Part shown: piece by piece, positions 1 to 64,000 of the stretch | Layout of the letters: each line of letters opens with the position of its first letter | Numbering within the stretch: the stretch's first letter is position 1 | DNA from: Escherichia coli | GTDB lineage: Bacteria > Pseudomonadota > Gammaproteobacteria > Enterobacterales > Enterobacteriaceae | Reading direction: 5' to 3' (one strand) | Length of the DNA stretch: 64,000 bases | NCBI RefSeq assembly: GCF_024502345.1 | Contig: NZ_JALDNN010000001.1 | The notes under the pieces: model-generated | Database searches by the model: none | What the model was told of the DNA's origin: nothing | Seen by the model: only the letters and a program-made list of their open reading frames with translations | Made by a program: the position numbers and the translations under genes

Positions 1-403
1 CTTTCACTGCGATATGACGCACAGAGATACGTTCACCATGCATTGCCGCTTTCGAACCAGTAAGCAGCGGATGCCACGCAGGTAAATCTTTACCTTCCGC
101 CAGCAAACGATAAGCGCAGGTCATTGGCAGCCATTCGAATGTTGGCAGATTTTCACGGGTTAATTTAATGCAGTCGGGTTCAAACTCGAAACGACGTTCG
201 TAGTTCCGACATTGACAGGTTTTAATATTGAGCTGGCGACAGGCGACGTTAGTGAAGTAGATTTCGTCGGTGTCTTCATCCATCAGTTTATGCAGGCAAC
301 ACTGACCGCAACCATCACACAACGACTCCCATTCCGCATCGCTCATTTCGTCCAGGGTTTTACTTTGCCAGAAAGGTACATCGCTCATCAGGTGTTCCGC
401 CAT
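1..403 (-). CDS. ycgN: UPF0260 protein YcgN, cut by the window edge (start codon at 401-403)
   Basis: Reverse-strand frame translates [15 protein letters not shown]... with CxxC motifs; lies downstream of ycgM as in K-12. Start codon choice is uncertain (second ATG at 386-388). Confidence 0.65.
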
Positions 404-479
404 TACGTTAAAACGCACCTTATAACCAGTCTGGCACAGCGATGCAAGTTTTGCCGCCGCTTTCAGGCGGCAAAAAGTA

Positions 480-1139
480 TTACAAAACGCGAGTTGCCAA
501 AGAATGCCCATCGAAAGTGACTGTCAGCTCATCACCGCTTTGCAACGGGCCGACGCCATCAGGCGTGCCTGTCAACACAACGTCACCGGCCTTGAGGGTA
601 AAAAACTTGCTCATATAAGCGATCAGCGGAACGATTTTATGGATCATGTCCGCAGTCGTACCTTGCTGGCGTTGTTCGCCGTTTACGCTCAGGCCCAGCG
701 TTGTATTTTGCGGGTCGCCGGTAAATTCCGCCGCGGGAATAAACCCGGAAAGCGGACAAGAGTTATCAAACGCTTTAGCCTTTTCCCACGGCTGCCCGGC
801 TGTCTTCATTTTTCCCTGAACATCACGCAACGTCAGATCGAGCGCCACGCCGTAACCGGCAATGGCTTTGCGGACATGTTCTTCCGTAGCCTGACGCAGC
901 GTCGCGCCAATCAACACCGCCAGTTCGACTTCATGATGAACTGAACCGAAATCGGATGGGATCGCCAATGGCTGCCGCAGATCGCACAGTGCCGTTTCTG
1001 GTTTAATAAACAGCACTGGCTCTTCGGGCACTGCGCTGCCCATCTCTTTAATATGTTTGGCATAGTTACTGCCAACACAGACTACTTTACTCACCGGATA
1101 ATCCAGCAGCGCACCTTGCCAGTTGTGATGTTGATACAT
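480..1139 (-). CDS. ycgM: Fumarylacetoacetate hydrolase family protein YcgM
   Basis: 219-aa ORF in the track; K-12 synteny with ycgL/ycgN. Confidence 0.9.
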
Positions 1140-1210
1140 AACGTTCCCCTCACCTTATCGTGGATATGAAAACCCGCGCCGACAAAGATAATGCCACCGC
1201 CGGATATCGG

Positions 1211-1537
1211 TTATTTGTTAGTGTCGTCTGTTTTCTGCCCCATGACGGAAAGATGTTGCTTCAGCAAATCTTCGGGTGGTGGCGGTAACTGCAAATAGTA
1301 ACCTTGCTCGGTTAATGCCTGTTTAACCTTTTCAATATCGGCATTGACCAGTTTCTTCCGCCCATCCAGCGGCAGAATCATCGCTAATTGAGGCTGACCA
1401 AAACCTTTCATCAGTTCCTCAGGAACACGAGAAAAATCGTCTTTTTTTTCGACATATAAATAGGTCTGGTCACGCTTGCTGCTTCGATAAATCACACAAA
1501 ACATACTTTTACTCTTTAAGATGCCAGGTTTTGGCAT
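1211..1537 (-). CDS. ycgL: YcgL domain protein
   Basis: 108-aa ORF; synteny next to minC-side genes. Confidence 0.85.
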
Positions 1538-1745
1538 AAGCTAACATCAATGAAACCCGCGCCACAAGCCAGCCAGCTGTAGATTTCTGCGGTTTGTTGA
1601 GTCCATGCCCCTTTATAAGTAATCCCCCCGGCAAAAAATGCCGCGCCGGGATTTTACCGAACGCAGAAAAGCCACTGGAATTCTCCCGTAAGGGATTGTT
1701 ATATTATAACAGTTCATCGTACTCATTCTGAACAGGAGACTACCA

Positions 1746-2147
1746 ATGAAAATCAAGAGCATCAGTAAGGCTGTATTGCTGCTTGCACTGCTAACCTCCA
1801 CGAGCTTTGCTGCGGGTAAGAATGTCAATGTTGAGTTCAGCAAAGGCCATAGCAGCGCTCAGTACTCCGGCGAAATAAAGGGATACGATTACGATACATA
1901 TACCTTCTATGCCAAAAAAGGTCAGAAAGTGCATGTGAGTATCTCTAATGAAGGCGCTGATACTTACCTCTTCGGGCCAGGAATCGATGATTCTGTTGAT
2001 TTATCCAGATATTCCCCTGAACTCGATAGTCACGGACAATACTCACTCCCTGCTTCTGGCAAATATGAGCTGCGAGTGCTGCAAACCCGAAACGACGCCC
2101 GTAAAAACAAAACTAAAAAATATAACGTCGATATTCAAATTAAGTAA
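1746..2147 (+). CDS. pliG: Periplasmic inhibitor of g-type lysozyme PliG (YcgK)
   Basis: 133-aa ORF with an N-terminal signal peptide (MKIKSISKAVLLLALLTSTSFA); synteny. Confidence 0.85.
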   Translation: MKIKSISKAVLLLALLTSTSFAAGKNVNVEFSKGHSSAQYSGEIKGYDYDTYTFYAKKGQKVHVSISNEGADTYLFGPGIDDSVDLSRYSPELDSHGQYSLPASGKYELRVLQTRNDARKNKTKKYNVDIQIK

Positions 2148-2266
2148 ATGTCAACCGACGGGGACTCTCCCCGTCATAAACGTTAACGCCCCACTCCTCT
2201 CTGTCGCTCAAGAGGTTAATGACGAATAGCAGACAATGCCGAATAGAACATAATGTAAACAAGGCA

Positions 2267-2635
2267 TCACTCACGACACATAAATAACATCTTTGTGGTG
2301 GTTTGATTGATTTTTCCACTCCGCTTACCATCCACACCAAAATAACGATCATCACGACATAATTTTTCTTTAACATCGCAAAATACACCGTTAGCGAATG
2401 TAAATTCGCTGGGATCGTAGCCTTGTAATGATTGTAAGTTTTCAGCGGCTTTTTCGCCGAGATATTTCCTTGTTAACTCTGGGGAAATGCCATCTGAGTT
2501 CACACAAATATACGGGTCGCAAACAACGCCGCACGCCGGAGATTGAAGTCCGCCAGCGTCATTTCCAGACGCCATTGATGAGAACATCATCCCCACACCT
2601 GACAATCCGATATAAAAAATACGCATCATATTCAT
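2267..2635 (-). CDS. ycgJ: Uncharacterised protein YcgJ
   Basis: 122-aa ORF; position between pliG and minC as in K-12. Confidence 0.8.
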   Translation of the reverse strand: MNMMRIFYIGLSGVGMMFSSMASGNDAGGLQSPACGVVCDPYICVNSDGISPELTRKYLGEKAAENLQSLQGYDPSEFTFANGVFCDVKEKLCRDDRYFGVDGKRSGKINQTTTKMLFMCRE

Positions 2636-3154
2636 AGCACATCCTGATAATCCAACCGTACAACACTTATGCTCATTTCATCATCAATCCGTAATCAAAA
2701 CCGCTGACCTGGACGAGTTACGATGACCTGACAGAAGTATCAGACGTCTTCTGCGGTTTCTATGATAGAGCAATTCTGTGGCGGATATTAAGATAACGGG
2801 TATCTGTTCTTTAATGATGCCGCAAAAAATGGAAAGTTAAGAAAGCCTGGCGTGGTGAAAAAATACACTTGCCTCAATACTGGATATTTAAACAGGTCTG
2901 GAGATGCTGTCACGATTAGGGTGCGGAAAAAGGAAGCGTAAATAAGAACAATCAAAAGTACGACGGCAATGGGTTGATTGACAAGGGTATTTTTTAAGCT
3001 ATGAATCAGCGCCATTTATCACTGAATAGACTTTTACTCTGAATAAATGGGAGGGTGACTTGCCTCAATATAATCCAGACTATAACATGCCTTATAGTCT
3101 TCGGAACATCATCGCGCGCTGGCGATGATTAATAGCTAATTGAGTAAGGCCAGG

Positions 3155-3850
3155 ATGTCAAACACGCCAATCGAGCTTAAAGGCAGTAGCTTCACTTTAT
3201 CTGTGGTTCATCTGCATGAGGCAGAACCTAAGGTTATCCATCAGGCGCTGGAAGACAAAATCGCTCAGGCCCCCGCATTTTTAAAACATGCCCCCGTTGT
3301 ACTCAACGTCAGTGCACTGGAAGACCCGGTAAACTGGTCAGCGATGCATAAGGCGGTTTCGGCAACCGGTTTGCGGGTTATTGGCGTAAGTGGCTGCAAA
3401 GATGCGCAACTTAAAGCCGAAATTGAAAAAATGGGGCTGCCTATCCTGACGGAAGGAAAGGAAAAAGCGCCACGTCCAGCTCCCGCACCGCAGGCTCCAG
3501 CGCAAAATACAACGCCGGTCACAAAAACGCGTTTAATAGATACCCCGGTGCGTTCCGGTCAGCGTATTTATGCTCCACAATGTGATCTGATTGTTACAAG
3601 CCACGTTAGCGCTGGGGCCGAATTGATTGCCGATGGTAACATTCATGTCTATGGCATGATGCGCGGTCGTGCGCTGGCAGGGGCAAGTGGTGACCGGGAA
3701 ACGCAAATATTTTGTACGAACCTGATGGCGGAATTGGTGTCCATCGCAGGTGAATACTGGCTGAGTGATCAAATCCCAGCAGAATTTTATGGCAAAGCGG
3801 CGCGACTGCAGTTAGTCGAAAACACTTTGACCGTTCAACCGTTAAATTGA
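3155..3850 (+). CDS. minC: Septum site-determining protein MinC
   Basis: ATG at 3155 gives [21 protein letters not shown]..., 231 aa; the track ORF begins 5 codons upstream at a TTG. Confidence 0.95.
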
Positions 3851-3873
3851 TCCCTTTTTAACAAGGAATTTCT

Positions 3874-4686
3874 ATGGCACGCATTATTGTTGTTACTTCG
3901 GGCAAAGGGGGTGTTGGTAAGACAACCTCCAGCGCGGCCATCGCCACTGGTTTGGCCCAGAAGGGAAAGAAAACTGTCGTGATAGATTTTGATATCGGCC
4001 TGCGTAATCTCGACCTGATTATGGGTTGCGAACGCCGGGTCGTTTACGATTTCGTCAACGTCATTCAGGGCGATGCAACGCTAAATCAGGCGTTAATTAA
4101 AGATAAGCGTACTGAAAATCTCTATATTCTGCCGGCATCGCAAACACGCGATAAAGATGCCCTCACCCGTGAAGGGGTCGCCAAAGTTCTTGATGATCTG
4201 AAAGCGATGGATTTTGAATTTATCGTTTGTGACTCCCCGGCAGGGATTGAAACCGGTGCGTTAATGGCACTCTATTTTGCAGACGAAGCCATTATTACCA
4301 CCAACCCGGAAGTCTCCTCAGTACGCGACTCTGACCGTATTTTAGGCATTCTGGCGTCAAAATCACGCCGCGCAGAAAATGGCGAAGAGCCTATTAAAGA
4401 GCACCTGCTGTTAACGCGCTATAACCCAGGCCGCGTAAGCAGAGGTGACATGCTGAGCATGGAAGATGTGCTGGAGATCCTGCGCATCAAACTCGTCGGC
4501 GTGATCCCAGAGGATCAATCAGTATTGCGCGCCTCTAACCAGGGTGAGCCGGTCATTCTCGACATTAACGCCGATGCGGGTAAAGCCTACGCAGATACCG
4601 TAGAACGTCTGTTGGGAGAAGAACGTCCTTTCCGCTTCATTGAAGAAGAGAAGAAAGGCTTCCTCAAACGCTTGTTCGGAGGATAA
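3874..4686 (+). CDS. minD: Septum site-determining ATPase MinD
   Basis: 270-aa ORF with Walker A GKGGVGKTT; deviant ParA/MinD family. Confidence 0.97.
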   Translation: MARIIVVTSGKGGVGKTTSSAAIATGLAQKGKKTVVIDFDIGLRNLDLIMGCERRVVYDFVNVIQGDATLNQALIKDKRTENLYILPASQTRDKDALTREGVAKVLDDLKAMDFEFIVCDSPAGIETGALMALYFADEAIITTNPEVSSVRDSDRILGILASKSRRAENGEEPIKEHLLLTRYNPGRVSRGDMLSMEDVLEILRIKLVGVIPEDQSVLRASNQGEPVILDINADAGKAYADTVERLLGEERPFRFIEEEKKGFLKRLFGG

Positions 4687-4689
4687 GTT

Positions 4690-4956
4690 ATGGCATTACT
4701 CGATTTCTTTCTCTCGCGGAAGAAAAATACAGCCAACATTGCAAAAGAACGGCTGCAGATTATTGTTGCTGAACGCCGTCGCAGCGATGCAGAACCGCAT
4801 TATCTGCCGCAGTTGCGTAAAGATATTCTTGAGGTCATTTGTAAATACGTACAAATTGATCCTGAGATGGTAACCGTACAGCTTGAGCAAAAAGATGGCG
4901 ATATTTCTATTCTTGAGCTGAACGTGACCTTACCGGAAGCAGAAGAGCTGAAATAA
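4690..4956 (+). CDS. minE: Cell division topological specificity factor MinE
   Basis: 88-aa [34 protein letters not shown]... Confidence 0.97.
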
Positions 4957-4982
4957 TCCCGCTGTAAAAGCGCATTTATCTT

Positions 4983-5014
4983 CAAGGCAGAGTTATCTCT
5001 GCCTTGAGTTTTTC
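4983..5014 (+). terminator. Intrinsic terminator downstream of minE
   Basis: Stem caaggcaga/tctgccttg with loop gttatc, followed by agtttttc. Confidence 0.7.
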
Positions 5015-5103
5015 ATCCCTCTCATCCACGTTGTGGTAAAGCGGCGAGTATTCTTGCTGATACTCCTCATTGCTATTTCCACCTCCCCCTTTACACCTTA
5101 AGG

Positions 5104-6160
5104 GGCTTTGTTGAATAAATCGAACTTTTGCTGAGTTGAAGGATCAGATCACGTATCTTCCCGACAACGCAGACCGTTCCGTGGCAAAGCAAAAGTTCAA
5201 AATCACCAACTGGCCCACCTACAATAAAGCCCTCATCAACCGTGGCTCCATAACTTTCTGGCTGGATGATGAAGCTATTCAGGCCTGGTATGAGTCAGCA
5301 ACACCTTCTTCACGAGGCAGACCTCAGCGCTATTCTGACCTTGCCATCACGACTGTGCTGGTCATTAAACGCGTATTCAGGCTGACCCTGCGCGCTGCGC
5401 AGGGCTTTATTGATTCCATTTTTTCTCTGATGAACGTTCCGCTACGCTGCCCGGATTACAGCTGTGTCAGCAGGCGGGCAAAGTCGGTTAATGTCAGTTT
5501 CAAAACGCCCACCCGGGGTGAAATCGCACACCTGGTAATTGATTCCACCGGGCTGAAGGTCTTCGGTGAAGGCGAGTGGAAAGTCAAAAAGCATGGCCAG
5601 GAACGCCGCCGTATCTGGCGTAAGCTGCATCTCGCCGTTGACAGTAAAACACATGAAATCATCTGCGCTGACCTGTCGCTGAACAACGTTACGGACTCAG
5701 AGGCCTTCCCCGGGTTAATCCGGCAAACCCACCGGAAAATCAGGTCAGCCGCCGCCGATGGCGCTTACGATACCCGGCTATGTCACGATGAACTGCGGCG
5801 TAAGAAAATCAGCGCGCTTATCCCTCCCCGAAAAGGTGCGGGTTACTGGCCCGGTGAATATGCAGACCGTAACCGTGCAGTGGCTAATCAGCGAATGACC
5901 GGGAGTAATGCGCGGTGGAAATGGACAACAGATTACAACCGTCGCTCGATAGCGGAAACGGCGATGTACCGGGTAAAACAGCTGTTCGGGGGTTCACTGA
6001 CACTGCGTGACTACGATGGTCAGGTTGCAGAGGCTATGGCCCTGGTACGAGCGCTGAACAAAATGACGAAAGCAGGTATGCCTGAAAGCGTGCGTATTGC
6101 CTGAAAACACAACCCGCTACGGGGGAGACTTACCCGAAATCTGATTTATTCAACAAAGCC
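5104..6160 (+). mobile_element. IS903-group insertion sequence (IS5 family), copy 1, 1057 bp, no target-site duplication
   Basis: Perfect 18-bp terminal inverted repeats GGCTTTGTTGAATAAATC (5104-5121 and 6143-6160); length 1057 bp; transposase ORF. Flanking 9-mers differ (ACCTTAAGG vs ATCGTGCAC). Confidence 0.93.
5181..6104 (+). CDS. IS903-type transposase (307 aa from GTG at 5181; the track ORF starts at TTG 5136)
   Basis: Translation VAKQKFKITNWPTYNKALINRGSITFWLDDEAIQAWYESATPSSRGRPQRYSDL... matches the IS903/IS102 transposase family from memory. Confidence 0.9.
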   Translation: MAKQKFKITNWPTYNKALINRGSITFWLDDEAIQAWYESATPSSRGRPQRYSDLAITTVLVIKRVFRLTLRAAQGFIDSIFSLMNVPLRCPDYSCVSRRAKSVNVSFKTPTRGEIAHLVIDSTGLKVFGEGEWKVKKHGQERRRIWRKLHLAVDSKTHEIICADLSLNNVTDSEAFPGLIRQTHRKIRSAAADGAYDTRLCHDELRRKKISALIPPRKGAGYWPGEYADRNRAVANQRMTGSNARWKWTTDYNRRSIAETAMYRVKQLFGGSLTLRDYDGQVAEAMALVRALNKMTKAGMPESVRIA

Positions 6161-6208
6161 ATCGTGCACACTACGCAGTCTCACAACTAACAAGAGGTTA
6201 TTATCCTG

Positions 6209-6613
6209 ATGGATCAGGTCGTTGTTTTTCAAAAGATGTTTGAGCAAGTGAGAAAAGAGCAAAACTTCTCCTGGTTTTATTCAGAATTAAAACATCACCG
6301 TATTGCACATTACATTTATTATCTGGCTACGGATAACATCAGAATTATTACTCACGATGACACGGTTTTGTTATTAAGAGGAACCAGGAACCTGTTAAAA
6401 GTTAGTACGACCAAGAACCCTGCTAAAATAAAAGAGGCCGCATTGCTTCATATTTGCGGAAAATCTACATTTCGGGAATACTGTTCAACACTGGCAGACG
6501 CGGGCGTTTTCCGTTGGGTTACTGATGTTAATCATAACAAACGCAGTTACTACGCCATTGATAATACGCTTTTATATATTGAAGATGTAGAAAATAATAA
6601 ACCATTAATCTAG
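6209..6613 (+). CDS. ycgX: DUF1398 family protein, YcgX-like
   Basis: 134-aa ORF immediately upstream of iraM, the K-12 position of ycgX. The protein sequence itself was not matched from memory. Confidence 0.6.
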   Translation: MDQVVVFQKMFEQVRKEQNFSWFYSELKHHRIAHYIYYLATDNIRIITHDDTVLLLRGTRNLLKVSTTKNPAKIKEAALLHICGKSTFREYCSTLADAGVFRWVTDVNHNKRSYYAIDNTLLYIEDVENNKPLI

Positions 6614-6828
6614 CTAAAGTTGGATGCTTAAGAAATGCTTCATAATTCAGTATGGCATTAGCATAATGGGAATAAAAGTACAGAGACTATCCCTATGGAT
6701 GATAAATACTGTCCTTTTATTGCTACCCATAAATAATCACCTGGCCAATACTATCAAATTGATATTTGAAATGTGATCACTTGACTTTCTATACGTTATT
6801 TCATAACGTTTAATATATTTATAAAAAC

Positions 6829-6851
6829 AACGGGCGTGCCATACGCCCGTT
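6829..6851. terminator. Hairpin aacgggcgt-gccat-acgcccgtt in the ycgX-iraM spacer; likely terminator
   Basis: Perfect 9-bp stem; the reverse strand is followed by a T-rich run. About 85% similar over roughly 50 bp to the hairpin at 7689-7711. Confidence 0.5.
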
Positions 6852-7308
6852 TCAATACTTAACGCACATGTGTTTTGGTTTAGTCATCATCCAGTTATAT
6901 GTATTTTAGCCAGGAACAGGTTAAACCTTTCCTATATAACTCAAAAATTGAAACCTTATTCTCATGTCATGCTTATATTCATTATTATCGTTATATAAAA
7001 AGGCAACCATAATGTTTAGCAAATTGGCACAAAGTAGCATAAAGGCTATGTTTTAATTACAGGATGGTCAGTCATTTGAATGTATAACATTATAGCTAAA
7101 CAAATCTAAAACGAAGTGAATAATTTATTGTTTTCACTAAATCTCATTTTGTTTAACATCCATTGAGATTCCTTGCTTTAAATTTTGTTTTATATAAGCA
7201 ATTGTTTTAATTAATTTATTTTTTGAAGGGGTAATATACTCATATGCAAAATAAAGAAATGAACATCCAAATGAACTATATTAAATACCGTGGGATAAGA
7301 CATAACAA

Positions 7309-7632
7309 ATGAAGTGGGTAGTAATTGACACGGTAATTCAACCTACATGCGGCATATCTTTTTCAGCCATATGGGGTGATATGAAAATGATTATCTGGTA
7401 TCAATCTACTATATTTCTTCCTCCTGGAAGTATATTTACACTGGTTAAGCCTGGTATTATCCTTAAGGATAAAGAATATCCTATAACTATTTATAACATT
7501 GCACCATTCAACAAGAATTTATGGAGTTTACTCAAAAGCAGTCAAGAGTGTCCTCCAGGAGAAAGCGAAATAACAAATAAATGTTTGCATAAGAGTTGTA
7601 TTATAAAAATATGCCCATATGGGCTCAAGTAA
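7309..7632 (+). CDS. iraM: Anti-adaptor protein IraM (stabilises RpoS against RssB)
   Basis: 107-aa [44 protein letters not shown]...; long AT-rich upstream region; adjacent to icd. Confidence 0.85.
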
Positions 7633-7688
7633 TGGGTTTTATATAAATATGCTCGATATGCTATTAATAATATCCACATAAATAAAAC

Positions 7689-7711
7689 AACGGGCGTGTT
7701 ATACGCCCGTT
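7689..7711. terminator. Bidirectional intrinsic terminator between convergent iraM and icd
   Basis: Stem aacgggcgt/acgcccgtt with loop gttat; on the reverse strand it is followed by GTTTTATTTAT, directly downstream of the icd stop. Confidence 0.7.
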
Positions 7712-7734
7712 TAAATATTTAACACATGTAGTGA

Positions 7735-8985
7735 TTACATATTTTTGATGATCGCATCACCAAACTCTGAACATTTCAGCAGTTTAGCGCCTTCCATCAG
7801 ACGTTCGAAGTCATAGGTTACGGTCTTCGCATTGATTGCGCCTTCCATACCTTTAACAATCAGGTCTGCGGCTTCGGTCCAACCCATGTGGCGTAACATC
7901 ATCTCAGCAGAGAGAATAATAGAACCTGGGTTAACTTTGTCCTGACCGGCATATTTCGGCGCAGTACCGTGGGTGGCTTCAAACAGGGCGCATTCGTCAC
8001 CGATGTTTGCACCAGGGGCGATACCGATACCGCCAACCTGCGCTGCCAGGGCGTCAGAAATGTAGTCACCGTTCAGGTTCATACAGGCGATAACATCATA
8101 TTCAGCCGGACGCAGCAGGATCTGTTGCAGGAATGCATCAGCAATCACGTCTTTAATGACGATCTCTTTGCCGGTATTCGGGTTTTTAACTTTCAGCCAC
8201 GGGCCGCCGTCGATCAGTTCACCGCCAAATTCTTCACGCGCCAGCTGGTAGCCCCAGTCTTTAAACGCGCCTTCGGTGAACTTCATGATGTTGCCTTTGT
8301 GCACCAGGGTCACAGAGTCACGATCGTTAGCAATTGCGTATTCGATCGCTGCACGAACCAGACGTTTGGTGCCTTCTTCAGAACACGGCTTAATACCGAT
8401 ACCGCAATGTTCCGGGAAGCGAATTTTCTTCACGCCCATCTCTTCACGCAGGAATTTAATCACTTTCTCGGCGTCGGCAGAGTCAGCTTTCCATTCGATA
8501 CCCGCATAAATGTCTTCCGAGTTTTCACGGAAGATAACCATATCGGTCAGTTCAGGGTGTTTAACCGGGCTTGGAGTGCCCTGATAGTAACGTACCGGAC
8601 GCAGGCAGATGTAGAGATCCAGTTCCTGGCGCAGGGCAACGTTCAGAGAGCGAATACCGCCACCAACCGGAGTGGTCAGCGGGCCTTTAATGGCAACGCG
8701 ATATTCACGAATCAGATCAAGGGTTTCAGCAGGCAGCCAGACATCCTGACCATAAACCTGTGTGGATTTTTCACCGGTGTAAATTTCCATCCAGGAGATT
8801 TTACGCTCGCCTTTATAGGCTTTCTCGACTGCAGCGTCGACCACTTTCAGCATGGCTGGGGTTACATCTACACCGATTCCATCACCTTCAATGTAAGGGA
8901 TAATCGGATTTTCAGGAACGTTGAGTTTGCCGTTTTGCAGGGTGATCTTCTTGCCTTGTGCCGGAACAACTACTTTACTTTCCAT
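7735..8985 (-). CDS. icd: Isocitrate dehydrogenase (NADP)
   Basis: 416-aa [41 protein letters not shown]...; no prophage is attached to its 3' end. Confidence 0.97.
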
Positions 8986-9156
8986 TCACCTCTCCTTCGA
9001 GCGCTACTGGTTTGCTCGTCTGCCACCACGTTGCATATGCGTTTGCGTCCTGCGATACGGATGCTTTAGAGCAATTTTTTGTTAATGATTTGTAATTGGC
9101 TTGTCAATACTACCCTATTGTTTGCCGTCATGAAAGATGCGCGTTATTAGGCTATA

Positions 9157-9810
9157 ATGCGGCAATTCATAATCTCTGAAAATACCATGCAAAAAACTTC
9201 TTTTAGAAATCACCAGGTTAAGCGATTCAGCTCGCAACGTTCTACCAGGCGTAAACCTGAAAACCAGCCCACGCGTGTGATCCTGTTCAATAAACCCTAC
9301 GATGTTCTTCCGCAGTTCACCGATGAAGCCGGACGCAAAACATTAAAAGAATTCATCCCGGTTCAGGGCGTTTATGCAGCAGGTCGTCTTGACCGCGATA
9401 GCGAAGGGTTACTGGTGCTGACCAATAACGGCGCGTTGCAGGCGCGTTTAACCCAGCCGGGCAAACGCACCGGGAAAATCTATTATGTGCAGGTGGAAGG
9501 TATTCCCACACAAGACGCACTTGAAGCCTTGCGCAATGGCGTAACCTTAAATGATGGCCCTACCCTGCCCGCCGGCGCGGAGCTGGTTGACGAACCTGCG
9601 TGGTTATGGCCGCGGAATCCACCAATTCGTGAACGCAAAAGTATTCCCACCAGCTGGCTGAAGATCACCTTATATGAAGGACGTAATCGCCAGGTGCGCC
9701 GCATGACCGCCCATGTTGGCTTCCCCACGCTGCGACTGATTCGTTATGCGATGGGTGATTACACTTTGGATAATCTCGCTAACGGCGAATGGCGAGAAGC
9801 GACAGAATAA
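9157..9810 (+). CDS. rluE: 23S rRNA pseudouridine(2457) synthase RluE
   Basis: 217-aa ORF, pseudouridine synthase family; divergent from icd as in K-12. Confidence 0.9.
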
Positions 9811-9819
9811 GGATGCAAA

Positions 9820-11441
<1,622 letters not shown>

Positions 11442-11476
11442 TTATTATCTTTACTTAAAACAAGGAAGCAGTGAAC

Positions 11477-12118
11477 GTGGCAAAGAATTACTATGACATC
11501 ACCCTCGCCCTGGCCGGTATTTGTCAGTCGGCACGCCTGGTGCAACAACTCGCTCACCAGGGGCATTGTGATGCCGATGCGCTACACGTCTCACTCAACA
11601 GTATTATTGATATGAACCCCAGCTCGACGCTGGCGGTTTTTGGCGGTAGCGAAGCCAACCTGCGCGTCGGGCTGGAAACCCTGCTCGGCGTGCTCAATGC
11701 CAGCAGTCGCCAGGGCTTAAACGCCGAATTAACCCGCTACACACTCAGTCTGATGGTGCTTGAGCGCAAACTCTCCTCAGCGAAAGGTGCGCTCGACACT
11801 CTGGGCAACCGGATCAACGGCCTGCAACGCCAACTCGAACACTTCGATTTACAGTCCGAAACGCTGATGAGCGCGATGGCTGCTATCTATGTTGATGTGA
11901 TTAGCCCGCTTGGCCCGCGCATTCAGGTCACCGGCTCCCCTGCTGTACTGCAAAGCCCACAAGTGCAGGCGAAAGTTCGCGCAACCCTGCTGGCAGGCAT
12001 TCGCGCCGCCGTGCTCTGGCACCAGGTCGGCGGCGGACGTCTGCAACTGATGTTTTCTCGTAATCGCCTGACCACTCAGGCAAAACAAATTCTTGCTCAT
12101 TTAACCCCGGAGTTGTGA
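11477..12118 (+). CDS. hflD: High-frequency lysogenisation protein HflD
   Basis: GTG start gives (M)[31 protein letters not shown]..., 213 aa. Confidence 0.88.
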
Positions 12119-13492
<1,374 letters not shown>

Positions 13493-13504
13493 ACTCGTAT
13501 CAGT

Positions 13505-13560
13505 GCCGGATAGCGATGCTGTCCGGCCTGCTTATTAAGATTATCCGCTTTTTATTTTTT
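13505..13560 (+). terminator. REP-like palindrome and T-tract downstream of purB
   Basis: gccggatagcgatgctgtccggc followed by a T-rich tract (gctttttatttttt). Confidence 0.5.
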
Positions 13561-13582
13561 CACTTTACCTCCCCTCCCCGCT

Positions 13583-13599
13583 GGTTTATTTAATGTTTA
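13583..13599 (+). promoter_or_regulatory. PhoP box (autoregulated phoP promoter)
   Basis: GGTTTA-tttaa-TGTTTA direct repeat, matching the (T/G)GTTTA-N5-(T/G)GTTTA consensus, about 60 bp upstream of the phoP ATG. Confidence 0.8.
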
Positions 13600-13659
13600 C
13601 CCCCATAACCACATAATCGCGTTACACTATTTTAATAATTAAGACAGGGAGAAATAAAA

Positions 13660-14331
13660 ATGCGCGTACTGGTTGTTGAAGACAATGCGTTGTTACGTCA
13701 CCACCTTAAAGTTCAGATTCAGGATGCTGGTCATCAGGTCGATGACGCAGAAGATGCCAAAGAAGCCGATTATTATCTCAATGAACATTTACCGGATATT
13801 GCGATTGTCGATCTCGGATTGCCAGACGAGGACGGTCTGTCACTGATTCGCCGCTGGCGTAGCAATGATGTTTCACTGCCGATTCTGGTATTAACCGCCC
13901 GTGAAAGCTGGCAGGACAAAGTCGAAGTATTAAGTGCCGGTGCTGATGATTACGTGACTAAACCGTTTCATATTGAAGAGGTGATGGCGCGAATGCAGGC
14001 ATTAATGCGGCGTAATAGCGGTCTGGCTTCACAGGTCATTTCGCTCCCCCCGTTTCAGGTTGATCTCTCTCGCCGTGAATTATCTATTAATGACGAAGTG
14101 ATCAAACTGACCGCGTTCGAATACACCATTATGGAAACGTTGATACGCAATAATGGCAAAGTGGTCAGCAAAGATTCGTTAATGCTACAACTCTATCCGG
14201 ATGCGGAGCTGCGGGAAAGCCATACCATTGATGTACTGATGGGACGTCTGCGCAAAAAAATTCAGGCACAATATCCGCAAGAAGTGATTACTACCGTTCG
14301 CGGCCAGGGCTATCTGTTCGAATTGCGCTGA
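13660..14331 (+). CDS. phoP: Two-component response regulator PhoP
   Basis: 223-aa [42 protein letters not shown]... Confidence 0.97.
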
Positions 14332-15791
14332 TGAAAAAATTACTGCGTCTTTTTTTCCCGCTCTCGCTGCGGGTACGTTTTCTGTTGGCAACGGCAGCGG
14401 TAGTACTGGTGCTTTCGCTTGCCTACGGAATGGTCGCGCTGATCGGTTATAGCGTCAGTTTCGATAAAACTACGTTTCGGCTGTTACGTGGCGAGAGCAA
14501 TCTGTTCTATACCCTTGCGAAGTGGGAAAACAATAAGTTGCATGTCGAGTTACCCGAAAATATCGACAAGCAAAGCCCCACCATGACGCTAATTTATGAT
14601 GAGAACGGGCAGCTTTTATGGGCGCAACGTGACGTGCCCTGGCTGATGAAGATGATCCAGCCTGACTGGCTGAAATCGAATGGTTTTCATGAAATTGAAG
14701 CGGATGTTAACGATACCAGCCTCTTGCTGAGTGGAGATCATTCGATACAGCAACAGTTGCAGGAAGTGCGGGAAGATGATGACGACGCGGAGATGACCCA
14801 CTCGGTGGCGGTAAACGTCTACCCGGCAACATCGCGGATGCCAAAGTTAACCATTGTGGTGGTGGATACCATTCCGGTGGAGCTAAAAAGTTCCTATATG
14901 GTCTGGAGCTGGTTTATCTATGTGCTCTCAGCCAATCTGCTGTTAGTGATCCCGCTGCTGTGGGTCGCCGCCTGGTGGAGTTTACGCCCCATCGAAGCTC
15001 TGGCAAAAGAAGTCCGCGAACTGGAAGAACATAACCGCGAATTGCTCAATCCAGCCACAACGCGAGAACTGACCAGTCTGGTACGAAACCTGAACCGATT
15101 GTTAAAAAGTGAACGCGAACGTTACGACAAATATCGTACAACGCTCACCGACCTGACCCATAGTCTGAAAACGCCACTGGCGGTGCTGCAAAGTACGCTG
15201 CGTTCTCTGCGTAGTGAAAAGATGAGCGTCAGTGATGCTGAACCGGTAATGCTGGAGCAAATCAGCCGCATTTCACAGCAAATTGGCTACTACCTGCATC
15301 GTGCCAGTATGCGCGGCGGGACATTGCTCAGCCGCGAGCTGCATCCGGTCGCCCCACTGCTGGACAATCTCACCTCGGCGCTGAACAAAGTGTATCAACG
15401 CAAAGGGGTCAATATCTCTCTCGATATTTCGCCAGAGATCAGCTTTGTCGGTGAGCAGAACGATTTTGTCGAGGTGATGGGCAATGTGCTGGATAATGCC
15501 TGTAAATATTGCCTCGAGTTTGTCGAAATTTCTGCAAGGCAAACCGACGAGCATCTCTATATTGTGGTCGAGGATGATGGACCCGGTATTCCATTAAGCA
15601 AGCGAGAGGTCATTTTCGACCGTGGTCAACGGGTTGATACTTTACGCCCTGGGCAAGGTGTAGGGCTGGCGGTAGCCCGCGAAATCACCGAGCAATATGA
15701 GGGTAAAATCGTCGCCGGAGAGAGCATGCTTGGCGGTGCGCGGATGGAGGTGATTTTTGGTCGCCAGCATTCTACGCCGAAAGATGAATAA
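14331..15791 (+). CDS. phoQ: Sensor histidine kinase PhoQ
   Basis: 486-aa ORF overlapping the phoP stop (ATGA); transmembrane segments and histidine kinase motifs. Confidence 0.97.
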
Positions 15792-15866
15792 ATATGTCCA
15801 TACTTCACGCATTACGTTAAGCATCCGTTATAATCGGTTGCAGATACCAGCCTGTGGATGCTTAAC

Positions 15867-16988
15867 ATGGAATACCAACTCACTCTTAACTGGCCCGATT
15901 TTCTTGAACGTCACTGGCAAAAACGCCCGGTGGTGTTAAAACGCGGCTTTAATAATTTTATTGACCCGATCTCTCCAGACGAGTTGGCGGGTCTGGCGAT
16001 GGAAAGCGAAGTCGACAGTCGACTGGTCAGTCACCAGGATGGAAAATGGCAGGTCAGCCACGGTCCGTTCGAAAGCTACGATCATCTCGGTGAAACTAAC
16101 TGGTCATTGTTAGTGCAAGCAGTGAACCACTGGCATGAGCCGACCGCCGCGCTGATGCGACCGTTCCGTGAACTACCGGACTGGCGTATTGATGATCTGA
16201 TGATCTCTTTTTCTGTACCTGGCGGCGGCGTCGGCCCGCATCTCGATCAGTACGACGTGTTTATCATTCAGGGTACCGGACGTCGTCGCTGGCGAGTGGG
16301 CGAAAAGCTGCAAATGAAACAGCACTGCCCACATCCGGATCTGTTACAGGTCGATCCGTTCGAAGCCATCATCGATGAAGAGCTGGAGCCTGGTGATATT
16401 CTTTATATTCCGCCAGGATTCCCGCATGAAGGCTACGCGCTGGAAAATGCGATGAACTATTCCGTGGGTTTTCGCGCGCCAAATACGCGGGAACTGATTA
16501 GTGGATTTGCCGATTATGTGCTGCAACGTGAACTGGGCGGCAACTACTACAGCGATCCTGATGTTCCACCTCGCGCTCATCCTGCGGATGTTCTGCCGCA
16601 AGAGATGGATAAACTGCGTGAGATGATGCTCGAATTGATCAACCAGCCGGAACACTTTAAGCAATGGTTTGGCGAGTTTATATCCCAGTCACGTCATGAA
16701 CTGGATATCGCGCCGCCAGAGCCGCCTTATCAGCCAGATGAGATCTACGATGCGCTGAAACAAGGTGAAGTGCTGGTGCGCCTGGGTGGTCTGCGCGTAT
16801 TGCGCATTGGCGACGACGTGTATGCCAATGGTGAGAAGATCGATTCCCCGCACCGTCCGGCACTGGATGCACTCGCCAGCAACATTGCGCTGACCGCGGA
16901 GAATTTTGGCGATGCGCTGGAAGATCCGTCATTCCTCGCGATGCTCGCGGCGCTGGTAAATAGCGGGTATTGGTTCTTCGAAGGGTAA
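15867..16988 (+). CDS. roxA: Ribosomal protein uL16 arginine hydroxylase RoxA (YcfD)
   Basis: ATG at 15867 gives MEYQLTLNWPDFLERHWQKRPVVLKRGF..., 373 aa, cupin/JmjC-like. Confidence 0.88.
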   Translation: MEYQLTLNWPDFLERHWQKRPVVLKRGFNNFIDPISPDELAGLAMESEVDSRLVSHQDGKWQVSHGPFESYDHLGETNWSLLVQAVNHWHEPTAALMRPFRELPDWRIDDLMISFSVPGGGVGPHLDQYDVFIIQGTGRRRWRVGEKLQMKQHCPHPDLLQVDPFEAIIDEELEPGDILYIPPGFPHEGYALENAMNYSVGFRAPNTRELISGFADYVLQRELGGNYYSDPDVPPRAHPADVLPQEMDKLREMMLELINQPEHFKQWFGEFISQSRHELDIAPPEPPYQPDEIYDALKQGEVLVRLGGLRVLRIGDDVYANGEKIDSPHRPALDALASNIALTAENFGDALEDPSFLAMLAALVNSGYWFFEG

Positions 16989-17000
16989 GTTTGGATTTAA

Positions 17001-17075
17001 GCCGGATGTGGCGCTGATTGCGCCTTATCGTGCCTACATGCACTGAACGCCTGTAGGCACGATAAGTATGTGGAC
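17001..17075. repeat. REP/BIME element between roxA and pepT
   Basis: Two inverted REP-like palindromes (gccggatgtggcgctgattgcgccttatc... and gcctgtaggcacgataag). Confidence 0.7.
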
Positions 17076-17133
17076 CAGTGTCAATATAACGGTTTCATCC
17101 CGGTAATTGGCAGTCCACATACGCATCGGGCAA

Positions 17134-18363
17134 TCACGACTTCCGTTGCGCCGTTAACTCGGCAATACGGACGATCACCTGCACCGCTTTTTCCATACCT
17201 TCCAGAGTCACAAACTCATGCTTACCATGATAGTTGTAACCGCCAGTGAACAGGTTCGGGCACGGTAATCCCATAAACGACAACTGCGCGCCGTCGGTAC
17301 CACCGCGGATCGGTTTCAGTTCCGGTTCAATATCGCAGTCACGCATCGCCTGCTGGGCGATATCGAGAATATGCGGATGCTCAACCACTTTCTCGCGCAT
17401 ATTGTAGTAACTGTCTTCAATCACCAATTCAATGTAGCAATCAGGATGTAACCCTTTGCCCACTTTTTTGGCGATCTCCATCATTTTACGTTTACGCGCT
17501 TCAAACTGTTTACGGTCGAAATCACGGATGATGTAGTGCATATCGGCCCGTTCAACGGTGCCTTTCATGCTCGCCAGGTGATAGAAACCTTCATAGCCTT
17601 CTGTCATTTCCGGGCTTTCATCCGCCGGAACTTCCGCATGAATACGTGCCGCCAGCGACAGCGCATTTACCATCACTCCTTTCGCCGTACCCGGGTGAAC
17701 ATTGTTACCGACAATTTTGATATTGACCGACGCGGCGTTGAAGTTTTCAAACTCCAGTTCGCCTACGCCACCACCATCAACAGTGTAAGCCCAGCGGGCA
17801 TCGAAGGCGTCAACATCAAAATGTTTCGCCCCTTTGCCCACTTCTTCATCCGGGGTAAAGGCGACGCGAATATCACCATGCGGAATGTTTTTCTGTTGCA
17901 ATACCGCCAGCGCGGTCATGATTTCTGCAATACCGGCTTTGTCATCGGCACCTAACAAGGTTTTACCATCGGTAGTAATCAGCGTCTGACCCAGTAGCTG
18001 ATGCAGCACCGGGAACATAACCGGTGATAAAACTTCATCGCCGATACCCAGCGCAATATCGCCACCGCGATAGTTTTCAACAATTTGCGGATTCACATTT
18101 TTGCCGCTGCAATCCGGTGAGGTATCCACATGAGAAATAAAGCCAATCGCCGGGATATCGCCAGGGACGTTAGCCGGTAACGTCGCCATCAAAGTGCCCT
18201 TCTCACTTAAGGTCACATTGATAAGCCCCATCTCTTCGAGCTGCTCTTTCAGCAGATGCAATAACTTCCATTGGCCTTCCGTGCTGGGAACCTGTCTCAC
18301 CCCTGCTTTTGATTGGGTATCCAGAGACACGTAGTTCAAAAATCGCTCAAGTAGTTTATCCAT
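17134..18363 (-). CDS. pepT: Peptidase T (tripeptide aminopeptidase)
   Basis: Translation [35 protein letters not shown]... from the ATG at 18361-18363; the track ORF extends 14 codons upstream. Confidence 0.93.
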
Positions 18364-18612
18364 GTAGTCACCCTCACTTTTTGTGACAACATTATTAAGA
18401 AGCAAGAAAAGACAAATATTGCGTCAGGTCACTTTTACCCCTGCAAGCGGGAATATTTATCAGCATTACCTTAATCAATATAAAGCTAAGCCAGTAATTC
18501 ACAACAAAGATTGGCGATTCAAGCGGTTTGCCGTAGAATTACCGCCCTCATTAAGAGTCACCAAGGTGGTTAACCACAAACCCCGCATCGGTAAGCCATC
18601 CGTTGCGTTTAC

Positions 18613-19749
18613 ATGGGACAGAGTAAAAAATTGAATAAACAACCGAGTTCGCTTTCACCGCTGGTGCAATTGGCGGGAATTCGCAAATGCTTTGATGGTA
18701 AAGAGGTCATTCCCCAGCTGGATCTGACTATCAACAATGGCGAGTTCCTCACGCTGCTTGGCCCTTCTGGCTGCGGTAAAACAACCGTTCTTCGCCTGAT
18801 TGCAGGTCTGGAAACTGTTGATTCCGGACGCATCATGTTGGATAACGAGGACATCACCCACGTTCCGGCGGAAAACCGCTATGTGAACACTGTTTTCCAA
18901 AGCTACGCACTTTTCCCCCACATGACCGTGTTCGAAAATGTGGCCTTTGGGTTGCGCATGCAAAAAACCCCCGCTGCTGAAATTACGCCCCGCGTGATGG
19001 AAGCCCTGCGGATGGTGCAGCTGGAAACCTTCGCTCAACGTAAACCGCATCAGCTCTCTGGTGGTCAACAGCAACGCGTCGCCATTGCTCGCGCGGTGGT
19101 TAACAAGCCTCGTCTGTTGTTGCTGGATGAGTCGCTCTCAGCGCTGGATTACAAACTGCGCAAGCAAATGCAGAACGAGCTGAAAGCGTTACAGCGTAAG
19201 CTTGGCATTACATTCGTCTTCGTGACTCACGACCAGGAAGAAGCACTCACCATGTCGGACAGGATTGTGGTGATGCGCGATGGTCGCATTGAGCAAGACG
19301 GCACGCCGCGTGAAATCTACGAAGAGCCGAAAAACCTGTTTGTTGCCGGGTTCATTGGCGAAATCAATATGTTTAACGCCACTGTCATCGAACGTCTCGA
19401 CGAGCAGCGCGTACGCGCCAACGTTGAAGGCCGCGAATGTAATATCTACGTTAACTTCGCCGTTGAACCGGGGCAAAAACTGCATGTTCTGCTGCGCCCG
19501 GAAGACTTACGTGTTGAAGAGATTAACGACGACAACCACGCTGAAGGGCTGATTGGTTACGTTCGCGAGCGTAACTACAAAGGCATGACGCTGGAGTCGG
19601 TTGTTGAACTGGAAAATGGCAAGATGGTGATGGTCAGCGAATTCTTCAATGAAGACGATCCTGACTTTGACCACTCTCTCGACCAAAAAATGGCCATTAA
19701 TTGGGTAGAAAGCTGGGAGGTCGTACTGGCTGATGAAGAACACAAGTAA
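18613..19749 (+). CDS. potA: Spermidine/putrescine ABC transporter ATPase PotA
   Basis: 378-aa ORF with Walker [10 protein letters not shown] and ABC signature LSGGQQQRV. Confidence 0.96.
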
Positions 19750-20590
19750 GTTCCAGAATGTAGTGATTGTCACTATTGTCGGTTGGCTTGTGTTGTTTGT
19801 CTTCCTGCCCAACCTGATGATCATTGGCACCAGCTTTTTGACCCGCGACGACGCCAGTTTCGTCAAAATGGTCTTTACGCTGGATAACTACACACGTCTG
19901 CTCGATCCGCTCTATTTTGAAGTGCTATTGCACTCGCTGAATATGGCGCTGATCGCCACCCTCGCCTGCCTGGTGCTGGGCTACCCGTTTGCCTGGTTTC
20001 TGGCGAAGCTGCCACACAAGGTGCGTCCGCTGCTGCTGTTTCTGCTGATTGTTCCCTTCTGGACCAACTCACTGATTCGCATCTACGGGCTGAAAATTTT
20101 CCTCAGCACCAAAGGCTACCTCAACGAGTTTTTGCTCTGGCTGGGCGTTATCGACACACCAATCCGTATCATGTTCACGCCCAGTGCGGTGATTATCGGT
20201 CTGGTTTACATTCTGCTGCCGTTTATGGTGATGCCGCTGTACTCCAGTATCGAAAAACTGGATAAGCCGTTGCTTGAGGCGGCGCGCGATCTCGGTGCCA
20301 GCAAGTTACAGACTTTTATCCGTATCATTATTCCACTGACGATGCCGGGAATTATTGCCGGATGTCTGCTGGTTATGCTGCCAGCGATGGGCCTGTTCTA
20401 TGTGTCCGACCTGATGGGCGGTGCGAAAAACCTGCTGATCGGTAACGTCATCAAGGTCCAGTTCCTTAATATTCGTGACTGGCCGTTTGGTGCAGCTACC
20501 AGCATTACGCTGACTATCGTAATGGGCCTGATGTTGCTGGTTTACTGGCGCGCTTCTCGTTTGCTGAATAAGAAGGTGGAACTCGAATGA
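19733..20590 (+). CDS. potB: Spermidine/putrescine ABC transporter permease PotB (alternative GTG start at 19763 gives 275 aa)
   Basis: Track ORF overlapping the potA end; multi-pass membrane permease. Confidence 0.9.
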
Positions 20591-21381
20591 TCGGTCGACT
20601 GCTTCGCGGCGGTTTTATGACCGCTATCTACGCGTACCTGTATATCCCAATCATTATTTTGATTGTGAACTCCTTTAACAGCTCGCGCTTTGGCATCAAC
20701 TGGCAGGGTTTTACCACCAAATGGTATAGCCTGCTGATGAACAACGACAGCCTGTTACAGGCAGCGCAGCATTCACTAACAATGGCGGTGTTTTCGGCGA
20801 CGTTTGCTACGCTTATCGGTTCACTGACGGCAGTTGCGCTGTACCGTTATCGCTTTCGTGGTAAGCCGTTCGTTAGCGGAATGCTGTTTGTGGTGATGAT
20901 GTCACCAGATATCGTGATGGCGATTTCGCTGCTGGTGCTGTTTATGCTGCTGGGTATTCAGCTTGGCTTCTGGTCGCTGCTGTTCTCGCATATCACCTTC
21001 TGCCTGCCATTTGTGGTGGTGACGGTGTATTCGCGCCTGAAAGGTTTTGACGTGCGAATGCTGGAAGCGGCGAAAGATCTCGGTGCCAGTGAATTTACCA
21101 TTCTGCGAAAAATCATTCTGCCACTGGCAATGCCTGCGGTGGCGGCGGGCTGGGTGTTAAGCTTTACCCTGTCGATGGACGATGTGGTAGTTTCTTCGTT
21201 CGTCACCGGACCAAGCTATGAAATTCTGCCGTTAAAAATTTATTCGATGGTCAAAGTCGGCGTATCGCCGGAAGTTAACGCGCTGGCAACCATATTACTG
21301 GTGCTGTCGCTGGTGATGGTTATTGCCAGCCAGCTTATTGCTCGTGATAAAACGAAAGGTAACACAGGGGACGTTAAATGA
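20587..21381 (+). CDS. potC: Spermidine/putrescine ABC transporter permease PotC
   Basis: 264-aa ORF overlapping the potB stop. Confidence 0.95.
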   Translation: MIGRLLRGGFMTAIYAYLYIPIIILIVNSFNSSRFGINWQGFTTKWYSLLMNNDSLLQAAQHSLTMAVFSATFATLIGSLTAVALYRYRFRGKPFVSGMLFVVMMSPDIVMAISLLVLFMLLGIQLGFWSLLFSHITFCLPFVVVTVYSRLKGFDVRMLEAAKDLGASEFTILRKIILPLAMPAVAAGWVLSFTLSMDDVVVSSFVTGPSYEILPLKIYSMVKVGVSPEVNALATILLVLSLVMVIASQLIARDKTKGNTGDVK

Positions 21382-22424
21382 AAAAATGGTCACGCCACCT
21401 GCTCGCGGCGGGTGCTCTGGCACTGGGCATGAGCGCCGCTCACGCCGATGACAACAATACGCTGTATTTCTACAACTGGACCGAGTACGTGCCGCCAGGA
21501 CTGCTTGAACAGTTCACCAAAGAAACCGGTATTAAGGTTATCTATTCGACTTACGAGTCGAACGAAACCATGTACGCCAAGCTGAAAACGTACAAAGACG
21601 GTGCCTATGACCTGGTGGTTCCTTCAACCTATTACGTCGATAAAATGCGTAAAGAGGGGATGATCCAGAAGATCGACAAGTCGAAGTTAACGAACTTCAG
21701 CAATCTCGATCCAGACATGCTCAATAAGCCGTTTGACCCGAATAACGATTACTCCATTCCGTATATCTGGGGTGCGACGGCGATTGGTGTTAACGGTGAT
21801 GCGGTGGATCCAAAATCTGTCACCAGCTGGGCCGATCTGTGGAAGCCAGAGTACAAAGGCAGCCTGCTGTTGACCGACGATGCCCGTGAAGTGTTCCAGA
21901 TGGCGCTGCGTAAGCTGGGCTACTCCGGTAACACCACCGATCCGAAAGAGATTGAAGCTGCATATAACGAGCTGAAAAAACTGATGCCAAACGTCGCAGC
22001 GTTTAACTCCGATAACCCGGCTAACCCGTACATGGAAGGCGAAGTTAACCTCGGCATGATCTGGAACGGTTCTGCTTTCGTTGCACGCCAGGCGGGTACG
22101 CCTATTGACGTGGTGTGGCCGAAAGAAGGCGGCATATTCTGGATGGACAGCCTGGCGATCCCGGCAAATGCCAAAAACAAAGAAGGCGCGCTGAAATTGA
22201 TCAACTTCCTGCTGCGCCCGGATGTGGCAAAACAGGTTGCTGAAACTATCGGTTATCCAACGCCAAACCTTGCGGCGCGTAAGCTGTTAAGTCCAGAAGT
22301 GGCGAACGATAAGACGCTCTACCCGGATGCTGAAACCATTAAAAATGGCGAATGGCAGAATGACGTTGGCGCAGCCAGCAGCATTTATGAAGAGTATTAT
22401 CAGAAGCTGAAAGCAGGACGTTAA
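21378..22424 (+). CDS. potD: Spermidine/putrescine periplasmic binding protein PotD
   Basis: 348-aa ORF with signal peptide MKKWSRHLLAAGALALGMSAAHA. Confidence 0.96.
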   Translation: MKKWSRHLLAAGALALGMSAAHADDNNTLYFYNWTEYVPPGLLEQFTKETGIKVIYSTYESNETMYAKLKTYKDGAYDLVVPSTYYVDKMRKEGMIQKIDKSKLTNFSNLDPDMLNKPFDPNNDYSIPYIWGATAIGVNGDAVDPKSVTSWADLWKPEYKGSLLLTDDAREVFQMALRKLGYSGNTTDPKEIEAAYNELKKLMPNVAAFNSDNPANPYMEGEVNLGMIWNGSAFVARQAGTPIDVVWPKEGGIFWMDSLAIPANAKNKEGALKLINFLLRPDVAKQVAETIGYPTPNLAARKLLSPEVANDKTLYPDAETIKNGEWQNDVGAASSIYEEYYQKLKAGR

Positions 22425-22432
22425 TTCAGCAA

Positions 22433-22461
22433 GCGGGCGGTGGTATTACCGCCCGTTTTTT
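22433..22461 (+). terminator. Intrinsic terminator after potD
   Basis: gcgggcgg-tggtatta-ccgcccg followed by TTTTTT. Confidence 0.8.
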
Positions 22462-22481
22462 AGTTAGCAAGGATGTGACTA

Positions 22482-22943
22482 ATGAGTCAGGACAGTAAAG
22501 TTTTCTTTCGTATATTCTTCGGTATCGGTCTGGTACTGATCCTCATTTCTGTTGTTATCTTTTATAACCAGTTCACCTATAGCAAAGACGCGATTCATAC
22601 CGAAGGCGTCATTGTTGATACCGTCTTGCACTCCAGTCATTCTCATCGCACGGGTAAAAATGGTTCGTGGTATCCCGTCGTTGCCTTTCGACCGACGCCA
22701 GATTACACGCTAATTTTCAATTCGAGTATTGGCAGCGATTTTTATGAAGACAGCGAAGGCGATAAAGTTAATGTTTATTATTCTCCCGGGCATCCTGAAA
22801 AGGCTGAGATAAATAACCCGTGGGTTAATTTTTTTAAATGGGGGTTTATCGGCATTATGGGCGTTATTTTTATCGCCGTCGGTTTATTAATCAGTATGCC
22901 CTCCTCTAAAAAATCACGCAGGAAACGGAAGTCCCGTCCATGA
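22482..22943 (+). CDS. ymfA: Inner membrane protein YmfA (DUF3592)
   Basis: 153-aa ORF with two hydrophobic segments; synteny after potD. Confidence 0.85.
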
Positions 22944-22981
22944 AAAAAATCATAATACTGCTCAGTTTACTGATACTTCTG

Positions 22982-22990
22982 CCTCTGACG
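22982..22990. repeat. Target-site duplication (left copy) of IS903 copy 2
   Basis: CCTCTGACG immediately 5' of the IS; identical 9-mer at 24048-24056. Confidence 0.9.
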
Positions 22991-24047
22991 GGCTTTGTTG
23001 AATAAATCGAACTTTTGCTGAGTTGAAGGATCAGATCACGTATCTTCCCGACAACGCAGACCGTTCCGTGGCAAAGCAAAAGTTCAAAATCACCAACTGG
23101 CCCACCTACAATAAAGCCCTCATCAACCGTGGCTCCATAACTTTCTGGCTGGATGATGAAGCTATTCAGGCCTGGTATGAGTCAGCAACACCTTCTTCAC
23201 GAGGCAGACCTCAGCGCTATTCTGACCTTGCCATCACGACTGTGCTGGTCATTAAACGCGTATTCAGGCTGACCCTGCGCGCTGCGCAGGGCTTTATTGA
23301 TTCCATTTTTTCTCTGATGAACGTTCCGCTACGCTGCCCGGATTACAGCTGTGTCAGCAGGCGGGCAAAGTCGGTTAATGTCAGTTTCAAAACGCCCACC
23401 CGGGGTGAAATCGCACACCTGGTAATTGATTCCACCGGGCTGAAGGTCTTCGGTGAAGGCGAGTGGAAAGTCAAAAAGCATGGCCAGGAACGCCGCCGTA
23501 TCTGGCGTAAGCTGCATCTCGCCGTTGACAGTAAAACACATGAAATCATCTGCGCTGACCTGTCGCTGAACAACGTTACGGACTCAGAGGCCTTCCCCGG
23601 GTTAATCCGGCAAACCCACCGGAAAATCAGGTCAGCCGCCGCCGATGGCGCTTACGATACCCGGCTATGTCACGATGAACTGCGGCGTAAGAAAATCAGC
23701 GCGCTTATCCCTCCCCGAAAAGGTGCGGGTTACTGGCCCGGTGAATATGCAGACCGTAACCGTGCAGTGGCTAATCAGCGAATGACCGGGAGTAATGCGC
23801 GGTGGAAATGGACAACAGATTACAACCGTCGCTCGATAGCGGAAACGGCGATGTACCGGGTAAAACAGCTGTTCGGGGGTTCACTGACACTGCGTGACTA
23901 CGATGGTCAGGTTGCAGAGGCTATGGCCCTGGTACGAGCGCTGAACAAAATGACGAAAGCAGGTATGCCTGAAAGCGTGCGTATTGCCTGAAAACACAAC
24001 CCGCTACGGGGGAGACTTACCCGAAATCTGATTTATTCAACAAAGCC
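22991..24047 (+). mobile_element. IS903-group insertion sequence, copy 2, 1057 bp, flanked by a 9-bp target-site duplication
   Basis: Same terminal repeats and encoded proteins as copy 1; direct orientation; perfect 9-bp duplication. Confidence 0.95.
23068..23991 (+). CDS. IS903-type transposase (307 aa from GTG; the track ORF starts at 23023)
   Basis: Identical to the transposase of copy 1. Confidence 0.9.
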   Translation: MAKQKFKITNWPTYNKALINRGSITFWLDDEAIQAWYESATPSSRGRPQRYSDLAITTVLVIKRVFRLTLRAAQGFIDSIFSLMNVPLRCPDYSCVSRRAKSVNVSFKTPTRGEIAHLVIDSTGLKVFGEGEWKVKKHGQERRRIWRKLHLAVDSKTHEIICADLSLNNVTDSEAFPGLIRQTHRKIRSAAADGAYDTRLCHDELRRKKISALIPPRKGAGYWPGEYADRNRAVANQRMTGSNARWKWTTDYNRRSIAETAMYRVKQLFGGSLTLRDYDGQVAEAMALVRALNKMTKAGMPESVRIA

Positions 24048-24056
24048 CCTCTGACG
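24048..24056. repeat. Target-site duplication (right copy) of IS903 copy 2
   Basis: CCTCTGACG immediately 3' of the IS. Confidence 0.9.
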
Positions 24057-24819
24057 GTAACCAGTAAGCCCTTAATCCCAATAATGAAGACACTTTTTAC
24101 GGATGTTACAGGTACTGTACCGGATGCTGAGGAGATTGCGCGGAAAGCGGAGCTTTTTCGTCAACAAACAGGGATTGCGCCGTTTATCGTGGTTGTACCT
24201 GGCGTTAATGAAGCAAGCTTCAGGCAAAATGGCAAAGCGATGCTGGCGCATGCGTCATCTTCATTGAGTGATGTAAAAGGAAGTGTTCTGTTACTTTTTA
24301 CTACACGCGAGCCACGGTTAATTATGATAACCAACGGCCATGTTGAAAGCAGCATGGACGATAAGCATCTCGGCCTTCTGGTAGAAAATCACACGCTGGC
24401 TTATTTACATGCGGATCTCTGGTATCAGGGAATCAATAATGCATTGGCTGTTTTACAAGCACAGATATTAAAACAACCGACGCCGCCACTGACATATTAT
24501 CCGCATCCCGGACAACAGCAGGAGAATGATCCTCCCGGCAGCACCACGACATTAGGCCTTTTTGCCTGGGCGGTTGCATTTATCGTCTTTACTGCATTTT
24601 TTAACTACACGACGCGCCTTAATTATGCATTAAAATTTGCAGTGGCGATGACTATTGCCAATATGGGCTATCAGGCTTTATGCCTGTATATCGATAATAG
24701 CTTTGCGATTACCAGAATATCGCCACTCTGGGCAGGGCTGATTGGTGTCTGTACGTTTATTGCCGCGTTGTTATTGACGAGTAAACGGTAAAAGAGATAG
24801 TAAAATGCGTGTGTATTAT

Positions 24820-24913
24820 GCCGGATGCGACGCGAACGCCTTATCCGGCCCACAAACCCGCAAATTCAATTAATTGCGTCCCCTTGTAGGCCTGATAAGC
24901 GTAGCGCATCAGG
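24820..24913. repeat. REP/BIME element between ycfZ and cobB
   Basis: gccggatgcgacgcgaacgccttatccggcc and inverted gtaggcctgataagcgtagcgcatcaggc. Confidence 0.75.
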
Positions 24914-24927
24914 CAATGCTTCCTGCT

Positions 24928-25749
24928 TTATAATCCCTTCAGCAACTTTTCAACAAATTCTGGCACCACCTGGCTTGCCGGGCCGTAATATTTCTCGGCA
25001 AATTCATTACCAACCTGACTCGGTTCAAGATTCAGTTCCACGGTGTGCGCGCCATGCAGTTTCGCTTCGTGAACAAACCCAGCCGCCGGATAAACATGCC
25101 CCGAAGTACCAATGGCAATGAAAATATCGGCCATCGACAACGCCATATAAATTTCATCCATGCCGAGTGGCATTTCGCCAAACCACACTACGTGCGGGCG
25201 CAAGGGTGCCGGGAACTGGCAGCAATGGCATTTATCTTCTGGGGTAACGTCTCCGGTCCAGTCGAGAACCTGACCACTTTGTGAACAACGAACTTTCAGC
25301 AGTTCCCCATGCATATGAATCACATTGGTATTACCTGCGCGTTCATGCAGGTTGTCTATATTCTGCGTCACCAGCAAAAAGCGATCGCCGAGAGCATCTT
25401 GCAGTTTAGCCAGCGCAAGATGCGCGGCGTTAGGCTGAATTTCTGGCTGCTGCAGCTGTCGACGACGGGCGTTATAAAACGCTTGCACCAGTTCAGGATC
25501 GCGATCGAAACCTTCCGGCGTTGCCACATCTTCAACCCGATGTTCTTCCCACAGGCCATCTGCGGCGCGAAAGGTACGAATACCTGATTCCGCAGAAATT
25601 CCTGCCCCTGTCAGTACGAGTACTCTTGGTTTTTCCATTGCTTCCGGCACCACTTTATCTCTGAAAAAAATACGCTGACGCAAACGCTCGCGCAGGCGGC
25701 GTTTATTTTTACGAAAACGACTTAACCGATGACCCCGACGCGACAGCAT
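24928..25749 (-). CDS. cobB: NAD-dependent protein deacylase CobB (sirtuin)
   Basis: 273-aa ORF with sirtuin motifs ([14 protein letters not shown], zinc CxxC pairs); a shorter isoform would start at MEKPRVLVL. Confidence 0.93.
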
Positions 25750-25764
25750 AGCAACCTCTGTTGT

Positions 25765-26676
25765 TTAATCGGTTAGATGTAGGAAGGCCGCACCACGCAT
25801 TCCTCCCACATCACCGTGGCGCGCGCGTTCAATGCGCGGAACACGAGCTACAGGTAAGAGATGACGAGGCAGCCTGTCCGCCAGTTGCGTTGTGATTGCC
25901 GGGAAATTCGATAAGCCACCACCAATGACGACCAGGTCAGGGTCAACGATGGTCAGGATATTTCCCAGACAAACCGCTAATAAATCCAGATAACGCTCAA
26001 CGTGCGCCCTTGCCTGCTCGTCGCCTTGATCATAAAGCGCAATAATTTCGGGAGCCTGCAACGGTTGATGATAATAGTGTTGATACAGCCACGCAAAACC
26101 GCGACCAGACAGATAATTTTCAATGCAGCCATGCTGACCACAGCCGCAGCGGCGTAACGGGAAATCCAACCCCATCATGGTTAACGCATCAACCGGCAGA
26201 CGCATATGGCCAAACTCGCCGGTAATGTAGCTTTTCCCGGTAATCGGTTTGCCGTTGAAAATCAGCCCGCCGCCAACGCCAGTGCCGAGAATCAACCCCA
26301 TCACCAGTGGATATTGAGTAAATTCATCATCCCAGGCTTCTGAAAGGGCAAAACAGTTGGCATCGTTATCAAGGCGTACATCGCGATCAAGACGTGCGCT
26401 CAGGTCGGCACGCAGCGGTTTACCGCTGGCAGCGGGGACATTGGCGGCATACAGCGTACCATCTTCTGTTTCCGGCATTCCCGGAATACCGATGCCGACA
26501 GAACCTTTACAGCCAAAACGTTGGTCAGCTTCAGCTACCAGCTCACACACTGCATCTAAAAATGCGTCATAGCTGTCACGCGGTGTCGGCACCCGCTTTT
26601 CCAACTGCAACTGCCGACCGCTATCAAACACGCCAAGCGCAATTTTTGTTCCACCAATATCAAACCCGTAATACAT
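25765..26676 (-). CDS. nagK: N-acetyl-D-glucosamine kinase NagK
   Basis: ATG at 26674-26676 gives [17 protein letters not shown]..., 303 aa, ROK family. Confidence 0.93.
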
Positions 26677-26704
26677 TGCCGCTCCTTGTTTTAATGTACT
26701 GCCT

Positions 26705-29953
<3,249 letters not shown>

Positions 29954-30103
29954 TCAATCGGCTAAATTGCCATGTTTTATCATCAATCTTGCCGCCTGAT
30001 CTTAATCTGAAAAATCATCCAATACAGACAGATACCCATTACACCTCGGGTCATAACCCGCAGGATCAACCGCATGTAAATTAAAAAAGAGCGTGTTGTC
30101 CTG

Positions 30104-31177
30104 ATGAAACAAAAAGAGCTATGGATTAACCAGATCAAAGGGTTATGTATTTGTCTGGTGGTGATTTATCACTCGGTCATTACCTTTTATCCGCATATGA
30201 CCACTTTTCAGCATCCGTTATCGGAAGTCCTGAGCAAATGCTGGATCTATTTCAATCTTTACCTTGCACCCTTTCGTATGCCGGTTTTTTTCTTTATATC
30301 CGGCTATTTGATTCGCCGCTATATCGACAGCGTACCGTGGGGAAATTGTCTCGATAAACGGATCTGGAACATCTTCTGGGTGCTGGCGCTTTGGGGCGTG
30401 GTGCAGTGGCTGGCGTTAAGTGCGCTGAACCAGTGGCTGGCACCTGAGCGCGATTTAAGCAATGCCTCCAATGCCGCTTATGCCGATTCCACCGGTGAGT
30501 TCCTGCACGGGATGATCACCGCCAGCACCAGCTTGTGGTATCTGTATGCGTTAATTGTCTATTTCGTGGTATGTAAAATTTTTAGCCGTCTGGCGCTGCC
30601 ACTATTCGCCTTGTTTGTACTGCTGAGTGTGGCGGTTAATTTCGTTCCCACGCCGTGGTGGGGAATGAACAGTGTGATCCGCAATTTGCCTTATTACAGC
30701 CTTGGCGCATGGTTTGGCGCAACATTAATGACCTGTGTTAAAGAGGTGCCGTTGCGCCGCCATCTGCTGATGGCTTCTTTGCTGACCGTTCTGGCGGTCA
30801 GTGCCTGGTTGTTTACAATCTCGCTGCTGTTGTCGCTGGTATCGATTGTGGTGATCATGAAGCTATTTTATCAATACGAGCAACGTTTCGGTATGCGCTC
30901 CACCAGCCTGCTGAATGTGATTGGCTCCAACACCATTGCTATCTACACCACCCATCGCATTCTGGTTGAAATATTCAGCTTAACTCTGCTTGCGCAAATG
31001 AACGCTGCACGCTGGTCGCCGCAAGTCGAACTGACACTCCTGCTGGTTTATCCCTTTGTCAGTTTGTTCATCTGTACTGTTGCGGGCTTGCTGGTAAGAA
31101 AACTTTCACAGCGTGCATTCAGCGATCTGTTGTTCTCCCCGCCTTCACTGCCCGCTGCCGTCAGTTACTCCCGCTAA
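30104..31177 (+). CDS. ycfT: Inner membrane acyltransferase-family protein YcfT
   Basis: 357-aa multi-pass membrane ORF; synteny between lolC and mfd. Confidence 0.85.
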   Translation: MKQKELWINQIKGLCICLVVIYHSVITFYPHMTTFQHPLSEVLSKCWIYFNLYLAPFRMPVFFFISGYLIRRYIDSVPWGNCLDKRIWNIFWVLALWGVVQWLALSALNQWLAPERDLSNASNAAYADSTGEFLHGMITASTSLWYLYALIVYFVVCKIFSRLALPLFALFVLLSVAVNFVPTPWWGMNSVIRNLPYYSLGAWFGATLMTCVKEVPLRRHLLMASLLTVLAVSAWLFTISLLLSLVSIVVIMKLFYQYEQRFGMRSTSLLNVIGSNTIAIYTTHRILVEIFSLTLLAQMNAARWSPQVELTLLLVYPFVSLFICTVAGLLVRKLSQRAFSDLLFSPPSLPAAVSYSR

Positions 31178-31304
31178 GCCATCGCCCCAGGCGGGGCGAT
31201 TCAATTTGCTAAACCATGTCGATTACGGATAATGAACAGCATTGCTTATCAGAGATATGCCCCCATATGTTGAGGCATATCCTAACGAGAATCTGACAAC
31301 CGTT

Positions 31305-34300
31305 ATGCCTGAACAATATCGTTATACGCTGCCCGTCAAAGCGGGTGAGCAGCGTCTGCTGGGCGAGTTAACCGGCGCTGCCTGCGCGACGCTGGTGGCG
31401 GAAATTGCCGAACGTCACGCCGGTCCGGTGGTACTCATTGCACCAGATATGCAAAATGCTCTGCGTTTGCATGATGAAATCAGCCAGTTCACCGATCAGA
31501 TGGTGATGAATCTGGCGGACTGGGAAACCCTCCCTTACGACAGTTTTTCGCCTCATCAGGACATTATCTCCTCGCGCCTTTCCACCCTTTACCAGCTACC
31601 GACGATGCAGCGTGGCGTACTGATTGTTCCGGTGAATACGCTTATGCAGCGCGTTTGCCCACACAGTTTTCTCCACGGTCATGCGCTGGTGATGAAAAAA
31701 GGTCAGCGCCTGTCACGAGATGCATTACGAACCCAACTGGACAGCGCCGGTTATCGCCATGTTGACCAGGTGATGGAGCACGGCGAATACGCCACGCGCG
31801 GCGCGTTGCTGGATCTCTTCCCGATGGGGAGTGAGCTGCCTTATCGTCTTGATTTCTTTGATGATGAAATCGACAGTCTGCGGGTGTTTGACGTCGACAG
31901 CCAGCGCACGCTGGAGGAAGTAGAAGCGATCAATCTGCTGCCCGCGCACGAATTTCCGACCGATAAAGCGGCAATTGAACTGTTCCGCAGCCAGTGGCGC
32001 GATACCTTCGAAGTGAAGCGCGATCCGGAACATATTTACCAGCAAGTGAGTAAAGGCACATTACCTGCCGGGATCGAGTACTGGCAGCCATTGTTCTTCA
32101 GCGAACCACTGCCGCCGCTGTTCAGTTATTTCCCTGCCAATACCTTGCTGGTGAATACTGGCGATCTGGAAAACAGTGCCGAACGTTTCCAGGCTGACAC
32201 GCTGGCGCGTTTTGAGAATCGCGGCGTCGATCCGATGCGCCCACTGTTGCCACCACAATCGCTCTGGCTGCGGGTGGACGAGCTCTTCTCAGAGCTGAAA
32301 AACTGGCCGCGGGTGCAGCTAAAAACTGAACATTTACCGACAAAAGCCGCGAATGCCAATTTAGGTTTCCAGAAACTGCCAGACCTGGCCGTTCAGGCAC
32401 AACAAAAAGCGCCGCTGGATGCGCTGCGTAAGTTCCTCGAGACTTTCGACGGTCCGGTGGTGTTCTCGGTAGAAAGTGAAGGTCGCCGTGAAGCGCTGGG
32501 TGAACTGCTCGCGCGAATTAAAATTGCTCCGCAACGCATTATGCGTCTTGATGAAGCCAGCGACCGTGGGCGTTATCTGATGATTGGCGCTGCCGAACAT
32601 GGTTTTGTCGATACGGTACGTAATCTTGCGCTGATTTGTGAAAGCGATCTGCTCGGTGAACGCGTTGCCCGCCGTCGTCAGGACTCTCGCCGCACCATCA
32701 ACCCCGATACACTGATCCGCAACCTCGCGGAGCTGCATATTGGTCAGCCGGTAGTCCATCTGGAGCACGGCGTCGGTCGTTATGCCGGAATGACTACGCT
32801 CGAAGCTGGCGGCATTACCGGCGAGTACCTGATGCTCACCTATGCCAACGACGCCAAACTGTATGTTCCGGTGTCGTCACTGCATCTGATTAGCCGTTAC
32901 GCAGGTGGAGCGGAAGAAAACGCCCCGCTGCATAAACTTGGCGGTGATGCGTGGTCACGCGCGCGGCAGAAAGCGGCGGAAAAAGTGCGTGATGTGGCGG
33001 CGGAATTGCTGGATATCTACGCGCAACGCGCCGCCAAAGAGGGCTTCGCGTTTAAACACGATCGTGAGCAGTATCAGTTGTTCTGCGACAGCTTCCCGTT
33101 TGAAACCACGCCGGATCAGGCTCAAGCCATTAATGCGGTGCTTAGCGACATGTGTCAGCCACTGGCAATGGATCGTCTGGTGTGCGGCGATGTTGGCTTT
33201 GGTAAAACAGAAGTGGCTATGCGCGCCGCTTTCCTGGCAGTAGATAACCACAAGCAGGTGGCGGTGCTGGTGCCTACCACCCTTCTCGCGCAGCAGCATT
33301 ACGACAACTTCCGCGACCGTTTCGCCAACTGGCCGGTACGTATCGAAATGATCTCCCGTTTCCGCAGCGCCAAAGAGCAAACGCAAATCCTTGCGGAAGT
33401 GGCGGAAGGGAAAATCGATATTCTGATCGGTACGCACAAACTGCTGCAAAGTGACGTCAAGTTTAAAGATTTAGGCCTGCTGATTGTCGATGAAGAACAC
33501 CGCTTCGGGGTGCGTCATAAAGAGCGCATTAAAGCGATGCGCGCGAACGTGGATATTCTGACGCTTACTGCAACGCCGATCCCACGTACGCTGAATATGG
33601 CAATGAGCGGAATGCGTGACCTGTCGATTATCGCCACGCCGCCCGCCCGTCGTCTGGCAGTTAAAACCTTTGTCCGTGAGTATGACAGCCTGGTGGTCCG
33701 GGAGGCGATCCTGCGTGAAATTTTGCGCGGAGGACAGGTTTATTATCTCTACAATGATGTGGAAAACATTCAGAAAACCGCCGAACGGCTGGCAGAACTG
33801 GTGCCAGAAGCGCGGATCGCCATCGGTCACGGGCAGATGCGCGAGCGCGAACTGGAACGGGTGATGAATGATTTCCATCATCAACGTTTCAACGTGCTGG
33901 TTTGTACCACCATTATCGAAACCGGAATCGATATCCCTACCGCCAACACCATTATCATTGAACGCGCGGATCACTTCGGTCTGGCGCAGCTGCACCAGTT
34001 ACGCGGTCGCGTCGGACGTTCGCATCATCAGGCATATGCATGGTTGCTGACACCGCATCCAAAAGCGATGACTACCGATGCACAAAAACGTCTTGAAGCG
34101 ATTGCCTCGCTGGAAGATCTCGGTGCAGGTTTTGCGCTGGCAACGCACGATCTGGAGATCCGCGGCGCGGGTGAACTGCTTGGCGAAGAACAAAGCGGCT
34201 CAATGGAAACCATCGGTTTCTCGCTGTATATGGAGTTGCTGGAAAACGCCGTCGATGCACTGAAAGCCGGACGCGAGCCGTCGCTGGAAGATCTCACCAG

Positions 34301-34751
34301 CCAGCAAACAGAAGTCGAGCTGCGGATGCCGTCGCTATTGCCAGATGATTTCATTCCTGACGTGAATACGCGTTTGTCGTTCTATAAACGTATTGCCAGC
34401 GCCAAAACGGAAAACGAACTGGAAGAGATCAAAGTCGAGCTTATCGATCGCTTCGGCCTGCTGCCAGATCCGGCGCGTACCCTGCTGGATATTGCCCGTT
34501 TGCGCCAGCAAGCGCAGAAACTGGGGATCAGGAAGCTGGAAGGTAATGAGAAAGGCGGGGTGATCGAATTTGCCGAGAAGAATCACGTTAATCCGGCCTG
34601 GTTGATTGGTTTGCTGCAAAAACAGCCGCAGCATTACCGCCTTGATGGTCCGACGCGCCTGAAATTTATTCAGGATTTGAGTGAGCGGAAAACGCGTATC
34701 GAATGGGTACGCCAGTTTATGCGTGAACTGGAAGAGAACGCGATCGCTTAA
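31305..34751 (+). CDS. mfd: Transcription-repair coupling factor Mfd
   Basis: ATG at 31305 gives MPEQYRYTLPVKAGEQRLLGELTG..., 1148 aa; helicase motifs GDVGFGKTEVA and DEEH. Confidence 0.97.
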   Translation: MPEQYRYTLPVKAGEQRLLGELTGAACATLVAEIAERHAGPVVLIAPDMQNALRLHDEISQFTDQMVMNLADWETLPYDSFSPHQDIISSRLSTLYQLPTMQRGVLIVPVNTLMQRVCPHSFLHGHALVMKKGQRLSRDALRTQLDSAGYRHVDQVMEHGEYATRGALLDLFPMGSELPYRLDFFDDEIDSLRVFDVDSQRTLEEVEAINLLPAHEFPTDKAAIELFRSQWRDTFEVKRDPEHIYQQVSKGTLPAGIEYWQPLFFSEPLPPLFSYFPANTLLVNTGDLENSAERFQADTLARFENRGVDPMRPLLPPQSLWLRVDELFSELKNWPRVQLKTEHLPTKAANANLGFQKLPDLAVQAQQKAPLDALRKFLETFDGPVVFSVESEGRREALGELLARIKIAPQRIMRLDEASDRGRYLMIGAAEHGFVDTVRNLALICESDLLGERVARRRQDSRRTINPDTLIRNLAELHIGQPVVHLEHGVGRYAGMTTLEAGGITGEYLMLTYANDAKLYVPVSSLHLISRYAGGAEENAPLHKLGGDAWSRARQKAAEKVRDVAAELLDIYAQRAAKEGFAFKHDREQYQLFCDSFPFETTPDQAQAINAVLSDMCQPLAMDRLVCGDVGFGKTEVAMRAAFLAVDNHKQVAVLVPTTLLAQQHYDNFRDRFANWPVRIEMISRFRSAKEQTQILAEVAEGKIDILIGTHKLLQSDVKFKDLGLLIVDEEHRFGVRHKERIKAMRANVDILTLTATPIPRTLNMAMSGMRDLSIIATPPARRLAVKTFVREYDSLVVREAILREILRGGQVYYLYNDVENIQKTAERLAELVPEARIAIGHGQMRERELERVMNDFHHQRFNVLVCTTIIETGIDIPTANTIIIERADHFGLAQLHQLRGRVGRSHHQAYAWLLTPHPKAMTTDAQKRLEAIASLEDLGAGFALATHDLEIRGAGELLGEEQSGSMETIGFSLYMELLENAVDALKAGREPSLEDLTSQQTEVELRMPSLLPDDFIPDVNTRLSFYKRIASAKTENELEEIKVELIDRFGLLPDPARTLLDIARLRQQAQKLGIRKLEGNEKGGVIEFAEKNHVNPAWLIGLLQKQPQHYRLDGPTRLKFIQDLSERKTRIEWVRQFMRELEENAIA

Positions 34752-34894
34752 TGGTAAATCGGGGGCGTTTCTGCGCCCCCATCTGCAACATTTACAAATT
34801 CTTTGCACTTCCCTGCACTATCCGACACTGTCACCATCCATAATTCAGGCTTATCTGTTTATTACAATAACCTTATATTTATTATGGATTTTTG

Positions 34895-35857
34895 GTGATG
34901 ATCAAAACGCGTTTTTCTCGCTGGCTAACGTTTTTTACGTTCGCCGCTGCCGTGGCGCTGGCGCTACCGGCAAAAGCCAACACCTGGCCGCTGCCGCCAG
35001 CGAGCAGTCGTCTGGTTGGCGAAAACAAATTTCATGTGGTGGAAAATGACGGTGGTTCTCTGGAAGCCATCGCCAAAAAATATAACGTCGGCTTTCTCGC
35101 TCTGTTACAGGCTAACCCCGGCGTTGATCCTTACGTACCGCGCGCGGGCAGCGTGTTAACGATCCCGTTGCAAACCCTACTTCCAGACGCGCCGCGCGAA
35201 GGCATTGTGATCAACATTGCGGAGCTGCGTCTCTATTACTACCCGCCGGGTAAAAATTCGGTAACCGTGTATCCAATAGGTATTGGTCAGTTAGGTGGTG
35301 ACACGCTGACACCGACAATGGTGACCACCGTTTCAGACAAACGTGCAAACCCAACCTGGACGCCAACGGCAAACATCCGCGCCCGTTATAAAGCACAGGG
35401 AATTGAGTTGCCTGCGGTAGTGCCGGCTGGACCGGATAACCCAATGGGCCATCATGCGATTCGTCTGGCGGCCTATGGCGGCGTTTATTTGCTTCACGGT
35501 ACGAACGCCGATTTCGGCATTGGCATGCGGGTAAGTTCTGGCTGTATTCGTCTGCGGGATGACGATATCAAAACACTCTTTAGCCAGGTCACCCCAGGCA
35601 CCAAAGTGAATATCATCAACACTCCGATAAAAGTCTCTGCCGAACCAAACGGTGCGCGTCTGGTTGAAGTACATCAGCCGCTGTCAGAGAAGATTGATGA
35701 CGATCCGCAGCTGCTGCCAATTACGCTGAATAGCGCAATGCAATCATTTAAAGATGCAGCACAAACTGACGCTGAAGTGATGCAACATGTGATGGATGTC
35801 CGTTCCGGGATGCCGGTGGATGTCCGCCGTCATCAAGTGAGCCCACAAACTCTGTAA
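34895..35857 (+). CDS. ldtC: L,D-transpeptidase LdtC (YcfS)
   Basis: Signal peptide, LysM-like region and YkuD catalytic motif (HGTNADFGIGMRVSSGCIRL); start taken at GTG 34895, ATG alternative at 34898. Confidence 0.9.
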   Translation: MMIKTRFSRWLTFFTFAAAVALALPAKANTWPLPPASSRLVGENKFHVVENDGGSLEAIAKKYNVGFLALLQANPGVDPYVPRAGSVLTIPLQTLLPDAPREGIVINIAELRLYYYPPGKNSVTVYPIGIGQLGGDTLTPTMVTTVSDKRANPTWTPTANIRARYKAQGIELPAVVPAGPDNPMGHHAIRLAAYGGVYLLHGTNADFGIGMRVSSGCIRLRDDDIKTLFSQVTPGTKVNIINTPIKVSAEPNGARLVEVHQPLSEKIDDDPQLLPITLNSAMQSFKDAAQTDAEVMQHVMDVRSGMPVDVRRHQVSPQTL

Positions 35858-35875
35858 ATCCTGGATAAAAAAAAT

Positions 35876-35900
35876 CCCCGCGACACGGCATGTCGCGGGG
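35876..35900. terminator. Bidirectional intrinsic terminator between ldtC and bhsA
   Basis: ccccgcgaca-cggca-tgtcgcgggg flanked by A-runs and T-runs on both sides. Confidence 0.8.
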
Positions 35901-35939
35901 AAAAAATCAGCAGTAGCAGGCATTAATGAGGGTTAATGC

Positions 35940-36197
35940 TTATTTATAAATTACTGCTGTTCCATGGAGGGTATTCGGACCGGTTACAGAAGTAATACGG
36001 AAAGATTTTGCGCCCATCTCATCCGCTTTTTGCGCCAGCTGCTCTTCCAGCGATCCCAGATTTGTCCCCGCGTTAGCACTGATTGTACCGACTTTTTGTT
36101 GGCCTTCTGGCGTTGACTGAACTTCGACAGCCGCAAAGCTGGCAAATGACATGGAGCTTAAAATCGCCGCAGCGATGAGGGTTTTTACGTTTTTCAT
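35940..36197 (-). CDS. bhsA: Multiple stress resistance protein BhsA (YcfR/ComC)
   Basis: 85-aa ORF with signal peptide, YdgH/BhsA/McbA family. Confidence 0.9.
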   Translation of the reverse strand: MKNVKTLIAAAILSSMSFASFAAVEVQSTPEGQQKVGTISANAGTNLGSLEEQLAQKADEMGAKSFRITSVTGPNTLHGTAVIYK

Positions 36198-36265
36198 AAT
36201 AGTGGCCTTATGCAGATGAATGACGTCGCAAGCAATTACTTAACGATCGATAACTAAATGATAGA

Positions 36266-36281
36266 TGTGATCTTGATCACA
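36266..36281. promoter_or_regulatory. Perfect 16-bp palindrome TGTGATCTTGATCACA in the bhsA-comR intergenic region (CRP-like or ComR operator candidate)
   Basis: TGTGA-N6-TCACA matches the CRP core consensus; about 70 bp upstream of the bhsA start. Confidence 0.4.
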
Positions 36282-36437
36282 TACAAGATATTTTTTATAA
36301 CAATCATTAATTAATTTAAAAATCTTTAAATTTCATTTAAATAGAAAGCAATTATTTTTATGGGATCTGGACTGGTGAACGGAGGTGATTATTTTTATAA
36401 TAACCTTTCATTCACAGTCACCAGGTATAACGGCATC

Positions 36438-37070
36438 ATGGCAACTGACTCAACACAATGTGTAAAAAAAAGCCGTGGCCGTCCAAAAGTGTTCGACAGG
36501 GATGCCGCGCTTGATAAGGCCATGAAATTGTTCTGGCAACACGGTTATGAAGCGACTTCTCTTGCGGACCTCGTCGAAGCGACCGGAGCCAAAGCGCCCA
36601 CGCTATACGCGGAATTTACCAACAAAGAGGGGTTATTTCGTGCCGTTCTCGACCGCTATATCGATCGTTTTGCCGCTAAGCATGAAGCACAGCTGTTTTG
36701 TGAAGAGAAAAGCGTGGAGTCTGCGCTGGCTGACTATTTTGCTGCCATCGCCAACTGCTTTACCAGCAAAGACACCCCGGCAGGCTGCTTCATGATCAAC
36801 AACTGCACCACCCTCTCCCCAGATTCAGGAGATATCGCCAATACGTTGAAATCACGCCATGCGATGCAAGAGCGCACTTTGCAGCAGTTTTTATGTCAAC
36901 GACAAGCGCGCGGGGAAATCCCGACCCACTGTGACGTGACACATCTGGCAGAATTCCTTAATTGTATTATTCAGGGGATGTCGATCAGCGCACGCGAAGG
37001 TGCATCGCTGGAAAAACTAATGCAGATTGCCGGAACGACTTTGCGTTTATGGCCCGAACTGGTGAAATAA
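36438..37070 (+). CDS. comR: TetR-family repressor ComR (YcfQ)
   Basis: MATDSTQCVKKSRGRPKVFDRDAALDKAMKLFWQHGYEATSLADLV..., 210 aa, N-terminal HTH. Confidence 0.88.
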   Translation: MATDSTQCVKKSRGRPKVFDRDAALDKAMKLFWQHGYEATSLADLVEATGAKAPTLYAEFTNKEGLFRAVLDRYIDRFAAKHEAQLFCEEKSVESALADYFAAIANCFTSKDTPAGCFMINNCTTLSPDSGDIANTLKSRHAMQERTLQQFLCQRQARGEIPTHCDVTHLAEFLNCIIQGMSISAREGASLEKLMQIAGTTLRLWPELVK

Positions 37071-37082
37071 GTCGCAAAAAAA

Positions 37083-37109
37083 GCCCCTCAGCCTGAGCGA
37101 ATGAGGGGC
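37083..37109 (-). terminator. Intrinsic terminator downstream of ycfJ
   Basis: gcccctca...tgaggggc hairpin preceded on the forward strand by an A-run (U-tract on the reverse strand). Confidence 0.75.
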
Positions 37110-37131
37110 CAAATTGCAGAGTACAGCCTTG

Positions 37132-37671
37132 TTATACTTTGTTATTCAAAATCAGTTGCCCATTACTATCTAGCGGGATCTGCGTACCCGGATCGCGGTC
37201 CATGCGGATTTTGCCCTGCTGATCGCCAATCTTATAGGTCACATCATAACCGAGCATTTTTTCTGACTTGTCATACACCGTTTTACAACGCTGTTGCGTA
37301 GTCGTGTAAGTATCGCTTTCCTGGAGAGAGCCCTGGATCTGGTTACCGGCATATCCACCACCCAGCGCCCCCACAACAGTGGCGACATCTTTACCGCGAC
37401 CACCGCCAAACTGATGCCCTATCACGCCGCCAGCAACAGCGCCGAGCACCGACCCGGTAATGCGATTTTCATCCTGCACCGGTCGACGATGGGTCACTGT
37501 GACGTTGCGACACTCCTGACGCGGTGTTTTAACCGTTTCCTTGATTGGGGTTGCAGAAACAACCTGAGCGTATTGCGGGCCACGTTCAAACACGTTCAGA
37601 CTGGCCACTGCCGCTACGCCCAGCGCAGCTGCGACACCAATCCCGATACCCGCCAACATTGATTTATTCAC
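37132..37671 (-). CDS. ycfJ: Glycine-zipper outer membrane/periplasmic protein YcfJ
   Basis: GTG start gives (M)NKSMLAGIGIGVAAALGVAAVASLN..., 179 aa. Confidence 0.85.
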   Translation of the reverse strand: MNKSMLAGIGIGVAAALGVAAVASLNVFERGPQYAQVVSATPIKETVKTPRQECRNVTVTHRRPVQDENRITGSVLGAVAGGVIGHQFGGGRGKDVATVVGALGGGYAGNQIQGSLQESDTYTTTQQRCKTVYDKSEKMLGYDVTYKIGDQQGKIRMDRDPGTQIPLDSNGQLILNNKV

Positions 37672-37798
37672 GGGAACACCTCCTTCTTTGCAGTTATGCC
37701 AATCATGCAAGCGAAGGAGAAAAGCAGCTATCAGACAGAAGATGAAAAGCGCGGGAATGGCTGGAAATACTTAATGATTCGGAGGAGTCTGAAGGAAT

Positions 37799-37885
37799 GC
37801 CTGATGCGACGCTTAACGCGTCTTATCAGGCCTACCGCTCGTACCATTTGTCCAGGGCGGATGAGGCGTTTATGCCACATCCGCC
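37799..37885. repeat. REP/BIME element between ycfJ and ndh
   Basis: gcctgatgcgacgcttaacgcgtcttatcaggcctac and ggcggatgaggcgtttatgccacatccgcc. Confidence 0.7.
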
Positions 37886-37897
37886 AGTGTACGTCGA

Positions 37898-39202
37898 TTA
37901 ATGCAACTTCAAACGCGGACGGATAACGCGGTTAATACTCCCCACCAGCATCATTAATCCGGTTTTAAAGTAACCATGCAGCGCAATCTGATGCATTCGG
38001 TATAGCGAGATATATACAAAGCGCGCAATTCGTCCTTCAATCATCATTGAGCCGCGCGTCAGGTTACCCATCAGGCTACCAACGGTGGAGAAGTTCGACA
38101 GCGATACCAGCGAACCATGATCTTTATACTGATAATTTTTCAGCGGCTTACCGTTCATCTGCGCCAGAATGTTGTTCATTGCGCAAGTCGCCATCTGGTG
38201 TGCAGCCTGAGCACGCGGCGGAACAAAGCCCCCTTCCGGACGCGGGCATGACGCGCAGTCGCCAATAGCGTAAATGTCTGGATCGCGAGTGGTTTGCAGC
38301 GTCGGTTCCACCACCAGCTGGTTGATACGGTTAGTTTCAAGACCACCGATATCTTTCAGGAAGTCTGGCGCTTTGATCCCGGCTGCCCATACCATCAGAT
38401 CAGCCTCAATATATTCGCCATCTTTAGTGTGCAGGCCGCCTTCATCAGCACTGGTGACCATGGTTTGCGTCAGCACGCGAACGCCAAGTTTCGTTAGCTC
38501 GTTGTGGGCCGCAGCAGAGATACGTGGCGGTAATGCAGGCAAAATACGTTCTCCCGCTTCTACCAGCGTTACGTTCAGGGCTTCGTTGGTCAGGCCTTTG
38601 TAACCGTAGCTGTGCAGTTGCTTGACCGCGTTGTGCAATTCAGCGGAGAGTTCTACACCCGTCGCGCCGCCGCCGACAATCGCAATGTTCACTTTGCCAT
38701 TTGCGCCCAGGTTGGCAGAGTATTTCAGGAACAGATTCAGCATCTCCTGGTGAAAGCGACGCGCCTGGTGCGGGTTATCGAGGAAAATGCAGTTCTCTTT
38801 GACACCTGGCGTATTGAAATCGTTAGAGGTGCTACCCAGCGCCATTACCAGGGTGTCATAGGCGATTTTACGTTCCGGAACCAGCAGTTCACCTTTCTCA
38901 TCGCGCAGTTCTGCAATAGTGATTGTTTTCGCTTCACGATCAATATCAATGACGGAACCCAGCTGGAACTGGAAACCATGATTGCGCGCATGGGCCAGAT
39001 AGCTCAACGCATCGACGCCTTCATCAAGCGAGCCAGTCGCCACTTCGTGCAGCAGCGGTTTCCACAGGTGGCTGTGGTTACGATCGACCAGCGTAATTTT
39101 GGCTTTTTTCTTACGTCCCAGCTTATGCCCCAGCTGTGTTGCCATTTCCAGCCCACCAGCACCGCCGCCGACAATCACAATCTTTTTCAATGGCGTAGTC
39201 AA
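37898..39202 (-). CDS. ndh: NADH:quinone oxidoreductase II (NDH-2)
   Basis: TTG start gives (M)[24 protein letters not shown]..., 434 aa; the track ORF is extended 9 codons upstream. Confidence 0.93.
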
Positions 39203-39476
39203 CGTGACCCCCTTAAATTTATTAACCAATTGTTAATTAATGGTTATTAACATAGCTCTTAATTAACAACAGGTTACAGCAATGAAAATGTTCTTCGCTA
39301 TTGAGAATAACATGAATGGTGCATTGGTCATACCAAAATTGATGTTAATCAAGTTTTGTTGCTGAAAAGATAGGCGACTTTACCGGGTGAGATCAAAAAA
39401 TAGAGTTTATTGTTTATTATTTGAGCAAATTCGGAAGAGTAATATAGGGTGAAGCGTATATCGAGGGCGTTTGGTC

Positions 39477-39607
39477 GTCCTGATAAGATGCGCAGCATCG
39501 CATCAGGCATTGATGCTCGACTGTCGGATGCGGCGTGGACGCCTTATCCGACTTACAGAATTCGGAGCGCATCAGGTACCGGCAAGGTAACCTGATGCGA
39601 CGAGGGC
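39477..39607. repeat. Cluster of REP elements between ndh and ycfP
   Basis: Several REP-like palindromes (cgtcctgataagatgcgcagcatcgcatcaggca; tcggatgcggcgtggacgccttatccga; gcgcatcaggtaccggcaaggtaacctgatgcga). Confidence 0.7.
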
Positions 39608-39609
39608 AT

Positions 39610-40152
39610 TTACCCGAGGGTTTTGAACGCTTTAATGCGCTGTAAATGCGGGGAGATATTCTTGAATTTGTGCGTCTGCTCTTCGTCCCAGACAATCTCG
39701 TAATAATGATGCAACTCTTCAGATGTCCGCTGGCTGTTAAGTGCTTCATCATTACGCGACAAAATAACCAGACAACGATCGCGATTCTTCTCGCGGAAGT
39801 TGGTCACACACTTAGTGGCAATATCGGCATACTCTTCCGGGCGATCAATCTTGCCTTCCATGTTCTCATAAGGGAACAAATTAGGGTTGAAGATCACCTG
39901 GCGGATATCGCAAAGAAAACCAATCCGTTCCGCCCAGTATCCGCCCAGGCCAACGCCGCAAATTAGCGGACGCTCGTCAACGTTCAGTTGCAACATTTTG
40001 TCCACTTCTTTAAGCAGATGCTGCATATCATGTTTCGGATGCCGCGTACTGTAGCTTATCAAGCGTACATCCGGGTCAATAAACTGCAATTGTAAGACTT
40101 TCTCGTGGTTACCCGGACTGTTAGAGTCAAAACCGTGTAAATAGATAATCAT
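39610..40152 (-). CDS. ycfP: UPF0227 esterase-like protein YcfP
   Basis: 180-aa [22 protein letters not shown]... Confidence 0.88.
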
Positions 40153-40174
40153 CGCTTCCTCACATAAGCCAGGG

Positions 40175-42015
<1,841 letters not shown>

Positions 42016-42035
<20 letters not shown>

Positions 42036-42657
42036 CTTTACCTGACCAGATAATTTCGCCCGTCTGCACCAGCATCAGCTGCATTTGTAGGGTCGGAGCG
42101 TTAACGTTGCCAGAGGCGCTGGAGTACAGCACGTAATGAGCGCCGACATTGCGGGCAATGCCTATGGCTTTACTACGGGTGCCTAAACTATCCTGCGGCG
42201 ACAAACCTAACTGTTGCTTAGCCATCGACAGCTGCTGGGCGGAAACCAGGGTAAATTTCCCGTTATTAGCCAGCGCATTTCGCAGCGTTTCGGTCGCTTC
42301 TGCGGCATTCAGCGAACCGTTAGTACGGTTGTTAACGCTATCAACCAGCAGGACGCTACCCGCAGTCACCCCGTCAGCCCCAAGCATCTTACTGACCATC
42401 GGCTGCATTGCGCCATTCCAGTCATAATGGCGAATATGCGGCGCAGGCGGTGCAGTTTGATCTTCGTGCTCAATTGGGCCTGGCTGCTGCGGGATCGTCG
42501 GCACCGAGGGCACTGTGGGGACAGGCTGTTGTGGCTCGGCTGGTTGTTCCGGCGCTGGTTTCACTTCTTCTACCGGTGCAGGTTCACGTTGTCCCACACA
42601 ACCGGCGAGAAACATCGCCAGCGCGGTAATCAAGGCGTAGCGACTCATTTTTGTCAT
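42016..42657 (-). CDS. lpoB: Penicillin-binding protein activator lipoprotein LpoB
   Basis: 213-aa ORF with lipobox (LAGC) and proline-rich linker. Confidence 0.9.
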
Positions 42658-42670
42658 CTAGATTCACCCC

Positions 42671-43048
42671 TTACAAATATAGATAAAGTCTGACTTTGTG
42701 CGCCCCCAGAAAATTGGCGCTGCCGTACAGCGTTACCGCCGAATGTGCGGGAATGGTAACGCTGCGTGGCCTTTCCAGAGGATGCATCTCCAGCCCTCTG
42801 GCGTCATACCAGTAAAAACGATAATGAACGGTAACGGGTTCTTGCCTTTCGTTATAAAGCGTTGAGGATGCTGAAGGTTGAATATCAGACGTCGAAAGGA
42901 CGGGCTTTTCTGCACTGATGCCCGCAGCCAATAAAGATGACTCCATCACCAGCGATTGCTCATCATTCACCGGAATTTCCGGATGTGAACGACAGCCCAC
43001 CAGCAGTAACAACGCCAGAGACACCAGCCCAAAGCATCCTTTTCTCAT
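42671..43048 (-). CDS. ycfL: Lipoprotein YcfL
   Basis: 125-aa ORF with lipobox LLVGC. Confidence 0.85.
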   Translation of the reverse strand: MRKGCFGLVSLALLLLVGCRSHPEIPVNDEQSLVMESSLLAAGISAEKPVLSTSDIQPSASSTLYNERQEPVTVHYRFYWYDARGLEMHPLERPRSVTIPAHSAVTLYGSANFLGAHKVRLYLYL

Positions 43049-43050
43049 CG

Positions 43051-43410
43051 TTACAGACCTTTATGCGCCAGCATTGGTCCCAGCGGACGGCCACCCAACA
43101 AGTGCATATGGATGTGGTAAACCTCTTGTCCGCCATGGCGGTTGGTGTTCATGATCAGACGATAGCCATCTTCGGCAATACCTTCTTGCTCAGCAATTTT
43201 TGCCGCTACGGTGATCATGCGTCCCAGCGCCTGCTCATGCTCAGCTGAGACGTCGTTCACAGTCGGAATGAGGATATTCGGAATGATCAGAATATGCGTT
43301 GGCGCTTGCGGCGAAATATCGCGAAACGCCGTTACCAGATCATCCTGGTAGACGATATCGGAGGGGATCTCACGACGAATAATTTTGCTGAATATAGTTT
43401 CTTCTGCCAC
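43051..43410 (-). CDS. hinT: Purine nucleoside phosphoramidase HinT (HIT family)
   Basis: GTG start gives (M)[23 protein letters not shown]..., 119 aa, HxHxHxx motif (HIHMHLL). Confidence 0.9.
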
Positions 43411-43624
43411 GACATTTTCCTTTTTCAAATAGCCATGCGTTGCGCCATGCTACGCCGCGCCACACTGCGAGTATAGAGTATGGTCGAGTTAAACCTGCTC
43501 TTTCAACCTTAACTCACGATTTCTTAAGCAAAAAATCGTTTTGCTGCCGTATATATCGCCATTATTCCCATTTCTGCCTGCGAATGCGCTGAAAAGACAT
43601 TCTCTGTTTGGTTTACACGACAAA

Positions 43625-43660
43625 TATGAATGCGTATATTTCTCATTTGCATTTACAAAC
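43625..43660. promoter_or_regulatory. Possible Fur-binding region in the fhuE promoter
   Basis: AT-rich segment gaatgcgtatatttctcatttgcattt with partial Fur-box resemblance; fhuE is Fur-regulated in K-12. Weak match. Confidence 0.25.
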
Positions 43661-43743
43661 AAAATTATTCGCACACTAAATATAACCGCTCATCACCCTC
43701 CTCCGGCATGAGCCTGACGACAACATAAACCAAGAGATTTCAA

Positions 43744-45933
43744 ATGCTTTCAACACAATTTAACAGGGATAATCAATATCAAGCCATCACCAAACCGTCA
43801 CTACTTGCCGGTTGCATAGCATTGGCACTATTACCTTCTGCCGCTTTTGCTGCACCAGCCACTGAAGAAACGGTGATTGTTGAGGGTTCAGCCACAGCTT
43901 CAGATGATGGCGAAAATGATTACAGCGTAACGTCTACCTCTGCGGGTACCAAAATGCAGATGACTCAACGTGATATTCCTCAGTCGGTCACTATTGTTAG
44001 CCAGCAGCGGATGGAAGATCAGCAGTTACAAACGCTGGGCGAAGTGATGGAAAACACGCTGGGGATCAGCAAAAGTCAGGCGGATTCCGATCGTGCTCTT
44101 TATTATTCCCGCGGATTCCAGATCGATAACTATATGGTTGATGGTATCCCCACCTATTTTGAATCGCGCTGGAATCTGGGCGACGCACTTTCTGATATGG
44201 CACTGTTTGAACGCGTAGAAGTAGTGCGTGGCGCGACAGGACTCATGACCGGGACGGGTAATCCATCTGCGGCAATTAATATGGTTCGAAAACACGCGAC
44301 CAGTCGTGAATTTAAAGGCGATGTCTCGGCGGAATACGGTAGCTGGAACAAAGAACGGTATGTGGCGGATTTACAAAGCCCACTCACCGAAGACGGTAAA
44401 ATCCGCGCGCGAATTGTCGGCGGCTACCAGAATAACGACTCATGGCTGGACCGCTACAATAGTGAAAAGACCTTCTTCTCCGGCATTGTCGATGCTGATT
44501 TAGGCGATCTTACGACGCTTTCAGCCGGTTACGAATATCAGCGCATTGATGTTAATAGCCCAACCTGGGGCGGTTTACCGCGCTGGAATACTGATGGCAG
44601 CAGCAACAGTTACGATCGCGCACGCAGTACCGCACCTGACTGGGCGTACAACGATAAAGAGATCAACAAGGTCTTTATGACCCTGAAGCAGCGGTTTGCT
44701 GATACCTGGCAAGCGACACTGAATGCCACCCACTCTGAAGTCGAATTTGACAGCAAAATGATGTATGTCGATGCCTATGTAAACAAAGCGGATGGTATGC
44801 TGGTTGGGCCATACAGTAATTATGGACCTGGCTTTGATTATGTCGGCGGCACCGGTTGGAACAGTGGCAAACGTAAAGTTGATGCGCTGGATTTGTTCGC
44901 TGACGGTAGTTATGAATTGTTTGGTCGTCAGCACAATCTAATGTTTGGTGGCAGTTACAGCAAACAAAACAATCGTTACTTCAGTTCATGGGCCAACATC
45001 TTCCCGGATGAAATTGGCAGTTTCTACAACTTTAATGGCAATTTCCCACAAACCGACTGGTCACCACAGAGCCTGGCGCAGGACGATACCACACATATGA
45101 AATCGTTATATGCTGCCACTCGTGTCACCCTTGCCGATCCGCTGCATCTGATCCTCGGCGCACGTTATACCAACTGGCGGGTTGATACGCTGACTTACAG
45201 CATGGAGAAAAACCACACCACGCCTTACGCTGGTCTGGTGTTTGACATCAATGACAACTGGTCGACCTACGCCAGCTATACCTCTATTTTCCAGCCGCAA
45301 AATGATCGTGACAGTTCAGGCAAATATCTGGCTCCAATCACCGGTAACAACTACGAGCTGGGTCTGAAATCGGACTGGATGAATAGCCGTCTGACCACCA
45401 CGTTAGCCATCTTCCGTATTGAGCAGGATAATGTCGCTCAGTCCACCGGTACACCTATCCCCGGCAGCAACGGCGAAACCGCCTATAAAGCGGTGGATGG
45501 GACCGTCAGTAAAGGGGTGGAATTTGAACTCAACGGCGCAATTACCGACAACTGGCAGCTGACATTTGGCGCAACGCGCTATATTGCAGAGGATAACGAA
45601 GGAAACGCCGTTAATCCTAATCTGCCACGCACCACGGTTAAAATGTTCACCAGCTATCGGTTGCCTGTCATGCCAGAGTTGACAGTCGGCGGTGGTGTTA
45701 ACTGGCAAAATCGCGTGTATACCGACACCGTGACACCGTATGGCACCTTCCGCGCCGAGCAAGGTAGCTACGCGCTGGTGGATCTCTTCACCCGCTACCA
45801 GGTGACGAAAAACTTCTCGTTACAGGGGAACGTCAATAACCTGTTCGACAAAACCTACGATACCAACATGGAAGGTTCTATCGTCTACGGCGCACCGCGT
45901 AATTTCAGCATTACCGGCACGTATCAATTCTGA
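43744..45933 (+). CDS. fhuE: TonB-dependent outer membrane receptor FhuE (coprogen/rhodotorulic acid)
   Basis: 729-aa ORF with signal peptide, TonB box region and C-terminal aromatic residue. Confidence 0.95.
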   Translation: MLSTQFNRDNQYQAITKPSLLAGCIALALLPSAAFAAPATEETVIVEGSATASDDGENDYSVTSTSAGTKMQMTQRDIPQSVTIVSQQRMEDQQLQTLGEVMENTLGISKSQADSDRALYYSRGFQIDNYMVDGIPTYFESRWNLGDALSDMALFERVEVVRGATGLMTGTGNPSAAINMVRKHATSREFKGDVSAEYGSWNKERYVADLQSPLTEDGKIRARIVGGYQNNDSWLDRYNSEKTFFSGIVDADLGDLTTLSAGYEYQRIDVNSPTWGGLPRWNTDGSSNSYDRARSTAPDWAYNDKEINKVFMTLKQRFADTWQATLNATHSEVEFDSKMMYVDAYVNKADGMLVGPYSNYGPGFDYVGGTGWNSGKRKVDALDLFADGSYELFGRQHNLMFGGSYSKQNNRYFSSWANIFPDEIGSFYNFNGNFPQTDWSPQSLAQDDTTHMKSLYAATRVTLADPLHLILGARYTNWRVDTLTYSMEKNHTTPYAGLVFDINDNWSTYASYTSIFQPQNDRDSSGKYLAPITGNNYELGLKSDWMNSRLTTTLAIFRIEQDNVAQSTGTPIPGSNGETAYKAVDGTVSKGVEFELNGAITDNWQLTFGATRYIAEDNEGNAVNPNLPRTTVKMFTSYRLPVMPELTVGGGVNWQNRVYTDTVTPYGTFRAEQGSYALVDLFTRYQVTKNFSLQGNVNNLFDKTYDTNMEGSIVYGAPRNFSITGTYQF

Positions 45934-45948
45934 ATAACACCTGTAAAA

Positions 45949-45970
45949 AAGGCAGCCATCTGGCTGCCTT
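45949..45970. terminator. Bidirectional intrinsic terminator between fhuE and ptsG
   Basis: aaggcagcca-tc-tggctgcctt preceded by AAAAAA. Confidence 0.8.
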
Positions 45971-45992
45971 AGTCTCCCCAACGTCTTACGGA

Positions 45993-47426
45993 TTAGTGGT
46001 TACGGATGTACTCATCCATCTCGGTTTTCAGGTTATCGGATTTAGTACCGAAAATCGCCTGAACACCAGAACCAGCAACCACTACGCCCGCTGCGCCCAG
46101 TTTCTTCAGGCCGGCCTGATCCACTTTAGACACATCAGCAACGCTGACGCGCAGACGGGTAATACATGCGTCGAGGTTAGTAATGTTTTCTTTACCACCA
46201 AATGCAGCAACCAGAGCCGGTGCCATTTCGCTGGTACCTGTCGCTTTTGCATCTTCAGTCGCGTCTTCACGACCCGGCGTTTTCAGATCCAGTGCTTTAA
46301 TCAGCACGCGGAAGATGGTGTAGTAAACAATCGCATAACCGATACCGACGATCGGGAACAGCCATAGTTTGCTGCTGTTACCAGACAGAACGATGAAGTC
46401 GATCAGACCGTGCGAGAACGACGTACCGTCACGCATCCCCAGAAGAATACAGATTGGGAATGCCAGGCCTGCCAGAATCGCGTGGATGATGTACAGGATC
46501 GGCGCAACGAACATGAAGGAGAACTCGATCGGCTCGGTGATACCGGTCAGGAACGAGGTCAGCGCCGCGGAAATCATAATACCGCCCACTTTCGCGCGGT
46601 TTTCTGGTTTAGCAGAGTGCCAGATAGCAATTGCGGCAGCTGGCAGACCGTACATTTTGAACAGGAAGCCACCAGACAGTTTACCCGCAGTCGGGTCACC
46701 CGCCATATAACGCGGAATGTCGCCGTGGAAAACCTGACCTGCTGCGTTGGTGTATTCACCAATCTGCATCTGGAAAGGTACGTTCCAGATGTGGTGCAGA
46801 CCAAACGGTACCAGGCAACGTTCGATGAAACCGTAAATGCCAAACGCAACTACCGGGTTCTGGTAAGCAGCCCACTGAGAGAAGGTCTGGATTGCAGAAC
46901 CAATCGGCGGCCAAATGAAGGACAGCACAACGCCAGTAAAGATGGCAGCCAGGCCAGAAATGATCGGCACAAAGCGTTTACCGGCAAAGAAGCCAAGATA
47001 CTCAGGCAGCTTAATACGGTAGAAACGGTTAAACATGTACGCTGCGATCGCACCGGAGATAATCCCTCCGAGTACGCCAGTATCCGCCAGGTGTTTAGAG
47101 GCGATTTCTTCAGCAGGTAAATGCAGTACCAGTGGCGCAACCACGGCCATGGTTTTAACCATGATGCCATAGGCAACAACTGCGGCCAGCGCGGATACGC
47201 CATCGTTATTGGTAAAGCCGAGGGCGACACCGATCGCAAAAATCAGTGGCATGTTTGCAAAGACGGAACCGCCTGCTTCTGCCATAACATGCGATACAAC
47301 GGCGGGCAGCCAGCTGAAATTCGCGGAACCGACGCCCAGCAGAATACCTGCGATAGGCAGTACGGATACCGGCAGCATCAGCGATTTACCGACCTTTTGC
47401 AGGTTAGCAAATGCATTCTTAAACAT
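45993..47426 (-). CDS. ptsG: PTS glucose-specific EIICB component PtsG
   Basis: 477-aa [36 protein letters not shown]... Confidence 0.97.
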
Positions 47427-47521
47427 AATTGAGAGTGCTCCTGAGTATGGGTGCTTTTTTTACGTTCTCACGCGTGGCAAGGGGGGAGAGCCTCGCCGTG
47501 TACAGGGCATCTAAGCGCCCT

Positions 47522-47546
47522 TTATTTATTACACAGAGTAAAATAA
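47522..47546 (-). promoter_or_regulatory. Mlc operator of the ptsG promoter
   Basis: TTATTTATTACACAGAGTAAAATAA palindrome about 100 bp upstream of the ptsG ATG; matches the Mlc site as remembered. Confidence 0.7.
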
Positions 47547-47720
47547 TTCAGTGCCAATTTGTTTGACGGCTATCACGTTTCAACTTCAGATCATTGGAGA
47601 AGTTGCACATTTTGACAAAACATATGTCACAATATTTCAAACGCGGTTATTCACCGCCCAATTTTCGGCGGTGAACTTTACTCGTTTTAGCCATTAATTA
47701 CGAGCTTTAAAAAAACTCAT

Positions 47721-48518
47721 TCAACGGATGGATTGAAGGCGGGAAGCGTCGATGTGAAACAGACGGGCGAAGTTATCGGTGGTTACCTGCGCCAGTTCTT
47801 CAACGGCAACACCTTTCAACACAGCCATGTATTCTGCAACGTCACGAACCATCGCAGGTTGATTCTCTTTTCCTCGATGCGGTACCGGCGCAAGGTAAGG
47901 TGAGTCAGTTTCCACCAGTAATCGATCCAGGGGGACATAACGCGCAGCATCGCGCAGTTGCTCCGCATTACGGAAGGTCACAATGCCGGAAAAGGAGATG
48001 TAAAATCCGAGATCCAGTAATTTACCCGCCGTTTCTCTGTCCTCTGTAAAACAGTGTAGTACGCCACCGCAATCCGTCACTTTTTCTTCGCGCAGAATTG
48101 CCAGCGTATCGGCACGGGCGTCACGGGTATGGACGATAACCGGCTTGTTCAGTTCACGACCAATCTGGATATGATGGATGAAGGACTCTTGCTGACGTAC
48201 TTTAGTTTCCGGTGTGTAATAATAATCCAGCCCGGTTTCACCCAGCGCTACAACACCCTCTTCTGCCGCCAGACGGCGTAAATCTTCTACATCGTAGGGA
48301 TCATTCTGGTTGAGTGGATGCACGCCACAAGAAAATACGACGTTGTCACGTTCGCCTACCAGATCCCGCATATGTAAATAACCCGGTAATGTTGTGGCGA
48401 CTGCCAGACAAAATTTCACATCGCGTGCGGCGGCTTTCGCCAGAACGTCATCCACGTCCTTATGCAAAGATTCATAATCCAGACCATCGAGATGGCAGTG
48501 TGAGTCGACTAAAAACAT
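47721..48518 (-). CDS. ycfH: TatD-family metal-dependent nuclease YcfH
   Basis: ATG at 48516-48518 gives [11 protein letters not shown]..., 265 aa. Confidence 0.9.
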
Positions 48519-48528
48519 GATGTCTCTC

Positions 48529-49533
48529 TTAAAGATGAGGAACCGGTAGCACAACGCCCGGTTGCAGGTAATGCTCAATACGCAGTAAAAGATCGGTGAT
48601 GAGAAGCTCGCGGTTGATGCCTGTGACAGACATTAACTGTTCACGAATGTGGCAAACATCCCCCAGTATAGCCTGCAGGCGCGAGGGAGAAAGATGGTTT
48701 GCCAGTTCGGCGACCAGGCCCGGCACATCAACATTGGTCACCTGCGCAGCGCCATGATGGCGTTTTAGCGCATCCATCAGCAACGTTGCCAGCCAGTGTA
48801 AACGCGCCGGAGCTTGTTCATGATTAAGGGCCGCCAGCAGCGAATACCAGTCGCCCGATGGCACGCTATATGCCAACGCCTGACACAATGTTTCACGAGC
48901 CTGCCAGTTATCTCCCTGAAACAACGCCAGTGCCGCGCCAGGCGAACCGGCGCTTAAGCGCAATGCGGCAAGTAATGCATCCTGTGACATTGTCACTTCG
49001 CGTGAAAGCCAGGTCACGGCGTACTGTTCTGGAGGCGGCGCAAGGTAATGTAACCGACAACGACTACGTAATGTTGCCAGTAAACGTTCAGGCTCGCGGG
49101 TAGCCAGGAAAAACCAGGTTTCTGCTGGTGGCTCTTCAAGCGTTTTCAGCAATGCGTTAGCCGCGGCGTCGGTCAGTAAGGCAGCATCGGTTACCCAGAC
49201 AACTTTCGCACCACCTAGGCGTGCGTGCTCATTCAGTTTTTCGGTGACCTCACGTACCGCATCAATGCCCAGCGTATTTTTCCCTTTTTCGGGAGCCAGG
49301 GTGTAGTAATCGGGATGCGTGCCAGCCTGCATCAACTGACATCCACGACAGTGACCGCAACTTTTGTGTCCCTGCGGTTGTTGGCAGAGTAAATAACGGC
49401 TCAGGGCGTAGATTAAAGCATCATCGCCCATGCCCGGTAACGCCTGAATGAGTAGCGCATGGTGACCTCTTCCGGCCTGATAGCTGGCTACCAGTTTTTC
49501 GAAGTCAGGTCGTAACCATGGATACCATCTCAT
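48529..49533 (-). CDS. holB: DNA polymerase III delta-prime subunit HolB
   Basis: 334-aa [33 protein letters not shown]... Confidence 0.95.
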
Positions 49534-50171
49534 GCGTCCAACTCCTTCACCCAGTGGGTCACGGTAGTGCGGATTGCATCCATCACGGCCTCCAGCGGCT
49601 GGGTGGCATCAATGGTATGAATACTTTTATCTTGTGCAGCCAGTTCCAGATAGCGGGCGCGGGTGCGATTAAAGAAATCGAAAGACTCTTGCTCAATACG
49701 ATCCAGCTCGCCGCGCGCACGCGCGCGTTTTAAGCCAACTTCCGGGGTAACATCGAGATAGAGCGTTAAGTCGGGGCGAAAATCCCCGAGAACAGCATCA
49801 CGCAGTGTTGCCAGCATATGTTGGTCAATACCACGTCCTCCGCCCTGATACGCCTGAGTGGAGAGATCGTGGCGATCGCCAATCACCCAGGTGCCGTTAG
49901 CCAGAGCTGGTTTGATGACCGTTTCTACCAGTTGAACGCGCGCGGCATAAAACATCAGAACTTCGGCTTTATCGGTAATGACTTCATCGCCTACCGATTT
50001 GATATCCAGCACCAGGCTTCTTAACTTTTCGGCAAGTTGCGTACCGCCAGGTTCCCGAGTGAAAACCATGTCGCGGATACCCAGTTGCTCAAGCGTCTCA
50101 ACCACCACATTACGCGCGGTAGTTTTGCCTGCGCCTTCCAGCCCCTCAATGACGATATACTTACTGCGCAT
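49530..50171 (-). CDS. tmk: Thymidylate kinase Tmk
   Basis: 213-aa ORF with P-loop GLEGAGKTT. Confidence 0.96.
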
Positions 50172-51183
50172 TTTTTTCCTTAAGCACTTTCAGATAATCC
50201 TGCACAGACTTGTTATGGCTGGCAAGATTGGTATTAAACGTGTGACCACCTTTACCATCGGCCACAAAATAGAGATACGGCGTTTTTGCCGGATGCGCAG
50301 CAGCCTTCAGCGAATCCGCCCCCGGCGTAGCTATCGCACCCGGCGGCAAACCGGTAATGGTATAGGTGTTATACGCTGTCGGCGTTTCCAGGTCTGCACG
50401 AGAAAGTTTGCCATTATAACGCTCTCCCATCCCGTAAATCACGGTTGGGTCGGTCTGCAGGCGCATACCAATGCGTAAACGGTTGATAAATACCGAGGCA
50501 ACCTGATCGCGTTCACTGGCAACGGCGGTTTCTTTTTCGATAATTGATGCCATCGTCACCAGCTGATTTTTATCTTTATAAGGCAGACCGTCCGCACGCC
50601 CTTCCCAGGCGCTATCGACCGCTTTCACCATTTTCTTGTGCGCTCGCTTGAGTAACGCGACATCGGTGGTATTGGCGGTATACATCCAGGTGTCTGGCCA
50701 GAACCAACCTTCAATCCACTCCGGGTTTTCCAGTTCAAGTGCCTGCGCTACGGTGGCGTACTTATCGTCACTCAGCGTGTGCTTGATATACGGAGCCTCA
50801 CGCAATTGCTTGAGGTAGTCGCTCAGACGCATCCCTTCTACCAGTCGCAGCGGGAACTGTGCTTCTTTACCGCTTTCCAGCAATTTCAGCATCTCGCGCA
50901 CGGTCATCTGCGGTGTAAAGCGGTAAGTCCCGGCTTTAAAGTGAGAAAGATCCGGTTCGATACGCAGCAACCATTGAAAAACCCGTGGGCGATTGATGAT
51001 CTTATCGGCATAAAGCTGTTCACCAAGCGCCAGACGTCCGGTCCCTGGCTTCAGGGTAAATATCGTCTCTTCTTTGATAAGCAATTTGCTGTCGGCAAGA
51101 TGGCGAACCTTCCAGACGCCCACACCAGCGGCGATACCCAGTACCACCAGCAATAACAAGATAATCAATAACACTTTTTTCAT
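50161..51183 (-). CDS. mltG: Endolytic murein transglycosylase MltG (YceG)
   Basis: 340-aa ORF with N-terminal TM helix, YceG family. Confidence 0.93.
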
Positions 51184-51185
51184 GA

Positions 51186-51995
51186 CTAATTCGGGCGCTC
51201 ACAAAGTGGGGCTAAATATTCATATAACGTTGCTGACGAAAAGGAGACATCGCCACAGGCACGTACGGGCATCACTGGCATTAACGCATTACAAATAACC
51301 ATCTCATCTGCCTGCAACGCCTCTTCCAGAGAGGCTTGCACTTCGACAAGCTGATAAGAGGATTGTGCCAGCAAACGGATACAGAATTGTCGCATAATGC
51401 CGTTAACACCTGCCTGATCCAGTCGCGGCGTATAAACTACATTGCCCTTCCGCCAGAACAAATTAGCCGCACAGCATTCCGTAACCCACCCTTCGCTGTC
51501 AAGGACCAGCGCCTCATCAGCGTTTGTCTGCTCAAGATGAGAGCGGATCAATACTTGCTCAAGCCGATTAAGATGTTTAATACCTGCAAGATGAGGATTG
51601 CGCCCCAGCCGCACCGGGCTTAGCGCCAACGTCATCCCTTCGTTACGCAAACGGTCGTAATGTGCAGGATAAACCGTAACGGAGAGAATCCGCTTTGCCG
51701 GTCCACTGTTCAATGTGCTGTACCCTCGCCCGCCACTACCGCGACTGATCACGACTTTCAGCACACCATTTTGCTGTTCTGCTGCCAGCGTTTTCATCTC
51801 TTGTTCAAGCTGAGGCCAGAAGTCACAGAAAATCATCAACCGCTGACAAGCATCCTGTAGTCGCTGGATATGCGCCGATAACAAACTGACTTTACCGTCG
51901 ATAACTCTGGCGGTGGTAAAACAACCATCACCAAACTGCGTTGCCCGATCGCTTACTGCCAGCGATTCCTGCTTATGACCGTTAATTAAGAACAT
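51186..51995 (-). CDS. pabC: Aminodeoxychorismate lyase PabC
   Basis: 269-aa ORF, class IV aminotransferase fold. Confidence 0.93.
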
Positions 51996-52114
51996 ACCGG
52001 CTCCTTATCAGAGAATTGTTAGTGTGGCAGCATGTTCACTACGGAACAAGTCGGAATAAAAGCTAAGAAAAAAGGCCCGCAAGCGGACCTTTTATATGGG
52101 TGGGAAATGACAAC

Positions 52115-53386
<1,272 letters not shown>

Positions 53387-53443
53387 CTAGTGGGACAAAA
53401 AGATAAAACTCAGGCGGTCGAACGACCGCCTGGAGATGTTCAC

Positions 53444-53680
53444 TTACGCCTGGTGGCCGTTGATGTAATCAATGGCAGCCTGAACGGTGGTGATTTTCTC
53501 AGCTTCTTCGTCCGGAATCTCAGTATCAAACTCTTCTTCCAGAGCCATTACCAGCTCAACGGTGTCAAGAGAATCCGCGCCCAGGTCTTCAACGAAAGAA
53601 GCATTGTTGGTAACTTCTTCCTGCTTAACGCCCAGCTGTTCGCCGATAATTTTCTTAACGCGTTCTTCGATAGTGCTCAT
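53444..53680 (-). CDS. acpP: Acyl carrier protein AcpP
   Basis: 78-aa [54 protein letters not shown]... Confidence 0.98.
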
Positions 53681-53890
53681 ACTCTTAAATTTCCTATCAA
53701 AACTCGCTTTCGCGATGGTTTTCGTAGTGTATAAAATGTTGAAAAATTTGCAACTAAATCCCGGCAGGTCTTACCACGATTTTACGTTATTTTGAGGCCT
53801 TACCCCCCAATAACGCAAATCATTTTGCACTAATTATTACTCATAACCACGCAGACTGCGCGCAACATGAGCATTTTGTGCAAATCGCGG

Positions 53891-54625
53891 TCAGACCATG
53901 TACATCCCGCCGTTCACATGCAAAGTTTCACCCGTGATGTAAGCTGCTTCGTCGGATGCCAGGAATGCAACCGCGTTGGCGATTTCCTGTGCGCCGCCGA
54001 GGCGACCCGCAGGAACCTGCGCCAGGATACCCGCACGCTGGTCATCGCTCAGCGCACGTGTCATGTCCGTTTCAATAAAGCCCGGAGCAACAACGTTTAC
54101 AGTAATACCGCGTGACGCAACTTCGCGCGCCAGTGATTTACTGAAGCCGATCAAGCCCGCTTTCGCCGCAGCGTAGTTGGCCTGACCGCCATTTCCCATG
54201 GTACCAACCACAGAACCGATAGTGATAATACGACCATGACGCTTTTTCATCATAGCGCGCATTACCGCTTTTGACAGACGGAAAACAGATGAAAGGTTGG
54301 TTTCGATAATATCGTTCCACTCTTCATCTTTCATTCGCATTAACAGGTTATCACGAGTGATACCGGCATTATTGACCAGGATATCCACTTCACCAAATTC
54401 TGCGCGAATTTTTTCCAGAACAGATTCGATAGATGCCGGGTCGGTCACATTCAACATCAGACCTTTGCCGTTAGCACCTAAATAATCACTGATCGCCTGA
54501 GCGCCATTTTCACTGGTCGCAGTGCCAATAACTTTCGCGCCACGGGCTGCGAGCGTTTCAGCAATTGCGCGGCCAATTCCGCGGCTTGCACCGGTTACCA
54601 GTGCGATTTTTCCTTCAAAATTCAT
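53891..54625 (-). CDS. fabG: 3-oxoacyl-ACP reductase FabG
   Basis: 244-aa ORF MNFEGKIALVTGASRGIGRAIAETL... Confidence 0.97.
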   Translation of the reverse strand: MNFEGKIALVTGASRGIGRAIAETLAARGAKVIGTATSENGAQAISDYLGANGKGLMLNVTDPASIESVLEKIRAEFGEVDILVNNAGITRDNLLMRMKDEEWNDIIETNLSSVFRLSKAVMRAMMKKRHGRIITIGSVVGTMGNGGQANYAAAKAGLIGFSKSLAREVASRGITVNVVAPGFIETDMTRALSDDQRAGILAQVPAGRLGGAQEIANAVAFLASDEAAYITGETLHVNGGMYMV

Positions 54626-54637
54626 GATTTTCCTCTT

Positions 54638-64000: not shown

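Follow-up and report, generated by a model that had tools for sequence, protein, structure and literature searches.

Does the 75-codon open reading frame (ORF) that lies on the reverse strand between ycgJ and minC of Escherichia coli encode a small membrane protein that annotators have overlooked? The ORF was pointed out in an initial annotation of a window of 64,000 nucleotides (the whole stretch of DNA that was analysed), which described it as unannotated and AT-rich, with a helix-like hydrophobic stretch and no obvious ribosome-binding site, and suggested that it may well be a chance ORF. Its coordinates, strand and quoted sequence were all reproduced (Table 1). The ORF is located in a spacer of 519 bp, and the GC content was 0.39 in the ORF and 0.41 in the spacer, consistent with the description as AT-rich.

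No annotated feature was present between minC and ycgJ in the K-12 genome (NC_000913.3), and no feature covered this spacer in the RefSeq records inspected. The ORF was therefore correctly described as unannotated for these records, although calls exist in GenBank: the exact protein is entered as "hypothetical protein" in many E. coli and Shigella records, and it was encountered on at least 1000 contigs and is one of 105 clustered variants. Such repeated calls by gene callers would be expected of a genuine small single-pass membrane protein gene missed by K-12 annotation, but RefSeq and K-12 curation, which include the 19-aa ymgN, left the ORF out, and in view of the results described below we consider such a gene highly improbable. 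YmgN (b4816) is annotated in K-12 antisense inside pliG (L001:3869-3928, corresponding to K-12 1227368-1227427), approximately 1 kb from the ORF; the curators included this very small protein and omitted the 75-codon ORF.

Of 5426 complete E. coli genomes, 5420 contained the ORF region, and its sequence in the window was 100% identical to those of K-12 and BL21; the spacer was 99.8% identical to that of most of the complete genomes. In the same search, 12 matches to the ORF region were located on plasmid-typed records, and some genomes possessed two. The ORF region was split in NZ_CM170063.1, an assembly labelled K-12.

We examined whether the ORF carries the signals of a coding sequence. When the 519-bp spacer was shuffled with its dinucleotide composition preserved, an ATG ORF of at least 75 codons appeared in 496 of 5000 shuffles (~10%), and the length of the ORF is thus within chance expectation. 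The best pairing with the anti-Shine-Dalgarno sequence in the 20 nt 5' of the ORF start was -0.4 kcal/mol, weaker than the median of random 20-mers (-2.2 kcal/mol) and that of long ORFs (-3.8 kcal/mol), while the duplexes at the ycgJ and minC starts reached -5.0 kcal/mol; the suspected lack of a ribosome-binding site was thereby confirmed. The codon log-likelihood of the ORF was -0.075 bits per codon, compared with -0.06 ± 0.20 for spurious ORFs (ORFs out of frame within real genes) and 0.34 ± 0.12 for long ORFs, and was below that of all 47 long ORFs of the window (minimum 0.039). Codon usage is therefore of the spurious-ORF type and not host-like. A search of Pfam and NCBIfam with the ORF protein returned nothing beyond a meaningless weak match to BBS1.

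The hydrophobic stretch was real. The best 19-residue segment (residues 16-34) had a mean Kyte-Doolittle value of 2.51 and has sufficient length to span a membrane. None of the window's 43 spurious ORFs attained this mean, which arose in 14 of 2000 nucleotide shuffles (0.7%). Together with the ATG start and the 75 codons, this segment is the attraction of the membrane-protein gene; the missing Shine-Dalgarno sequence, the non-coding codon usage and the chance length argue against it.

To examine selection on the reading frame, we compared the ORF with that of Escherichia sp. MOD1-EC7003 (L002), a close relative of E. coli. There were 19 differences in 228 nt, distributed 7/6/6 over the three codon positions, and pN/pS was 1.20 for the ORF, compared with 0.06 for minC and 0.46 for ycgJ. 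Divergence from MOD1-EC7003 was 8.3% in the ORF, the maximum of the spacer, versus 3.6-4.6% in the flanks. Among seven diverse E. coli, the ORF had 10 segregating sites (positions 3/4/3; 7 nonsynonymous), the most of any non-coding segment, whereas minC had 21 (positions 5/1/15; 16 synonymous). Further, a C-terminal frameshift was detected in natural alleles of the ORF (P0017, P0019 and, from Shigella dysenteriae, protein P0020). These patterns show no purifying selection on the reading frame.

The frame was open in all eight Escherichia sequences inspected, including every sampled E. coli and MOD1-EC7003, which speaks for a membrane-protein gene. However, an open frame within E. coli carries little weight, because neutral DNA stays open at a within-species divergence of 2% or less, and we estimate the chance of acquiring no stop codon over the 19 substitutions to the sister clade at roughly 0.4. 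The pN/pS ratio, the even spread of substitutions over codon positions and the frameshifted alleles in isolates all argue against a gene under selection. In addition, no homologue of the ORF protein outside E. coli and Shigella was found among 5.8 billion proteins searched; all relatives shared at least 84% identity, and every match with a named source was from E. coli or Shigella.

We compared the minC locus of 80 species-representative enterobacterial genomes. In 73 of the 80 loci, ycgL was located 121-127 bp from minC in divergent orientation (hereafter, the empty site), and across the loci the similarity to the E. coli spacer ended at window position 3020-3032. In Intestinirhabdus alba (L047), ycgL is 330 bp from minC instead of the usual 121-127 bp, and this locus may hold a further small insertion or relic at that position. 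In E. coli, the two genes are separated by an insertion in which GC content falls to 0.40-0.45 (window 1400-3200), compared with about 0.50-0.55 in the flanks. The insertion is bounded by direct repeats with an exact 11-nt core, whereas E. albertii and Salmonella have one copy of the repeated site, with the ycgL start codon inside it, at their empty site. The features that identify an integrated element were thus found here: direct repeats present just once where the site is empty, empty as well as integrase-occupied sites among relatives (see below), and atypical composition. The initial annotation had described a roughly 500-bp region thought to contain only minC promoters; only the ~135 bp adjacent to minC (3020-3154) are ancestral promoter and leader, and the rest is the right end of the element.

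Table 1. Features of the ycgL-minC region (window coordinates)
Feature	Position	Strand	Remarks
Left direct repeat (attL-like) CACAAAACATACTTTTACTCT	1495..1515		Repeat family D2; conserved ycgL start codon within it (CAT on plus strand, 1502-1504)
Low-GC insertion, ~1.5 kb	1516..3019		Holds pliG, ycgJ and integrase relic; absent from most Enterobacteriaceae
pliG	1746-2147	+	Inside insertion
ycgJ	2267-2635	-	Inside insertion
Weak sigma-70-like site (TTAATA, 18 nt, TATCAT)	2762..2791	-	Just past ORF stop codon; consensus match only
75-codon ATG ORF (MALIHSL...RYPLS)	2788..3015	-	K-12 coordinates 1226220..1226447 (+)
Tyrosine integrase 3'-end relic, ~codons 294-349 of 349	2809..2978	+	blastn, tblastn, alignment
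Hydrophobic run PIAVVLLIVLIYASFF, codons 15-30 of the ORF	2926..2973	-	Reverse complement of purine-rich 3' tail of integrase relic, GAAAAAGGAAGCGTAAATAAGAACAATCAAAAGTACGACGGCAATGGG
Right direct repeat (attR-like) CACTGAATAGACTTTTACTCT	3020..3040		Repeat family D2
Ancestral minC-ycgL spacer with minC promoter and leader	3041..3154	+	Conserved across Enterobacteriaceae
minC	3155-3850	+	

The insertion was also carried by MOD1-EC7003. In this genome, ycgJ and the ORF region were present and pliG was missing between ycgL and ycgJ (L002:1929-2112), reflecting either loss of the gene from this genome or its later acquisition by E. coli. With the exception of ycgJ in MOD1-EC7003, neither pliG nor ycgJ was located upstream of minC in the other 79 species loci, and the two genes may be cargo of the decayed element. 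In the ycgJ-pliG spacer (2148-2266), a 17-bp indel was polymorphic among E. coli, with the long form in the window and L083-L086 and the short form in K-12, L087 and L088.

The ORF itself lies over the remains of an integrase gene. Window positions 2809-2998 were homologous to the last ~57 codons of a tyrosine integrase and to the sequence just past its stop codon. In local alignments from which the shared conserved minC leader was excluded, 119 of 190 positions were identical to the integrase gene of Trabulsiella (L061), with z = 24 against shuffles, and z was 16-23 for the corresponding sequences of Atlantibacter (L079), Pseudocitrobacter (L080) and Citrobacter sp. R56 (L018); the blastn identity to these four sequences was 66-71%. 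The similarity to the integrase extended beyond the attachment site, as indicated by local alignment without the conserved core. The plus strand of the relic reads VVKKYTCLNTGYLNR where the integrase has MVKKYAHLSAEHLNR, a region that we take to be the C-terminal catalytic-tyrosine motif of tyrosine recombinases.

At the same site, Trabulsiella and Atlantibacter possess an intact integrase ORF of 349 aa, and Pseudocitrobacter has a split copy; in all three, the integrase points toward minC and ends ~180 bp before it. The intact integrase matched PF00589 (E = 5e-28), and its product shared 65% identity with the Hafnia phage Meifeng integrase. Citrobacter sp. R56 carries an intermediate relic (residues 270-338, 75% amino-acid identity) and has left-end sequence in common with E. 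coli. In E. coli, the relic is a fragment in which every plus-strand frame is disrupted by a frameshift and stop codons; it therefore cannot encode a recombinase. No intact copy covering at least 80% of the integrase query was detected in the 5426 complete E. coli genomes, in which only the conserved recombinase box matched other integrases.

A 13-nt exact repeat, ACTTGCCTCAATA (family D3), occurs at 2867-2879 in the relic and at 3058-3070 in the conserved region upstream of minC, where it precedes the mapped minC start sites by ~25-35 nt. MOD1-EC7003 reads GCTCGCCTCAACA at the relic copy, and E. coli has changed four positions, all toward the minC-proximal copy; this may reflect chance or a short conversion tract.

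The initial annotation had proposed that conservation of the frame be checked in other Enterobacteriaceae, and beyond E. coli and its closest clade the frame was missing or disrupted in all relatives. Among the 80 minC loci, the ORF sequence was absent from E. albertii, E. whittamii, Salmonella and most other Enterobacteriaceae. Where homologous DNA was present in four other taxa, the equivalent antisense frame lacked an ATG in all four and was interrupted by an internal stop codon in Trabulsiella and Pseudocitrobacter. The residues equivalent to the hydrophobic run (e.g., PVADIFLLLSVSISFS) were not consistently hydrophobic in these taxa. Because the intact elements have no ATG, open frame or clean helix, the ORF and its "helix" are attributed to substitutions in the E. 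coli lineage. We had also considered a conserved phage gene antisense to the integrase, which was ruled out by the absence of the start codon and of the open frame from the intact elements. For a membrane-protein gene, likewise, the lack of any homologue outside the species group and the missing start and broken frame in other genera are adverse.

The hydrophobic run is explained by its position opposite the 3' tail of the integrase gene. This tail, purine- and A-rich, becomes T-rich when reverse-complemented and yields codons for Leu, Ile, Val and Phe. It is conceivable, though very unlikely in our judgement, that an E. coli-specific de novo gene has been caught early here, in which lineage substitutions created the T-rich transmembrane-like segment and the old ycgL promoter together with Shine-Dalgarno-free translation yields a small membrane peptide.

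We asked whether the ORF region could be transcribed. The ATG (3013-3015) is located 5 nt inside the element from the right-hand direct repeat. On the minus strand, the ORF is immediately preceded by the ancestral ycgL leader, with AGAGTAAAAGT duplicated at both junctions; the ORF starts 15 nt past this duplicated leader, and therefore the ancestral ycgL promoter could transcribe it. Read-through from this orphaned promoter with low-level, unselected translation would make the ORF a translated but non-functional sequence or a very young proto-gene. No terminator-like site was found from the ycgL leader copy to ycgJ, and the neutral evolution of the frame is compatible with an unselected product. 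However, SMRT-Cappable-seq, a data set of limited depth, contains no K-12 plus-strand start site between 1226141 and 1227685 (PMC6131387), the start lacks a Shine-Dalgarno sequence, with the old Shine-Dalgarno-like AGAG of ycgL ~25 nt from the ATG, and the peptide was not among the matches listed in the EHEC intergenic Ribo-seq tables (Hücker et al.). Nor was the ORF among the matches listed in the acid-stress Ribo-seq tables. We therefore regard translation of this kind as unlikely.

The mapped minCDE transcription start sites (K-12 1226139 and 1226141, corresponding to window 3096 and 3094; PMC6131387) lie within the ancestral spacer. Scans for consensus promoters and terminators, applied to the E. 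coli spacer and to the empty sites of E. albertii and Salmonella, revealed no sites above chance expectation. Since these scans missed the published minC promoter, they are uninformative on the orphaned ycgL promoter. The weak sigma-70-like site that abuts the stop codon of the ORF is a possible ycgJ promoter by its match to the consensus; it is not evidence of function, because one site was found versus 1.6 expected in shuffles.

This site bears on a possible non-coding role for the segment, which might, for instance, serve ycgJ as its promoter or long leader or bind regulators of minC or ycgJ, in which case the ORF would be incidental. The segment is directly upstream of ycgJ on the same strand and is fixed in E. 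coli. On the other hand, its divergence is the highest in the spacer (8.3% vs 3.6-4.6%), it exceeds the other non-coding segments in segregating sites, the promoter sites were not above chance, and an Rfam search of window 1-8000 at a permissive threshold found no match in the spacer. A non-coding role thus seems improbable. Full-text literature searches, on ycgJ together with minC and on ycgJ by itself, returned nothing relevant.

The left junction bears on the start of ycgL. K-12 YcgL is annotated as 108 aa with its start at 1227681 (region at window 1504-1537, minus strand; K-12 1227681-1227714). The ATG that is conserved in other genera (MFCVIYRS, window 1504) gives a 97-aa YcgL, as RefSeq uses for BL21. 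The ycgLMN start site mapped by SMRT-Cappable-seq (1227685) is 4 nt inside the 108-aa ORF (PMC6131387). The shorter start looks correct because the 11 extra codons are located in element DNA beyond the left repeat.

Based on the homology to an integrase, the direct repeats at both ends, the empty site of related genomes and the missing coding signature, we conclude that the ORF is very probably (roughly 85%) an accidental open frame, specific to the E. coli lineage and antisense on a decayed tyrosine-integrase fragment, and not a functional gene. An ancient integrative element, either a prophage or an island, would have inserted between ycgL and minC at the 11-nt site ACTTTTACTCT, which directly precedes the ycgL start codon; the direction and timing of this event are inferred. 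Decay of the element would then have left pliG, ycgJ and ~57 integrase codons, with the relic marking its right end and the frame of the ORF running antisense through the relic. The ORF is presumably untranslated. The suggestion that it may well be a chance ORF accordingly held up, given the lack of a ribosome-binding site, the chance length, the non-coding codons, the absence of purifying selection and the missing or disrupted frame in other taxa.

E. coli K-12 contains remnants of cryptic prophages and integrative elements such as CP4-6, e14, CPS-53 and CP4-57. Like these, the minC-side element is a low-GC insertion with short flanking repeats, an integrase at its boundary, an empty site in relatives and few cargo genes kept. 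Unlike these, it is far more decayed (~1.5 kb in total, with ~57 integrase codons), its insertion site is the 5' end of the protein-coding gene ycgL, with no tRNA gene in the aligned empty sites, and its relic in the spacer is unannotated in NC_000913.3 and the RefSeq records inspected. The closest counterparts are the integrases of Trabulsiella guamensis and Atlantibacter sp. RC6, with which the relic shares 63-66% nucleotide identity, the orientation and the distance from minC; in contrast to them, only a fragment, interrupted by a frameshift and stop codons, is left in E. coli. The nearest phage relative of the Trabulsiella and Atlantibacter integrases is that of Hafnia phage vB_HpaM_Meifeng. 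Relics of this sort are well known as a class, and the one described here is unannotated.

Hemm, Storz and colleagues have reportedly described a class of small single-transmembrane proteins in E. coli. Validated members of this class were confirmed by tagging, and many were found via ribosome-binding sites and conservation. The ORF resembles them in being short and in having one hydrophobic helix-like segment, but it lacks both a ribosome-binding site and cross-species conservation. Antisense or de novo ORFs of EHEC include laoB (PMC5810103), pop (PMC7103648) and ano (PMC5960689). Like the present one, these ORFs are reportedly taxonomically restricted and antisense to a coding sequence (here, a former one); unlike the present ORF, they reportedly rest on RNA-seq and Ribo-seq signals, whereas ours is known from sequence, and every sequence test argues against selection.

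As a gene candidate, the ORF is therefore of little importance; its omission by K-12 curators and RefSeq is supported, and the "hypothetical protein" calls in GenBank are likely over-predictions. The locus illustrates a trap for ORF scans, in which a purine-rich gene tail, when reverse-complemented, gives rise to a convincing-looking transmembrane ORF. Further, the data support the 97-aa start of ycgL. The 519-bp minC-ycgJ spacer is explained as the decayed right end of an integrative element, which would have carried or trapped pliG and ycgJ and separated ycgL from its ancestral promoter.

Follow-up and report, generated by a model that had tools for sequence, protein, structure and literature searches.

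An intact insertion sequence (IS) that lies at the exact ends of a deletion and lacks a target-site duplication is the textbook product of either an adjacent deletion or homologous recombination between two direct IS copies. For IS903, adjacent deletions arising by intramolecular transposition are known from the classic laboratory work of Grindley and Derbyshire, as summarised in PMC11708052; they are common for this element and depend on both IS ends (PMC11708052). In such deletions both IS ends stay intact, no duplication is present, one flank is original and the other is a new target, and the intervening DNA is lost. Homologous recombination between two copies gives an identical end product, one IS between two unrelated half-duplications, but requires a second copy at the other breakpoint. 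A related event was watched in the laboratory in E. coli C, where Ec-Del-IS, an IS5-family element of the IS903 subgroup with 14-bp inverted repeats and a 918-bp transposase gene, appeared as a new copy at the junction of a 62-kb deletion, again without a duplication (PMC11708052). With respect to the DNA concerned here, BluF antagonises the repressor BluR, whereupon ycgZ-ymgABC are induced, Rcs is activated, and curli and biofilm formation are modulated; loss of this blue-light module was documented in classical O157:H7 in 2012 (PMC3509220).

Here, we characterize a locus of this kind in the window, by which we mean the whole 64-kb stretch of E. coli DNA that was analysed. The window is a chromosome segment of E. 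coli type that aligns with K-12 in reverse orientation, collinearly and at ~98.8% identity, over the region from rne to ycgL. Three structural differences from K-12 were seen, namely the absence of prophage e14 (with icd intact), an IS in ycfZ, and an IS between minE and ycgX with ~11 kb missing. We are highly confident that the last of these, termed copy 1, sits at a genuine and recent deletion that IS903B brought about, of ~10.7 kb, between minE and ycgX. The locus fits the features of IS903 adjacent deletions listed above but, unlike those obtained in plasmid assays, copy 1 sits in a natural chromosome and its route is one that we infer. It likewise matches the product of recombination between two IS copies, although no second copy was found at the other breakpoint. 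Compared with Ec-Del-IS, copy 1 belongs to the same IS subgroup and shares the position at a large-deletion junction and the missing duplication, whereas the inverted repeats and transposase gene differ in length and the E. coli C deletion is six times larger. In case of O157:H7 the same module was lost, but with a different IS family and different breakpoints, lineage-wide rather than in a single strain, and together with ycgX.

Copy 1 is a complete IS903B element (IS5 family, IS903 group), and the window holds a second, identical copy:

5104..6160, plus strand: IS903B copy 1, 1,057 bp, with 18-bp perfect terminal inverted repeats at 5104-5121 and 6143-6160 and no target-site duplication
5136..6104, plus strand: IS903B transposase ORF, 322 aa from TTG, start as in the PGAP annotation of near-identical copies in other strains
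22991..24047, plus strand: IS903B copy 2, an identical element with the 9-bp duplication CCTCTGACG intact at 22982-22990 and 24048-24056

Both copies are 1,057 bp long, 100% identical and in the same orientation. The terminal 18-mer GGCTTTGTTGAATAAATC was found at exactly four sites in the window (5104-5121 and 22991-23008 on the plus strand, 6143-6160 and 24030-24047 on the minus strand), forming two inverted pairs where none would be expected by chance; the inverted repeats are perfect over 18 bp and diverge beyond. The 322-aa ORF matched the NCBIfam profile NF033579 (transpos_IS5_2) at 357 bits (cut-off 140, E = 6e-107) over profile positions 1-289 of 289, and the offset of the transposase CDS within the IS is the same in a near-identical copy of strain EA7. 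Further, copy 1 is 100% identical across its full 1,057 bp to many plasmid copies annotated as 'IS5-like element IS903B family transposase', and the name IS903B rests on these annotated copies. Plasmid-borne copies 100% identical to the window element were found in Citrobacter, Salmonella and E. coli, and a plasmid is the likely source of the IS. The GGCTTTGTTGAATAAATC pair and the full-length identity are in good agreement with the original prediction, which had placed an IS903-group element with perfect 18-bp inverted repeats at 5104..6160.

The two junctions of copy 1 and the genes on either side are as follows:

4690..4956, plus strand: minE, the last intact gene left of the deletion, an 88-aa ORF 100% identical to K-12 MinE (tblastn)
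4981..5016, plus strand: minE intrinsic terminator, a 12-pair stem and T-run (terminator-like site 4981-5008, then TTTTT), kept upstream of the IS
5095..5103, unstranded: left flanking 9-mer ACCTTAAGG, the final bases of undeleted DNA, followed in K-12 and in the relative L059 (see below) by CTGTTCCCACGC... and not by the IS
6161..6169, unstranded: right flanking 9-mer ATCGTGCAC, the first undeleted bases, preceded in K-12 and in the relative L052 by ...GGTAAAACCG (downstream of bluR) and not by the IS
6209..6613, plus strand: ycgX (DUF1398), 99.3% identical to K-12 YcgX, with its native upstream region removed

A normal IS903B insertion leaves a 9-bp duplication, since four other copies each have a perfect one: copy 2 of the window, two copies in EA7 and one in GD33. 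Copy 2 thereby provides an internal control for normal insertion. Its perfect 9-bp duplication, already claimed in the original prediction, was recovered as CCTCTGACG at both sides of the element, and at the empty site in close relatives CCTCTGACG is present once. In strain 88-3493 the two flanks of this site run end to end over 1,385 bp, and the site is also empty in L051, an assembly 99.98% identical to the window. For copy 1, the earlier claim was that the flanking 9-mers differ; ACCTTAAGG and ATCGTGCAC indeed agree at only 3/9 positions, which is chance level. Given the perfect duplications of the three EA7 and GD33 copies, the missing duplication at copy 1 is therefore exceptional for IS903B.

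Copy 2 lies ~50 nt inside the 5' end of ycfZ, which encodes a TPM-domain inner-membrane protein and normally overlaps the ymfA stop codon (affected window positions 22940-24791). A 235-aa ORF with an internal ATG start (24084-24791) remains of ycfZ in the window, and the gene is intact (261 aa) in relatives 99.98% identical. Two ENA metagenome contigs, L009 (positions 1-140, ERZ19695678) and L010 (positions 1-140, ERZ19692831), begin inside IS903B and carry the exact right junction of copy 2; they are identical to the window for ~1.1 kb, followed by clustered mismatches in cobB. Those samples therefore contain the copy-2 lineage or a mixture that includes it.

Between the end of minE (4956) and the IS lie 147 nt, and between the right IS end and the ycgX ATG (6209) lie 48 nt, the only part of its own upstream region that ycgX retains. 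These values reproduce the predicted spacing of 148 bp downstream of minE and 48 bp upstream of ycgX to within a single nucleotide. A hybrid promoter at the IS-ycgX junction was considered and rejected, as a consensus scan returned no promoter-like site there; by the same scan, no native ycgX promoter is recognisable in K-12. At the new left junction (5087-5105), the terminator scan flagged a hairpin of 7 pairs (CCCTTTACACCTTAAGGGG) with CTTTGTTG behind it; most likely, this structure arose by chance when the junction formed. For two small junction-crossing ORFs (33 and 38 aa), exact look-ups found no record.

Comparison with K-12 defined the extent of the missing DNA. On either side of copy 1, collinearity with intact E. 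coli sequence extends exactly to the IS terminus. The left flank maps up to position 1,224,132 of NC_000913, where K-12 reads ...ACCTTAAGG|CTGTTCCC..., and the right flank maps from position 1,213,155, where K-12 reads ...GGTAAAACCG|ATCGTGCAC.... Microhomology at the breakpoints was rejected: a 6-bp BLAST extension of the right junction into the IS matches at only 4/6 positions and is due to chance. The interval absent from the window amounts to 10,976 bp in K-12, reaches from bluR to the ycgI pseudogene, and comprises bluR, bluF, ycgZ, ymgA, ariR, ymgC, pdeG, ymgF, the ycgH pseudogene, ymgD, ymgG, ymgI, ymgJ and the ycgI pseudogene. The original estimate of 11 to 12 kb between the flanks overstates the lineage-specific loss of 10.7 kb; the K-12 genes it listed are right, although the two autotransporter pseudogenes, ycgH and ycgI, were omitted.

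Elsewhere in the window, positions 7684-9000 are e14-free, with icd (7735-8985) as a single intact gene and iraM ~100 bp away, as in many non-K-12 strains. Involvement of e14 in the deletion was rejected: icd is intact, the prophage is simply absent, and its attachment region lies ~1.5 kb past the right breakpoint. Alignments to K-12 and many other strains also break at 17012-17139, between roxA and pepT, where the window has ~126 bp and K-12 ~26 bp; a variable intergenic repeat probably lies there.

To locate close relatives of the window, assemblies were sought by exact protein alleles. The common YcgX, IraM, RluE and PhoQ alleles led only to unrelated lineages, nearly all of which have the block intact or partly eroded. 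The rare Mfd, MnmA and MinC alleles gave three near-identical assemblies, among which the deletion strain itself was not found:

L051, GCA_001484085.1: 99.98% identical over 19.5 kb of the window, copy-2 site empty
L052, GCA_002543795.1: 99.93% identical over window 6161-21441 (15.3 kb), with bluR, bluF, ycgZ, ymgA, ariR, ymgC, pdeG and ymgF upstream of ycgX
L059, Logan run SRR24000611: 100% identical over window 1-5103, running straight into the block

Together, L059 and L052 have the block directly against both breakpoints and an IS at neither site. Stitching the two via a 3,860-bp overlap (99.92% identity) yielded a block of 10,713 bp that encodes 12 K-12 proteins at full length, namely the products of bluR, bluF, ycgZ, ymgA, ariR, ymgC, pdeG, ymgF, ymgD, ymgG, ymgI and ymgJ, and that also holds the ycgH autotransporter. 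In the 64-kb window, no block genes were detected by tblastn or blastn: the K-12 proteins match only MinE and YcgX, and bluF, bluR and the ycgZ-ymgA-ariR operon are not present at the minE-ycgX locus (tblastn with K-12 proteins). Because the block, and no IS, is present in relatives that match the flanks at 99.9-100% identity, the immediate ancestry of the window had the block and neither IS903B copy. The ancestral presence of the block is therefore no longer inferred from K-12 alone. Likewise, L051 lacks copy 2 at 99.98% identity, and both IS903B copies therefore arrived recently. GCA_001484235.1 is a further relative in this clade. Over window positions 6161-22990 (16.8 kb), identity to complete RefSeq E. 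coli genomes does not exceed ~98.7%, yet it reaches 99.9-100% in a few draft assemblies; the complete-genome set seems to lack the lineage of the window.

These relatives also bear on the reading that the block was never in this lineage and was gained by other strains. Tschowri et al. (PMC3509220) suggested phage-associated transfer as a possible original source of the region, which would fit such a history. However, the block occurs in relatives whose identity to the flanks is 99.9-100%, 87% of complete genomes have at least 80% of it, and the gap is bounded exactly by the ends of an IS that lacks a duplication. We regard this reading as effectively refuted and give it next to no weight.

The wider survey of complete genomes pointed in the same direction. 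At least 80% of the K-12 block was found in one place in 4,730 of 5,426 complete E. coli genomes, and no genome among the 5,426 had the two flanks as close together as ~1.5 kb, whether an IS was present or not. A synthetic IS-free junction query (1,000 + 1,000 bp) returned no genome with adjacent flanks, and neither junction of copy 1 was found in the same 5,426 genomes. The original prediction had named contiguous flanks in IS-free relatives as the observation that would speak against a deletion; none of the 5,426 complete genomes has them, and the closest relatives carry the block.

A different objection is that the DNA is not lost at all, either since an excised circle re-entered the genome at another IS903B copy or since a block lying between two IS903B copies was left out of the assembly. 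The DNA examined is 64 kb of a genome, and an IS repeat can mislead assemblers. Against this, the window runs unbroken through two identical repeats of 1,057 bp, which suggests long reads or a finished assembly, and either would resolve an 11-kb block as well; the 64-kb window holds no trace of the block, and the intact duplication of copy 2 indicates that copy 2 took no part. We consider a relocated or skipped block very improbable.

The IS of copy 1 is intact, its duplication is missing, the breakpoints coincide with the IS termini, and near-identical relatives carry the block. On these grounds, the IS-associated deletion of the bluR-to-ymgJ block put forward in the original prediction is supported. 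The route that we favour, if tentatively and at somewhat short of even confidence, is a two-step one. In the first step, an IS903B, probably plasmid-derived, would have inserted at one of the two present junctions with a normal 9-bp duplication. In the second, its transposase would have carried out intramolecular transposition into a second site 10.7 kb off on the same chromosome, the classic IS903 adjacent deletion. Such an event would keep the IS, join the moving end to the new target, and discard the intervening DNA along with one copy of the original duplication, so that the IS would be left between two unrelated 9-mers. Our preference for this route rests on its economy, as two events suffice within a very short time. 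We infer the sequence in which these took place, the junction that was used first, and the loss of the excised DNA. Three points weigh against adjacent deletion: no intermediate with IS, duplication and block was found among the 5,426 complete genomes, JGI metagenomes and GTDB representatives; the final sequence is identical to the product of recombination between two direct copies; and two separate insertions are plausible in an interval that attracts IS903B (two copies in EA7, one in GD33).

The precursor search covered complete genomes, JGI metagenomes and GTDB species representatives, none of which held an IS with its duplication at one site and the block still present. For the JGI and GTDB collections, degenerate patterns were used that spanned the real junctions and both hypothetical precursor junctions; a short-lived precursor could escape these collections. 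Insertions of IS903B at other positions of the interval were found, with an element 78 bp nearer minE in EA7 and one between bluR and ycgX in GD33, both at different sites and with their own duplications.

The last two points against adjacent deletion lead directly to a serious rival, in which two same-orientation IS903B insertions, one per junction and each with its own duplication, were followed by RecA-dependent recombination that removed the block and one IS copy. What remains, a hybrid IS, would have on its left the duplication of one original copy and on its right that of the other, which is exactly the product observed. The interval is a repeated IS903B target, with two copies ~5 kb apart inside it in EA7 and one between bluR and ycgX in GD33, all with duplications. 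The block is AT-rich (32-47% GC over much of its length), and an influence of H-NS on IS903 target choice has been reported (Swingle et al. 2004, as cited in PMC4999555). On the other hand, this route needs three events, yet only 0-10 substitutions per 5-15 kb separate the window from its IS-free relatives, no genome was found with a single insertion at either exact site, and the window copies are identical, so that a hybrid signature is unreadable. Copy 2 was rejected as a recombination partner because its own 9-bp duplication is intact. Overall, we judge two insertions followed by recombination to be a real but doubtful possibility.

Alternatively, the deletion could have been completed in one step, with a transposing IS903B joined to the chromosome as the 10.7 kb were lost and the duplication never made; the two IS ends may have attacked two separate sites, or the IS may have been captured in a double-strand break. 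The precedent is the E. coli C case, where a single overnight culture sufficed for an IS903-subgroup element to appear, with no duplication, in the middle of a 62-kb deletion, and the authors propose a one-step event (PMC11708052). The same authors concede, however, that insertion and rapid adjacent deletion also explain their case (PMC11708052), and nothing in the window sequence requires a single step. We therefore regard a one-step origin as quite unlikely, and insertion followed by adjacent deletion remains our preferred route.

Independent losses of the same block were found in other E. coli. In the urinary isolate 22AR0118 (NZ_CM132257.1) an IS-bounded loss lies between minE and iraM; unlike in the window, the element is IS1A, the deletion starts beyond ycgI, and ycgX and ymgL were removed too. 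In the Shiga-toxin-type (O157-type) genome 2017C-4109, a truncated autotransporter comes next after minE, and IS1203 lies behind it. A 4.4-Mb genome with an IpaH-type effector, probably Shigella, has a block loss bounded by IS1, and several livestock and reference-collection strains show block losses or erosions with IS1B, IS5 and IS3-family elements. Partial IS-bounded erosion was seen in EA7, L038, L039 and several complete genomes. Taken as observations on the interval itself, hits by IS903B, IS1A/B, the IS2/IS3 family, IS5 and IS1203 were recorded between minE and ycgX in unrelated strains (EA7, GD33, 22AR0118, 2017C-4109, L038, L039 and L055), several of them as IS-bounded partial or complete deletions. 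The minE-ycgX interval looks like a hotspot of IS-driven erosion, and the deletion described here adds one more case to a familiar class of events; the locus was known before to vary and to be dispensable. It is in our view unlikely that selection, as opposed to neutral decay, has led host-adapted E. coli to discard the blue-light/cold biofilm module convergently, with this loss as one instance; if true, the locus would resemble an 'antivirulence' or dispensable-in-host region whose loss is favoured.

In terms of consequences, and by analogy with the K-12 literature, the strain is predicted to be without BluF/BluR control of ycgZ-ymgA-ariR and hence without blue-light or cold input to Rcs, as well as without PdeG, YmgF, YmgD/G/I/J and the YcgH autotransporter. 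As a function, the blue-light/cold biofilm and acid-resistance module would thus be lost. At low temperature and under blue light, BluF/BluR-dependent regulation of Rcs, curli and colanic acid should be missing from the strain, as should AriR-linked effects on acid resistance and biofilm formation. This predicted phenotype could matter to users of the strain in biofilm or survival studies and would be of little wider importance. The locus serves as an example of how a plasmid-type IS903B, recent on the chromosome, removed 12 genes in a very short evolutionary time, and only the repeated erosion of this AT-rich interval by IS elements perhaps deserves a look at the population level.

Follow-up and report, generated by a model that had tools for sequence, protein, structure and literature searches.

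An intact IS903B element at the probable joint of an IS-generated deletion between minE and ycgX in Escherichia coli

Introduction

IraM is an anti-adaptor that protects RpoS, and a change in the transcription of its gene could therefore bear on RpoS stability. In the 64-kb stretch of Escherichia coli DNA analysed here (the window), an insertion sequence (IS) of the IS903 group ends a short distance upstream of ycgX, which is followed by iraM. The initial annotation proposed that read-through or an outward promoter from this IS end could change the expression of ycgX and possibly of iraM. The locus thus raises the question of whether the right end of the element really governs the genes beyond it and, before that, of how the element came to lie between minE and ycgX.

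Results and discussion

Identity of the IS element

The element and its second copy in the window have the following features.

5104..6160, + strand: complete IS903B of 1057 bp (IS5 family, IS903 group), with perfect 18-bp terminal inverted repeats (TIRs) and without a target-site duplication
5181..6104, + strand: transposase gene, 307-aa form read from GTG 5181, taken from the list of open reading frames (ORFs); the longest ORF starts at TTG 5136
22991..24047, + strand: second copy of IS903B (100% identity, same orientation), flanked by a perfect 9-bp duplication, CCTCTGACG

The TIRs of the copy upstream of ycgX, GGCTTTGTTGAATAAATC, occupy 5104-5121 (+ strand) and 6143-6160 (− strand) and are both perfect over 18 bp; the two arms of the element pair over 33 nt. 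The pattern GGCTTTGTTGAATAAATC occurs four times in the 64-kb window against an expectation of zero, which corresponds to two IS copies. The transposase is recognized by the NCBIfam model transpos_IS5_2 (357 bits, cut-off 140), and Pfam DDE_Tnp_1_5 and DDE_Tnp_1 also match. Over its full 1057 bp the DNA at 5104..6160 is 100% identical to elements annotated as IS903B, a name that rests on the PGAP label 'IS5-like element IS903B family' carried by the transposase of the matching records. Such identical elements were found in E. coli chromosomes and in plasmids of E. coli, Salmonella and Citrobacter; in the copy of strain PCP06173, a comparison limited to annotations gives a transposase CDS of 924 bp.

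A length of about 1057 bp, 18-bp TIRs, a single IS5-family DDE transposase and near-identity of the DNA all place the element in the IS903 group. In length, TIRs and single DDE ORF it is the same as IS903B/IS903, and no difference was seen in the element itself; compared with known IS903B, only the insertion site of this copy is new. The name IS903 given to it originally is thus right as to the group, the exact variant being IS903B. The 9-bp target-site duplication of the group is missing at 5104..6160, which marks a secondary rearrangement and does not count against the identity of the element. Inside the transposase ORF, at 5386..5404 (+ strand), there is a terminator-like GC-rich hairpin of eight pairs (seven GC) with CTTTATTGAT after it; this structure might dampen transcription of the transposase gene as well as any read-through in the direction of ycgX.

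The copy at 22991..24047, which differs from that at 5104..6160 at no position, is an internal control for the appearance of a simple insertion. It splits a TPM-domain gene (ycfZ-like, ATG at 22941; 22941..24791) 50 nt into the ORF, and a DUF3592 gene (ymfA-like, 22482..22943) lies directly before the split gene. The two direct IS903B copies bracket 16.8 kb that include ycgX, iraM, icd, purB, phoPQ and potABCD.

A probable deletion joint between minE and ycgX

To the left of the element, the window holds the end of the min operon.

4690..4956, + strand: minE, the last gene left of the joint (Pfam MinE, E = 1.2e-24)
4981..5008, + strand: minCDE intrinsic terminator, with TTTTT after a 12-bp stem (terminator scan)
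5095..5103, no strand assigned: left flank ACCTTAAGG, the last run collinear with K-12, 147 bp past the minE stop (alignment)

Simple insertion of IS903-group elements duplicates 9 bp of the target. No target-site duplication surrounds the element at 5104..6160, where the left flank reads ACCTTAAGG and the right flank ATCGTGCAC; 9-bp duplications were present in all three IS903-group simple insertions found near the locus, in strains GD33, W409 and FAHZZU7007. Both flanks are collinear with K-12 MG1655 and O78 strain 3 exactly to the IS termini. On the left, where minD and minE lie upstream of the IS, identity to K-12 and O78 strain 3 is 99.6-99.8% up to 5103. In K-12 the two flanks are 10,976 bp apart (positions 30133 and 19156 of locus L004, corresponding to chromosome 1,213,156..1,224,131), and the K-12 segment between them has no match anywhere in the 64-kb window.

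One intact IS without a duplication, flanks that are not adjacent in an IS-free genome and breaks exactly at the IS termini together make up the picture of an adjacent deletion. The element at 5104..6160, an intact IS903B, probably sits at the joint of an IS-generated deletion. It is not a simple insertion, a point missed in the initial annotation; it is most likely the scar of a deletion of about 11 kb, since IS903 is known to make adjacent deletions.

The figure of about 11 kb is measured against K-12, as the search gave no close relative in the ancestral state. In O78 strain 3, which is the closest genome over ycgX-iraM, an ISKpn26 event has already taken away part of the region; from an ancestor like this strain, 5,278 bp would have been lost. 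When a closer relative was sought among 5,426 complete genomes to define the ancestral state, the best reached 99.1% identity over 22 kb and was too distant, so that in this lineage the deletion may differ in size from the K-12 figure. That best match concerns 24048..46000, compared with 99.6-99.8% identity of ycgX-iraM-icd to O78-type strains; the source lineage is poorly represented among complete genomes, and the region 24048..46000 may be mosaic.

Transcripts of minE should stop before the IS, judging from the minCDE terminator at 4981..5008 and its predicted fold (−19.8 kcal/mol, z = −6.7). A small hairpin, CCCTTTACACCTTAAGGGG followed by CTTTGTTGAA, lies at 5087..5105 (+ strand); it is completed by the junction, because the IS left end supplies its final two bases, and is probably a chance structure.

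Formation of the joint

IS903 has been reported to yield adjacent deletions commonly through a cointegrate, or replicative, pathway (PMC11708052; PMC12670165). The most economical account of the sequence would be a single IS903B insertion, either just past the minCDE terminator or just before ycgX (the one sequence is compatible with either flank as the original site), and then intramolecular replicative transposition into a nearby site of the same chromosome. This adjacent deletion would have removed the intervening ~11 kb (bluR...ycgI) and left one IS copy without target duplication.

RecA-dependent homologous recombination between two direct IS903B repeats, one after minE and one before ycgX, would likewise leave one IS with unrelated flanks, and the material for it exists: several identical IS903B copies stand in direct orientation in the genome (two in the window), and IS903B has inserted repeatedly into this AT-rich region in other strains. 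However, recombination requires two separate prior insertions, neither junction was seen as an intermediate in the 5,426 complete genomes, the species representatives or the metagenome contigs, and adjacent deletion is a documented common outcome of IS903. We consider recombination unlikely and rank it below adjacent deletion; the functional conclusions are equal for both, because the end product is identical. An assembly artefact, in which two real IS903B copies around an intact bluR...ycgI segment were collapsed into one, is suggested by the 100% identity of the two window copies over 1057 bp, longer than short reads. Against such a collapse, the second copy was cleanly assembled with its duplication, the window retains no trace of the 11-kb segment, comparable IS-bordered deletions occur in complete genomes, and about 9% of complete E. 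coli genomes are without bluR-bluF, all of which makes an artefact very unlikely.

The joint itself was searched for in other genomes. The left junction was present in none of the 5,426 complete E. coli genomes, and the right junction was matched in them only by two-piece joins to IS copies at other sites. As exact patterns, both junctions were absent from species-representative genomes (one per bacterial species) and metagenome contigs. The whole minE-IS-ycgX-iraM block gave few high-coverage matches in the 5,426 complete genomes, and these were two-piece joins with IS903B at a different nearby site.

Genes lost with the deleted segment

The K-12 interval that is absent here comprises bluR, bluF, ycgZ, ymgA, ariR, ymgC, pdeG, ymgF, ycgH', ymgD, ymgG, ymgI, ymgJ and ycgI', together with 172 of the 220 bp of the bluR-ycgX intergenic region. 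The blue-light and cold module BluR-BluF-YcgZ/YmgA/AriR and the gene for PdeG have therefore been lost. Classical EHEC O157:H7, Salmonella and Yersinia are without the blue-light/biofilm module (Tschowri et al. 2012, PMC3509220), and the whole module is likewise missing here; unlike in the known module-less strains, an IS903B scar marks the loss, which has spared ycgX and iraM. Among the 5,426 complete E. coli genomes, bluR-bluF was found in 4,930 (leaving the ~9% mentioned above) and ycgX in 5,013. Strains that have lost the blue-light unit are a minority, though a well-known one.

Transcription of ycgX next to the IS end

Between the right end of the element and the end of ycgX, the window contains the following.

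6161..6208, + strand: the 48 bp that remain from the bluR-ycgX intergenic region (220 bp), holding only the ycgX leader and its Shine-Dalgarno sequence AAGAGG (6192-6197)
6209..6613, + strand: ycgX, intact, a prophage-related DUF1398 gene (Pfam DUF1398, E = 1.1e-47; 133/134 residues identical to K-12 YcgX)

The geometry on which the regulatory proposal was built is confirmed. The gap between IS end and ycgX spans 48 bp (6161..6208), with the ATG at 6209 in the orientation of the IS, and transposase, ycgX and iraM are all on the + strand. Since the deletion took most of the intergenic region and the co-directional upstream gene bluR, ycgX is left without its native upstream region. Among the DNA removed is the best native ycgX promoter candidate, TGTTATAAT, which is a perfect extended −10 some 180 bp before the ATG.

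Promoters were searched for by consensus matching only. On the + strand, the standard scan turned up no sigma-70-like site scoring 9/12 or better between 6100 and 6208, and neither it nor a permissive scan detected in 5900..6208 a sigma-70-like outward or hybrid promoter able to start upstream of the ycgX ATG; by this measure, the IS end holds no such promoter. All that the permissive scan retrieved was ATGGCC-17-CAAAAT (7/12) inside the IS and a pair of native −10-like hexamers whose last bases, 6204 and 6207, precede the ATG by 2-5 bp. These hexamers would give no ycgX mRNA with a ribosome-binding site, because they are too near the ATG. No terminator or stable structure was found between the transposase stop and ycgX (z = +0.74), so read-through out of the IS would be the only plausible input into ycgX. 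It is expected to be weak, because the best match to a transposase promoter in the permissive scan, CTGAGT-17-TATCTT, scores only 7/12. The remaining transcription of ycgX is probably weak read-through from the IS, at a low level.

It has been suggested for this locus that the IS903B right end activates ycgX, and possibly iraM, by an outward or hybrid promoter or by strong read-through from the transposase gene, altering RpoS stability. The co-directional genes, the 48-bp gap with its intact ribosome-binding site and the terminator-free path from the transposase stop speak for such activation, as does the poor plus-strand U-tract past the hairpin at 6829-6851, which would make this an inefficient block on the way to iraM. 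Outward promoters have also been reported in the terminal part of Paracoccus IS903-group elements, tested in Paracoccus hosts (PMC3281130). However, neither scan offers a usable site: the standard one is empty at the 9/12 level in 6100..6208, and the permissive one gives only the 7/12 match within the IS and the hexamers too close to the ATG. For aphA1 transposons with IS102 (IS903 group) at their borders, the promoter is proposed to be in the passenger DNA and not in the IS (PMC12670165), and the IS903B papers found describe gene disruption, not activation. Moreover, iraM lies about 1.15 kb downstream, past ycgX, ymgL, a stable hairpin and ymgK, and has its full upstream region. Activation from the IS end is, on balance, quite improbable.

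In the literature we found no report of an enterobacterial IS903 or IS903B activating a downstream gene, the sole demonstration being that of the Paracoccus IS903-group elements. IS5 insertions alter the regulation of the flhDC and ybeJ-gltJKL-ybeK operons. The present arrangement resembles those IS5 cases and Paracoccus in that the IS shortly precedes, in the same direction, a poorly expressed gene that is AT-rich and was acquired horizontally; in contrast to the activating elements, no promoter-like sequence is detectable at the present IS end.

The claim that the IS changes ycgX expression is thus reasonable in one respect, as expression is very probably altered through the native upstream region lost at the deletion joint, and fails in the other, no outward promoter having been found in either scan. 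As for read-through into ycgX, the path is free of terminators, and only a weak flow along it is plausible.

The ycgX-iraM spacer and iraM

Downstream of ycgX, the features relevant to iraM are these.

6614..7308, + strand: AT-rich ycgX-iraM spacer of 695 bp (~27-32% GC by composition), the whole upstream region of iraM, which the IS leaves unaltered
6666..6776, + strand: ymgL, a small-protein gene of 36 aa (ORF, annotated at the collinear position in relatives)
6824..6866, no strand assigned: a further copy of the icd terminator region, diverged to 88% (direct repeat D1, inverted repeat I3), with the hairpin at 6829-6851
7012..7056, + strand: ymgK, a small-protein gene of 14 aa, MFSKLAQSSIKAMF (from the sequence)
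7309..7632, + strand: iraM, intact (NCBIfam IraM, 168 bits; 99/107 residues identical to K-12 IraM)
7689..7711, − strand: hairpin of the icd terminator, which is the reference copy of the repeat (repeats, terminator scan, fold)

The spacer is collinear with O78 strain 3 at 99.76%. Its two small-protein genes, ymgL and ymgK, are a correction to the initial annotation: YmgL protein has been detected in K-12, and the ymgK peptide MFSKLAQSSIKAMF matches K-12 YmgK (PMC6001520 for both). In an Rfam scan of 4600..9200 (E <= 1), only four sub-threshold chance matches to structured RNAs were retrieved.

The hairpin at 6829..6851 had been read as a probable terminator between ycgX and iraM. The stem is there, and a 61-nt plus-strand fold containing it has −18.2 kcal/mol. 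It is a copy of the icd terminator with its T-tract on the minus strand, the only one on which it scored as a terminator (tail GUUUUUAUAA); the plus-strand tail, UUCAAUACUU, is a poor U-tract. For transcripts from ycgX the hairpin would be a weak block at best. The 43-nt direct repeat (88%) to which it belongs, at 6824..6866 and 7684..7726, brackets an 860-bp ymgK-iraM segment and also occurs in K-12; it may be the remnant of an attachment-site duplication left by an old integration beside icd. The icd gene (7735..8985) is convergent with iraM. Prophage e14 is absent at 7632..7735; icd is intact and ~100 bp from iraM, compared with 15 kb of e14 separating the two in K-12.

The description of an AT-rich iraM promoter region of some 700 bp between the IS and iraM was accurate, as was the caution that an effect on iraM is uncertain. 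From the sequence, such an effect appears unlikely, because the complete ~700-bp upstream region is kept and activation of iraM by PhoP has been reported (PMC11825808). Read-through from the IS, or a non-consensus outward promoter of the type known from the Paracoccus IS903-group elements, might make ycgX constitutive, and part of this transcription might pass the hairpin into ymgK-iraM and raise basal IraM and RpoS stability without PhoPQ; we regard this as very improbable.

Other IS events at the locus

Losses bordered by an IS were also seen at this locus in other strains. In PCP06173, an independent parallel, IS903B without a duplication lies between truncated ycgH and truncated bluR. Strain 81 has IS1A at a deletion joint between a ymgJ-proximal remnant and ycgX, and N9, 1008S19 and KMi029 have IS1A losses with the same match pattern. 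In O78 strain 3, ISKpn26 lies between ycgH and bluR. Common to these IS-bordered losses is the replacement of part of ycgI...bluR by an IS, with ycgX-ymgL-ymgK-iraM-icd intact. The end points in the window differ from those in the other strains. Its loss, from 147 bp past minE to 48 bp before ycgX, is the largest among the inspected cases, and only here among them does IS903B cut away most of the ycgX upstream region.

Insertions were observed at further positions. The IS903B of GD33 coincides with the candidate TGTTATAAT −10, 183 bp before ycgX; in W409 an IS903-group element is inserted in bluR, and in FAHZZU7007 IS903B precedes iraM by 78 bp. Within the compared loci, the IS positions are 5095..6151 (L001), 4001..5057 (L002), ~17850..18900 (L003), ~3020..3800 (L005), 2504..3560 (L006) and 2501..3556 (L007). 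The shared orientation of IS903B copies near ycgX was considered as evidence and rejected, the sample being biased because the search joins only same-strand pieces. Overall, the locus has repeatedly been struck by IS903B, IS1 and ISKpn26, through insertion or loss, across E. coli lineages, and the window adds one further independent case. It is a new allele of a known phenomenon, an IS903B-mediated deletion of an ordinary kind.

Implications

The regulatory idea about ycgX and iraM matters only if expression is really altered, and the sequence gives no positive sign of this. If it were true, ycgX would be freed from whatever control the deleted upstream region gave, and, together with the lost input of BluR/BluF-YcgZ/YmgA/AriR to Rcs, the event would amount to a one-step, IS-driven rewiring of stress and biofilm control. 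The chief value of the finding lies in annotation and in the interpretation of the strain, from which the whole BluR/BluF blue-light and low-temperature pathway is missing. Loss of the BluR/BluF-YcgZ/YmgA/AriR pathway and of PdeG is the most concrete biological consequence of the deletion, and because the BluR/BluF (ycgZ-ymgA-ariR-ymgC) pathway and PdeG are gone, any biofilm, curli, colanic-acid or acid-resistance phenotypes that require this pathway should differ from those of K-12.

Follow-up and report, generated by a model that had tools for sequence, protein, structure and literature searches.

A terminator of icd duplicated on both sides of iraM in Escherichia coli, probably a relic of an e14-type integration

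The iraM gene encodes an anti-adaptor that sets the stability of the general stress sigma factor RpoS, and it is present in E. coli K-12 and absent from uropathogenic B2 strains. In the stretch of E. coli chromosome analyzed here (64,000 nt, hereafter termed the window), which carries minD-minE, IS5, ycgX, ymgL, ymgK, iraM, icd, rluE, nudJ and mnmA, a similar hairpin stands on each side of this gene. An earlier note, made from the letters of this DNA, had suggested that the two hairpins are a duplicated terminator module, in keeping with the AT-rich region around them being a mosaic of acquired DNA. What is this module, how did it come to be present twice, and what does its duplication reveal about the arrival of iraM at this site? 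The features involved are listed in Table 1.

Table 1. Coordinates of the hairpins and of the neighbouring features in the window
Feature	Positions	Strand	Description
ycgX	6209..6613	+	DUF1398 (Pfam PF07166), phrog_413; left neighbour of the duplicated module
ymgL	6666..6776	+	Small ORF between ycgX and copy A; annotated by RefSeq at the corresponding positions of loci L001, L003 and L067
Copy A	6821..6872	-	Stem 6829-6837/6843-6851, loop GCCAT, minus-strand U-tract
Inserted segment	6873..7680	+	808 bp with ymgK, the iraM upstream region and iraM; interpreted as the remnant of a larger prophage-derived island
ymgK	7012-7056		Small ORF inside the 808-bp segment
iraM	7309..7632	+	Anti-adaptor of RssB; NCBIfam NF007393, phrog_4407
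Copy B	7681..7730	-	Stem 7689-7697/7703-7711, loop GTTAT; convergent with the 3' end of iraM
icd	7735..8985	-	Intact 416-aa ORF; annotated icd in the closest genome

A repeat finder returns positions 6824-6866 and 7684-7726 as an ungapped 43-nt direct repeat that is 88% identical and measures 860 bp from start to start. The 9-bp stems (AACGGGCGT/ACGCCCGTT) are identical in the two copies and the 5-nt loops differ at two of their five positions, which establishes the duplication as real. Furthermore, the similarity is not confined to the stem, as an A-tract at the left and TTT-AATA-TTAAC at the right also match. The longer consensus proposed in the earlier note therefore stands in its core (stems, A-tract and AATA-TTAAC), whereas its outermost element, CACATGT, is marginal, because a 7-nt exact run of this kind is matched by 898 of 20,000 shuffles. 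Past about 50 nt the flanks of copies A and B are unrelated when aligned locally and compared with shuffles. The pattern AACGGGCGT-N5-ACGCCCGTT, with at most two mismatches allowed, occurs exactly twice in the 64-kb window (0.01 occurrences expected).

Six of the nine stem pairs are GC pairs, and the fold energies of both hairpins are about -17 to -20 kcal/mol (-16.8 to -19.8 overall, -16.8 to -18.2 for copy A; z-scores -1.5 to -4.1). A simple scan classifies both copies as terminator-like on the minus strand only, which is the strand of icd. Specifically, U-tracts are present on this strand at both copies (GUUGUUUUAUUUA and GUUGUUUUUAUAA), and the plus-strand tails (UUUCAAUACUU and, at copy B, UUUAAAUAUUU) fail the same scan. 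Copy B is located 24 nt past the stop codon of icd and about 50 nt past that of iraM. Copy A is located 216 bp past the stop codon of ycgX and about 50 bp past ymgL, and its good minus-strand U-tract has no minus-strand gene upstream, just as had been noticed from the letters. No Rfam family matches the hairpin module. One Term-seq study of E. coli 3' ends lists, in its supplements, no 3' end at iraM, icdC, ymgK or ymgL and none at the two hairpins; this region is poorly expressed.

The identity of the module became apparent from a stem-motif scan in which each species was represented by one genome. The same hairpin, with the same loop and spacer, follows the icd stop codon in E. whittamii, Escherichia sp. 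E1V33, E. albertii and three Citrobacter species. The other matches of the scan are unrelated chance palindromes, and the bare stem motif turns up by chance in unrelated bacteria. Over 17 homologous copies the stem is 98.7% paired, with two compensatory pairs that are found in e14-type copies. Moreover, the module occupies one to five places per E. coli genome (median two), such that it is not a common genome-wide repeat, and the best matches listed all lie at the end of icd or of an icd fragment. Because of its conservation after icd, its stem pairing and its few copies at icd ends, the module is identified by comparative sequence analysis as the terminator of icd and not as a dispersed repeat.

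On the same comparative grounds, copy B is assigned as the ancestral and working icd terminator, in agreement with its earlier description as the convergent terminator of icd and iraM. It probably also terminates iraM, more weakly than icd. Copy B resembles the bidirectional terminators found between convergent genes in that it has a GC stem with an A-tract on one side and a T-rich stretch on the other, but unlike these elements it carries a canonical U-tract on the icd side only. Copy A is likely to be an orphaned former icd terminator, and such an origin would explain why a good U-tract is found on a strand that has no gene there. In the K-12-type copy A (locus L003, 2119-2167), both bases of one stem pair are mutated, which converts a G-C pair into a C.U mismatch. 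This change suggests that copy A in K-12 is decaying under weak or no constraint. Unlike the K-12-type copy, copy A of the window retains an intact stem.

Several further matches to the module deserve comment. Most of those labelled as plasmids are non-mobilizable records of very large size and seem to be pieces of chromosome under a wrong label. The E. albertii locus and two or three Citrobacter loci were considered as outgroup empty sites and rejected, because integrases resembling those of phage 21 and e14 lie near the hairpin, such that these copies are phage-borne and do not give a clean polarity. These integrases (loci L004, L007, L028 and L033) are separated from the hairpin by about 40 bp in the E. 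albertii type strain and by 0.5-5.5 kb in Citrobacter. Their presence indicates that the icd hotspot and phage-borne copies of the terminator are common across genera. Locus L028 is labelled as a Sporosarcina metagenome-assembled genome, although the contig is clearly enterobacterial (its icd is 100% identical over 89 aa), and it is probably a binning contaminant.

How could a host-gene terminator be duplicated? The icd gene is the attachment site of e14 and phage 21, with the e14-type crossover about 165 nt inside the gene (Hill et al., 1989; Wang et al., 1997; both as cited in PMC12803456). Our query matches 31 phage records, 28 of which are Escherichia phages. The best-matching phages, phage 21 among them, match the window from position 7682 to about 7895, which corresponds to the hairpin plus the last ~165 nt of icd, and the phage-borne copies of the module start exactly at position 7682. 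In phage 21 this unit is carried by attP, beside int, and record M61865 of this phage is annotated 'icd pseudogene, xis, int'. Integrated relatives show the same arrangement. A lambdoid prophage of O157:H7 (L046) has the order int, three GTTTTGGGGAAG repeats, hairpin, icd, and both TUM9812 (L047) and the e14 of K-12 carry a variant hairpin, preceded by TTTTGATAA repeats, between prophage and icd.

Since phages that integrate at icd carry the hairpin together with ~165 nt of icd, each integration adds a terminator and strands the previous one. This process is visible in K-12, where copy A, iraM, copy B, icdC, e14, the e14 hairpin (H') and icd follow one another and thus provide three copies in series. 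This series shows that the duplication mechanism operates today. Recombination between icd and icdC on loss of e14 has also been reported. In the strain from which the window derives, icd harbors no resident prophage. Although iraM has been described as being 'on the e14 prophage' (PMC4045071), the gene lies outside e14 proper and is present in strains that lack e14, such as the window strain.

The genes near the hairpins are of prophage type, as judged from their families. IraM matches NCBIfam NF007393 with 168 bits (cut-off 121) and belongs to phrog_4407, ycgX belongs to phrog_413 and has the homologues ybcV and ydfO in lambdoid prophages, and a trkG-like gene of a related locus described below belongs to phrog_1916. 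In addition, iraM paralogues with about 72% nucleotide identity are found in lambdoid and Stx2 prophages between Q/stx and the lysis genes. No hairpin was found beside these prophage-borne paralogues, and their homology to iraM is limited to the coding region. The paralogue is arranged as a moron opposite to the late genes (L049, 8004-8327; L050, 8004-8339; L052-L055), between Q/tRNAs/stx2AB and nanS-p/lysis genes, and about 850 E. coli genomes as well as E. albertii carry only this ~72%-identical paralogue. Pfam PF11183 (PmrD) is a precomputed protein-database hit for IraM homologues; an hmmscan of the window IraM against local Pfam-A reports no family at E<=0.01, with NF007393 strong. A tandem duplication of a gene plus its terminator, with ycgX and iraM as the duplicated genes, was rejected because the two proteins belong to unrelated families (DUF1398 and IraM) and the flanks are unrelated.

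The most informative relative of the locus comes from outside E. coli proper. The closest non-E. coli IraM cluster, with 73% amino acid identity, is formed by Escherichia sp. 10290, HH154_1D and KS167_9B. Strain 10290 belongs to cryptic clade I, which falls within one 95% ANI cluster with E. coli and is possibly a subspecies (PMC10100065). The clade I locus (L056-L064) is syntenic with the window and reads bluF, bluR, ycgX, copy A, a ymgB-like gene, iraM, a 75-aa ORF, the trkG-like gene, an IS5 fragment, a 455-aa gene, copy B and icd, with an island of 6.3 kb between the two copies. The trkG-like gene is a full-length member of its family and is 90% identical at the nucleotide level to trkG of the Rac prophage. 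None of the lambdoid prophages examined reproduces this gene order (trkG, then iraM) on its own, which indicates that the island is itself a mosaic.

Two features of this island point to integration at icd. First, copy A of clade I is followed by TTAACATATTCTTGAT, which corresponds to the icd stop codon and the last four codons. This stub includes a run of 13 of 13 nt identical to, and in register with, the end of icd beside copy B, a match that none of 20,000 shuffles reach. The duplicated stretch ends in this perfectly conserved 13-mer, ACATATTCTTGAT, and the spacer that precedes it has diverged. Second, copy B of clade I is preceded by an e14-type flank of TTTTGATAA repeats (p<0.0003 against K-12 e14), which are presumed arm sites of Int. 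The 455-aa gene (1,368 bp; L056, 13470-14837) has no significant Pfam, NCBIfam or PADLOC match. A clade I-specific PCR marker gene of 1,368 bp has been assigned to a 'putative genomic island' (PMC10100065), and from its equal length the 455-aa gene is probably this marker. If so, the marker sits in a prophage-derived island at the icd attachment site.

Alignment of the window with clade I reveals how the two forms of the locus differ. Identity is 81% from ycgX through copy A, 72-75% over positions 6919-7280, 80% over iraM (7304-7670) and 97% from position 7681 onward, which covers copy B and icd. Three stretches of the clade I locus are missing from E. coli, namely about 215 bp that adjoin copy A on its right and contain the icd stub, about 460 bp that hold the ymgB-like gene, and 4.8 kb from the terminator of iraM itself to the A-tract of copy B; the e14-type flank next to copy B is therewith deleted in the window. 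The edges of the repeat in the window thus coincide with deletion junctions, and for this reason only the terminator module is still visibly duplicated. The divergence of island DNA between E. coli and clade I (72-80% identity, against 97% for icd) fits neutral decay and also fits separate acquisitions.

Two apparent traces of integration in E. coli itself were examined, of which one was discarded and the other left unclaimed. The window sequence on the right of copy A was considered as a decayed icd 3' end, but it aligns locally no better than shuffles do, and the stretch that MAFFT had aligned with icd there has its homologue inside the clade I island; an icd relic is present in clade I only. 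The flank to the left of copy A in E. coli looked convincingly e14-type by eye and lengthened a blastn match, but its similarity to the TTTTGATAA flank is marginal (p 0.03-0.26) and we do not claim it.

The inserted segment is also polymorphic within the species. Of 5,426 complete E. coli genomes, 3,901 carry at least 80% of the 808-bp segment, and iraM-type matches of at least 90% identity occur once per genome, at the ycgX-icd locus. In the empty allele, the left flank of copy A, one hairpin and the right flank of copy B follow directly on one another, such that the order is ycgX, single hairpin, icd, and the locus lacks iraM and is exactly 860 bp shorter. This junction is found in ATCC 11775, Nissle 1917, APEC O2:K1:H7 and ST131, all of which we take to be B2 lineages. 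Because copies A and B are direct repeats, a recombination event that joins them takes out the iraM segment and nothing else, and the B2 allele is precisely what deletion between short direct repeats should yield (one hybrid copy, 860 bp lost). The allele therefore likely arose by loss. That it reflects loss rather than ancestral absence depends on clade I, which we take to be the sister group of all E. coli proper; if it is, the presence of the island in clade I makes loss in B2 the simplest reading. Strain CFT073 is reported to lack iraM and to use the paralogue IraL (PMC4045071).

Together, these observations lead us to favor, with good though incomplete confidence, an origin in which the two hairpins are copies of the icd terminator that were duplicated when an e14-type element bearing iraM inserted at the end of icd and subsequently decayed. 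Integration would have occurred in the common ancestor of E. coli and clade I, presumably by the action of an integrase. The element, with iraM as cargo, would have supplied a replacement icd 3' end (~165 nt) and the terminator hairpin beside its integrase gene, leaving icd intact; the host terminator would have become copy A and that of the element copy B. Later deletions would then have stripped the integrase and the phage body. Clade I still has the 6.3-kb island and, next to copy A, 13 nt of the displaced icd end, and in E. coli proper three further deletions would have reduced the insert to 808 bp with ymgK, the iraM control region and iraM, so that the surviving homology is just the ~45-50-nt terminator module. 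Finally, recombination between the direct repeats would have generated the single-hairpin, iraM-less allele of B2. The sequences show directly the repeat, the match of the module to the icd terminator, its copies in phages, the intermediate in clade I and the empty allele, whereas the action of an integrase, the order in which the deletions occurred and the loss of iraM from B2 (as opposed to its never having been there) are inferred. The earlier interpretation of the locus, according to which a terminator module was duplicated within mosaic DNA of foreign origin, is supported by the comparative data.

Some observations are less readily accommodated. Neither the window nor the clade I island contains an integrase or other recombination gene. 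Specifically, no integrase or excisionase ORF lies between the two copies in the window, no Int homologue is found in the E. coli loci L001-L003 from ycgX to icd, and no integrase Pfam family is found among the called genes of the clade I island. Because the window itself has no detectable icd coding remnant beside its copy A, the case depends on the orthology of the clade I intermediate. Furthermore, the icd relic in clade I measures about 16 nt where about 165 nt are expected, and an additional deletion or a different crossover point must be assumed.

In an alternative scheme, the hairpin itself would have served as the crossover site. Circular DNA carrying iraM and a hairpin would have recombined with the icd terminator, either through some site-specific recombinase or through RecA with the help of ~45 bp of homology (the conserved 13-mer being an alternative site), and the B2 allele would never have been occupied. 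The sharp ends of the homology at the module edges in the window lend this scheme some appeal, but these edges are deletion junctions relative to clade I and hence are secondary. The perfect 13-mer of clade I next to a diverged spacer likewise has the look of a recombinase core; however, the flank of copy B in clade I is e14-type, and e14-type crossover occurs ~165 nt inside icd according to the references cited in PMC12803456 and to the phage-borne matches. An exact empty site does exist, as the scheme demands, yet the presence of the island in the sister clade makes its absence from B2 more parsimoniously a loss. We therefore judge crossover at the hairpin to be unlikely.

Far less probable is a transposon-like insertion of an iraM cassette that produced the 45-50-bp repeat as its target-site duplication. 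Direct repeats around a discrete insert with a known empty site are what such an event leaves behind. However, known bacterial transposons produce target-site duplications of about 2-14 bp, and a repeat of 43-50 bp is too long. In addition, the insert lacks terminal inverted repeats and a transposase, it is a shrunken form of the 6.3-kb island of prophage-type genes, and the same unit was not found at other genomic sites, given that the iraM-type matches at the identity threshold used above number one per genome, at this locus. That the hairpins are members of a dispersed repeat family (REP-, BIME- or MITE-like), or terminators that look alike by chance or convergence, is scarcely credible, because, although GC-rich palindromes of this size are common among terminators and the bare stem motif arises by chance in unrelated bacteria, E. 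coli genomes hold only one to five copies with the best matches listed all at icd or icd-fragment ends, two copies occur in the window against 0.01 expected, positions outside the stem are similar, and Rfam contains no such family.

The favored origin by integration at icd and decay has close relatives among known systems. It shares its locus with e14 and phage 21, whose insertion (attL/attR, with icdC in K-12) likewise replaces the icd 3' end and strands the old one. Unlike these elements, the iraM region has no integrase, excisionase or phage body, and of the displaced icd fragment clade I retains ~16 nt and E. coli nothing, leaving the terminator as the only part recognizably duplicated. 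As in grounded or cryptic prophage remnants, one useful AT-rich cargo gene of a phage family (iraM) survives, but here the remnant is unusually small (808 bp), is bounded by a duplicated host terminator and has no recognizable att cores. The process itself, integration at the icd hotspot followed by decay, is known and its mechanism is textbook; an origin of iraM by this route was not found described in the literature searched.

If the favored origin is correct, iraM is the last cargo gene of an old icd-hotspot element and not a part of present-day e14. The duplicated terminator gives a concrete history to the presence of iraM in K-12 and its absence from B2 strains, and the flanking repeats offer a simple route to its exact loss. 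More generally, the locus shows how a host-gene terminator accumulates in several copies when phages integrate one after another at the same site, and an orphan terminator whose good U-tract lies on a strand apparently devoid of genes could be used to mark an ancient insertion. In practice the consequences are small, although the relic would explain both the arrival of iraM and its absence from many E. coli lineages.

Might copy A still serve a function? It possibly retains a residual role as a putative transcription barrier between ycgX/ymgL and the iraM control region. A broader and rather doubtful proposal is that the repeats make iraM a removable cassette, whose loss by repeat-mediated deletion and re-acquisition through recombination with iraM-positive strains would switch the control of RpoS stability in a lineage, as in B2 strains that may have lost iraM and use IraL. 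Under the same proposal, copy A would have been retained in iraM-positive strains because it insulates the H-NS-silenced, PhoP-controlled iraM promoter from ycgX/ymgL transcription and stops spurious antisense transcripts from leaving the region. With regard to promoters, the region as a whole contains no more promoter-like sites than shuffles do. The best sigma-70-like match (TTGAGC-17-TATAAT, 10/12) is found on the minus strand at window positions 7600-7628, within the 3' end of iraM and antisense to it.

The surroundings of the locus bear the marks of other mobile elements. Directly between minE and ycgX, the window has an IS5 copy at positions 4957-6208 (transposase ORF 5136-6104). The same interval spans about 10 kb in other E. 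coli and in clade I, with ymgI/ymgD/ymgF, pdeG, ycgZ-ymgABC, bluF and bluR, and in the closest genome, that of O78 strain 3, an IS5-family element is also present in the interval and bluR is kept. The window strain appears to have undergone a larger IS5-associated deletion in which the bluF-bluR/ymgAB module was removed. The AT-rich spacer between ycgX and icd is itself a frequent IS target, with insertions in several strains (hits H12, H21, H30 and H41; E. coli genomes) that include ISEc20 (IS110-like), IS200C (once or twice) and an IS1 that splits iraM in FDAARGOS_944. Cargo genes other than iraM can also adjoin the icd attachment region. In phage D2 (L066, 3632-5279), the manganese-transporter genes sitA and sitB begin within about 1 kb after the attP-borne icd fragment and provide a further example.

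Follow-up and report, generated by a model that had tools for sequence, protein, structure and literature searches.

The promoter of iraM, the gene for the anti-adaptor IraM, probably contains a PhoP box of normal spacing and degenerate sequence at 7150-7166 of the window, i.e. of the whole 64,000-nucleotide stretch of Escherichia coli DNA analyzed here. The hexamer TGTTTA at 7150 would be the distal half of that box, and a standard sigma-70 promoter of class II, activated by PhoP, is the most likely arrangement. A dimer of phospho-PhoP would bind the direct repeat TGTTTA-N5-CATTGA in place of a -35 element and would recruit RNA polymerase to the -10-like hexamer TAAATT, with transcription starting near 7191-7192. 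A box-like site in reverse orientation, located five helical turns upstream, could be a second, accessory PhoP site. The features to which the text refers are the following:

6209-6613, + strand: ycgX, first gene in the order of the locus
between ycgX and ymgK in the order of the locus: ymgL
7012-7056, + strand: ymgK, annotated small protein
7097-7113, - strand: box 2, PhoP-box-like CGTTTTAGATTTGTTTA, with 2 mismatches, 11.7-12.6 bits with a position weight matrix (PWM) and rank 5 in the window
7129-7134, + strand: hexamer TGTTTT, the first of two pointed out in an earlier note on this DNA, with 3 of 6 columns variable in a 12-sequence alignment
7136-7185, + strand: conserved promoter block holding box 1 and the putative -10, 86% identical to the divergent allele L025
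7150-7166, + strand: box 1, proposed PhoP box TGTTTA-ACATC-CATTGA, put forward from its 11-bp spacing, PWM score and conservation
7179-7184, + strand: putative -10 TAAATT, invariant, 12 nt downstream of box 1
7191-7192, + strand: predicted transcription start, placed from the position of the -10 plus 7 nt, as at mgrR
7244-7312, + strand: upstream ORF of 22 codons within the predicted 5' UTR, with a TGA stop that overlaps the ATG of iraM (ATGA)
7309-7632, + strand: iraM, the regulated gene, encoding the anti-adaptor IraM (ORF list, RefSeq annotation of near-identical loci, and Pfam PF11183)
7735-8985, - strand: icd, next gene after iraM in the order of the locus
13583-13599, + strand: reference PhoP box of the phoP promoter, with zero mismatches, a 12-nt gap and CATAAT at 13612-13617

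The window corresponds to an E. coli chromosome without the e14 prophage, and the 695-bp intergenic region between ycgX and iraM is present in 3980 of 5426 complete E. coli genomes, with 92-99.6% identity. A search of Rfam over 6000-8200 returned no RNA family. An ORF for an IS5-family (IS903-like) transposase lies at 5136-6104, about 100 bp upstream of ycgX, a place occupied directly by bluR in K-12; since the same 17-mer is present at 5225 and at 23112, a second IS5-family copy may lie near 23100. Two directly oriented copies of a GC-rich hairpin and its flank (AACGGGCGT...ACGCCCGTT) lie at 6824-6871 and at about 7685-7730 and bracket ymgK-iraM. One of them is the icd terminator region, and the downstream copy of L029, one of the aligned strains, is about 90% identical to 6824-6871 over 48 nt.

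That iraM is under the control of PhoP is already known. H-NS reportedly regulates the gene too, and its old name is ycgW. The statement of the earlier note that iraM is PhoP-activated agrees with PMC5740661, PMC5775216 (as ycgW) and PMC10948607. Induction in E. coli is about 20-fold and PhoQ-dependent (PMC5740661), reviews cite Bougdour 2008 for the dependence of iraM on PhoP/PhoQ (PMC10948607), and in a Shigella delta-phoPQ mutant a gene listed as ycgW, which could be iraM or its paralog iraL, was down to 0.09x (PMC5775216). Concerning the site itself, ycgW is absent from the list produced by the Shigella consensus scan, which admitted up to 2 mismatches (PMC5775216), neither ycgW nor iraM is listed in the supplements of Harari 2010, and a full-text literature search with the box sequence returned nothing relevant. 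The accessible papers, a set outside which primary papers such as Bougdour 2008 fall, give no PhoP site, PhoP binding or transcription start for iraM.

The consensus used was (T/G)GTTTA-N5-(T/G)GTTTA, to which PhoP boxes usually show no more than 2 mismatches. The distal half of box 1, TGTTTA at 7150-7155, matches it perfectly, and the proximal half, CATTGA at 7161-7166, matches it at 3 of 6 positions. As TGTTTA at 7150 pairs with CATTGA at 7161 over 11 bp, the site is normal in its spacing and degenerate in its proximal half; the arrangement of two direct hexamers separated by 5 nt was kept in all 12 sequences aligned. The mismatches to the consensus number 3 in the window and in K-12, 2 in some strains (with TATTGA) and 1 in allele L025 (with TGTTGA). 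The caution of the earlier note about a weak match was well placed. Elsewhere, PhoP boxes with three mismatches, those of crcA and lmiA, have been accepted as functional (PMC7667037).

The scan with a weight matrix that the earlier note had proposed was run with a PWM trained on 11-12 accepted PhoP boxes (Table 5 of PMC5775216 plus K-12 loci). Among the roughly 128,000 positions of the 64-kb window, box 1, with 11.6-14.7 bits, ranked 4th; it ranked 8th when the rstA site was left out of the training set and only 49th when all sites of the xxTTGA type were left out. The leave-one-out scores of the accepted sites spanned 9.2-22.5 bits, with a median of 13.6, a range within which box 1 falls. The top matches upstream of iraM were 6922-6938 (- strand), 7150-7166 (+ strand; TGTTTAACATCCATTGA) and 7097-7113 (- strand), with ranks 3-5 in the window, and no 17-mer starting at 7129 was among them. 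The earlier note had allowed that the authentic site might lie elsewhere in the AT-rich region; the best candidate overlaps the very interval that it had singled out. The region is AT-rich and T-rich, and box-like strings are common in it. A match of at least 11.5 bits occurred in 25% of shuffled sequences. Three such matches were observed in the intergenic region versus 0.28 expected (P for 3 or more = 0.0017 in shuffles), and a + strand match followed by TAnnnT 11-13 nt downstream was found in 1.5% of shuffles. A consensus scan limited to 2 mismatches missed box 1, which has 3, and gave upstream of iraM the sites 6922-6938 (-), 7097-7113 (-) and 7175-7191 (+), none of which contains the pair of hexamers of the earlier note. 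The last of these, GCTTTAAATTTTGTTTT, with 2 mismatches, was discarded on account of its second half, which varies (TATTTT in K-12, TCATT- in L025), and of its overlap with the -10. A GadE box at 7140-7160, with about 10 of 20 matches by eye, was discarded as well.

The position of box 1 relative to the putative core promoter is that expected from class II activation. The box is in direct orientation and lies over the -35 position, where the sequence (7156-7161) is ACATCC and shows no -35 match, and 12 nt separate it from the putative -10. That -10 is weak and its register ambiguous (TTTAAATT), and a simple sigma-70 scan did not call TAAATT at 7179-7184, as is expected for a promoter without a -35. 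A class II PhoP promoter devoid of a -35 has been described (PMC2908699). From the predicted start, the 5' UTR of iraM would be about 117 nt long.

The same layout is found in established members of the PhoP regulon. The phoP promoter, also within the window, resembles that of iraM in having a direct-repeat box with 11-bp spacing, in direct orientation and 12 nt before the -10. Its box, GGTTTATTTAATGTTTA at 13583-13599, has the canonical spacing that the earlier note ascribed to it and is a perfect consensus, whereas the proximal half of the iraM box matches only at 3 of 6 positions. In K-12 mgrB, the box is likewise followed by 12 nt and then by the -10 (TAGTTT).

The closest likeness was found with K-12 mgrR, a gene activated by PhoP/PhoQ (PMC7667037, citing Moon and Gottesman 2009), in which CGTTTA-ACATT-CATTGA is followed by 12 nt, by TACTGT and, after 6 nt more, by the annotated 5' end of the sRNA, which confirms the assignment of that -10. 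The iraM segment 7151-7168 (GTTTAACATCCATTGAGA) coincides with positions -40 to -23 of the mgrR promoter at 17 of 18 bases. The shared sequence, GTTTAACAT(T/C)CATTGAGA, includes the non-consensus bases of the proximal half, CATTGA, which is identical in both; in both promoters, too, the -10 follows after 12 nt and a -35 is absent. Since the flanks of the two promoters are unrelated, the likeness looks functional rather than the result of shared ancestry. The two differ in the distal half, which is CGTTTA in mgrR, and in what lies upstream: in mgrR, one more tandem half-site (AGTTTA) at a distance of 11 bp; in iraM, a reverse box at 53 bp. The mgrR promoter (L017, - strand, 367-340) thus carries three tandem half-sites with 11-bp spacing, AGTTTA, CGTTTA and CATTGA. 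When positions are counted from the annotated 5' end of the RNA, the standard -41 to -25 stretch is taken by the proximal pair and not by the distal one, whose match is better. From this geometry, the 17-mer formed by the proximal pair would be the one contacted by PhoP at mgrR.

A distal TGTTTA combined with a proximal half of the TTGA type, as in iraM, also occurs in the boxes of slyB, shf and hdeA (PMC5775216, Table 5) and in the K-12 candidate of rstA, all of which have 1-2 mismatches versus 3 in iraM. In EMSA, PhoP bound the promoter fragments of slyB, shf and hdeA that carry these boxes, and the site of shf was footprinted as well (PMC5775216). The similarity to rstA was given less weight because the register of its box relative to its -10 is uncertain. 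At the level of the circuit, iraM resembles Salmonella iraP, in which low Mg2+ leads through PhoP and an anti-adaptor to the stabilization of RpoS (PMC5740661 and PMC4045071, citing Tu et al. 2006), although the protein family and the promoter of iraP are unrelated to those of iraM, IraM being a member of the PmrD-fold family PF11183.

Conservation was studied in an alignment of 12 sequences, namely the window, ten further E. coli-type sequences and the divergent allele L025. In box 1, none of the 6 columns of TGTTTA (7150-7155) varied, versus 3 of the 5 columns of the spacer (ACATC, ATCTC, ATATC, GCCTC) and 2 of the 6 columns of the proximal half (CATTGA, TATTGA, TGTTGA), where the two substitutions, C to T and A to G, each go toward the consensus. 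The half-sites were thus conserved relative to the spacer and flanks, an observation of modest weight, as a similar pattern is seen in about 10% of all 17-mer windows. The 12-nt gap from box 1 to the -10 had a constant length in the 12 sequences. The non-coding alignment contained three invariant runs of at least 9 nt, and two of them are 7144-7155 and 7177-7185 (TTTAAATTT), that is, one ends with the distal half-site and the other covers the putative -10.

L025 (a Logan contig of ERR5173188, found also as H21-H30 among E. coli genomes) is a rare allele, present in 19 of 5426 complete genomes, with the gene order ycgX, an 84-aa gene of the YmgB/AriR family, iraM (its IraM 73% identical) and trkG. 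Over 6868-7280, its identity to the window is about 70%. When its segment 901-1530, which begins some 100 bp before the ymgB-like ATG and reaches into the start of iraM, was compared by blastn with the intergenic region of the window, 7136-7185 was the sole significant match (86%, E 1e-11), and the same block was the top 50-bp window of the alignment with L025, in which the mean identity was 70%. The L025 box, TGTTTAGCCTCTGTTGA, has 1 mismatch and scores 20.5 bits, far above anything else in that allele. There, the block with the proposed PhoP box precedes the ymgB-like gene, so that this gene and iraM may form an operon of two genes. Another stretch, 7019-7052 in ymgK, is 88% conserved versus the divergent allele, in spite of the ymgK frame not being preserved there. 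A sigma-70-like TTGGCA-17-TATGTT falls on the same stretch, which may be a second, PhoP-independent promoter feeding iraM. In strain 2018-166 (L024), an IS1-associated rearrangement replaces everything upstream of 7143. The junction lies 7 bp before box 1, with the loss of ycgX, ymgK, box 2 and the hexamer at 7129, while box 1, the proposed core promoter and iraM are intact.

Several other readings of the region were weighed against that of box 1. The earlier note had considered TGTTTT at 7129-7134 and TGTTTA at 7150-7155 as non-canonical PhoP half-sites, and both hexamers are indeed present on the + strand, with their starts 21 bp apart, a distance of two helical turns that would place them on the same face of the helix. 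Hexamers of the form KGTTTW are enriched on the + strand of the 695-bp intergenic region, with 8 present versus 1.9 expected; none of 2000 dinucleotide shuffles reached 8. A KGTTTW pair 9-35 bp apart was present in about 11% of shuffles and the two pairs observed had a P of about 0.01, so that the enrichment is real and the 21-bp pair alone is not significant. Against cooperation of the two hexamers, the one at 7129-7134 reads TGCTTT in K-12, the strain for which control by PhoP was demonstrated, and is TATTTT in L029 and TCATAT in L025, so it is not kept where PhoP regulation holds; it lies within the least conserved stretch, which separates two conserved blocks. Moreover, AATCTC, 11 bp downstream of 7129, is unlike a half-site, and the 17-mers starting at 7129 are missing from the top PWM matches. 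We know of no mode of PhoP binding with half-sites spaced 21 bp. Hence the hexamer at 7129-7134 is probably not functional and a non-canonical pair is extremely improbable, while TGTTTA at 7150 is very probably a half-site, only with a partner other than the one proposed for it.

Box 2 deserves more attention. Its centre lies 53 bp, or five helical turns, upstream of that of box 1, and none of its 12 half-site columns varied, versus 2 of its 5 spacer columns (n=12, binomial P 0.004); in L025, nothing but the spacer changes. Its conservation equals that of box 1, and it may serve PhoP as an accessory site, in which case it would be compatible with the explanation based on box 1. To regard it as the main PhoP site, acting from far upstream or through a divergent antisense promoter, would fit its 2 mismatches, its PWM score of about 12 bits, the -10-like TACATT located 12 nt downstream on the - strand and the frequency of reverse, far-upstream boxes among horizontally acquired PhoP targets, as in Salmonella (PMC2908699). 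Such a role is nevertheless unlikely, considering that box 2 is outside the single most conserved block, that no validated promoter matches it in the way mgrR matches box 1, that its centre would be near -87 from the predicted start, and that strain 2018-166 has lost it while retaining the iraM gene. A highly improbable location for PhoP action is a distal promoter upstream of ymgK, e.g. at 6922-6938 (- strand), with iraM expressed from a long ymgK-iraM transcript. The score of that site (13.7-14.9 bits, rank 3 in the window) speaks for it, as does the annotation of ymgK as a small protein, which implies transcripts covering it, and the co-induction of ymgK and iraM by AZT (96x and 39x, PMC11228462) suggests an additional upstream promoter. 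However, 6922-6938 scores 9 bits in K-12 (TATATAGGAATGATTTA), is variable among strains (3 of 12 half-site columns, n=12) and is absent from the top matches of L025, where a 19-bp insertion abuts it. It is also improbable that PhoP controls iraM indirectly, in which case 7136-7185 would combine a core promoter with a site for some other regulator, and its likeness to a PhoP box would be a coincidence of AT-rich DNA. In favor of indirect control are the frequency of matches in shuffled sequence given above, the reported regulation of iraM by H-NS and an inverted repeat around box 1, ATCTCA (7141-7146) and TGAGAT (7164-7169), which is imperfect in L025 (ATTTCA) and may be due to chance or be the site of another regulator. 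The 17 of 18 bases shared with the mgrR box at identical geometry, the approach of the proximal half to the PhoP consensus in other alleles and the low joint probability (about 1.5%) of a match with a correctly spaced -10 argue the other way.

Downstream of the proposed promoter, the 22-codon ORF at 7244-7312 corresponds in the alignment to the first part of the 84-aa YmgB-family gene that L025 carries intact, is open in 12 of 12 E. coli-type sequences with a varying peptide, and is unannotated in K-12 RefSeq. Its interpretation as the 5' stub of a ymgB/ariR-like gene is well supported by these sequence comparisons. A G-rich, Shine-Dalgarno-like run precedes its ATG by 12 nt, a rather long distance that makes its translation uncertain; this run, at 7229-7232, is G4 in the window and G8 in K-12 and goes from roughly G3 to G9 or G10 among strains. 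That the promoter of iraM once belonged to a ymgB/ariR-like gene, since deleted, and is now an orphan dependent on PhoP seems doubtful, if conceivable. As a matter of speculation, were the stub translated, the synthesis of IraM could depend on translational coupling, which would add a translational layer to control by Mg2+. It is equally speculative that the two PhoP-box-like sites 53 bp apart could jointly counter silencing by H-NS.

Concerning relatives of the gene, a scan of genome contigs for IraM homologs yielded only an Escherichia albertii paralog and one contaminant contig. The IraM/IraL-family paralogs of E. coli and E. albertii (L003, L005-L010), 50-69% identical, are lone + strand genes in lambdoid and Stx prophages, with lysis genes, antiterminator Q, and Shiga-toxin A and B subunits (RIP and SLT_beta domains) or LpxR as neighbors. 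The upstream regions of these prophage IraL-type genes were dropped as material for footprinting, as they are not homologous to that of iraM.

The understanding of PhoP or of the regulation of IraM is not changed by these results, as the proposed box is a routine site in a known member of the regulon. The replacement of an unusual arrangement of half-sites 21 bp apart by a box of ordinary spacing can be useful for annotation and for the design of promoter mutants. The cis-element now located is likely to be that through which low Mg2+, by way of PhoQ/PhoP, would switch on IraM and thereby stabilize RpoS.

Follow-up and report, generated by a model that had tools for sequence, protein, structure and literature searches.

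An Apparently Unoccupied icd 3'-End Attachment Site for e14 and Phage-21-Type Phages in Escherichia coli

The 3' end of icd in the window, by which we mean the whole 64-kb stretch of Escherichia coli DNA analysed here, is very probably an ordinary, unoccupied attachment site of the kind at which e14 and lambdoid phages of the phage-21 type integrate. A single, complete icd borders directly on the iraM-side flank, the 218-bp segment that such phages carry is present once, and neither an integrase nor any e14 interior sequence was found in the window. An empty icd attachment site beside an intact icd is already known and well described, and is the commonest arrangement in E. coli; the strain shows the most frequent state of a classic prophage attachment site, which matters little alone. 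The Icd protein encoded here is a widespread E. coli protein and not the e14-modified variant of K-12.

Structure and frequency of the empty icd site

The icd gene, encoding NADP-dependent isocitrate dehydrogenase, occupies positions 7735..8985 on the minus strand as a complete 416-aa ORF with its stop codon at 7735-7737, and iraM, encoding the 107-aa anti-adaptor protein IraM, lies convergent with it at 7309..7632 on the plus strand with its stop at 7630-7632. The identities of both are secure. Icd gave full-length matches to NCBIfam NF005425 (859 bits, cutoff 490) and TIGR00183 (801 bits, cutoff 567), both with equivalog cutoffs; IraM gave 168.4 bits with NCBIfam NF007393 (cutoff 121) over residues 1-107, and iraM is annotated in the segment of strain LH50-c that is identical to the window. 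The initial annotation had placed about 100 bp and one terminator hairpin between the two stops and had described icd as adjoining iraM without e14. Both statements hold: the spacer (7633..7734) is exactly 102 bp long, the hairpin lies at 7689-7711, and the icd 3' end continues directly into the iraM-side flank. The length of this spacer equals that of the icdC-iraM spacer of K-12, from which it differs at 5 of 102 positions.

Phage sequences match the window in a 218-bp att-homology segment (7682..7899, minus strand), stopping exactly at 7682 and 7899; it consists of icd nt 1087-1251 and 53 nt of 3' UTR containing the terminator. Because this segment is single-copy in the window, the site reads as an unoccupied attB. 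When the whole K-12 segment was used as a blastn query, matches were confined to icd and the iraM-side flank, and the e14 interior had none in the 64-kb window. Likewise, IntE and phage-21 Int gave no tblastn match in the window, and the phage-21 arm-site motif YYTTCCCCAAAA was absent from it with one mismatch allowed. The icd 3' end occurred as one full copy in the 64 kb, the second match being to a 48-nt terminator copy only. The rest of the window resembled chromosomal stretches of other E. coli that carry annotated core genes (among them phoPQ, roxA, pepT, potABCD, lolCDE, mfd, ndh, ptsG, fhuE, and rne) and no prophage genes; two copies of IS903B were the only mobile DNA found in the window. 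The proposal that the attachment site is unoccupied was thus borne out in the structural sense by the single att-homology copy, the native distal spacer, and the absent integrase, and the arrangement that had been named as speaking against it, e14 integrase or prophage genes beside an icd fragment elsewhere, was not found within the window.

The layout is explained by the way in which these elements integrate. Elements of the e14 and phage-21 type insert at a point in icd some 165 bp short of its stop codon and supply their own last 165 bp and terminator, so that icd stays intact; the native icd 3' copy is pushed beyond the distal prophage end and comes to lie beside iraM. In the window nothing is integrated, leaving a single chromosomal icd 3' end, presumably terminated at the hairpin 7689-7711, with iraM 102 bp further on. 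In this scheme the function of the terminator, the position of the crossover, and the competence of the site for integration are inferred.

Of 5425 complete E. coli genomes, 3013 contained the contiguous icd-iraM junction (query, window 7250-8150) as a single piece, and the empty icd site is the majority state of the species. Five genomes were 100% identical to the window junction over 901 bp, and the junction recurred at 99.9-100% in at least 16 complete genomes, whose hosts included chicken, calf, pig, mink, and human. Short-read assemblies can in principle collapse repeat-flanked insertions, and a prophage with the 218-bp repeat at either end might have been lost from the contig in this way; given the presence of the junction in those 3013 complete genomes, five of them identical, and given that the segment is not chimeric between a known phage copy and a known host copy, we regard such an assembly artefact as extremely improbable. 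Where icd sites are filled, the usual occupant is a phage-21-type prophage: the phage-21-type P' arm together with integrase was found in 1679 genomes, and the phage 21-type NC-SV integrates at the same icd site (PMC12803456). In contrast, e14 is mainly a K-12 feature. DNA of the e14 left end was found in 349 of the 5425 genomes (about 6%), with 281 of the matches at least 99% identical to K-12, and the five matches listed were K-12-type laboratory strains. K-12 is an atypical reference at the icd locus.

Alleles of the icd 3' end and the Icd C terminus

The 218-bp segment of the window is a rare allele, identical (0/218) in 17 genomes, in all of which it is single-copy, and matched at 99% or more by 36 records. 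Mismatches numbered 3 of 218 with AF017626, a prophage junction from ECOR38 (98.6% identity), 4 with the attL of FDAARGOS_1373, 10 with BL21, 15 with K-12 icdC, and 17 with Z1323HEC0462; the e14 copy of K-12, with the 3' UTR included, differed at 28 of 216 positions. A free phage as donor of the segment was considered and rejected, the best complete phage genome, ev017, being only 96.7% identical, and no identical phage copy was found; AF017626, the closer sequence, is a prophage junction.

This pattern of distances bears on whether the site had once been filled. The icd 3' end (7682-7899) could be the scar of a former lysogeny, derived from a phage-21-type prophage that subsequently disappeared when its icd copy recombined with the displaced native copy through their homology, or else imported from a lysogen. 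The segment is indeed 10-17 mismatches of 218 away from typical empty-site alleles and only 3-4 away from the prophage-attached copies AF017626 and FDAARGOS_1373; lysogens A35, A3024, and OkiPb01694 hold copies with 2 mismatches, and the segment shares the haplotype C1098/T1104/C1110 with the attached copies of e14 and FDAARGOS_1373. However, many genomes, such as 14EC033, XJ34, and DSM 103246, have alleles with 2-3 mismatches at an empty site, and EC27 has the same haplotype (nt 1087-1157) in its displaced, host-side copy. In the same comparisons, made with eight genomes, iraM and the sequence upstream differed by 3-8% and the adjacent part of icd by 2-4.5%; because these flanks are as diverged as the 218-bp segment itself, there is no patch with the boundaries of the phage homology. 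A phage-derived patch was rejected as an explanation on this ground, the density of mismatches being equally high inside and outside the 218 bp, and is kept as a low-confidence rival. As the distal spacer is also native and arm sites are absent, we consider a former lysogeny unlikely, and an ordinary empty site remains our preferred reading. From the sharing of alleles we conclude that hosts and phage-21-type prophages draw on one allele pool at the 218-bp segment; the copy in the window may stem from either source. Since alleles are common to both, use of the last approximately 200 bp of icd for MLST or phylogeny needs care.

The point of exchange for e14 was placed in icd nt 1087-1097, because attL and attR of K-12 are the same there, both junctions reading ATGCTGCGCCA, and first differ at nt 1098. 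The crossover would then fall within 7889..7899 of the window (minus strand), where the sequence is ATGTTACGCCA. This 11-nt core differs at 2 of 11 positions from that of e14 and phage 21, (A/C)TGCTGCGCCA. The TTA core variant of the window is also found in the junctions of lysogens, namely attL of strain 319 and attR of EC27, and is probably compatible with integration.

The Icd of the window is exactly WP_000444487.1, its translation being identical to the icd product of SCU-485, ST131, FDAARGOS_1373, and LH50-c. The same accession is annotated in LH50-c, PSS-11, BL21(RP), Yu5, SCU-485, ECO20, an ST131 isolate, GPEC1352, FDAARGOS_1373, and Z1323CEC0015; as these include both empty-site strains and lysogens, the protein occurs with and without a prophage. 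The initial annotation had suspected, with some uncertainty, that the Icd C terminus differs from that reconstituted by e14 in K-12, and two residues do differ. Codon 398 (7792..7794, minus strand) is GAA (Glu) here and GAT (Asp) in K-12 Icd, and codon 414 (7744..7746, minus strand) is AAA (Lys) here and GAA (Glu) in both K-12 Icd and icdC. Nor is the 3' end identical at the nucleotide level to the e14-derived end of K-12 icd, the identity that had been named as speaking against an unoccupied site; there are 13 differences over the last 165 bp. Compared with icdC, the native allele of K-12, 12 of the 165 positions differ, and the window thus has neither K-12 allele. The icdC fragment encodes E398, E410, and E414 and the window has D410 and K414, so there are two differences (410 and 414) from the icdC-encoded end. 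D398 and E414 of K-12 Icd are K-12-specific, with D398 being specific to e14.

It has been reported that the icd 3' end is replaced when e14 is present and is regained, with Asp-to-Glu changes, once e14 excises (PMC6379469; bioRxiv 10.64898/2026.06.14.732165), and the residues encoded by icdC agree with these published changes. Excision follows SOS induction, and what is left behind is a chimera of icd and icdC (bioRxiv 10.64898/2026.06.14.732165). The strain might therefore be a recently cured derivative of an e14 lysogen, having lost e14 by SOS-induced excision as in the K-12 evolution experiments. A K-12-like lysogen, however, would leave the icdC allele with E410 and E414, and the window is 12/165 away from it with D410 and K414. 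The distribution of e14 DNA (349 genomes, with 281 of the matches at least 99% identical to the K-12 sequence) and the presence of the junction at 99.9-100% in at least 16 complete genomes from varied hosts also argue against recent curing, which we consider highly improbable.

An outgroup scan of genome contigs with Icd as the query gave E. albertii as the sole Escherichia outgroup among the matches listed. The Icd of its type strain, NBRC 107761, differs from that of the window only at residue 414 (E). Behind icd, that strain has phage-21-type arm sequence and a shortened integrase ORF of 208 aa (4001-5966 of the compared sequence), and the contig ends before the far junction. Because this locus holds a degraded 21-type integrase, the icd attachment site is also used, and subject to decay, outside E. 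coli.

The putative terminator hairpin, the iraM-ymgK islet, and the local mosaic

A consensus scan of the icd strand identified a terminator-like hairpin at 7689..7711 (minus strand) with a 9-bp stem containing 6 G-C pairs, a 5-nt loop, and a T-run at 7679-7688, so that the hairpin is followed by GTTTTATTTA on that strand. The 76-nt hairpin region folded with -22.9 kcal/mol (z = -3.9 against shuffles). In the e14 copy of the hairpin the perfect 9-bp stem was kept by two compensatory pair changes, AACGGGAGC/GCTCCCGTT in the alignment, and this conservation of pairing supports a functional terminator. We presume that the hairpin is the intrinsic terminator of icd, and it possibly acts on iraM transcripts too. 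An Rfam scan of 6100-9300 with E values up to 0.1 gave no family. In the centre of the hairpin (loop 7698-7702) both Z1323HEC0462 and phage D2 have the reverse complement of the window sequence, GTGTTATAC versus GTATAACAC; it looks as if host and phage share a flipped hairpin centre here.

The terminator region is present a second time as an imperfect direct repeat. Copy 1 (46 nt, 7684..7729, minus strand) comprises the icd 3' UTR and terminator, and copy 2 (48 nt with a 2-nt insertion, 6824..6871, minus strand) lies between ymgL and ymgK. They are 860 bp apart, with 43 of 46 aligned bases identical (about 90% counting the gap) and 88% identity over an ungapped 43-nt core. Copy 1 forms the icd-side boundary and copy 2 the far boundary of an islet of iraM and ymgK (approximately 6872-7683) that has 27-34% G+C versus 50% in icd, and no more than 2 nt separate the inner edge of copy 1 from the point where the phage/host att homology stops. 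With a synthetic islet-less query, in which the att segment was fused to the sequence flanking copy 2, 1128 genomes matched at 80% coverage or more, a number that is an upper bound; 28 of the best 30 rows were single-piece matches. In LF82, Z1323CEC0015, and GPEC1352 one terminator was joined precisely to the ymgL side, and NC101 was also among the genomes with the islet-less junction. LF82, NC101, and Z1323CEC0015 belong to phylogroup B2.

Proteins of the islet and its neighbourhood have phage relatives. IraM matches phrog_4407 and has homologues in Stx2 lambdoid phages that are 64.5% identical, and YcgX is a DUF1398/phrog_413 protein, the product of a phage-type gene. When the iraM homologue of the Stx2 phages was checked for the terminator repeat, the repeat was not shared, and the coding region alone was similar (71% nucleotide identity). 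Matches to iraM in viral contigs were rejected as evidence of phage carriage; in most of them iraM sits some 1.1 kb short of the sequence end, and they look like prophage predictions overrunning into host flank. We tentatively entertain the idea that iraM came on an older element which targeted the icd 3' end or its terminator, today's attB being the edge of that decayed element, although we think it somewhat less probable than its negation. The alternative is that the segment is ancestral and was deleted between the repeats in genomes without the islet.

The presence or absence of iraM varies among strains (PMC4045071), and Hryckowian et al. (2014) placed the iraM of K-12 "on the e14 prophage" (PMC4045071). 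In the MG1655 annotation, iraM lies outside e14, beyond icdC. The window and more than 3000 genomes have iraM but no e14, and iraM is not part of e14.

Further changes surround the islet. A copy of IS903B (IS5 family) at 5104-6160, with its transposase ORF at 5136..6104, lacks a 9-bp target duplication, its flanks being ACCTTAAGG and ATCGTGCAC. It stands in for about 11 kb found between minE and ycgX of LH50-c, containing ymgJ/I/G/D, ycgH, ymgF, pdeG, ymgC, ariR, ymgA, ycgZ, bluF, and bluR, and because it replaces this DNA, the strain would be without the BluF/BluR-YcgZ-YmgAB module. The junction made by this copy was found in no complete E. coli genome. The second copy (22991-24047), 100% identical to the first, has a 9-bp target duplication, CCTCTGACG, and is a simple insertion that sits right after ymfA, where it meets the 5' end of ycfZ. 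Over 1281 bp (7204-8484, covering iraM and the 3' part of icd) LH50-c and the window are identical, and they are about 1.3% divergent on the side of 9394-15799, which contains rluE, nudJ, mnmA, hflD, and purB (126 mismatches in 9.6 kb). For positions 15000-39000 the closest complete genome was 98.4% identical. The region of the icd 3' end and iraM is a polymorphic, local recombination mosaic around the att site.

Comparison with K-12, phage 21-type prophages, and other empty sites

The icd::e14 locus of K-12 was reportedly described by Hill, Gray and Brody in 1989. In MG1655 the order is icd (b1136), e14 (1196209-1211412, 15.2 kb), the 165-bp icdC fragment (b4519), the 102-bp spacer, and iraM (b1160), in agreement with the statement in the initial annotation that K-12 has e14 and a displaced icd fragment at the icd 3' end. 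The window and K-12 share the gene order rluE, icd, and then iraM, ymgK, ymgL, and ycgX, as well as the 102-bp spacer and the same hairpin, and the 165-bp unit marks the same att position in both. They differ in that 15.2 kb of e14 lie between icd nt 1086 and icdC in K-12, whereas nothing lies there in the window, and the sequence following the K-12 icd stop on the e14 side is unlike that of the window except for the hairpin. The genes ymfD/E, lit, intE, xisE, pinE, and mcrA belong to e14, and the window is without a match to the e14 interior.

The phage 21-type prophages, represented by phage 21 (OL657228), ev017, NC-SV, and the ECOR38 junction AF017626, have a copy of their own that corresponds exactly to 7682-7899. 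Arm sites (YYTTCCCCAAAA), int, and xis come after this att stretch in phages and lysogens; the window continues instead with the native spacer and iraM. The closest counterparts of the window are the empty-site strains BL21 and LH50-c, which have the same architecture and the same Icd protein, WP_000444487.1. In the att-homology segment BL21 has 10/218 differences from the window. LH50-c matches the window at 100% over 7204-8484, is about 1.3% divergent beyond that tract, and is without the IS903B-associated deletion upstream of ycgX that the window has.

Follow-up and report, generated by a model that had tools for sequence, protein, structure and literature searches.

The ycfZ gene in this Escherichia coli chromosome is interrupted by a complete copy of IS903B, a member of the IS903 group of the IS5 family, inserted between codons 17 and 18 and inside the N-terminal signal/anchor segment. 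The insertion almost certainly created a null or near-null allele, a loss of function that we infer from what the gene has been deprived of. The window, meaning the whole 64-kb stretch of DNA that was analysed, carries a second identical copy of the element at a deletion of about 11 kb. The interruption itself is an ordinary textbook insertion, and features of this kind are already known.

The layout of the locus was established from the sequence, the open reading frame list, domain searches and comparison with annotated genomes. The upstream gene, ymfA (22482..22943, + strand), is intact and encodes a DUF3592 inner-membrane protein of 153 aa, as indicated by the ORF list, by Pfam (PF12158, 30.2 bits against a cutoff of 25.3) and by the annotations of K-12 and of strain 88-3493. 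Its TGA stop codon (22941-22943) shares the bases ATGA with the ycfZ start codon, an ATG at 22940. The 5' fragment of ycfZ (22940..22990, + strand), recognized by its sequence and hydropathy, consists of the start codon and 16 further codons and includes the left 9-bp copy of the target-site duplication CCTCTGACG at 22982..22990. The IS903B element follows (22991..24047, + strand, 1057 bp), bounded on the right by the second 9-bp copy of CCTCTGACG at 24048..24056, and the 3' fragment of ycfZ (24057..24791, + strand) then contributes codons 18-261 and the stop, and encodes the C-terminal hydrophobic segments as well as the TPM domain. These 244 codons are read in the ycfZ frame from 24057 to a TAA at 24789-24791. 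The next gene, cobB (24928..25749, - strand), is convergent with ycfZ. An earlier note on this DNA had described the overlap of the ycfZ start with the ymfA stop, the 17 codons ahead of the IS and the roughly 244 in-frame codons behind it, and all of its coordinates proved correct when the sequence was read again.

The region between ycfZ and cobB (24792..24927) contains REP-like palindromic units (GCCGGATGCGACGC…CTTATCCGGCC, GTAGGCCTGATAAGCG…), which account for about 12 extra BLAST places per genome. A scan of the whole window against Rfam returned nothing in or near the ycfZ/IS903B locus; its only matches were naRNA4 (39477..39553, - strand), SraB (58538..58706, - strand) and the rne 5' UTR element (60567..60903, + strand), all of which are expected for this region of the chromosome.

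Relatives of IS903B within the IS903 group include IS903, IS102 and IS602. The element in ycfZ is identical at 1057 of 1057 positions to copies that RefSeq/PGAP annotates as 'IS5-like element IS903B family transposase', so the assignment to the IS903 group made in the earlier note is confirmed and can be narrowed to IS903B. Both ends (22991-23008 and 24030-24047) carry perfect 18-bp inverted repeats, GGCTTTGTTGAATAAATC, complementary at 18/18 positions. We take this sequence to be the canonical IS903 inverted repeat, a reading corroborated by the complete identity of the element to annotated IS903B copies. Such identical annotated copies are numerous on both chromosomes and plasmids of E. coli, and full-length IS903B was found in 1,535 of 5,426 complete E. 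coli genomes. The transposase gene (23023..23991, + strand), identified from the ORF list, Pfam and NCBIfam, lies in the same orientation as ycfZ and forms a single uninterrupted ORF of 322 aa from a TTG at 23023 (the 969-bp PGAP model), or of 307 aa from an alternative GTG start at 23068 (the 924-bp PGAP model). Its product matches the Pfam DDE domains DDE_Tnp_1_5 (PF13737, 137 bits) and DDE_Tnp_1 (PF01609, 115 bits) as well as the IS5-family transposase equivalog NF033579 (357 bits, cutoff 140). The intact ORF and ends, together with the presence of two identical copies in 64 kb, suggest that the copy in ycfZ may be active in transposition. IS903 has been described as an element of 1057 bp in the IS903 group of the IS5 family that generates a 9-bp target-site duplication (PMC12670165).

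The sequence CCTCTGACG is repeated exactly at 22982-22990 and 24048-24056, on both sides of the IS, which bears out the perfect 9-bp duplication reported earlier; the + strand of the 64-kb window contains no further copy, and a 9/9 match at two fixed positions would arise by chance with a probability of about 4e-6. The direct repeat can also be read as 10 bp, CCTCTGACGG, because the IS opens with a G and the duplication is likewise followed by one. The symmetry of the inverted repeats and the canonical length of 1057 bp nonetheless set the duplication at 9 bp. When 22991..24056 was removed in silico, a continuous ORF of 786 bp and 261 aa was restored, as the earlier note had anticipated. The excised gene matches 786 of 786 bases of the uninterrupted gene in E. 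coli strain 88-3493, and the restored protein is 100% identical to the product of that gene (WP_001612824.1, 'TPM domain-containing protein'). In 88-3493 this ycfZ also lies between ymfA and cobB and holds a single CCTCTGACG at the empty site. This empty-site match is decisive evidence for a simple insertion, and the earlier description of the event as clean and simple therefore stands. In 88-3493 (1..1021 of the locus) and in one Logan assembly (1..404), a phage integrase gene was observed directly upstream of potC, where potA and potB would be expected, which suggests that a prophage or island has inserted into the pot operon of these two.

The second IS903B copy (5104..6160, + strand) is identical to the ycfZ copy at 1057/1057 positions and has the same orientation. 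No target-site duplication surrounds it, its flanks being ACCTTAAGG and ATCGTGCAC. The left flank is the 147 bp downstream of minE (4957..5103) and the right flank the 48 bp upstream of ycgX (6161..6208); between these two points the element replaces 10,976 bp of the K-12 sequence, comprising bluR, bluF, ycgZ, ymgA, ariR, ymgC, pdeG, ymgF, ycgH, ymgD, ymgG, ymgI, ymgJ and ycgI. IS903 is known to produce adjacent deletions (PMC12670165), and the arrangement probably reflects either such an event or recombination of one IS copy with another. Independent deletions associated with IS903B or IS1A occur in the minE-ycgX interval of other strains. The junctions of the second copy are not shared with HH194M or PCP06173, in which IS903B occupies other sites of the interval (bluF, ycgH/bluR). 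With the deletion the BluRF/YcgZ-YmgAB biofilm-regulatory module is lost, arguably a greater consequence than that of the hit in ycfZ. With two identical copies in the window, one of them at a deletion of about 11 kb, IS903B appears to have been reshaping this chromosome recently. Further along, icd (7735..8985) is intact, the e14 prophage, which breaks up this region in K-12, is absent, and ycgX and iraM (6209..7632) directly adjoin icd.

Two identical copies in the same orientation, 17.9 kb apart, would also fit a composite transposon or a larger rearrangement in which the IS in ycfZ is one arm and the 16.8 kb between 5104..6160 and 22991..24047 are mobile as a unit, and elements of the IS903 group do form composite transposons (PMC12670165). 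We nevertheless assign this reading next to no probability. The 9-bp duplication brackets the single copy in ycfZ, whereas the outer flanks of the supposed unit, ACCTTAAGG and CCTCTGACG, differ; gene order follows that of K-12 both within the interval (icd … potABCD-ymfA) and outside it; and removal of the ycfZ copy alone restores the native gene exactly. A composite IS903 transposon is thus effectively refuted by the empty-site match, by the absence of a duplication at the outer ends and by an internal segment that is not foreign.

The identity of the interrupted gene as ycfZ, proposed in the earlier note, is borne out by synteny and by comparison of the restored protein with K-12 YcfZ. The gene order potD-ymfA-ycfZ, convergent with cobB, is the same in the window and in K-12, and the two proteins are identical at 233 of 262 positions (89%) over their full length (E = 2e-166), with a one-codon gap between the 262 aa of K-12 YcfZ and the 261 aa of the restored allele. 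A TPM domain (PF04536) was detected at residues 41-151 of the restored protein (27.5 bits, cutoff 22.1). Searches of YcfZ returned no NCBIfam model and no match to PDB sequences at E <= 1, and neither YcfZ nor YmfA matched a PADLOC defence-system model, so a role as a known defence module is unsupported. Mentions of ycfZ in the literature are incidental only, namely a mutation in phage-resistant APEC mutants and a hit in a CRISPRi screen, neither of them with a mechanism.

Translation from the ycfZ start codon reads four codons into the IS (…PLTGFVE) and ends at a stop at 23003-23005, for a product of 21 aa; in the restored protein, hydropathy shows that residues 1-21, past the initial MKK, are strongly hydrophobic. 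On the other side, a stop at 23970-23972 interrupts the ycfZ frame, and no in-frame ATG, GTG or TTG follows it until the ATG at 24084, so the sole possible residual product is the 235-aa protein of the ORF 24084..24791 (+ strand), which lacks the signal/anchor segment. The earlier note had concluded that the remainder could be expressed only from this ATG and without its signal peptide, and with the frame closed upstream and no other start available, this conclusion holds.

The insertion would not be fully inactivating if read-through allowed this 235-aa fragment to be made from the ATG at 24084, anchored by its C terminus and partly active, and such residual function seems to us very improbable. 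Its ORF is uninterrupted, and both the complete TPM domain and the C-terminal hydrophobic stretches are preserved in it. The transposase gene runs in the direction of ycfZ, and the stretch from its stop at 23991 to the ATG at 24084 showed no terminator-like hairpin, so read-through RNA into the 3' fragment is possible, whether it starts in the IS or in the pot-ymfA operon. However, the ATG at 24084 is essentially devoid of a Shine-Dalgarno sequence, matching AGGAGG at 1/6 positions as opposed to 4-5/6 at the ycfZ and ymfA starts, and the ATGA overlap no longer couples translation of the fragment to that of ymfA. No promoter-like site was found upstream or elsewhere on the + strand from 23112 to 24774 by a crude consensus scan, which a weak outward promoter could escape. 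The export/anchor segment is gone as well, and the TPM domain would consequently probably remain on the wrong side of the membrane. Correctly exported protein from the 3' fragment is very unlikely. The loss of the signal segment, the Shine-Dalgarno sequence and the promoter therefore supports, as a matter of inference, the earlier claim that ycfZ is inactivated.

This null or near-null allele is best explained, with high confidence, by a simple transposition. A copy of IS903B entered ycfZ between codons 17 and 18, its DDE transposase making the usual staggered cut, the repair of which yielded the 9-bp duplication. The 5' part is left with nothing beyond the 21-aa hydrophobic peptide, and the 3' part, to which the C-terminal membrane segments and the TPM domain belong, is severed from its promoter, from its translational coupling to ymfA and from its export signal. 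As ycfZ ends its transcription unit and the convergent cobB comes next, no polar effect downstream is expected, and ymfA is left intact.

None of the 5,426 complete E. coli genomes carries the ycfZ::IS903B insertion. The closest of them over the neighbouring 20 kb reaches 99.2% identity only, and the source lineage is therefore not represented in the complete-genome collection. The right IS-ycfZ junction was found in two ENA metagenome contigs (ERZ19695678 and ERZ19692831), both of which begin inside IS903B and contain 139 nt of the IS end, the duplication and ycfZ with 0 mismatches. The two contigs differ from the window at 7-8 positions in about 2,000-2,300 bp and at 3 positions in about 1,500-1,600 bp, respectively, contig-wide and BLAST-aligned counts varying slightly. 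The lineage with the insertion is thus present in environmental or host samples, where it has diversified slightly. A search of JGI metagenome contigs with a 30-mer across the left junction gave 0 matches.

The absence from complete genomes, along with the multicopy nature of IS903B here (at least two copies in 64 kb), would also fit an assembly artefact in which a repeat-induced misjoin placed an IS copy in ycfZ, although the chance of this is in our view very small. An exact 9-bp duplication at both junctions, matching the length that IS903 makes, would not result from a misjoin, and the two ENA metagenome samples yielded the same right junction in independent assemblies, which argues that the allele exists in nature. 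This real insertion is probably also recent, since the two IS copies in the window are 100% identical and the insertion is missing from every complete genome. Because it is absent from the 5,426 complete genomes and present in two metagenome assemblies, the junction can be used as a lineage marker.

The interrupted allele is itself uncommon. Compared with K-12, the restored ycfZ shows 80-94% identity per 150-bp bin, as against 98-100% for potD, ymfA, cobB and nagK, and its dS is 0.376 as against 0.03-0.08 for the neighbouring genes. The dN/dS of 0.14 indicates that ycfZ was a live gene under purifying selection before the IS struck. Only 17 complete genomes carry an allele of the same class (>=99% identity), and most E. 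coli genomes match the window's ycfZ at only 80-90%. On these comparisons ycfZ appears to be a sharply bounded island of ancient divergence, for which import of the allele and balancing selection are candidate causes.

The gene is also lost elsewhere in the species. By megablast and sensitive blastn, ycfZ was found in 4,848 of the 5,426 complete genomes; about 11% lack the ymfA-ycfZ pair, and in those sampled potD abuts cobB. This arrangement was verified in O145 strain RM8988-C1, where potD directly adjoins cobB with neither ymfA nor ycfZ present; given its absence from that strain and about 590 other complete genomes, the pair behaves as an accessory module. In CUWW06 (583..2603 of the locus), which has the same allele class (99.6%), ycfZ is split by IS1B and ymfA is annotated with an internal stop, so that both genes are decaying. 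Insertions of IS1 are present in the ycfZ genes of E138 and 600055, and of ISKpn26 in that of G47-1. Two Logan assemblies (ERR4562614 and SRR21930860) have the same ycfZ allele as the window with an empty IS site, and in both a run of seven A residues after the ATG is shortened to six (2924..2935 of the loci), which shifts the frame at codon 4 (MKKS followed by a stop); this could be an independent real knockout or a homopolymer sequencing error. The absence of the pair from about 11% of genomes and the IS1, ISKpn26 and frameshift lesions indicate that ycfZ is clearly dispensable. An enrichment of lesions in this allele class was considered and set aside, as the counts among complete genomes (1 of about 17 versus roughly 20-28 of about 4,830 elsewhere) are too few to claim one.

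The loss of ycfZ could conceivably have been selected rather than neutral, if the gene encodes an envelope protein caught between opposing selective pressures, such as one that a phage or toxin exploits. The dS of 0.38 against 0.03-0.08, the low dN/dS, the absence of the pair from about 11% of genomes and the independent hits by IS903B, IS1B and a homopolymer frameshift in one rare allele class form a pattern of this kind, yet we regard selection for the loss as unlikely. Were it true, the IS903B allele of the window and of the two metagenomes would be an adaptive knockout. For annotation, the gene is best entered in this genome as a pseudogene, ycfZ::IS903B, and the label of functional TPM protein should be withheld from the 235-aa ORF.

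Set beside known systems, the element shows no difference from IS903B in length, in its 18-bp inverted repeats, in its 9-bp duplication or in its single DDE ORF. The site between codons 17 and 18 of ycfZ, on the other hand, is not represented for IS903B among the 5,426 complete E. coli genomes. The other natural lesions of ycfZ strike the same gene with the same consequence, but they involve different elements and positions and are independent events. The closest reference, K-12 YcfZ (b1121), a TPM-domain inner-membrane protein, shares its synteny, its domain and 89% of its residues with the allele described here, which differs in being deeply diverged, in having 261 rather than 262 aa and in being interrupted by an IS.

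Follow-up and report, generated by a model that had tools for sequence, protein, structure and literature searches.

The divergent genes bhsA and comR of Escherichia coli are separated by a region containing the 16-bp inverted repeat TGTGATCTTGATCACA. The question raised by this locus is whether the repeat is a binding site for CRP or the operator of ComR, the TetR-family repressor of bhsA encoded beside it; a preliminary description of the locus had left both possibilities standing. All positions herein refer to the analyzed window, that is, the whole stretch of DNA studied, 64 kb in length. The two genes and the 16-mer, with its allelic base, are located as follows.

35940..36197, minus strand: bhsA (ycfR/comC), encoding a DUF1471 outer-membrane stress protein (open reading frame; Pfam PF07338, E = 2.6e-20; K-12 annotation)
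36438..37070, plus strand: comR (ycfQ), divergent gene for the TetR-family repressor of bhsA (Pfam TetR_N and TetR_C_13; K-12 annotation)
36266..36281, no strand assigned: CRP-cAMP site TGTGATCTTGATCACA, with half-sites at 36266-36270 and 36277-36281 and the dyad between 36273 and 36274
36274, no strand assigned: base that differs between alleles, in the centre that is not contacted; T in the window and G in K-12 and ETEC

The identities of both genes, the TetR family of ComR, and the divergent layout were correctly recognized in the preliminary description, as judged by Pfam domains and K-12 annotation.

Symmetry and position of the 16-mer

The sequence TGTGATCTTGATCACA was found only once in the 64-kb window, and no matches were found in 100 shuffles. 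It agrees with the pattern TGTGA-N6-TCACA with 0 mismatches, exactly as described earlier, and a pattern search found no other perfect match within the 64 kb. When up to one mismatch was allowed, 2 matches were found in the window versus 2.0 expected; thus, only the perfect match stands out. The element had also been called a perfect 16-bp palindrome, and this wording is wrong. Bases 8 and 9 are T/T and not self-complementary, so that the symmetry is broken in the centre and only 14 of the 16 positions are symmetric. According to an inverted-repeat search, the real symmetry is formed by two 8-nt arms, ATGTGATC (36265-36272) and GATCACAT (36275-36282), around a 2-nt TT. The original observation is therefore partly confirmed, being real apart from the word "perfect". 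The 16-mer is located 69-84 nt from the ATG of bhsA, in line with the earlier estimate of about 70 bp, and 157-172 nt from the ATG of comR. The intergenic DNA is AT-rich, as previously noted, with 28% G+C over positions 36200-36399.

Two further features were observed around these genes. The K-12 small RNA BhsB corresponds to positions 35868-35967 on the minus strand and overlaps the 3' end of bhsA together with its terminator (hairpin 35901..35875). Rfam contains no family for BhsB, and the scan of positions 35800-36500 gave only sub-threshold matches, driven by the bhsA terminator. Additionally, the program-called open reading frame of comR begins with an ATG at 36360 and encodes 236 aa, and the annotated start at 36438 gives 210 aa. 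Upstream of approximately 36420 the cross-genus conservation collapses, and the putative comR -10 element lies inside the 36360-36437 extension; both facts support the start at 36438.

Evidence for CRP binding

For scoring of CRP sites, a symmetric weight matrix was built from the other 106 16-mers of the ChIP-seq set of ETEC H10407. With this matrix, TGTGATCTTGATCACA scored 20.8 bits, which is higher than all 106 training sites (maximum 20.0, median 12.9) and higher than the best match in each of 200 shuffles of the 64-kb window (maximum 19.29). The second-best match in the window was the known CRP site of ptsG, TTTGACGGCTATCACG (47562-47577, 12.05 bits), which served as a positive control; its sequence is the same as that of the ptsG ChIP-seq site of ETEC H10407.

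Occupancy of the orthologous site by CRP was previously detected by ChIP-seq in ETEC H10407 (Haycocks 2015, PMC4287617), where the ycfQ/bhsA peak lies 4-fold above the threshold and contains the site TGTGATCTGGATCACA. In an ungapped alignment, this site is the K-12 allele of the window 16-mer. In a full-text literature search for the K-12 16-mer, the ETEC ChIP-seq paper was the only match. Another study, based on EcoCyc 22 and RegulonDB 9.4 (PMC6121374), grouped bhsA and comR in a feed-forward loop of the incoherent type 2: both comR and bhsA are repressed by CRP there, and bhsA by ComR as well. In the microarray data of the same study, obtained for K-12 cyaA tolC at 0-10 mM cAMP, the log2 changes of bhsA with rising cAMP were 0, -0.24, -0.42, -0.96, -1.09, -1.66, -1.74, and -1.94, so that expression was about 3.8-fold lower at 10 mM; this fall could be partly indirect. 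EMSA evidence for CRP upstream of ycfR is cited second-hand in a passage of a Klebsiella paper (PMC5521740). The supplements of Shimada 2014 contain nothing on bhsA or comR. Thus, the CRP site at bhsA/comR is already known, both as a ChIP-seq peak and as a database-listed regulatory interaction.

Relative to the catalogued site of K-12 and ETEC H10407 at comR(ycfQ)/bhsA(ycfR), the window element occupies the same locus and the same position (K-12 1168989-1169004 by coordinate transfer). Fifteen of the 16 bases and both half-sites are identical; the single difference is the ninth base, T instead of G, in the centre, which is not recognized by CRP. Of the 5426 complete genomes of E. coli, 5423 contain a match to the bhsA-comR intergenic region, with identities of 95-99.6%, and 3 of 256 bases differ between the window and K-12, the ninth base of the 16-mer among them. 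The T allele was found in 38 of these 5426 genomes, a set that includes many of O145; 5348 genomes have the G allele. The matrix scores of the two alleles differ by 0.46 bit (21.26 bits for the K-12 G allele, 20.80 for the window T allele), and both lie above every training site and every shuffle. Judging from these sequences, the rare central T appears to be a neutral variant that probably acts like the common G allele. The same substitution turns TGGATC into TTGATC (36273-36278, plus strand), 17 bp before TATAAC (36296-36301). TTGATC is a candidate -35 element of a comR-directed promoter overlapping the CRP site, and the T allele could strengthen such a promoter.

For the analysis of conservation, a ComR search of species-representative genomes gave 80 loci, and more loci of Klebsiella and lignolyticus were added through BhsA look-ups. 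The loci belong to Escherichia, Citrobacter, Enterobacter, Lelliottia, Salmonella arizonae, Leclercia, Kosakonia, Trabulsiella, Siccibacter, Buttiauxella, Cedecea, and other genera. Conservation was assessed in 74 orthologous regions with both genes, from about 20 genera of Enterobacteriaceae, and column counts were taken over 78 aligned sequences. A CRP-type site was found in all 74 regions that contain both comR and bhsA, 69-77 nt from the bhsA ATG in nearly every one of them. On the CRP matrix, none of the 74 orthologous sites falls below 13.6 bits. The counts of the window base in the 78 sequences are as follows.

Positions 1-7 of the 16-mer: T71, G78, T74, G78, A74, T76, C77
Positions 8-11: variable
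Positions 12-16: T75, C77, A77, C73, A47

Over the 74 regions, the half-sites (positions 1-7 and 12-15) contain on average 1.95 bits per position, compared with 0.62 in the centre (positions 8-11) and 1.22 across the intergenic region as a whole. The column conservation correlates with the CRP information profile with r = 0.71. Near-invariant half-sites around a free centre are the recognition pattern of CRP. The GATC..GATC extension, which gives the element its appearance of a 7+7 palindrome, is a peculiarity of Escherichia; Citrobacter, for example, has TGTGATCCAGGTCACA. Positions 6-7 (TC, 36271-36272) are invariant in 76-77 of the 78 sequences, and their mirror positions 10-11 (36275-36276) are free. 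This asymmetry is not explained by the symmetric recognition of CRP and may reflect a constraint from the promoter or from a second protein.

The choice between a CRP site and a ComR operator, left undecided in the preliminary description, is thus settled in favour of CRP with strong support: ChIP-seq of the orthologous 16-mer, the cAMP response, the matrix score, and the conservation all speak for CRP, and the ComR operator is opposed by the unconserved inner arms and by a better palindrome elsewhere in the region (see below). Of the two earlier proposals, that of CRP is right and that of ComR is unsupported. It is highly probable that the 16-mer is the CRP site of the bhsA-comR region, near-consensus in sequence and most likely placed so as to repress the bhsA promoter.

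CRP targets were also found among the DUF1471 paralogues of bhsA. The K-12 genes ybiJ, yahO, and yjfY have CRP ChIP-seq sites in ETEC, located 49, 108, and 131 nt from the ATG, respectively, with no common architecture. Control by CRP may be a trait of the DUF1471 family, though the promoter geometry is not common to its members. Because these positions differ, the paralogues provide no additional argument for the bhsA site.

A putative bhsA promoter around the site

The position of the 16-mer relative to the transcription signals of bhsA was predicted from the aligned regions. The following elements were assigned.

36281..36286, minus strand: putative bhsA -35 element TTGTAT; TTGACG in most other genera, at the equivalent of 36282-36287
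36258..36263, minus strand: putative bhsA -10 element TATCAT; T, A, T, A, and T each kept in at least 74 of the 78 sequences, position 4 free
36251, minus strand: putative bhsA start, an A preceded by T, equal to K-12 1169019, assigned from sequence alone; it places the CRP dyad at about -22.5

In the direction of bhsA, the order is the -35 element, the 16-mer, 1-2 nt, and the -10 element. The 16-mer would therefore form the spacer of a promoter of the TTGAC(G/C/T)-17/18-TATNAT type facing bhsA, which was found in 61 of the 74 regions and matches the sigma-70 consensus in 10 of 12 positions. In 60 of 74 regions the -35 element reads TTGACG; Escherichia has TTGTAT. The -10 element is TATCAT or TATGAT in 63. 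Nineteen regions have a spacer of 17 bp, and 55 have one of 18 bp. A promoter scan called TTGACG-17/18-TATNAT in three genera, namely Klebsiella, [E.] lignolyticus, and an Enterobacteriaceae MAG (L083, L086, and L025). In the window, the scan did not call the bhsA promoter around the 16-mer; the -35 element of Escherichia is weak (TTGTAT, 3/6). The seventh base after the -10 element is A, with T before it, in all twelve of the commonest post-hexamer contexts (69 of 74 regions), and from this base follow the predicted start at 36251 and the position of the CRP dyad at about -22.5. A conserved block CATTCATCTG (bhsA sense) was additionally observed at 36213-36222, in the predicted 5' UTR, about 15-25 nt before the start codon.

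CRP-cAMP bound at this position would fill nearly the whole spacer between the -35 and -10 elements, centred at about -22.5, and would compete with RNA polymerase, so that at high cAMP bhsA would be turned down through occlusion of its promoter. A protein in this place would be expected to keep RNA polymerase off the promoter, in agreement with the recorded repression and with the cAMP response. Known examples of repression by CRP at a core promoter are galP2, where the galP1 site at -41.5 is at -36.5 of P2, and cyaA P2. As at these promoters, a consensus-type CRP site in the bhsA region overlaps the -35 element and spacer of a sigma-70 promoter, and high cAMP is accompanied by less transcription. 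Unlike them, the bhsA site would fill the entire spacer of 17-18 bp, with a centre at -22.5 that depends on the predicted hexamers, and the bhsA promoter is also under the control of a local TetR-family repressor.

Other promoters were predicted for both genes from SELEX peaks by Shimada 2014. The bhsA promoter of that study, TTCACC-17-AATAAT (36379..36351), lies where conservation of the region is lowest and was not adopted. The promoter-scan calls in the window likewise fall in this least conserved stretch.

Four loci contain comR without bhsA: Enterobacter sp. ENT03 (L059), Enterobacter sp. Bisph1 (L062), Pseudescherichia vulneris (L073), and Escherichia sp. ESNIH1 (L074). In these loci (at about positions 1200-1500 of the locus sequences) comR directly follows ldtC, and bhsA, its promoter, the CRP site, and both of the palindromes M1 and M2 described below are missing. 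A promoter element located on the side of comR was retained.

36396..36401, plus strand: putative comR -10 element TATAAT, inside the conserved block TTTTTATAAT; it has the top conservation scores of the footprint and is kept where bhsA was lost

The block TTTTTATAAT is kept in all four comR-only loci, and the CRP-type site is absent from all four. Loss of the site together with bhsA, with retention of the comR -10 element, indicates that the site belongs to the bhsA promoter. Relative to this -10 element, the 16-mer is at about -134.5. No obvious local target of ComR was observed in the comR-only loci. A bhsA locus without comR was not found among the loci studied; those of Klebsiella pneumoniae, K. 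oxytoca, and [Enterobacter] lignolyticus all carry comR.

Candidate ComR operators and alternative readings

In a passage of a review, ComR is described as binding the comC promoter "60 bp upstream" of the gene, as being released by copper, and as having no autoregulation. The "60 bp upstream" position falls between the 16-mer and one of two other palindromes of the region, herein referred to as M1 and M2.

36241..36252, no strand assigned: M1, TAACGATCGATA (TATCGATCGTTA in the bhsA sense), at the putative bhsA start; candidate ComR operator
36298..36309, no strand assigned: M2, TAACAATCATTA, upstream of the bhsA -35 element and degenerate in Escherichia; second candidate ComR operator

It is M1 that lies on the other side of the reported position. 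In the bhsA sense, M1 reads TATCGATCGTTAA (36240-36252) and starts at the predicted -1/+1. The 9-mer CGATCGTTA within it is found unchanged in 70 of the 74 regions, and each column is kept in at least 74 of the 78 sequences. By phylogenetic footprinting, M1 is conserved better than the CRP 16-mer and is near-invariant over about 20 genera. The second palindrome takes the form TAACGATCGTTA in several other genera; the full 12-mer was found in L025 and its inner 10 bp, AACGATCGTT, in Klebsiella. In 65 of 74 regions, M2 has 0-2 mismatches to TAACGATCGTTA. A distance of 57 bp separates the centres of M1 and M2; the CRP dyad is located 27 bp from the former and 30 bp from the latter.

Two 12-bp palindromes that flank a promoter beside a TetR-family gene have the look of a TetR operator pair, and ComR was assigned to M1 (and M2) on this ground. 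ComR would most likely act through these TAACGATCGTTA palindromes and not through the CRP 16-mer. That ComR is reported not to regulate itself is consistent with the degenerate state of M2 in Escherichia. A well-known case of TetR-family operators in a divergent regulator/target intergenic region is the pair tetO1/tetO2 of Tn10. Like these operators, the 16-mer is a palindrome in the promoter of a gene divergent from a TetR-family regulator gene. Unlike them, it is conserved in its outer pentamers with a free centre, and the behaviour of paired TetR operators in the bhsA region belongs to TAACGATCGTTA, twice present, and not to the 16-mer.

Further copies of the palindrome were also sought. 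A third copy of the TAACGATCGTTA type downstream of the comR -10 element was rejected as a general feature, being found with at most 2 mismatches in only 3 of 74 regions. Other TAACGATCGTTA matches in the window (e.g., at 8318 and 44967) are located inside coding open reading frames and look like chance. Within the coding sequence of comR, TATCGATCGTTT at 36659-36670 matches TAACGATCGTTA with 2 mismatches and may be due to chance as well. A direct repeat was observed at 36287-36312 and 36387-36412, with 77% identity over 26 nt and a spacing of 100 nt. One copy belongs to the M2 region (TTTTTTATAACAATC) and the other to the -10 region of comR (TATTTTTATAATAAC), which points to an ancient duplication of a unit of promoter and operator.

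Several functions that a palindrome at this position might have were considered and rejected. An intrinsic terminator or structured RNA is not indicated, since the predicted hairpin has only -4.6 kcal/mol (z = -1.6); the Rfam scan of positions 35800-36500 showed no family over the 16-mer, and the promoter/terminator scan called no terminator at the site. An operator of the MerR type (e.g., for CueR), with a palindrome in an over-long spacer of 19-20 bp, does not agree with the spacer of 17-18 bp found here. The consensus of FNR is TTGAT-N4-ATCAA, with T, not G, first in each half-site core. The 16-mer reads GTGAT....ATCAC, and the G/C pair by which it differs from this consensus is present in 78 of 78 sequences; thus, an FNR site was rejected.

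The remaining alternatives concern the protein that contacts the 16-mer and the gene that it serves. If the 16-mer were the operator of ComR, with no real role for CRP, a TetR-family dimer would bind the 7+7 repeat TGTGATC/GATCACA and be released by copper. ComR does repress bhsA and interacts in vitro with the bhsA promoter region, its site is given in the review passage as "60 bp upstream", and a palindrome within the core promoter is in the typical place of a TetR-type operator; that the site tracks bhsA rather than comR is predicted by this reading, too. However, CRP occupies the G-centre allele in vivo in ETEC, and bhsA responds to cAMP. An operator should also keep its inner palindrome wherever the regulator is kept. 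In the 16-mer, positions 8-11 are unconstrained and most genera lack the GA of the right inner arm (e.g., TGTGATCCAGGTCACA in Citrobacter), although ComR retains 68-97% identity across the genera with unconserved inner arms; the conserved columns are exactly those of the CRP pattern, and the twice-present palindrome of M1/M2 is far better conserved through its centre. This reading has very little probability. A little more room, but still not much, is left for the CRP site to serve mainly comR, repressing or activating it, with bhsA affected indirectly via the level of ComR. The loop type derived from EcoCyc/RegulonDB implies that CRP represses comR too, TTGATC is located on the plus strand 17 bp before TATAAC and overlaps the site, and ycfQ was up on glucose limitation in one array study. 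Against this, the site near -134.5 from the best-conserved comR -10 element is beyond the usual positions of CRP activation; the loci with comR but without bhsA lost the site and kept the -10 element; TTGATC is specific to the rare allele and unconserved in other genera; and repression of comR alone by CRP should raise bhsA with cAMP, whereas bhsA falls.

Both regulators might instead contact or overlap on the 16-mer, either in competition or in cooperation, which would bring carbon and copper signals together on a shared element. The nearly midway position of the CRP site between the candidate ComR palindromes is compatible with this, as are the assignment of both regulators to one feed-forward loop by EcoCyc/RegulonDB (PMC6121374), the ambiguity of the "60 bp upstream" position in the review passage, and the invariance of positions 6-7, which could reflect a second protein. 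Nevertheless, M1 and M2 are each self-sufficient palindromes, and their 57-bp spacing corresponds to about 5.4 helical turns and does not place them on the same face of the helix; a shared element is considered quite unlikely. Somewhat less unlikely is an arrangement in which the 16-mer is the centre of a symmetric module of about 70 bp, with M1 and M2 as the true ComR operators and a CRP-induced bend that helps or hinders bridging by ComR. Catabolite and copper/stress signals would then be combined architecturally, in the manner of CytR-CRP, and the absence of ComR autoregulation in Escherichia would result from the loss there of M2 and of a similar element beyond the comR -10 hexamer on its downstream side. 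At the other extreme, the 16-mer could be a chance palindrome, or a DNA or RNA hairpin without a protein partner. AT-rich intergenic DNA is full of short inverted repeats, 15 pairs of which were found in 331 bp. The matrix score nonetheless exceeds that of every shuffle, the half-sites are kept over about 20 genera while the flanks vary, and the hairpin is weak; the ChIP-seq peak and the conservation effectively refute this possibility, and its probability is practically negligible. The reading preferred here is that of a CRP site in the bhsA promoter.

As an annotation, the 16-mer is real but ordinary, with little import beyond tidiness; it is among the strongest consensus CRP sites in E. coli. 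Only the comparative promoter picture is mildly new, in which CRP would likely bind in the spacer and the paired TAACGATCGTTA palindromes would likely be the operators of ComR. The location of the site as the spacer of a conserved promoter would provide a concrete reason for repression rather than activation of bhsA. In addition, the comparative data direct the search for the ComR operator to another palindrome, at a gene connected with stress and copper permeability and responsive to many kinds of insult.
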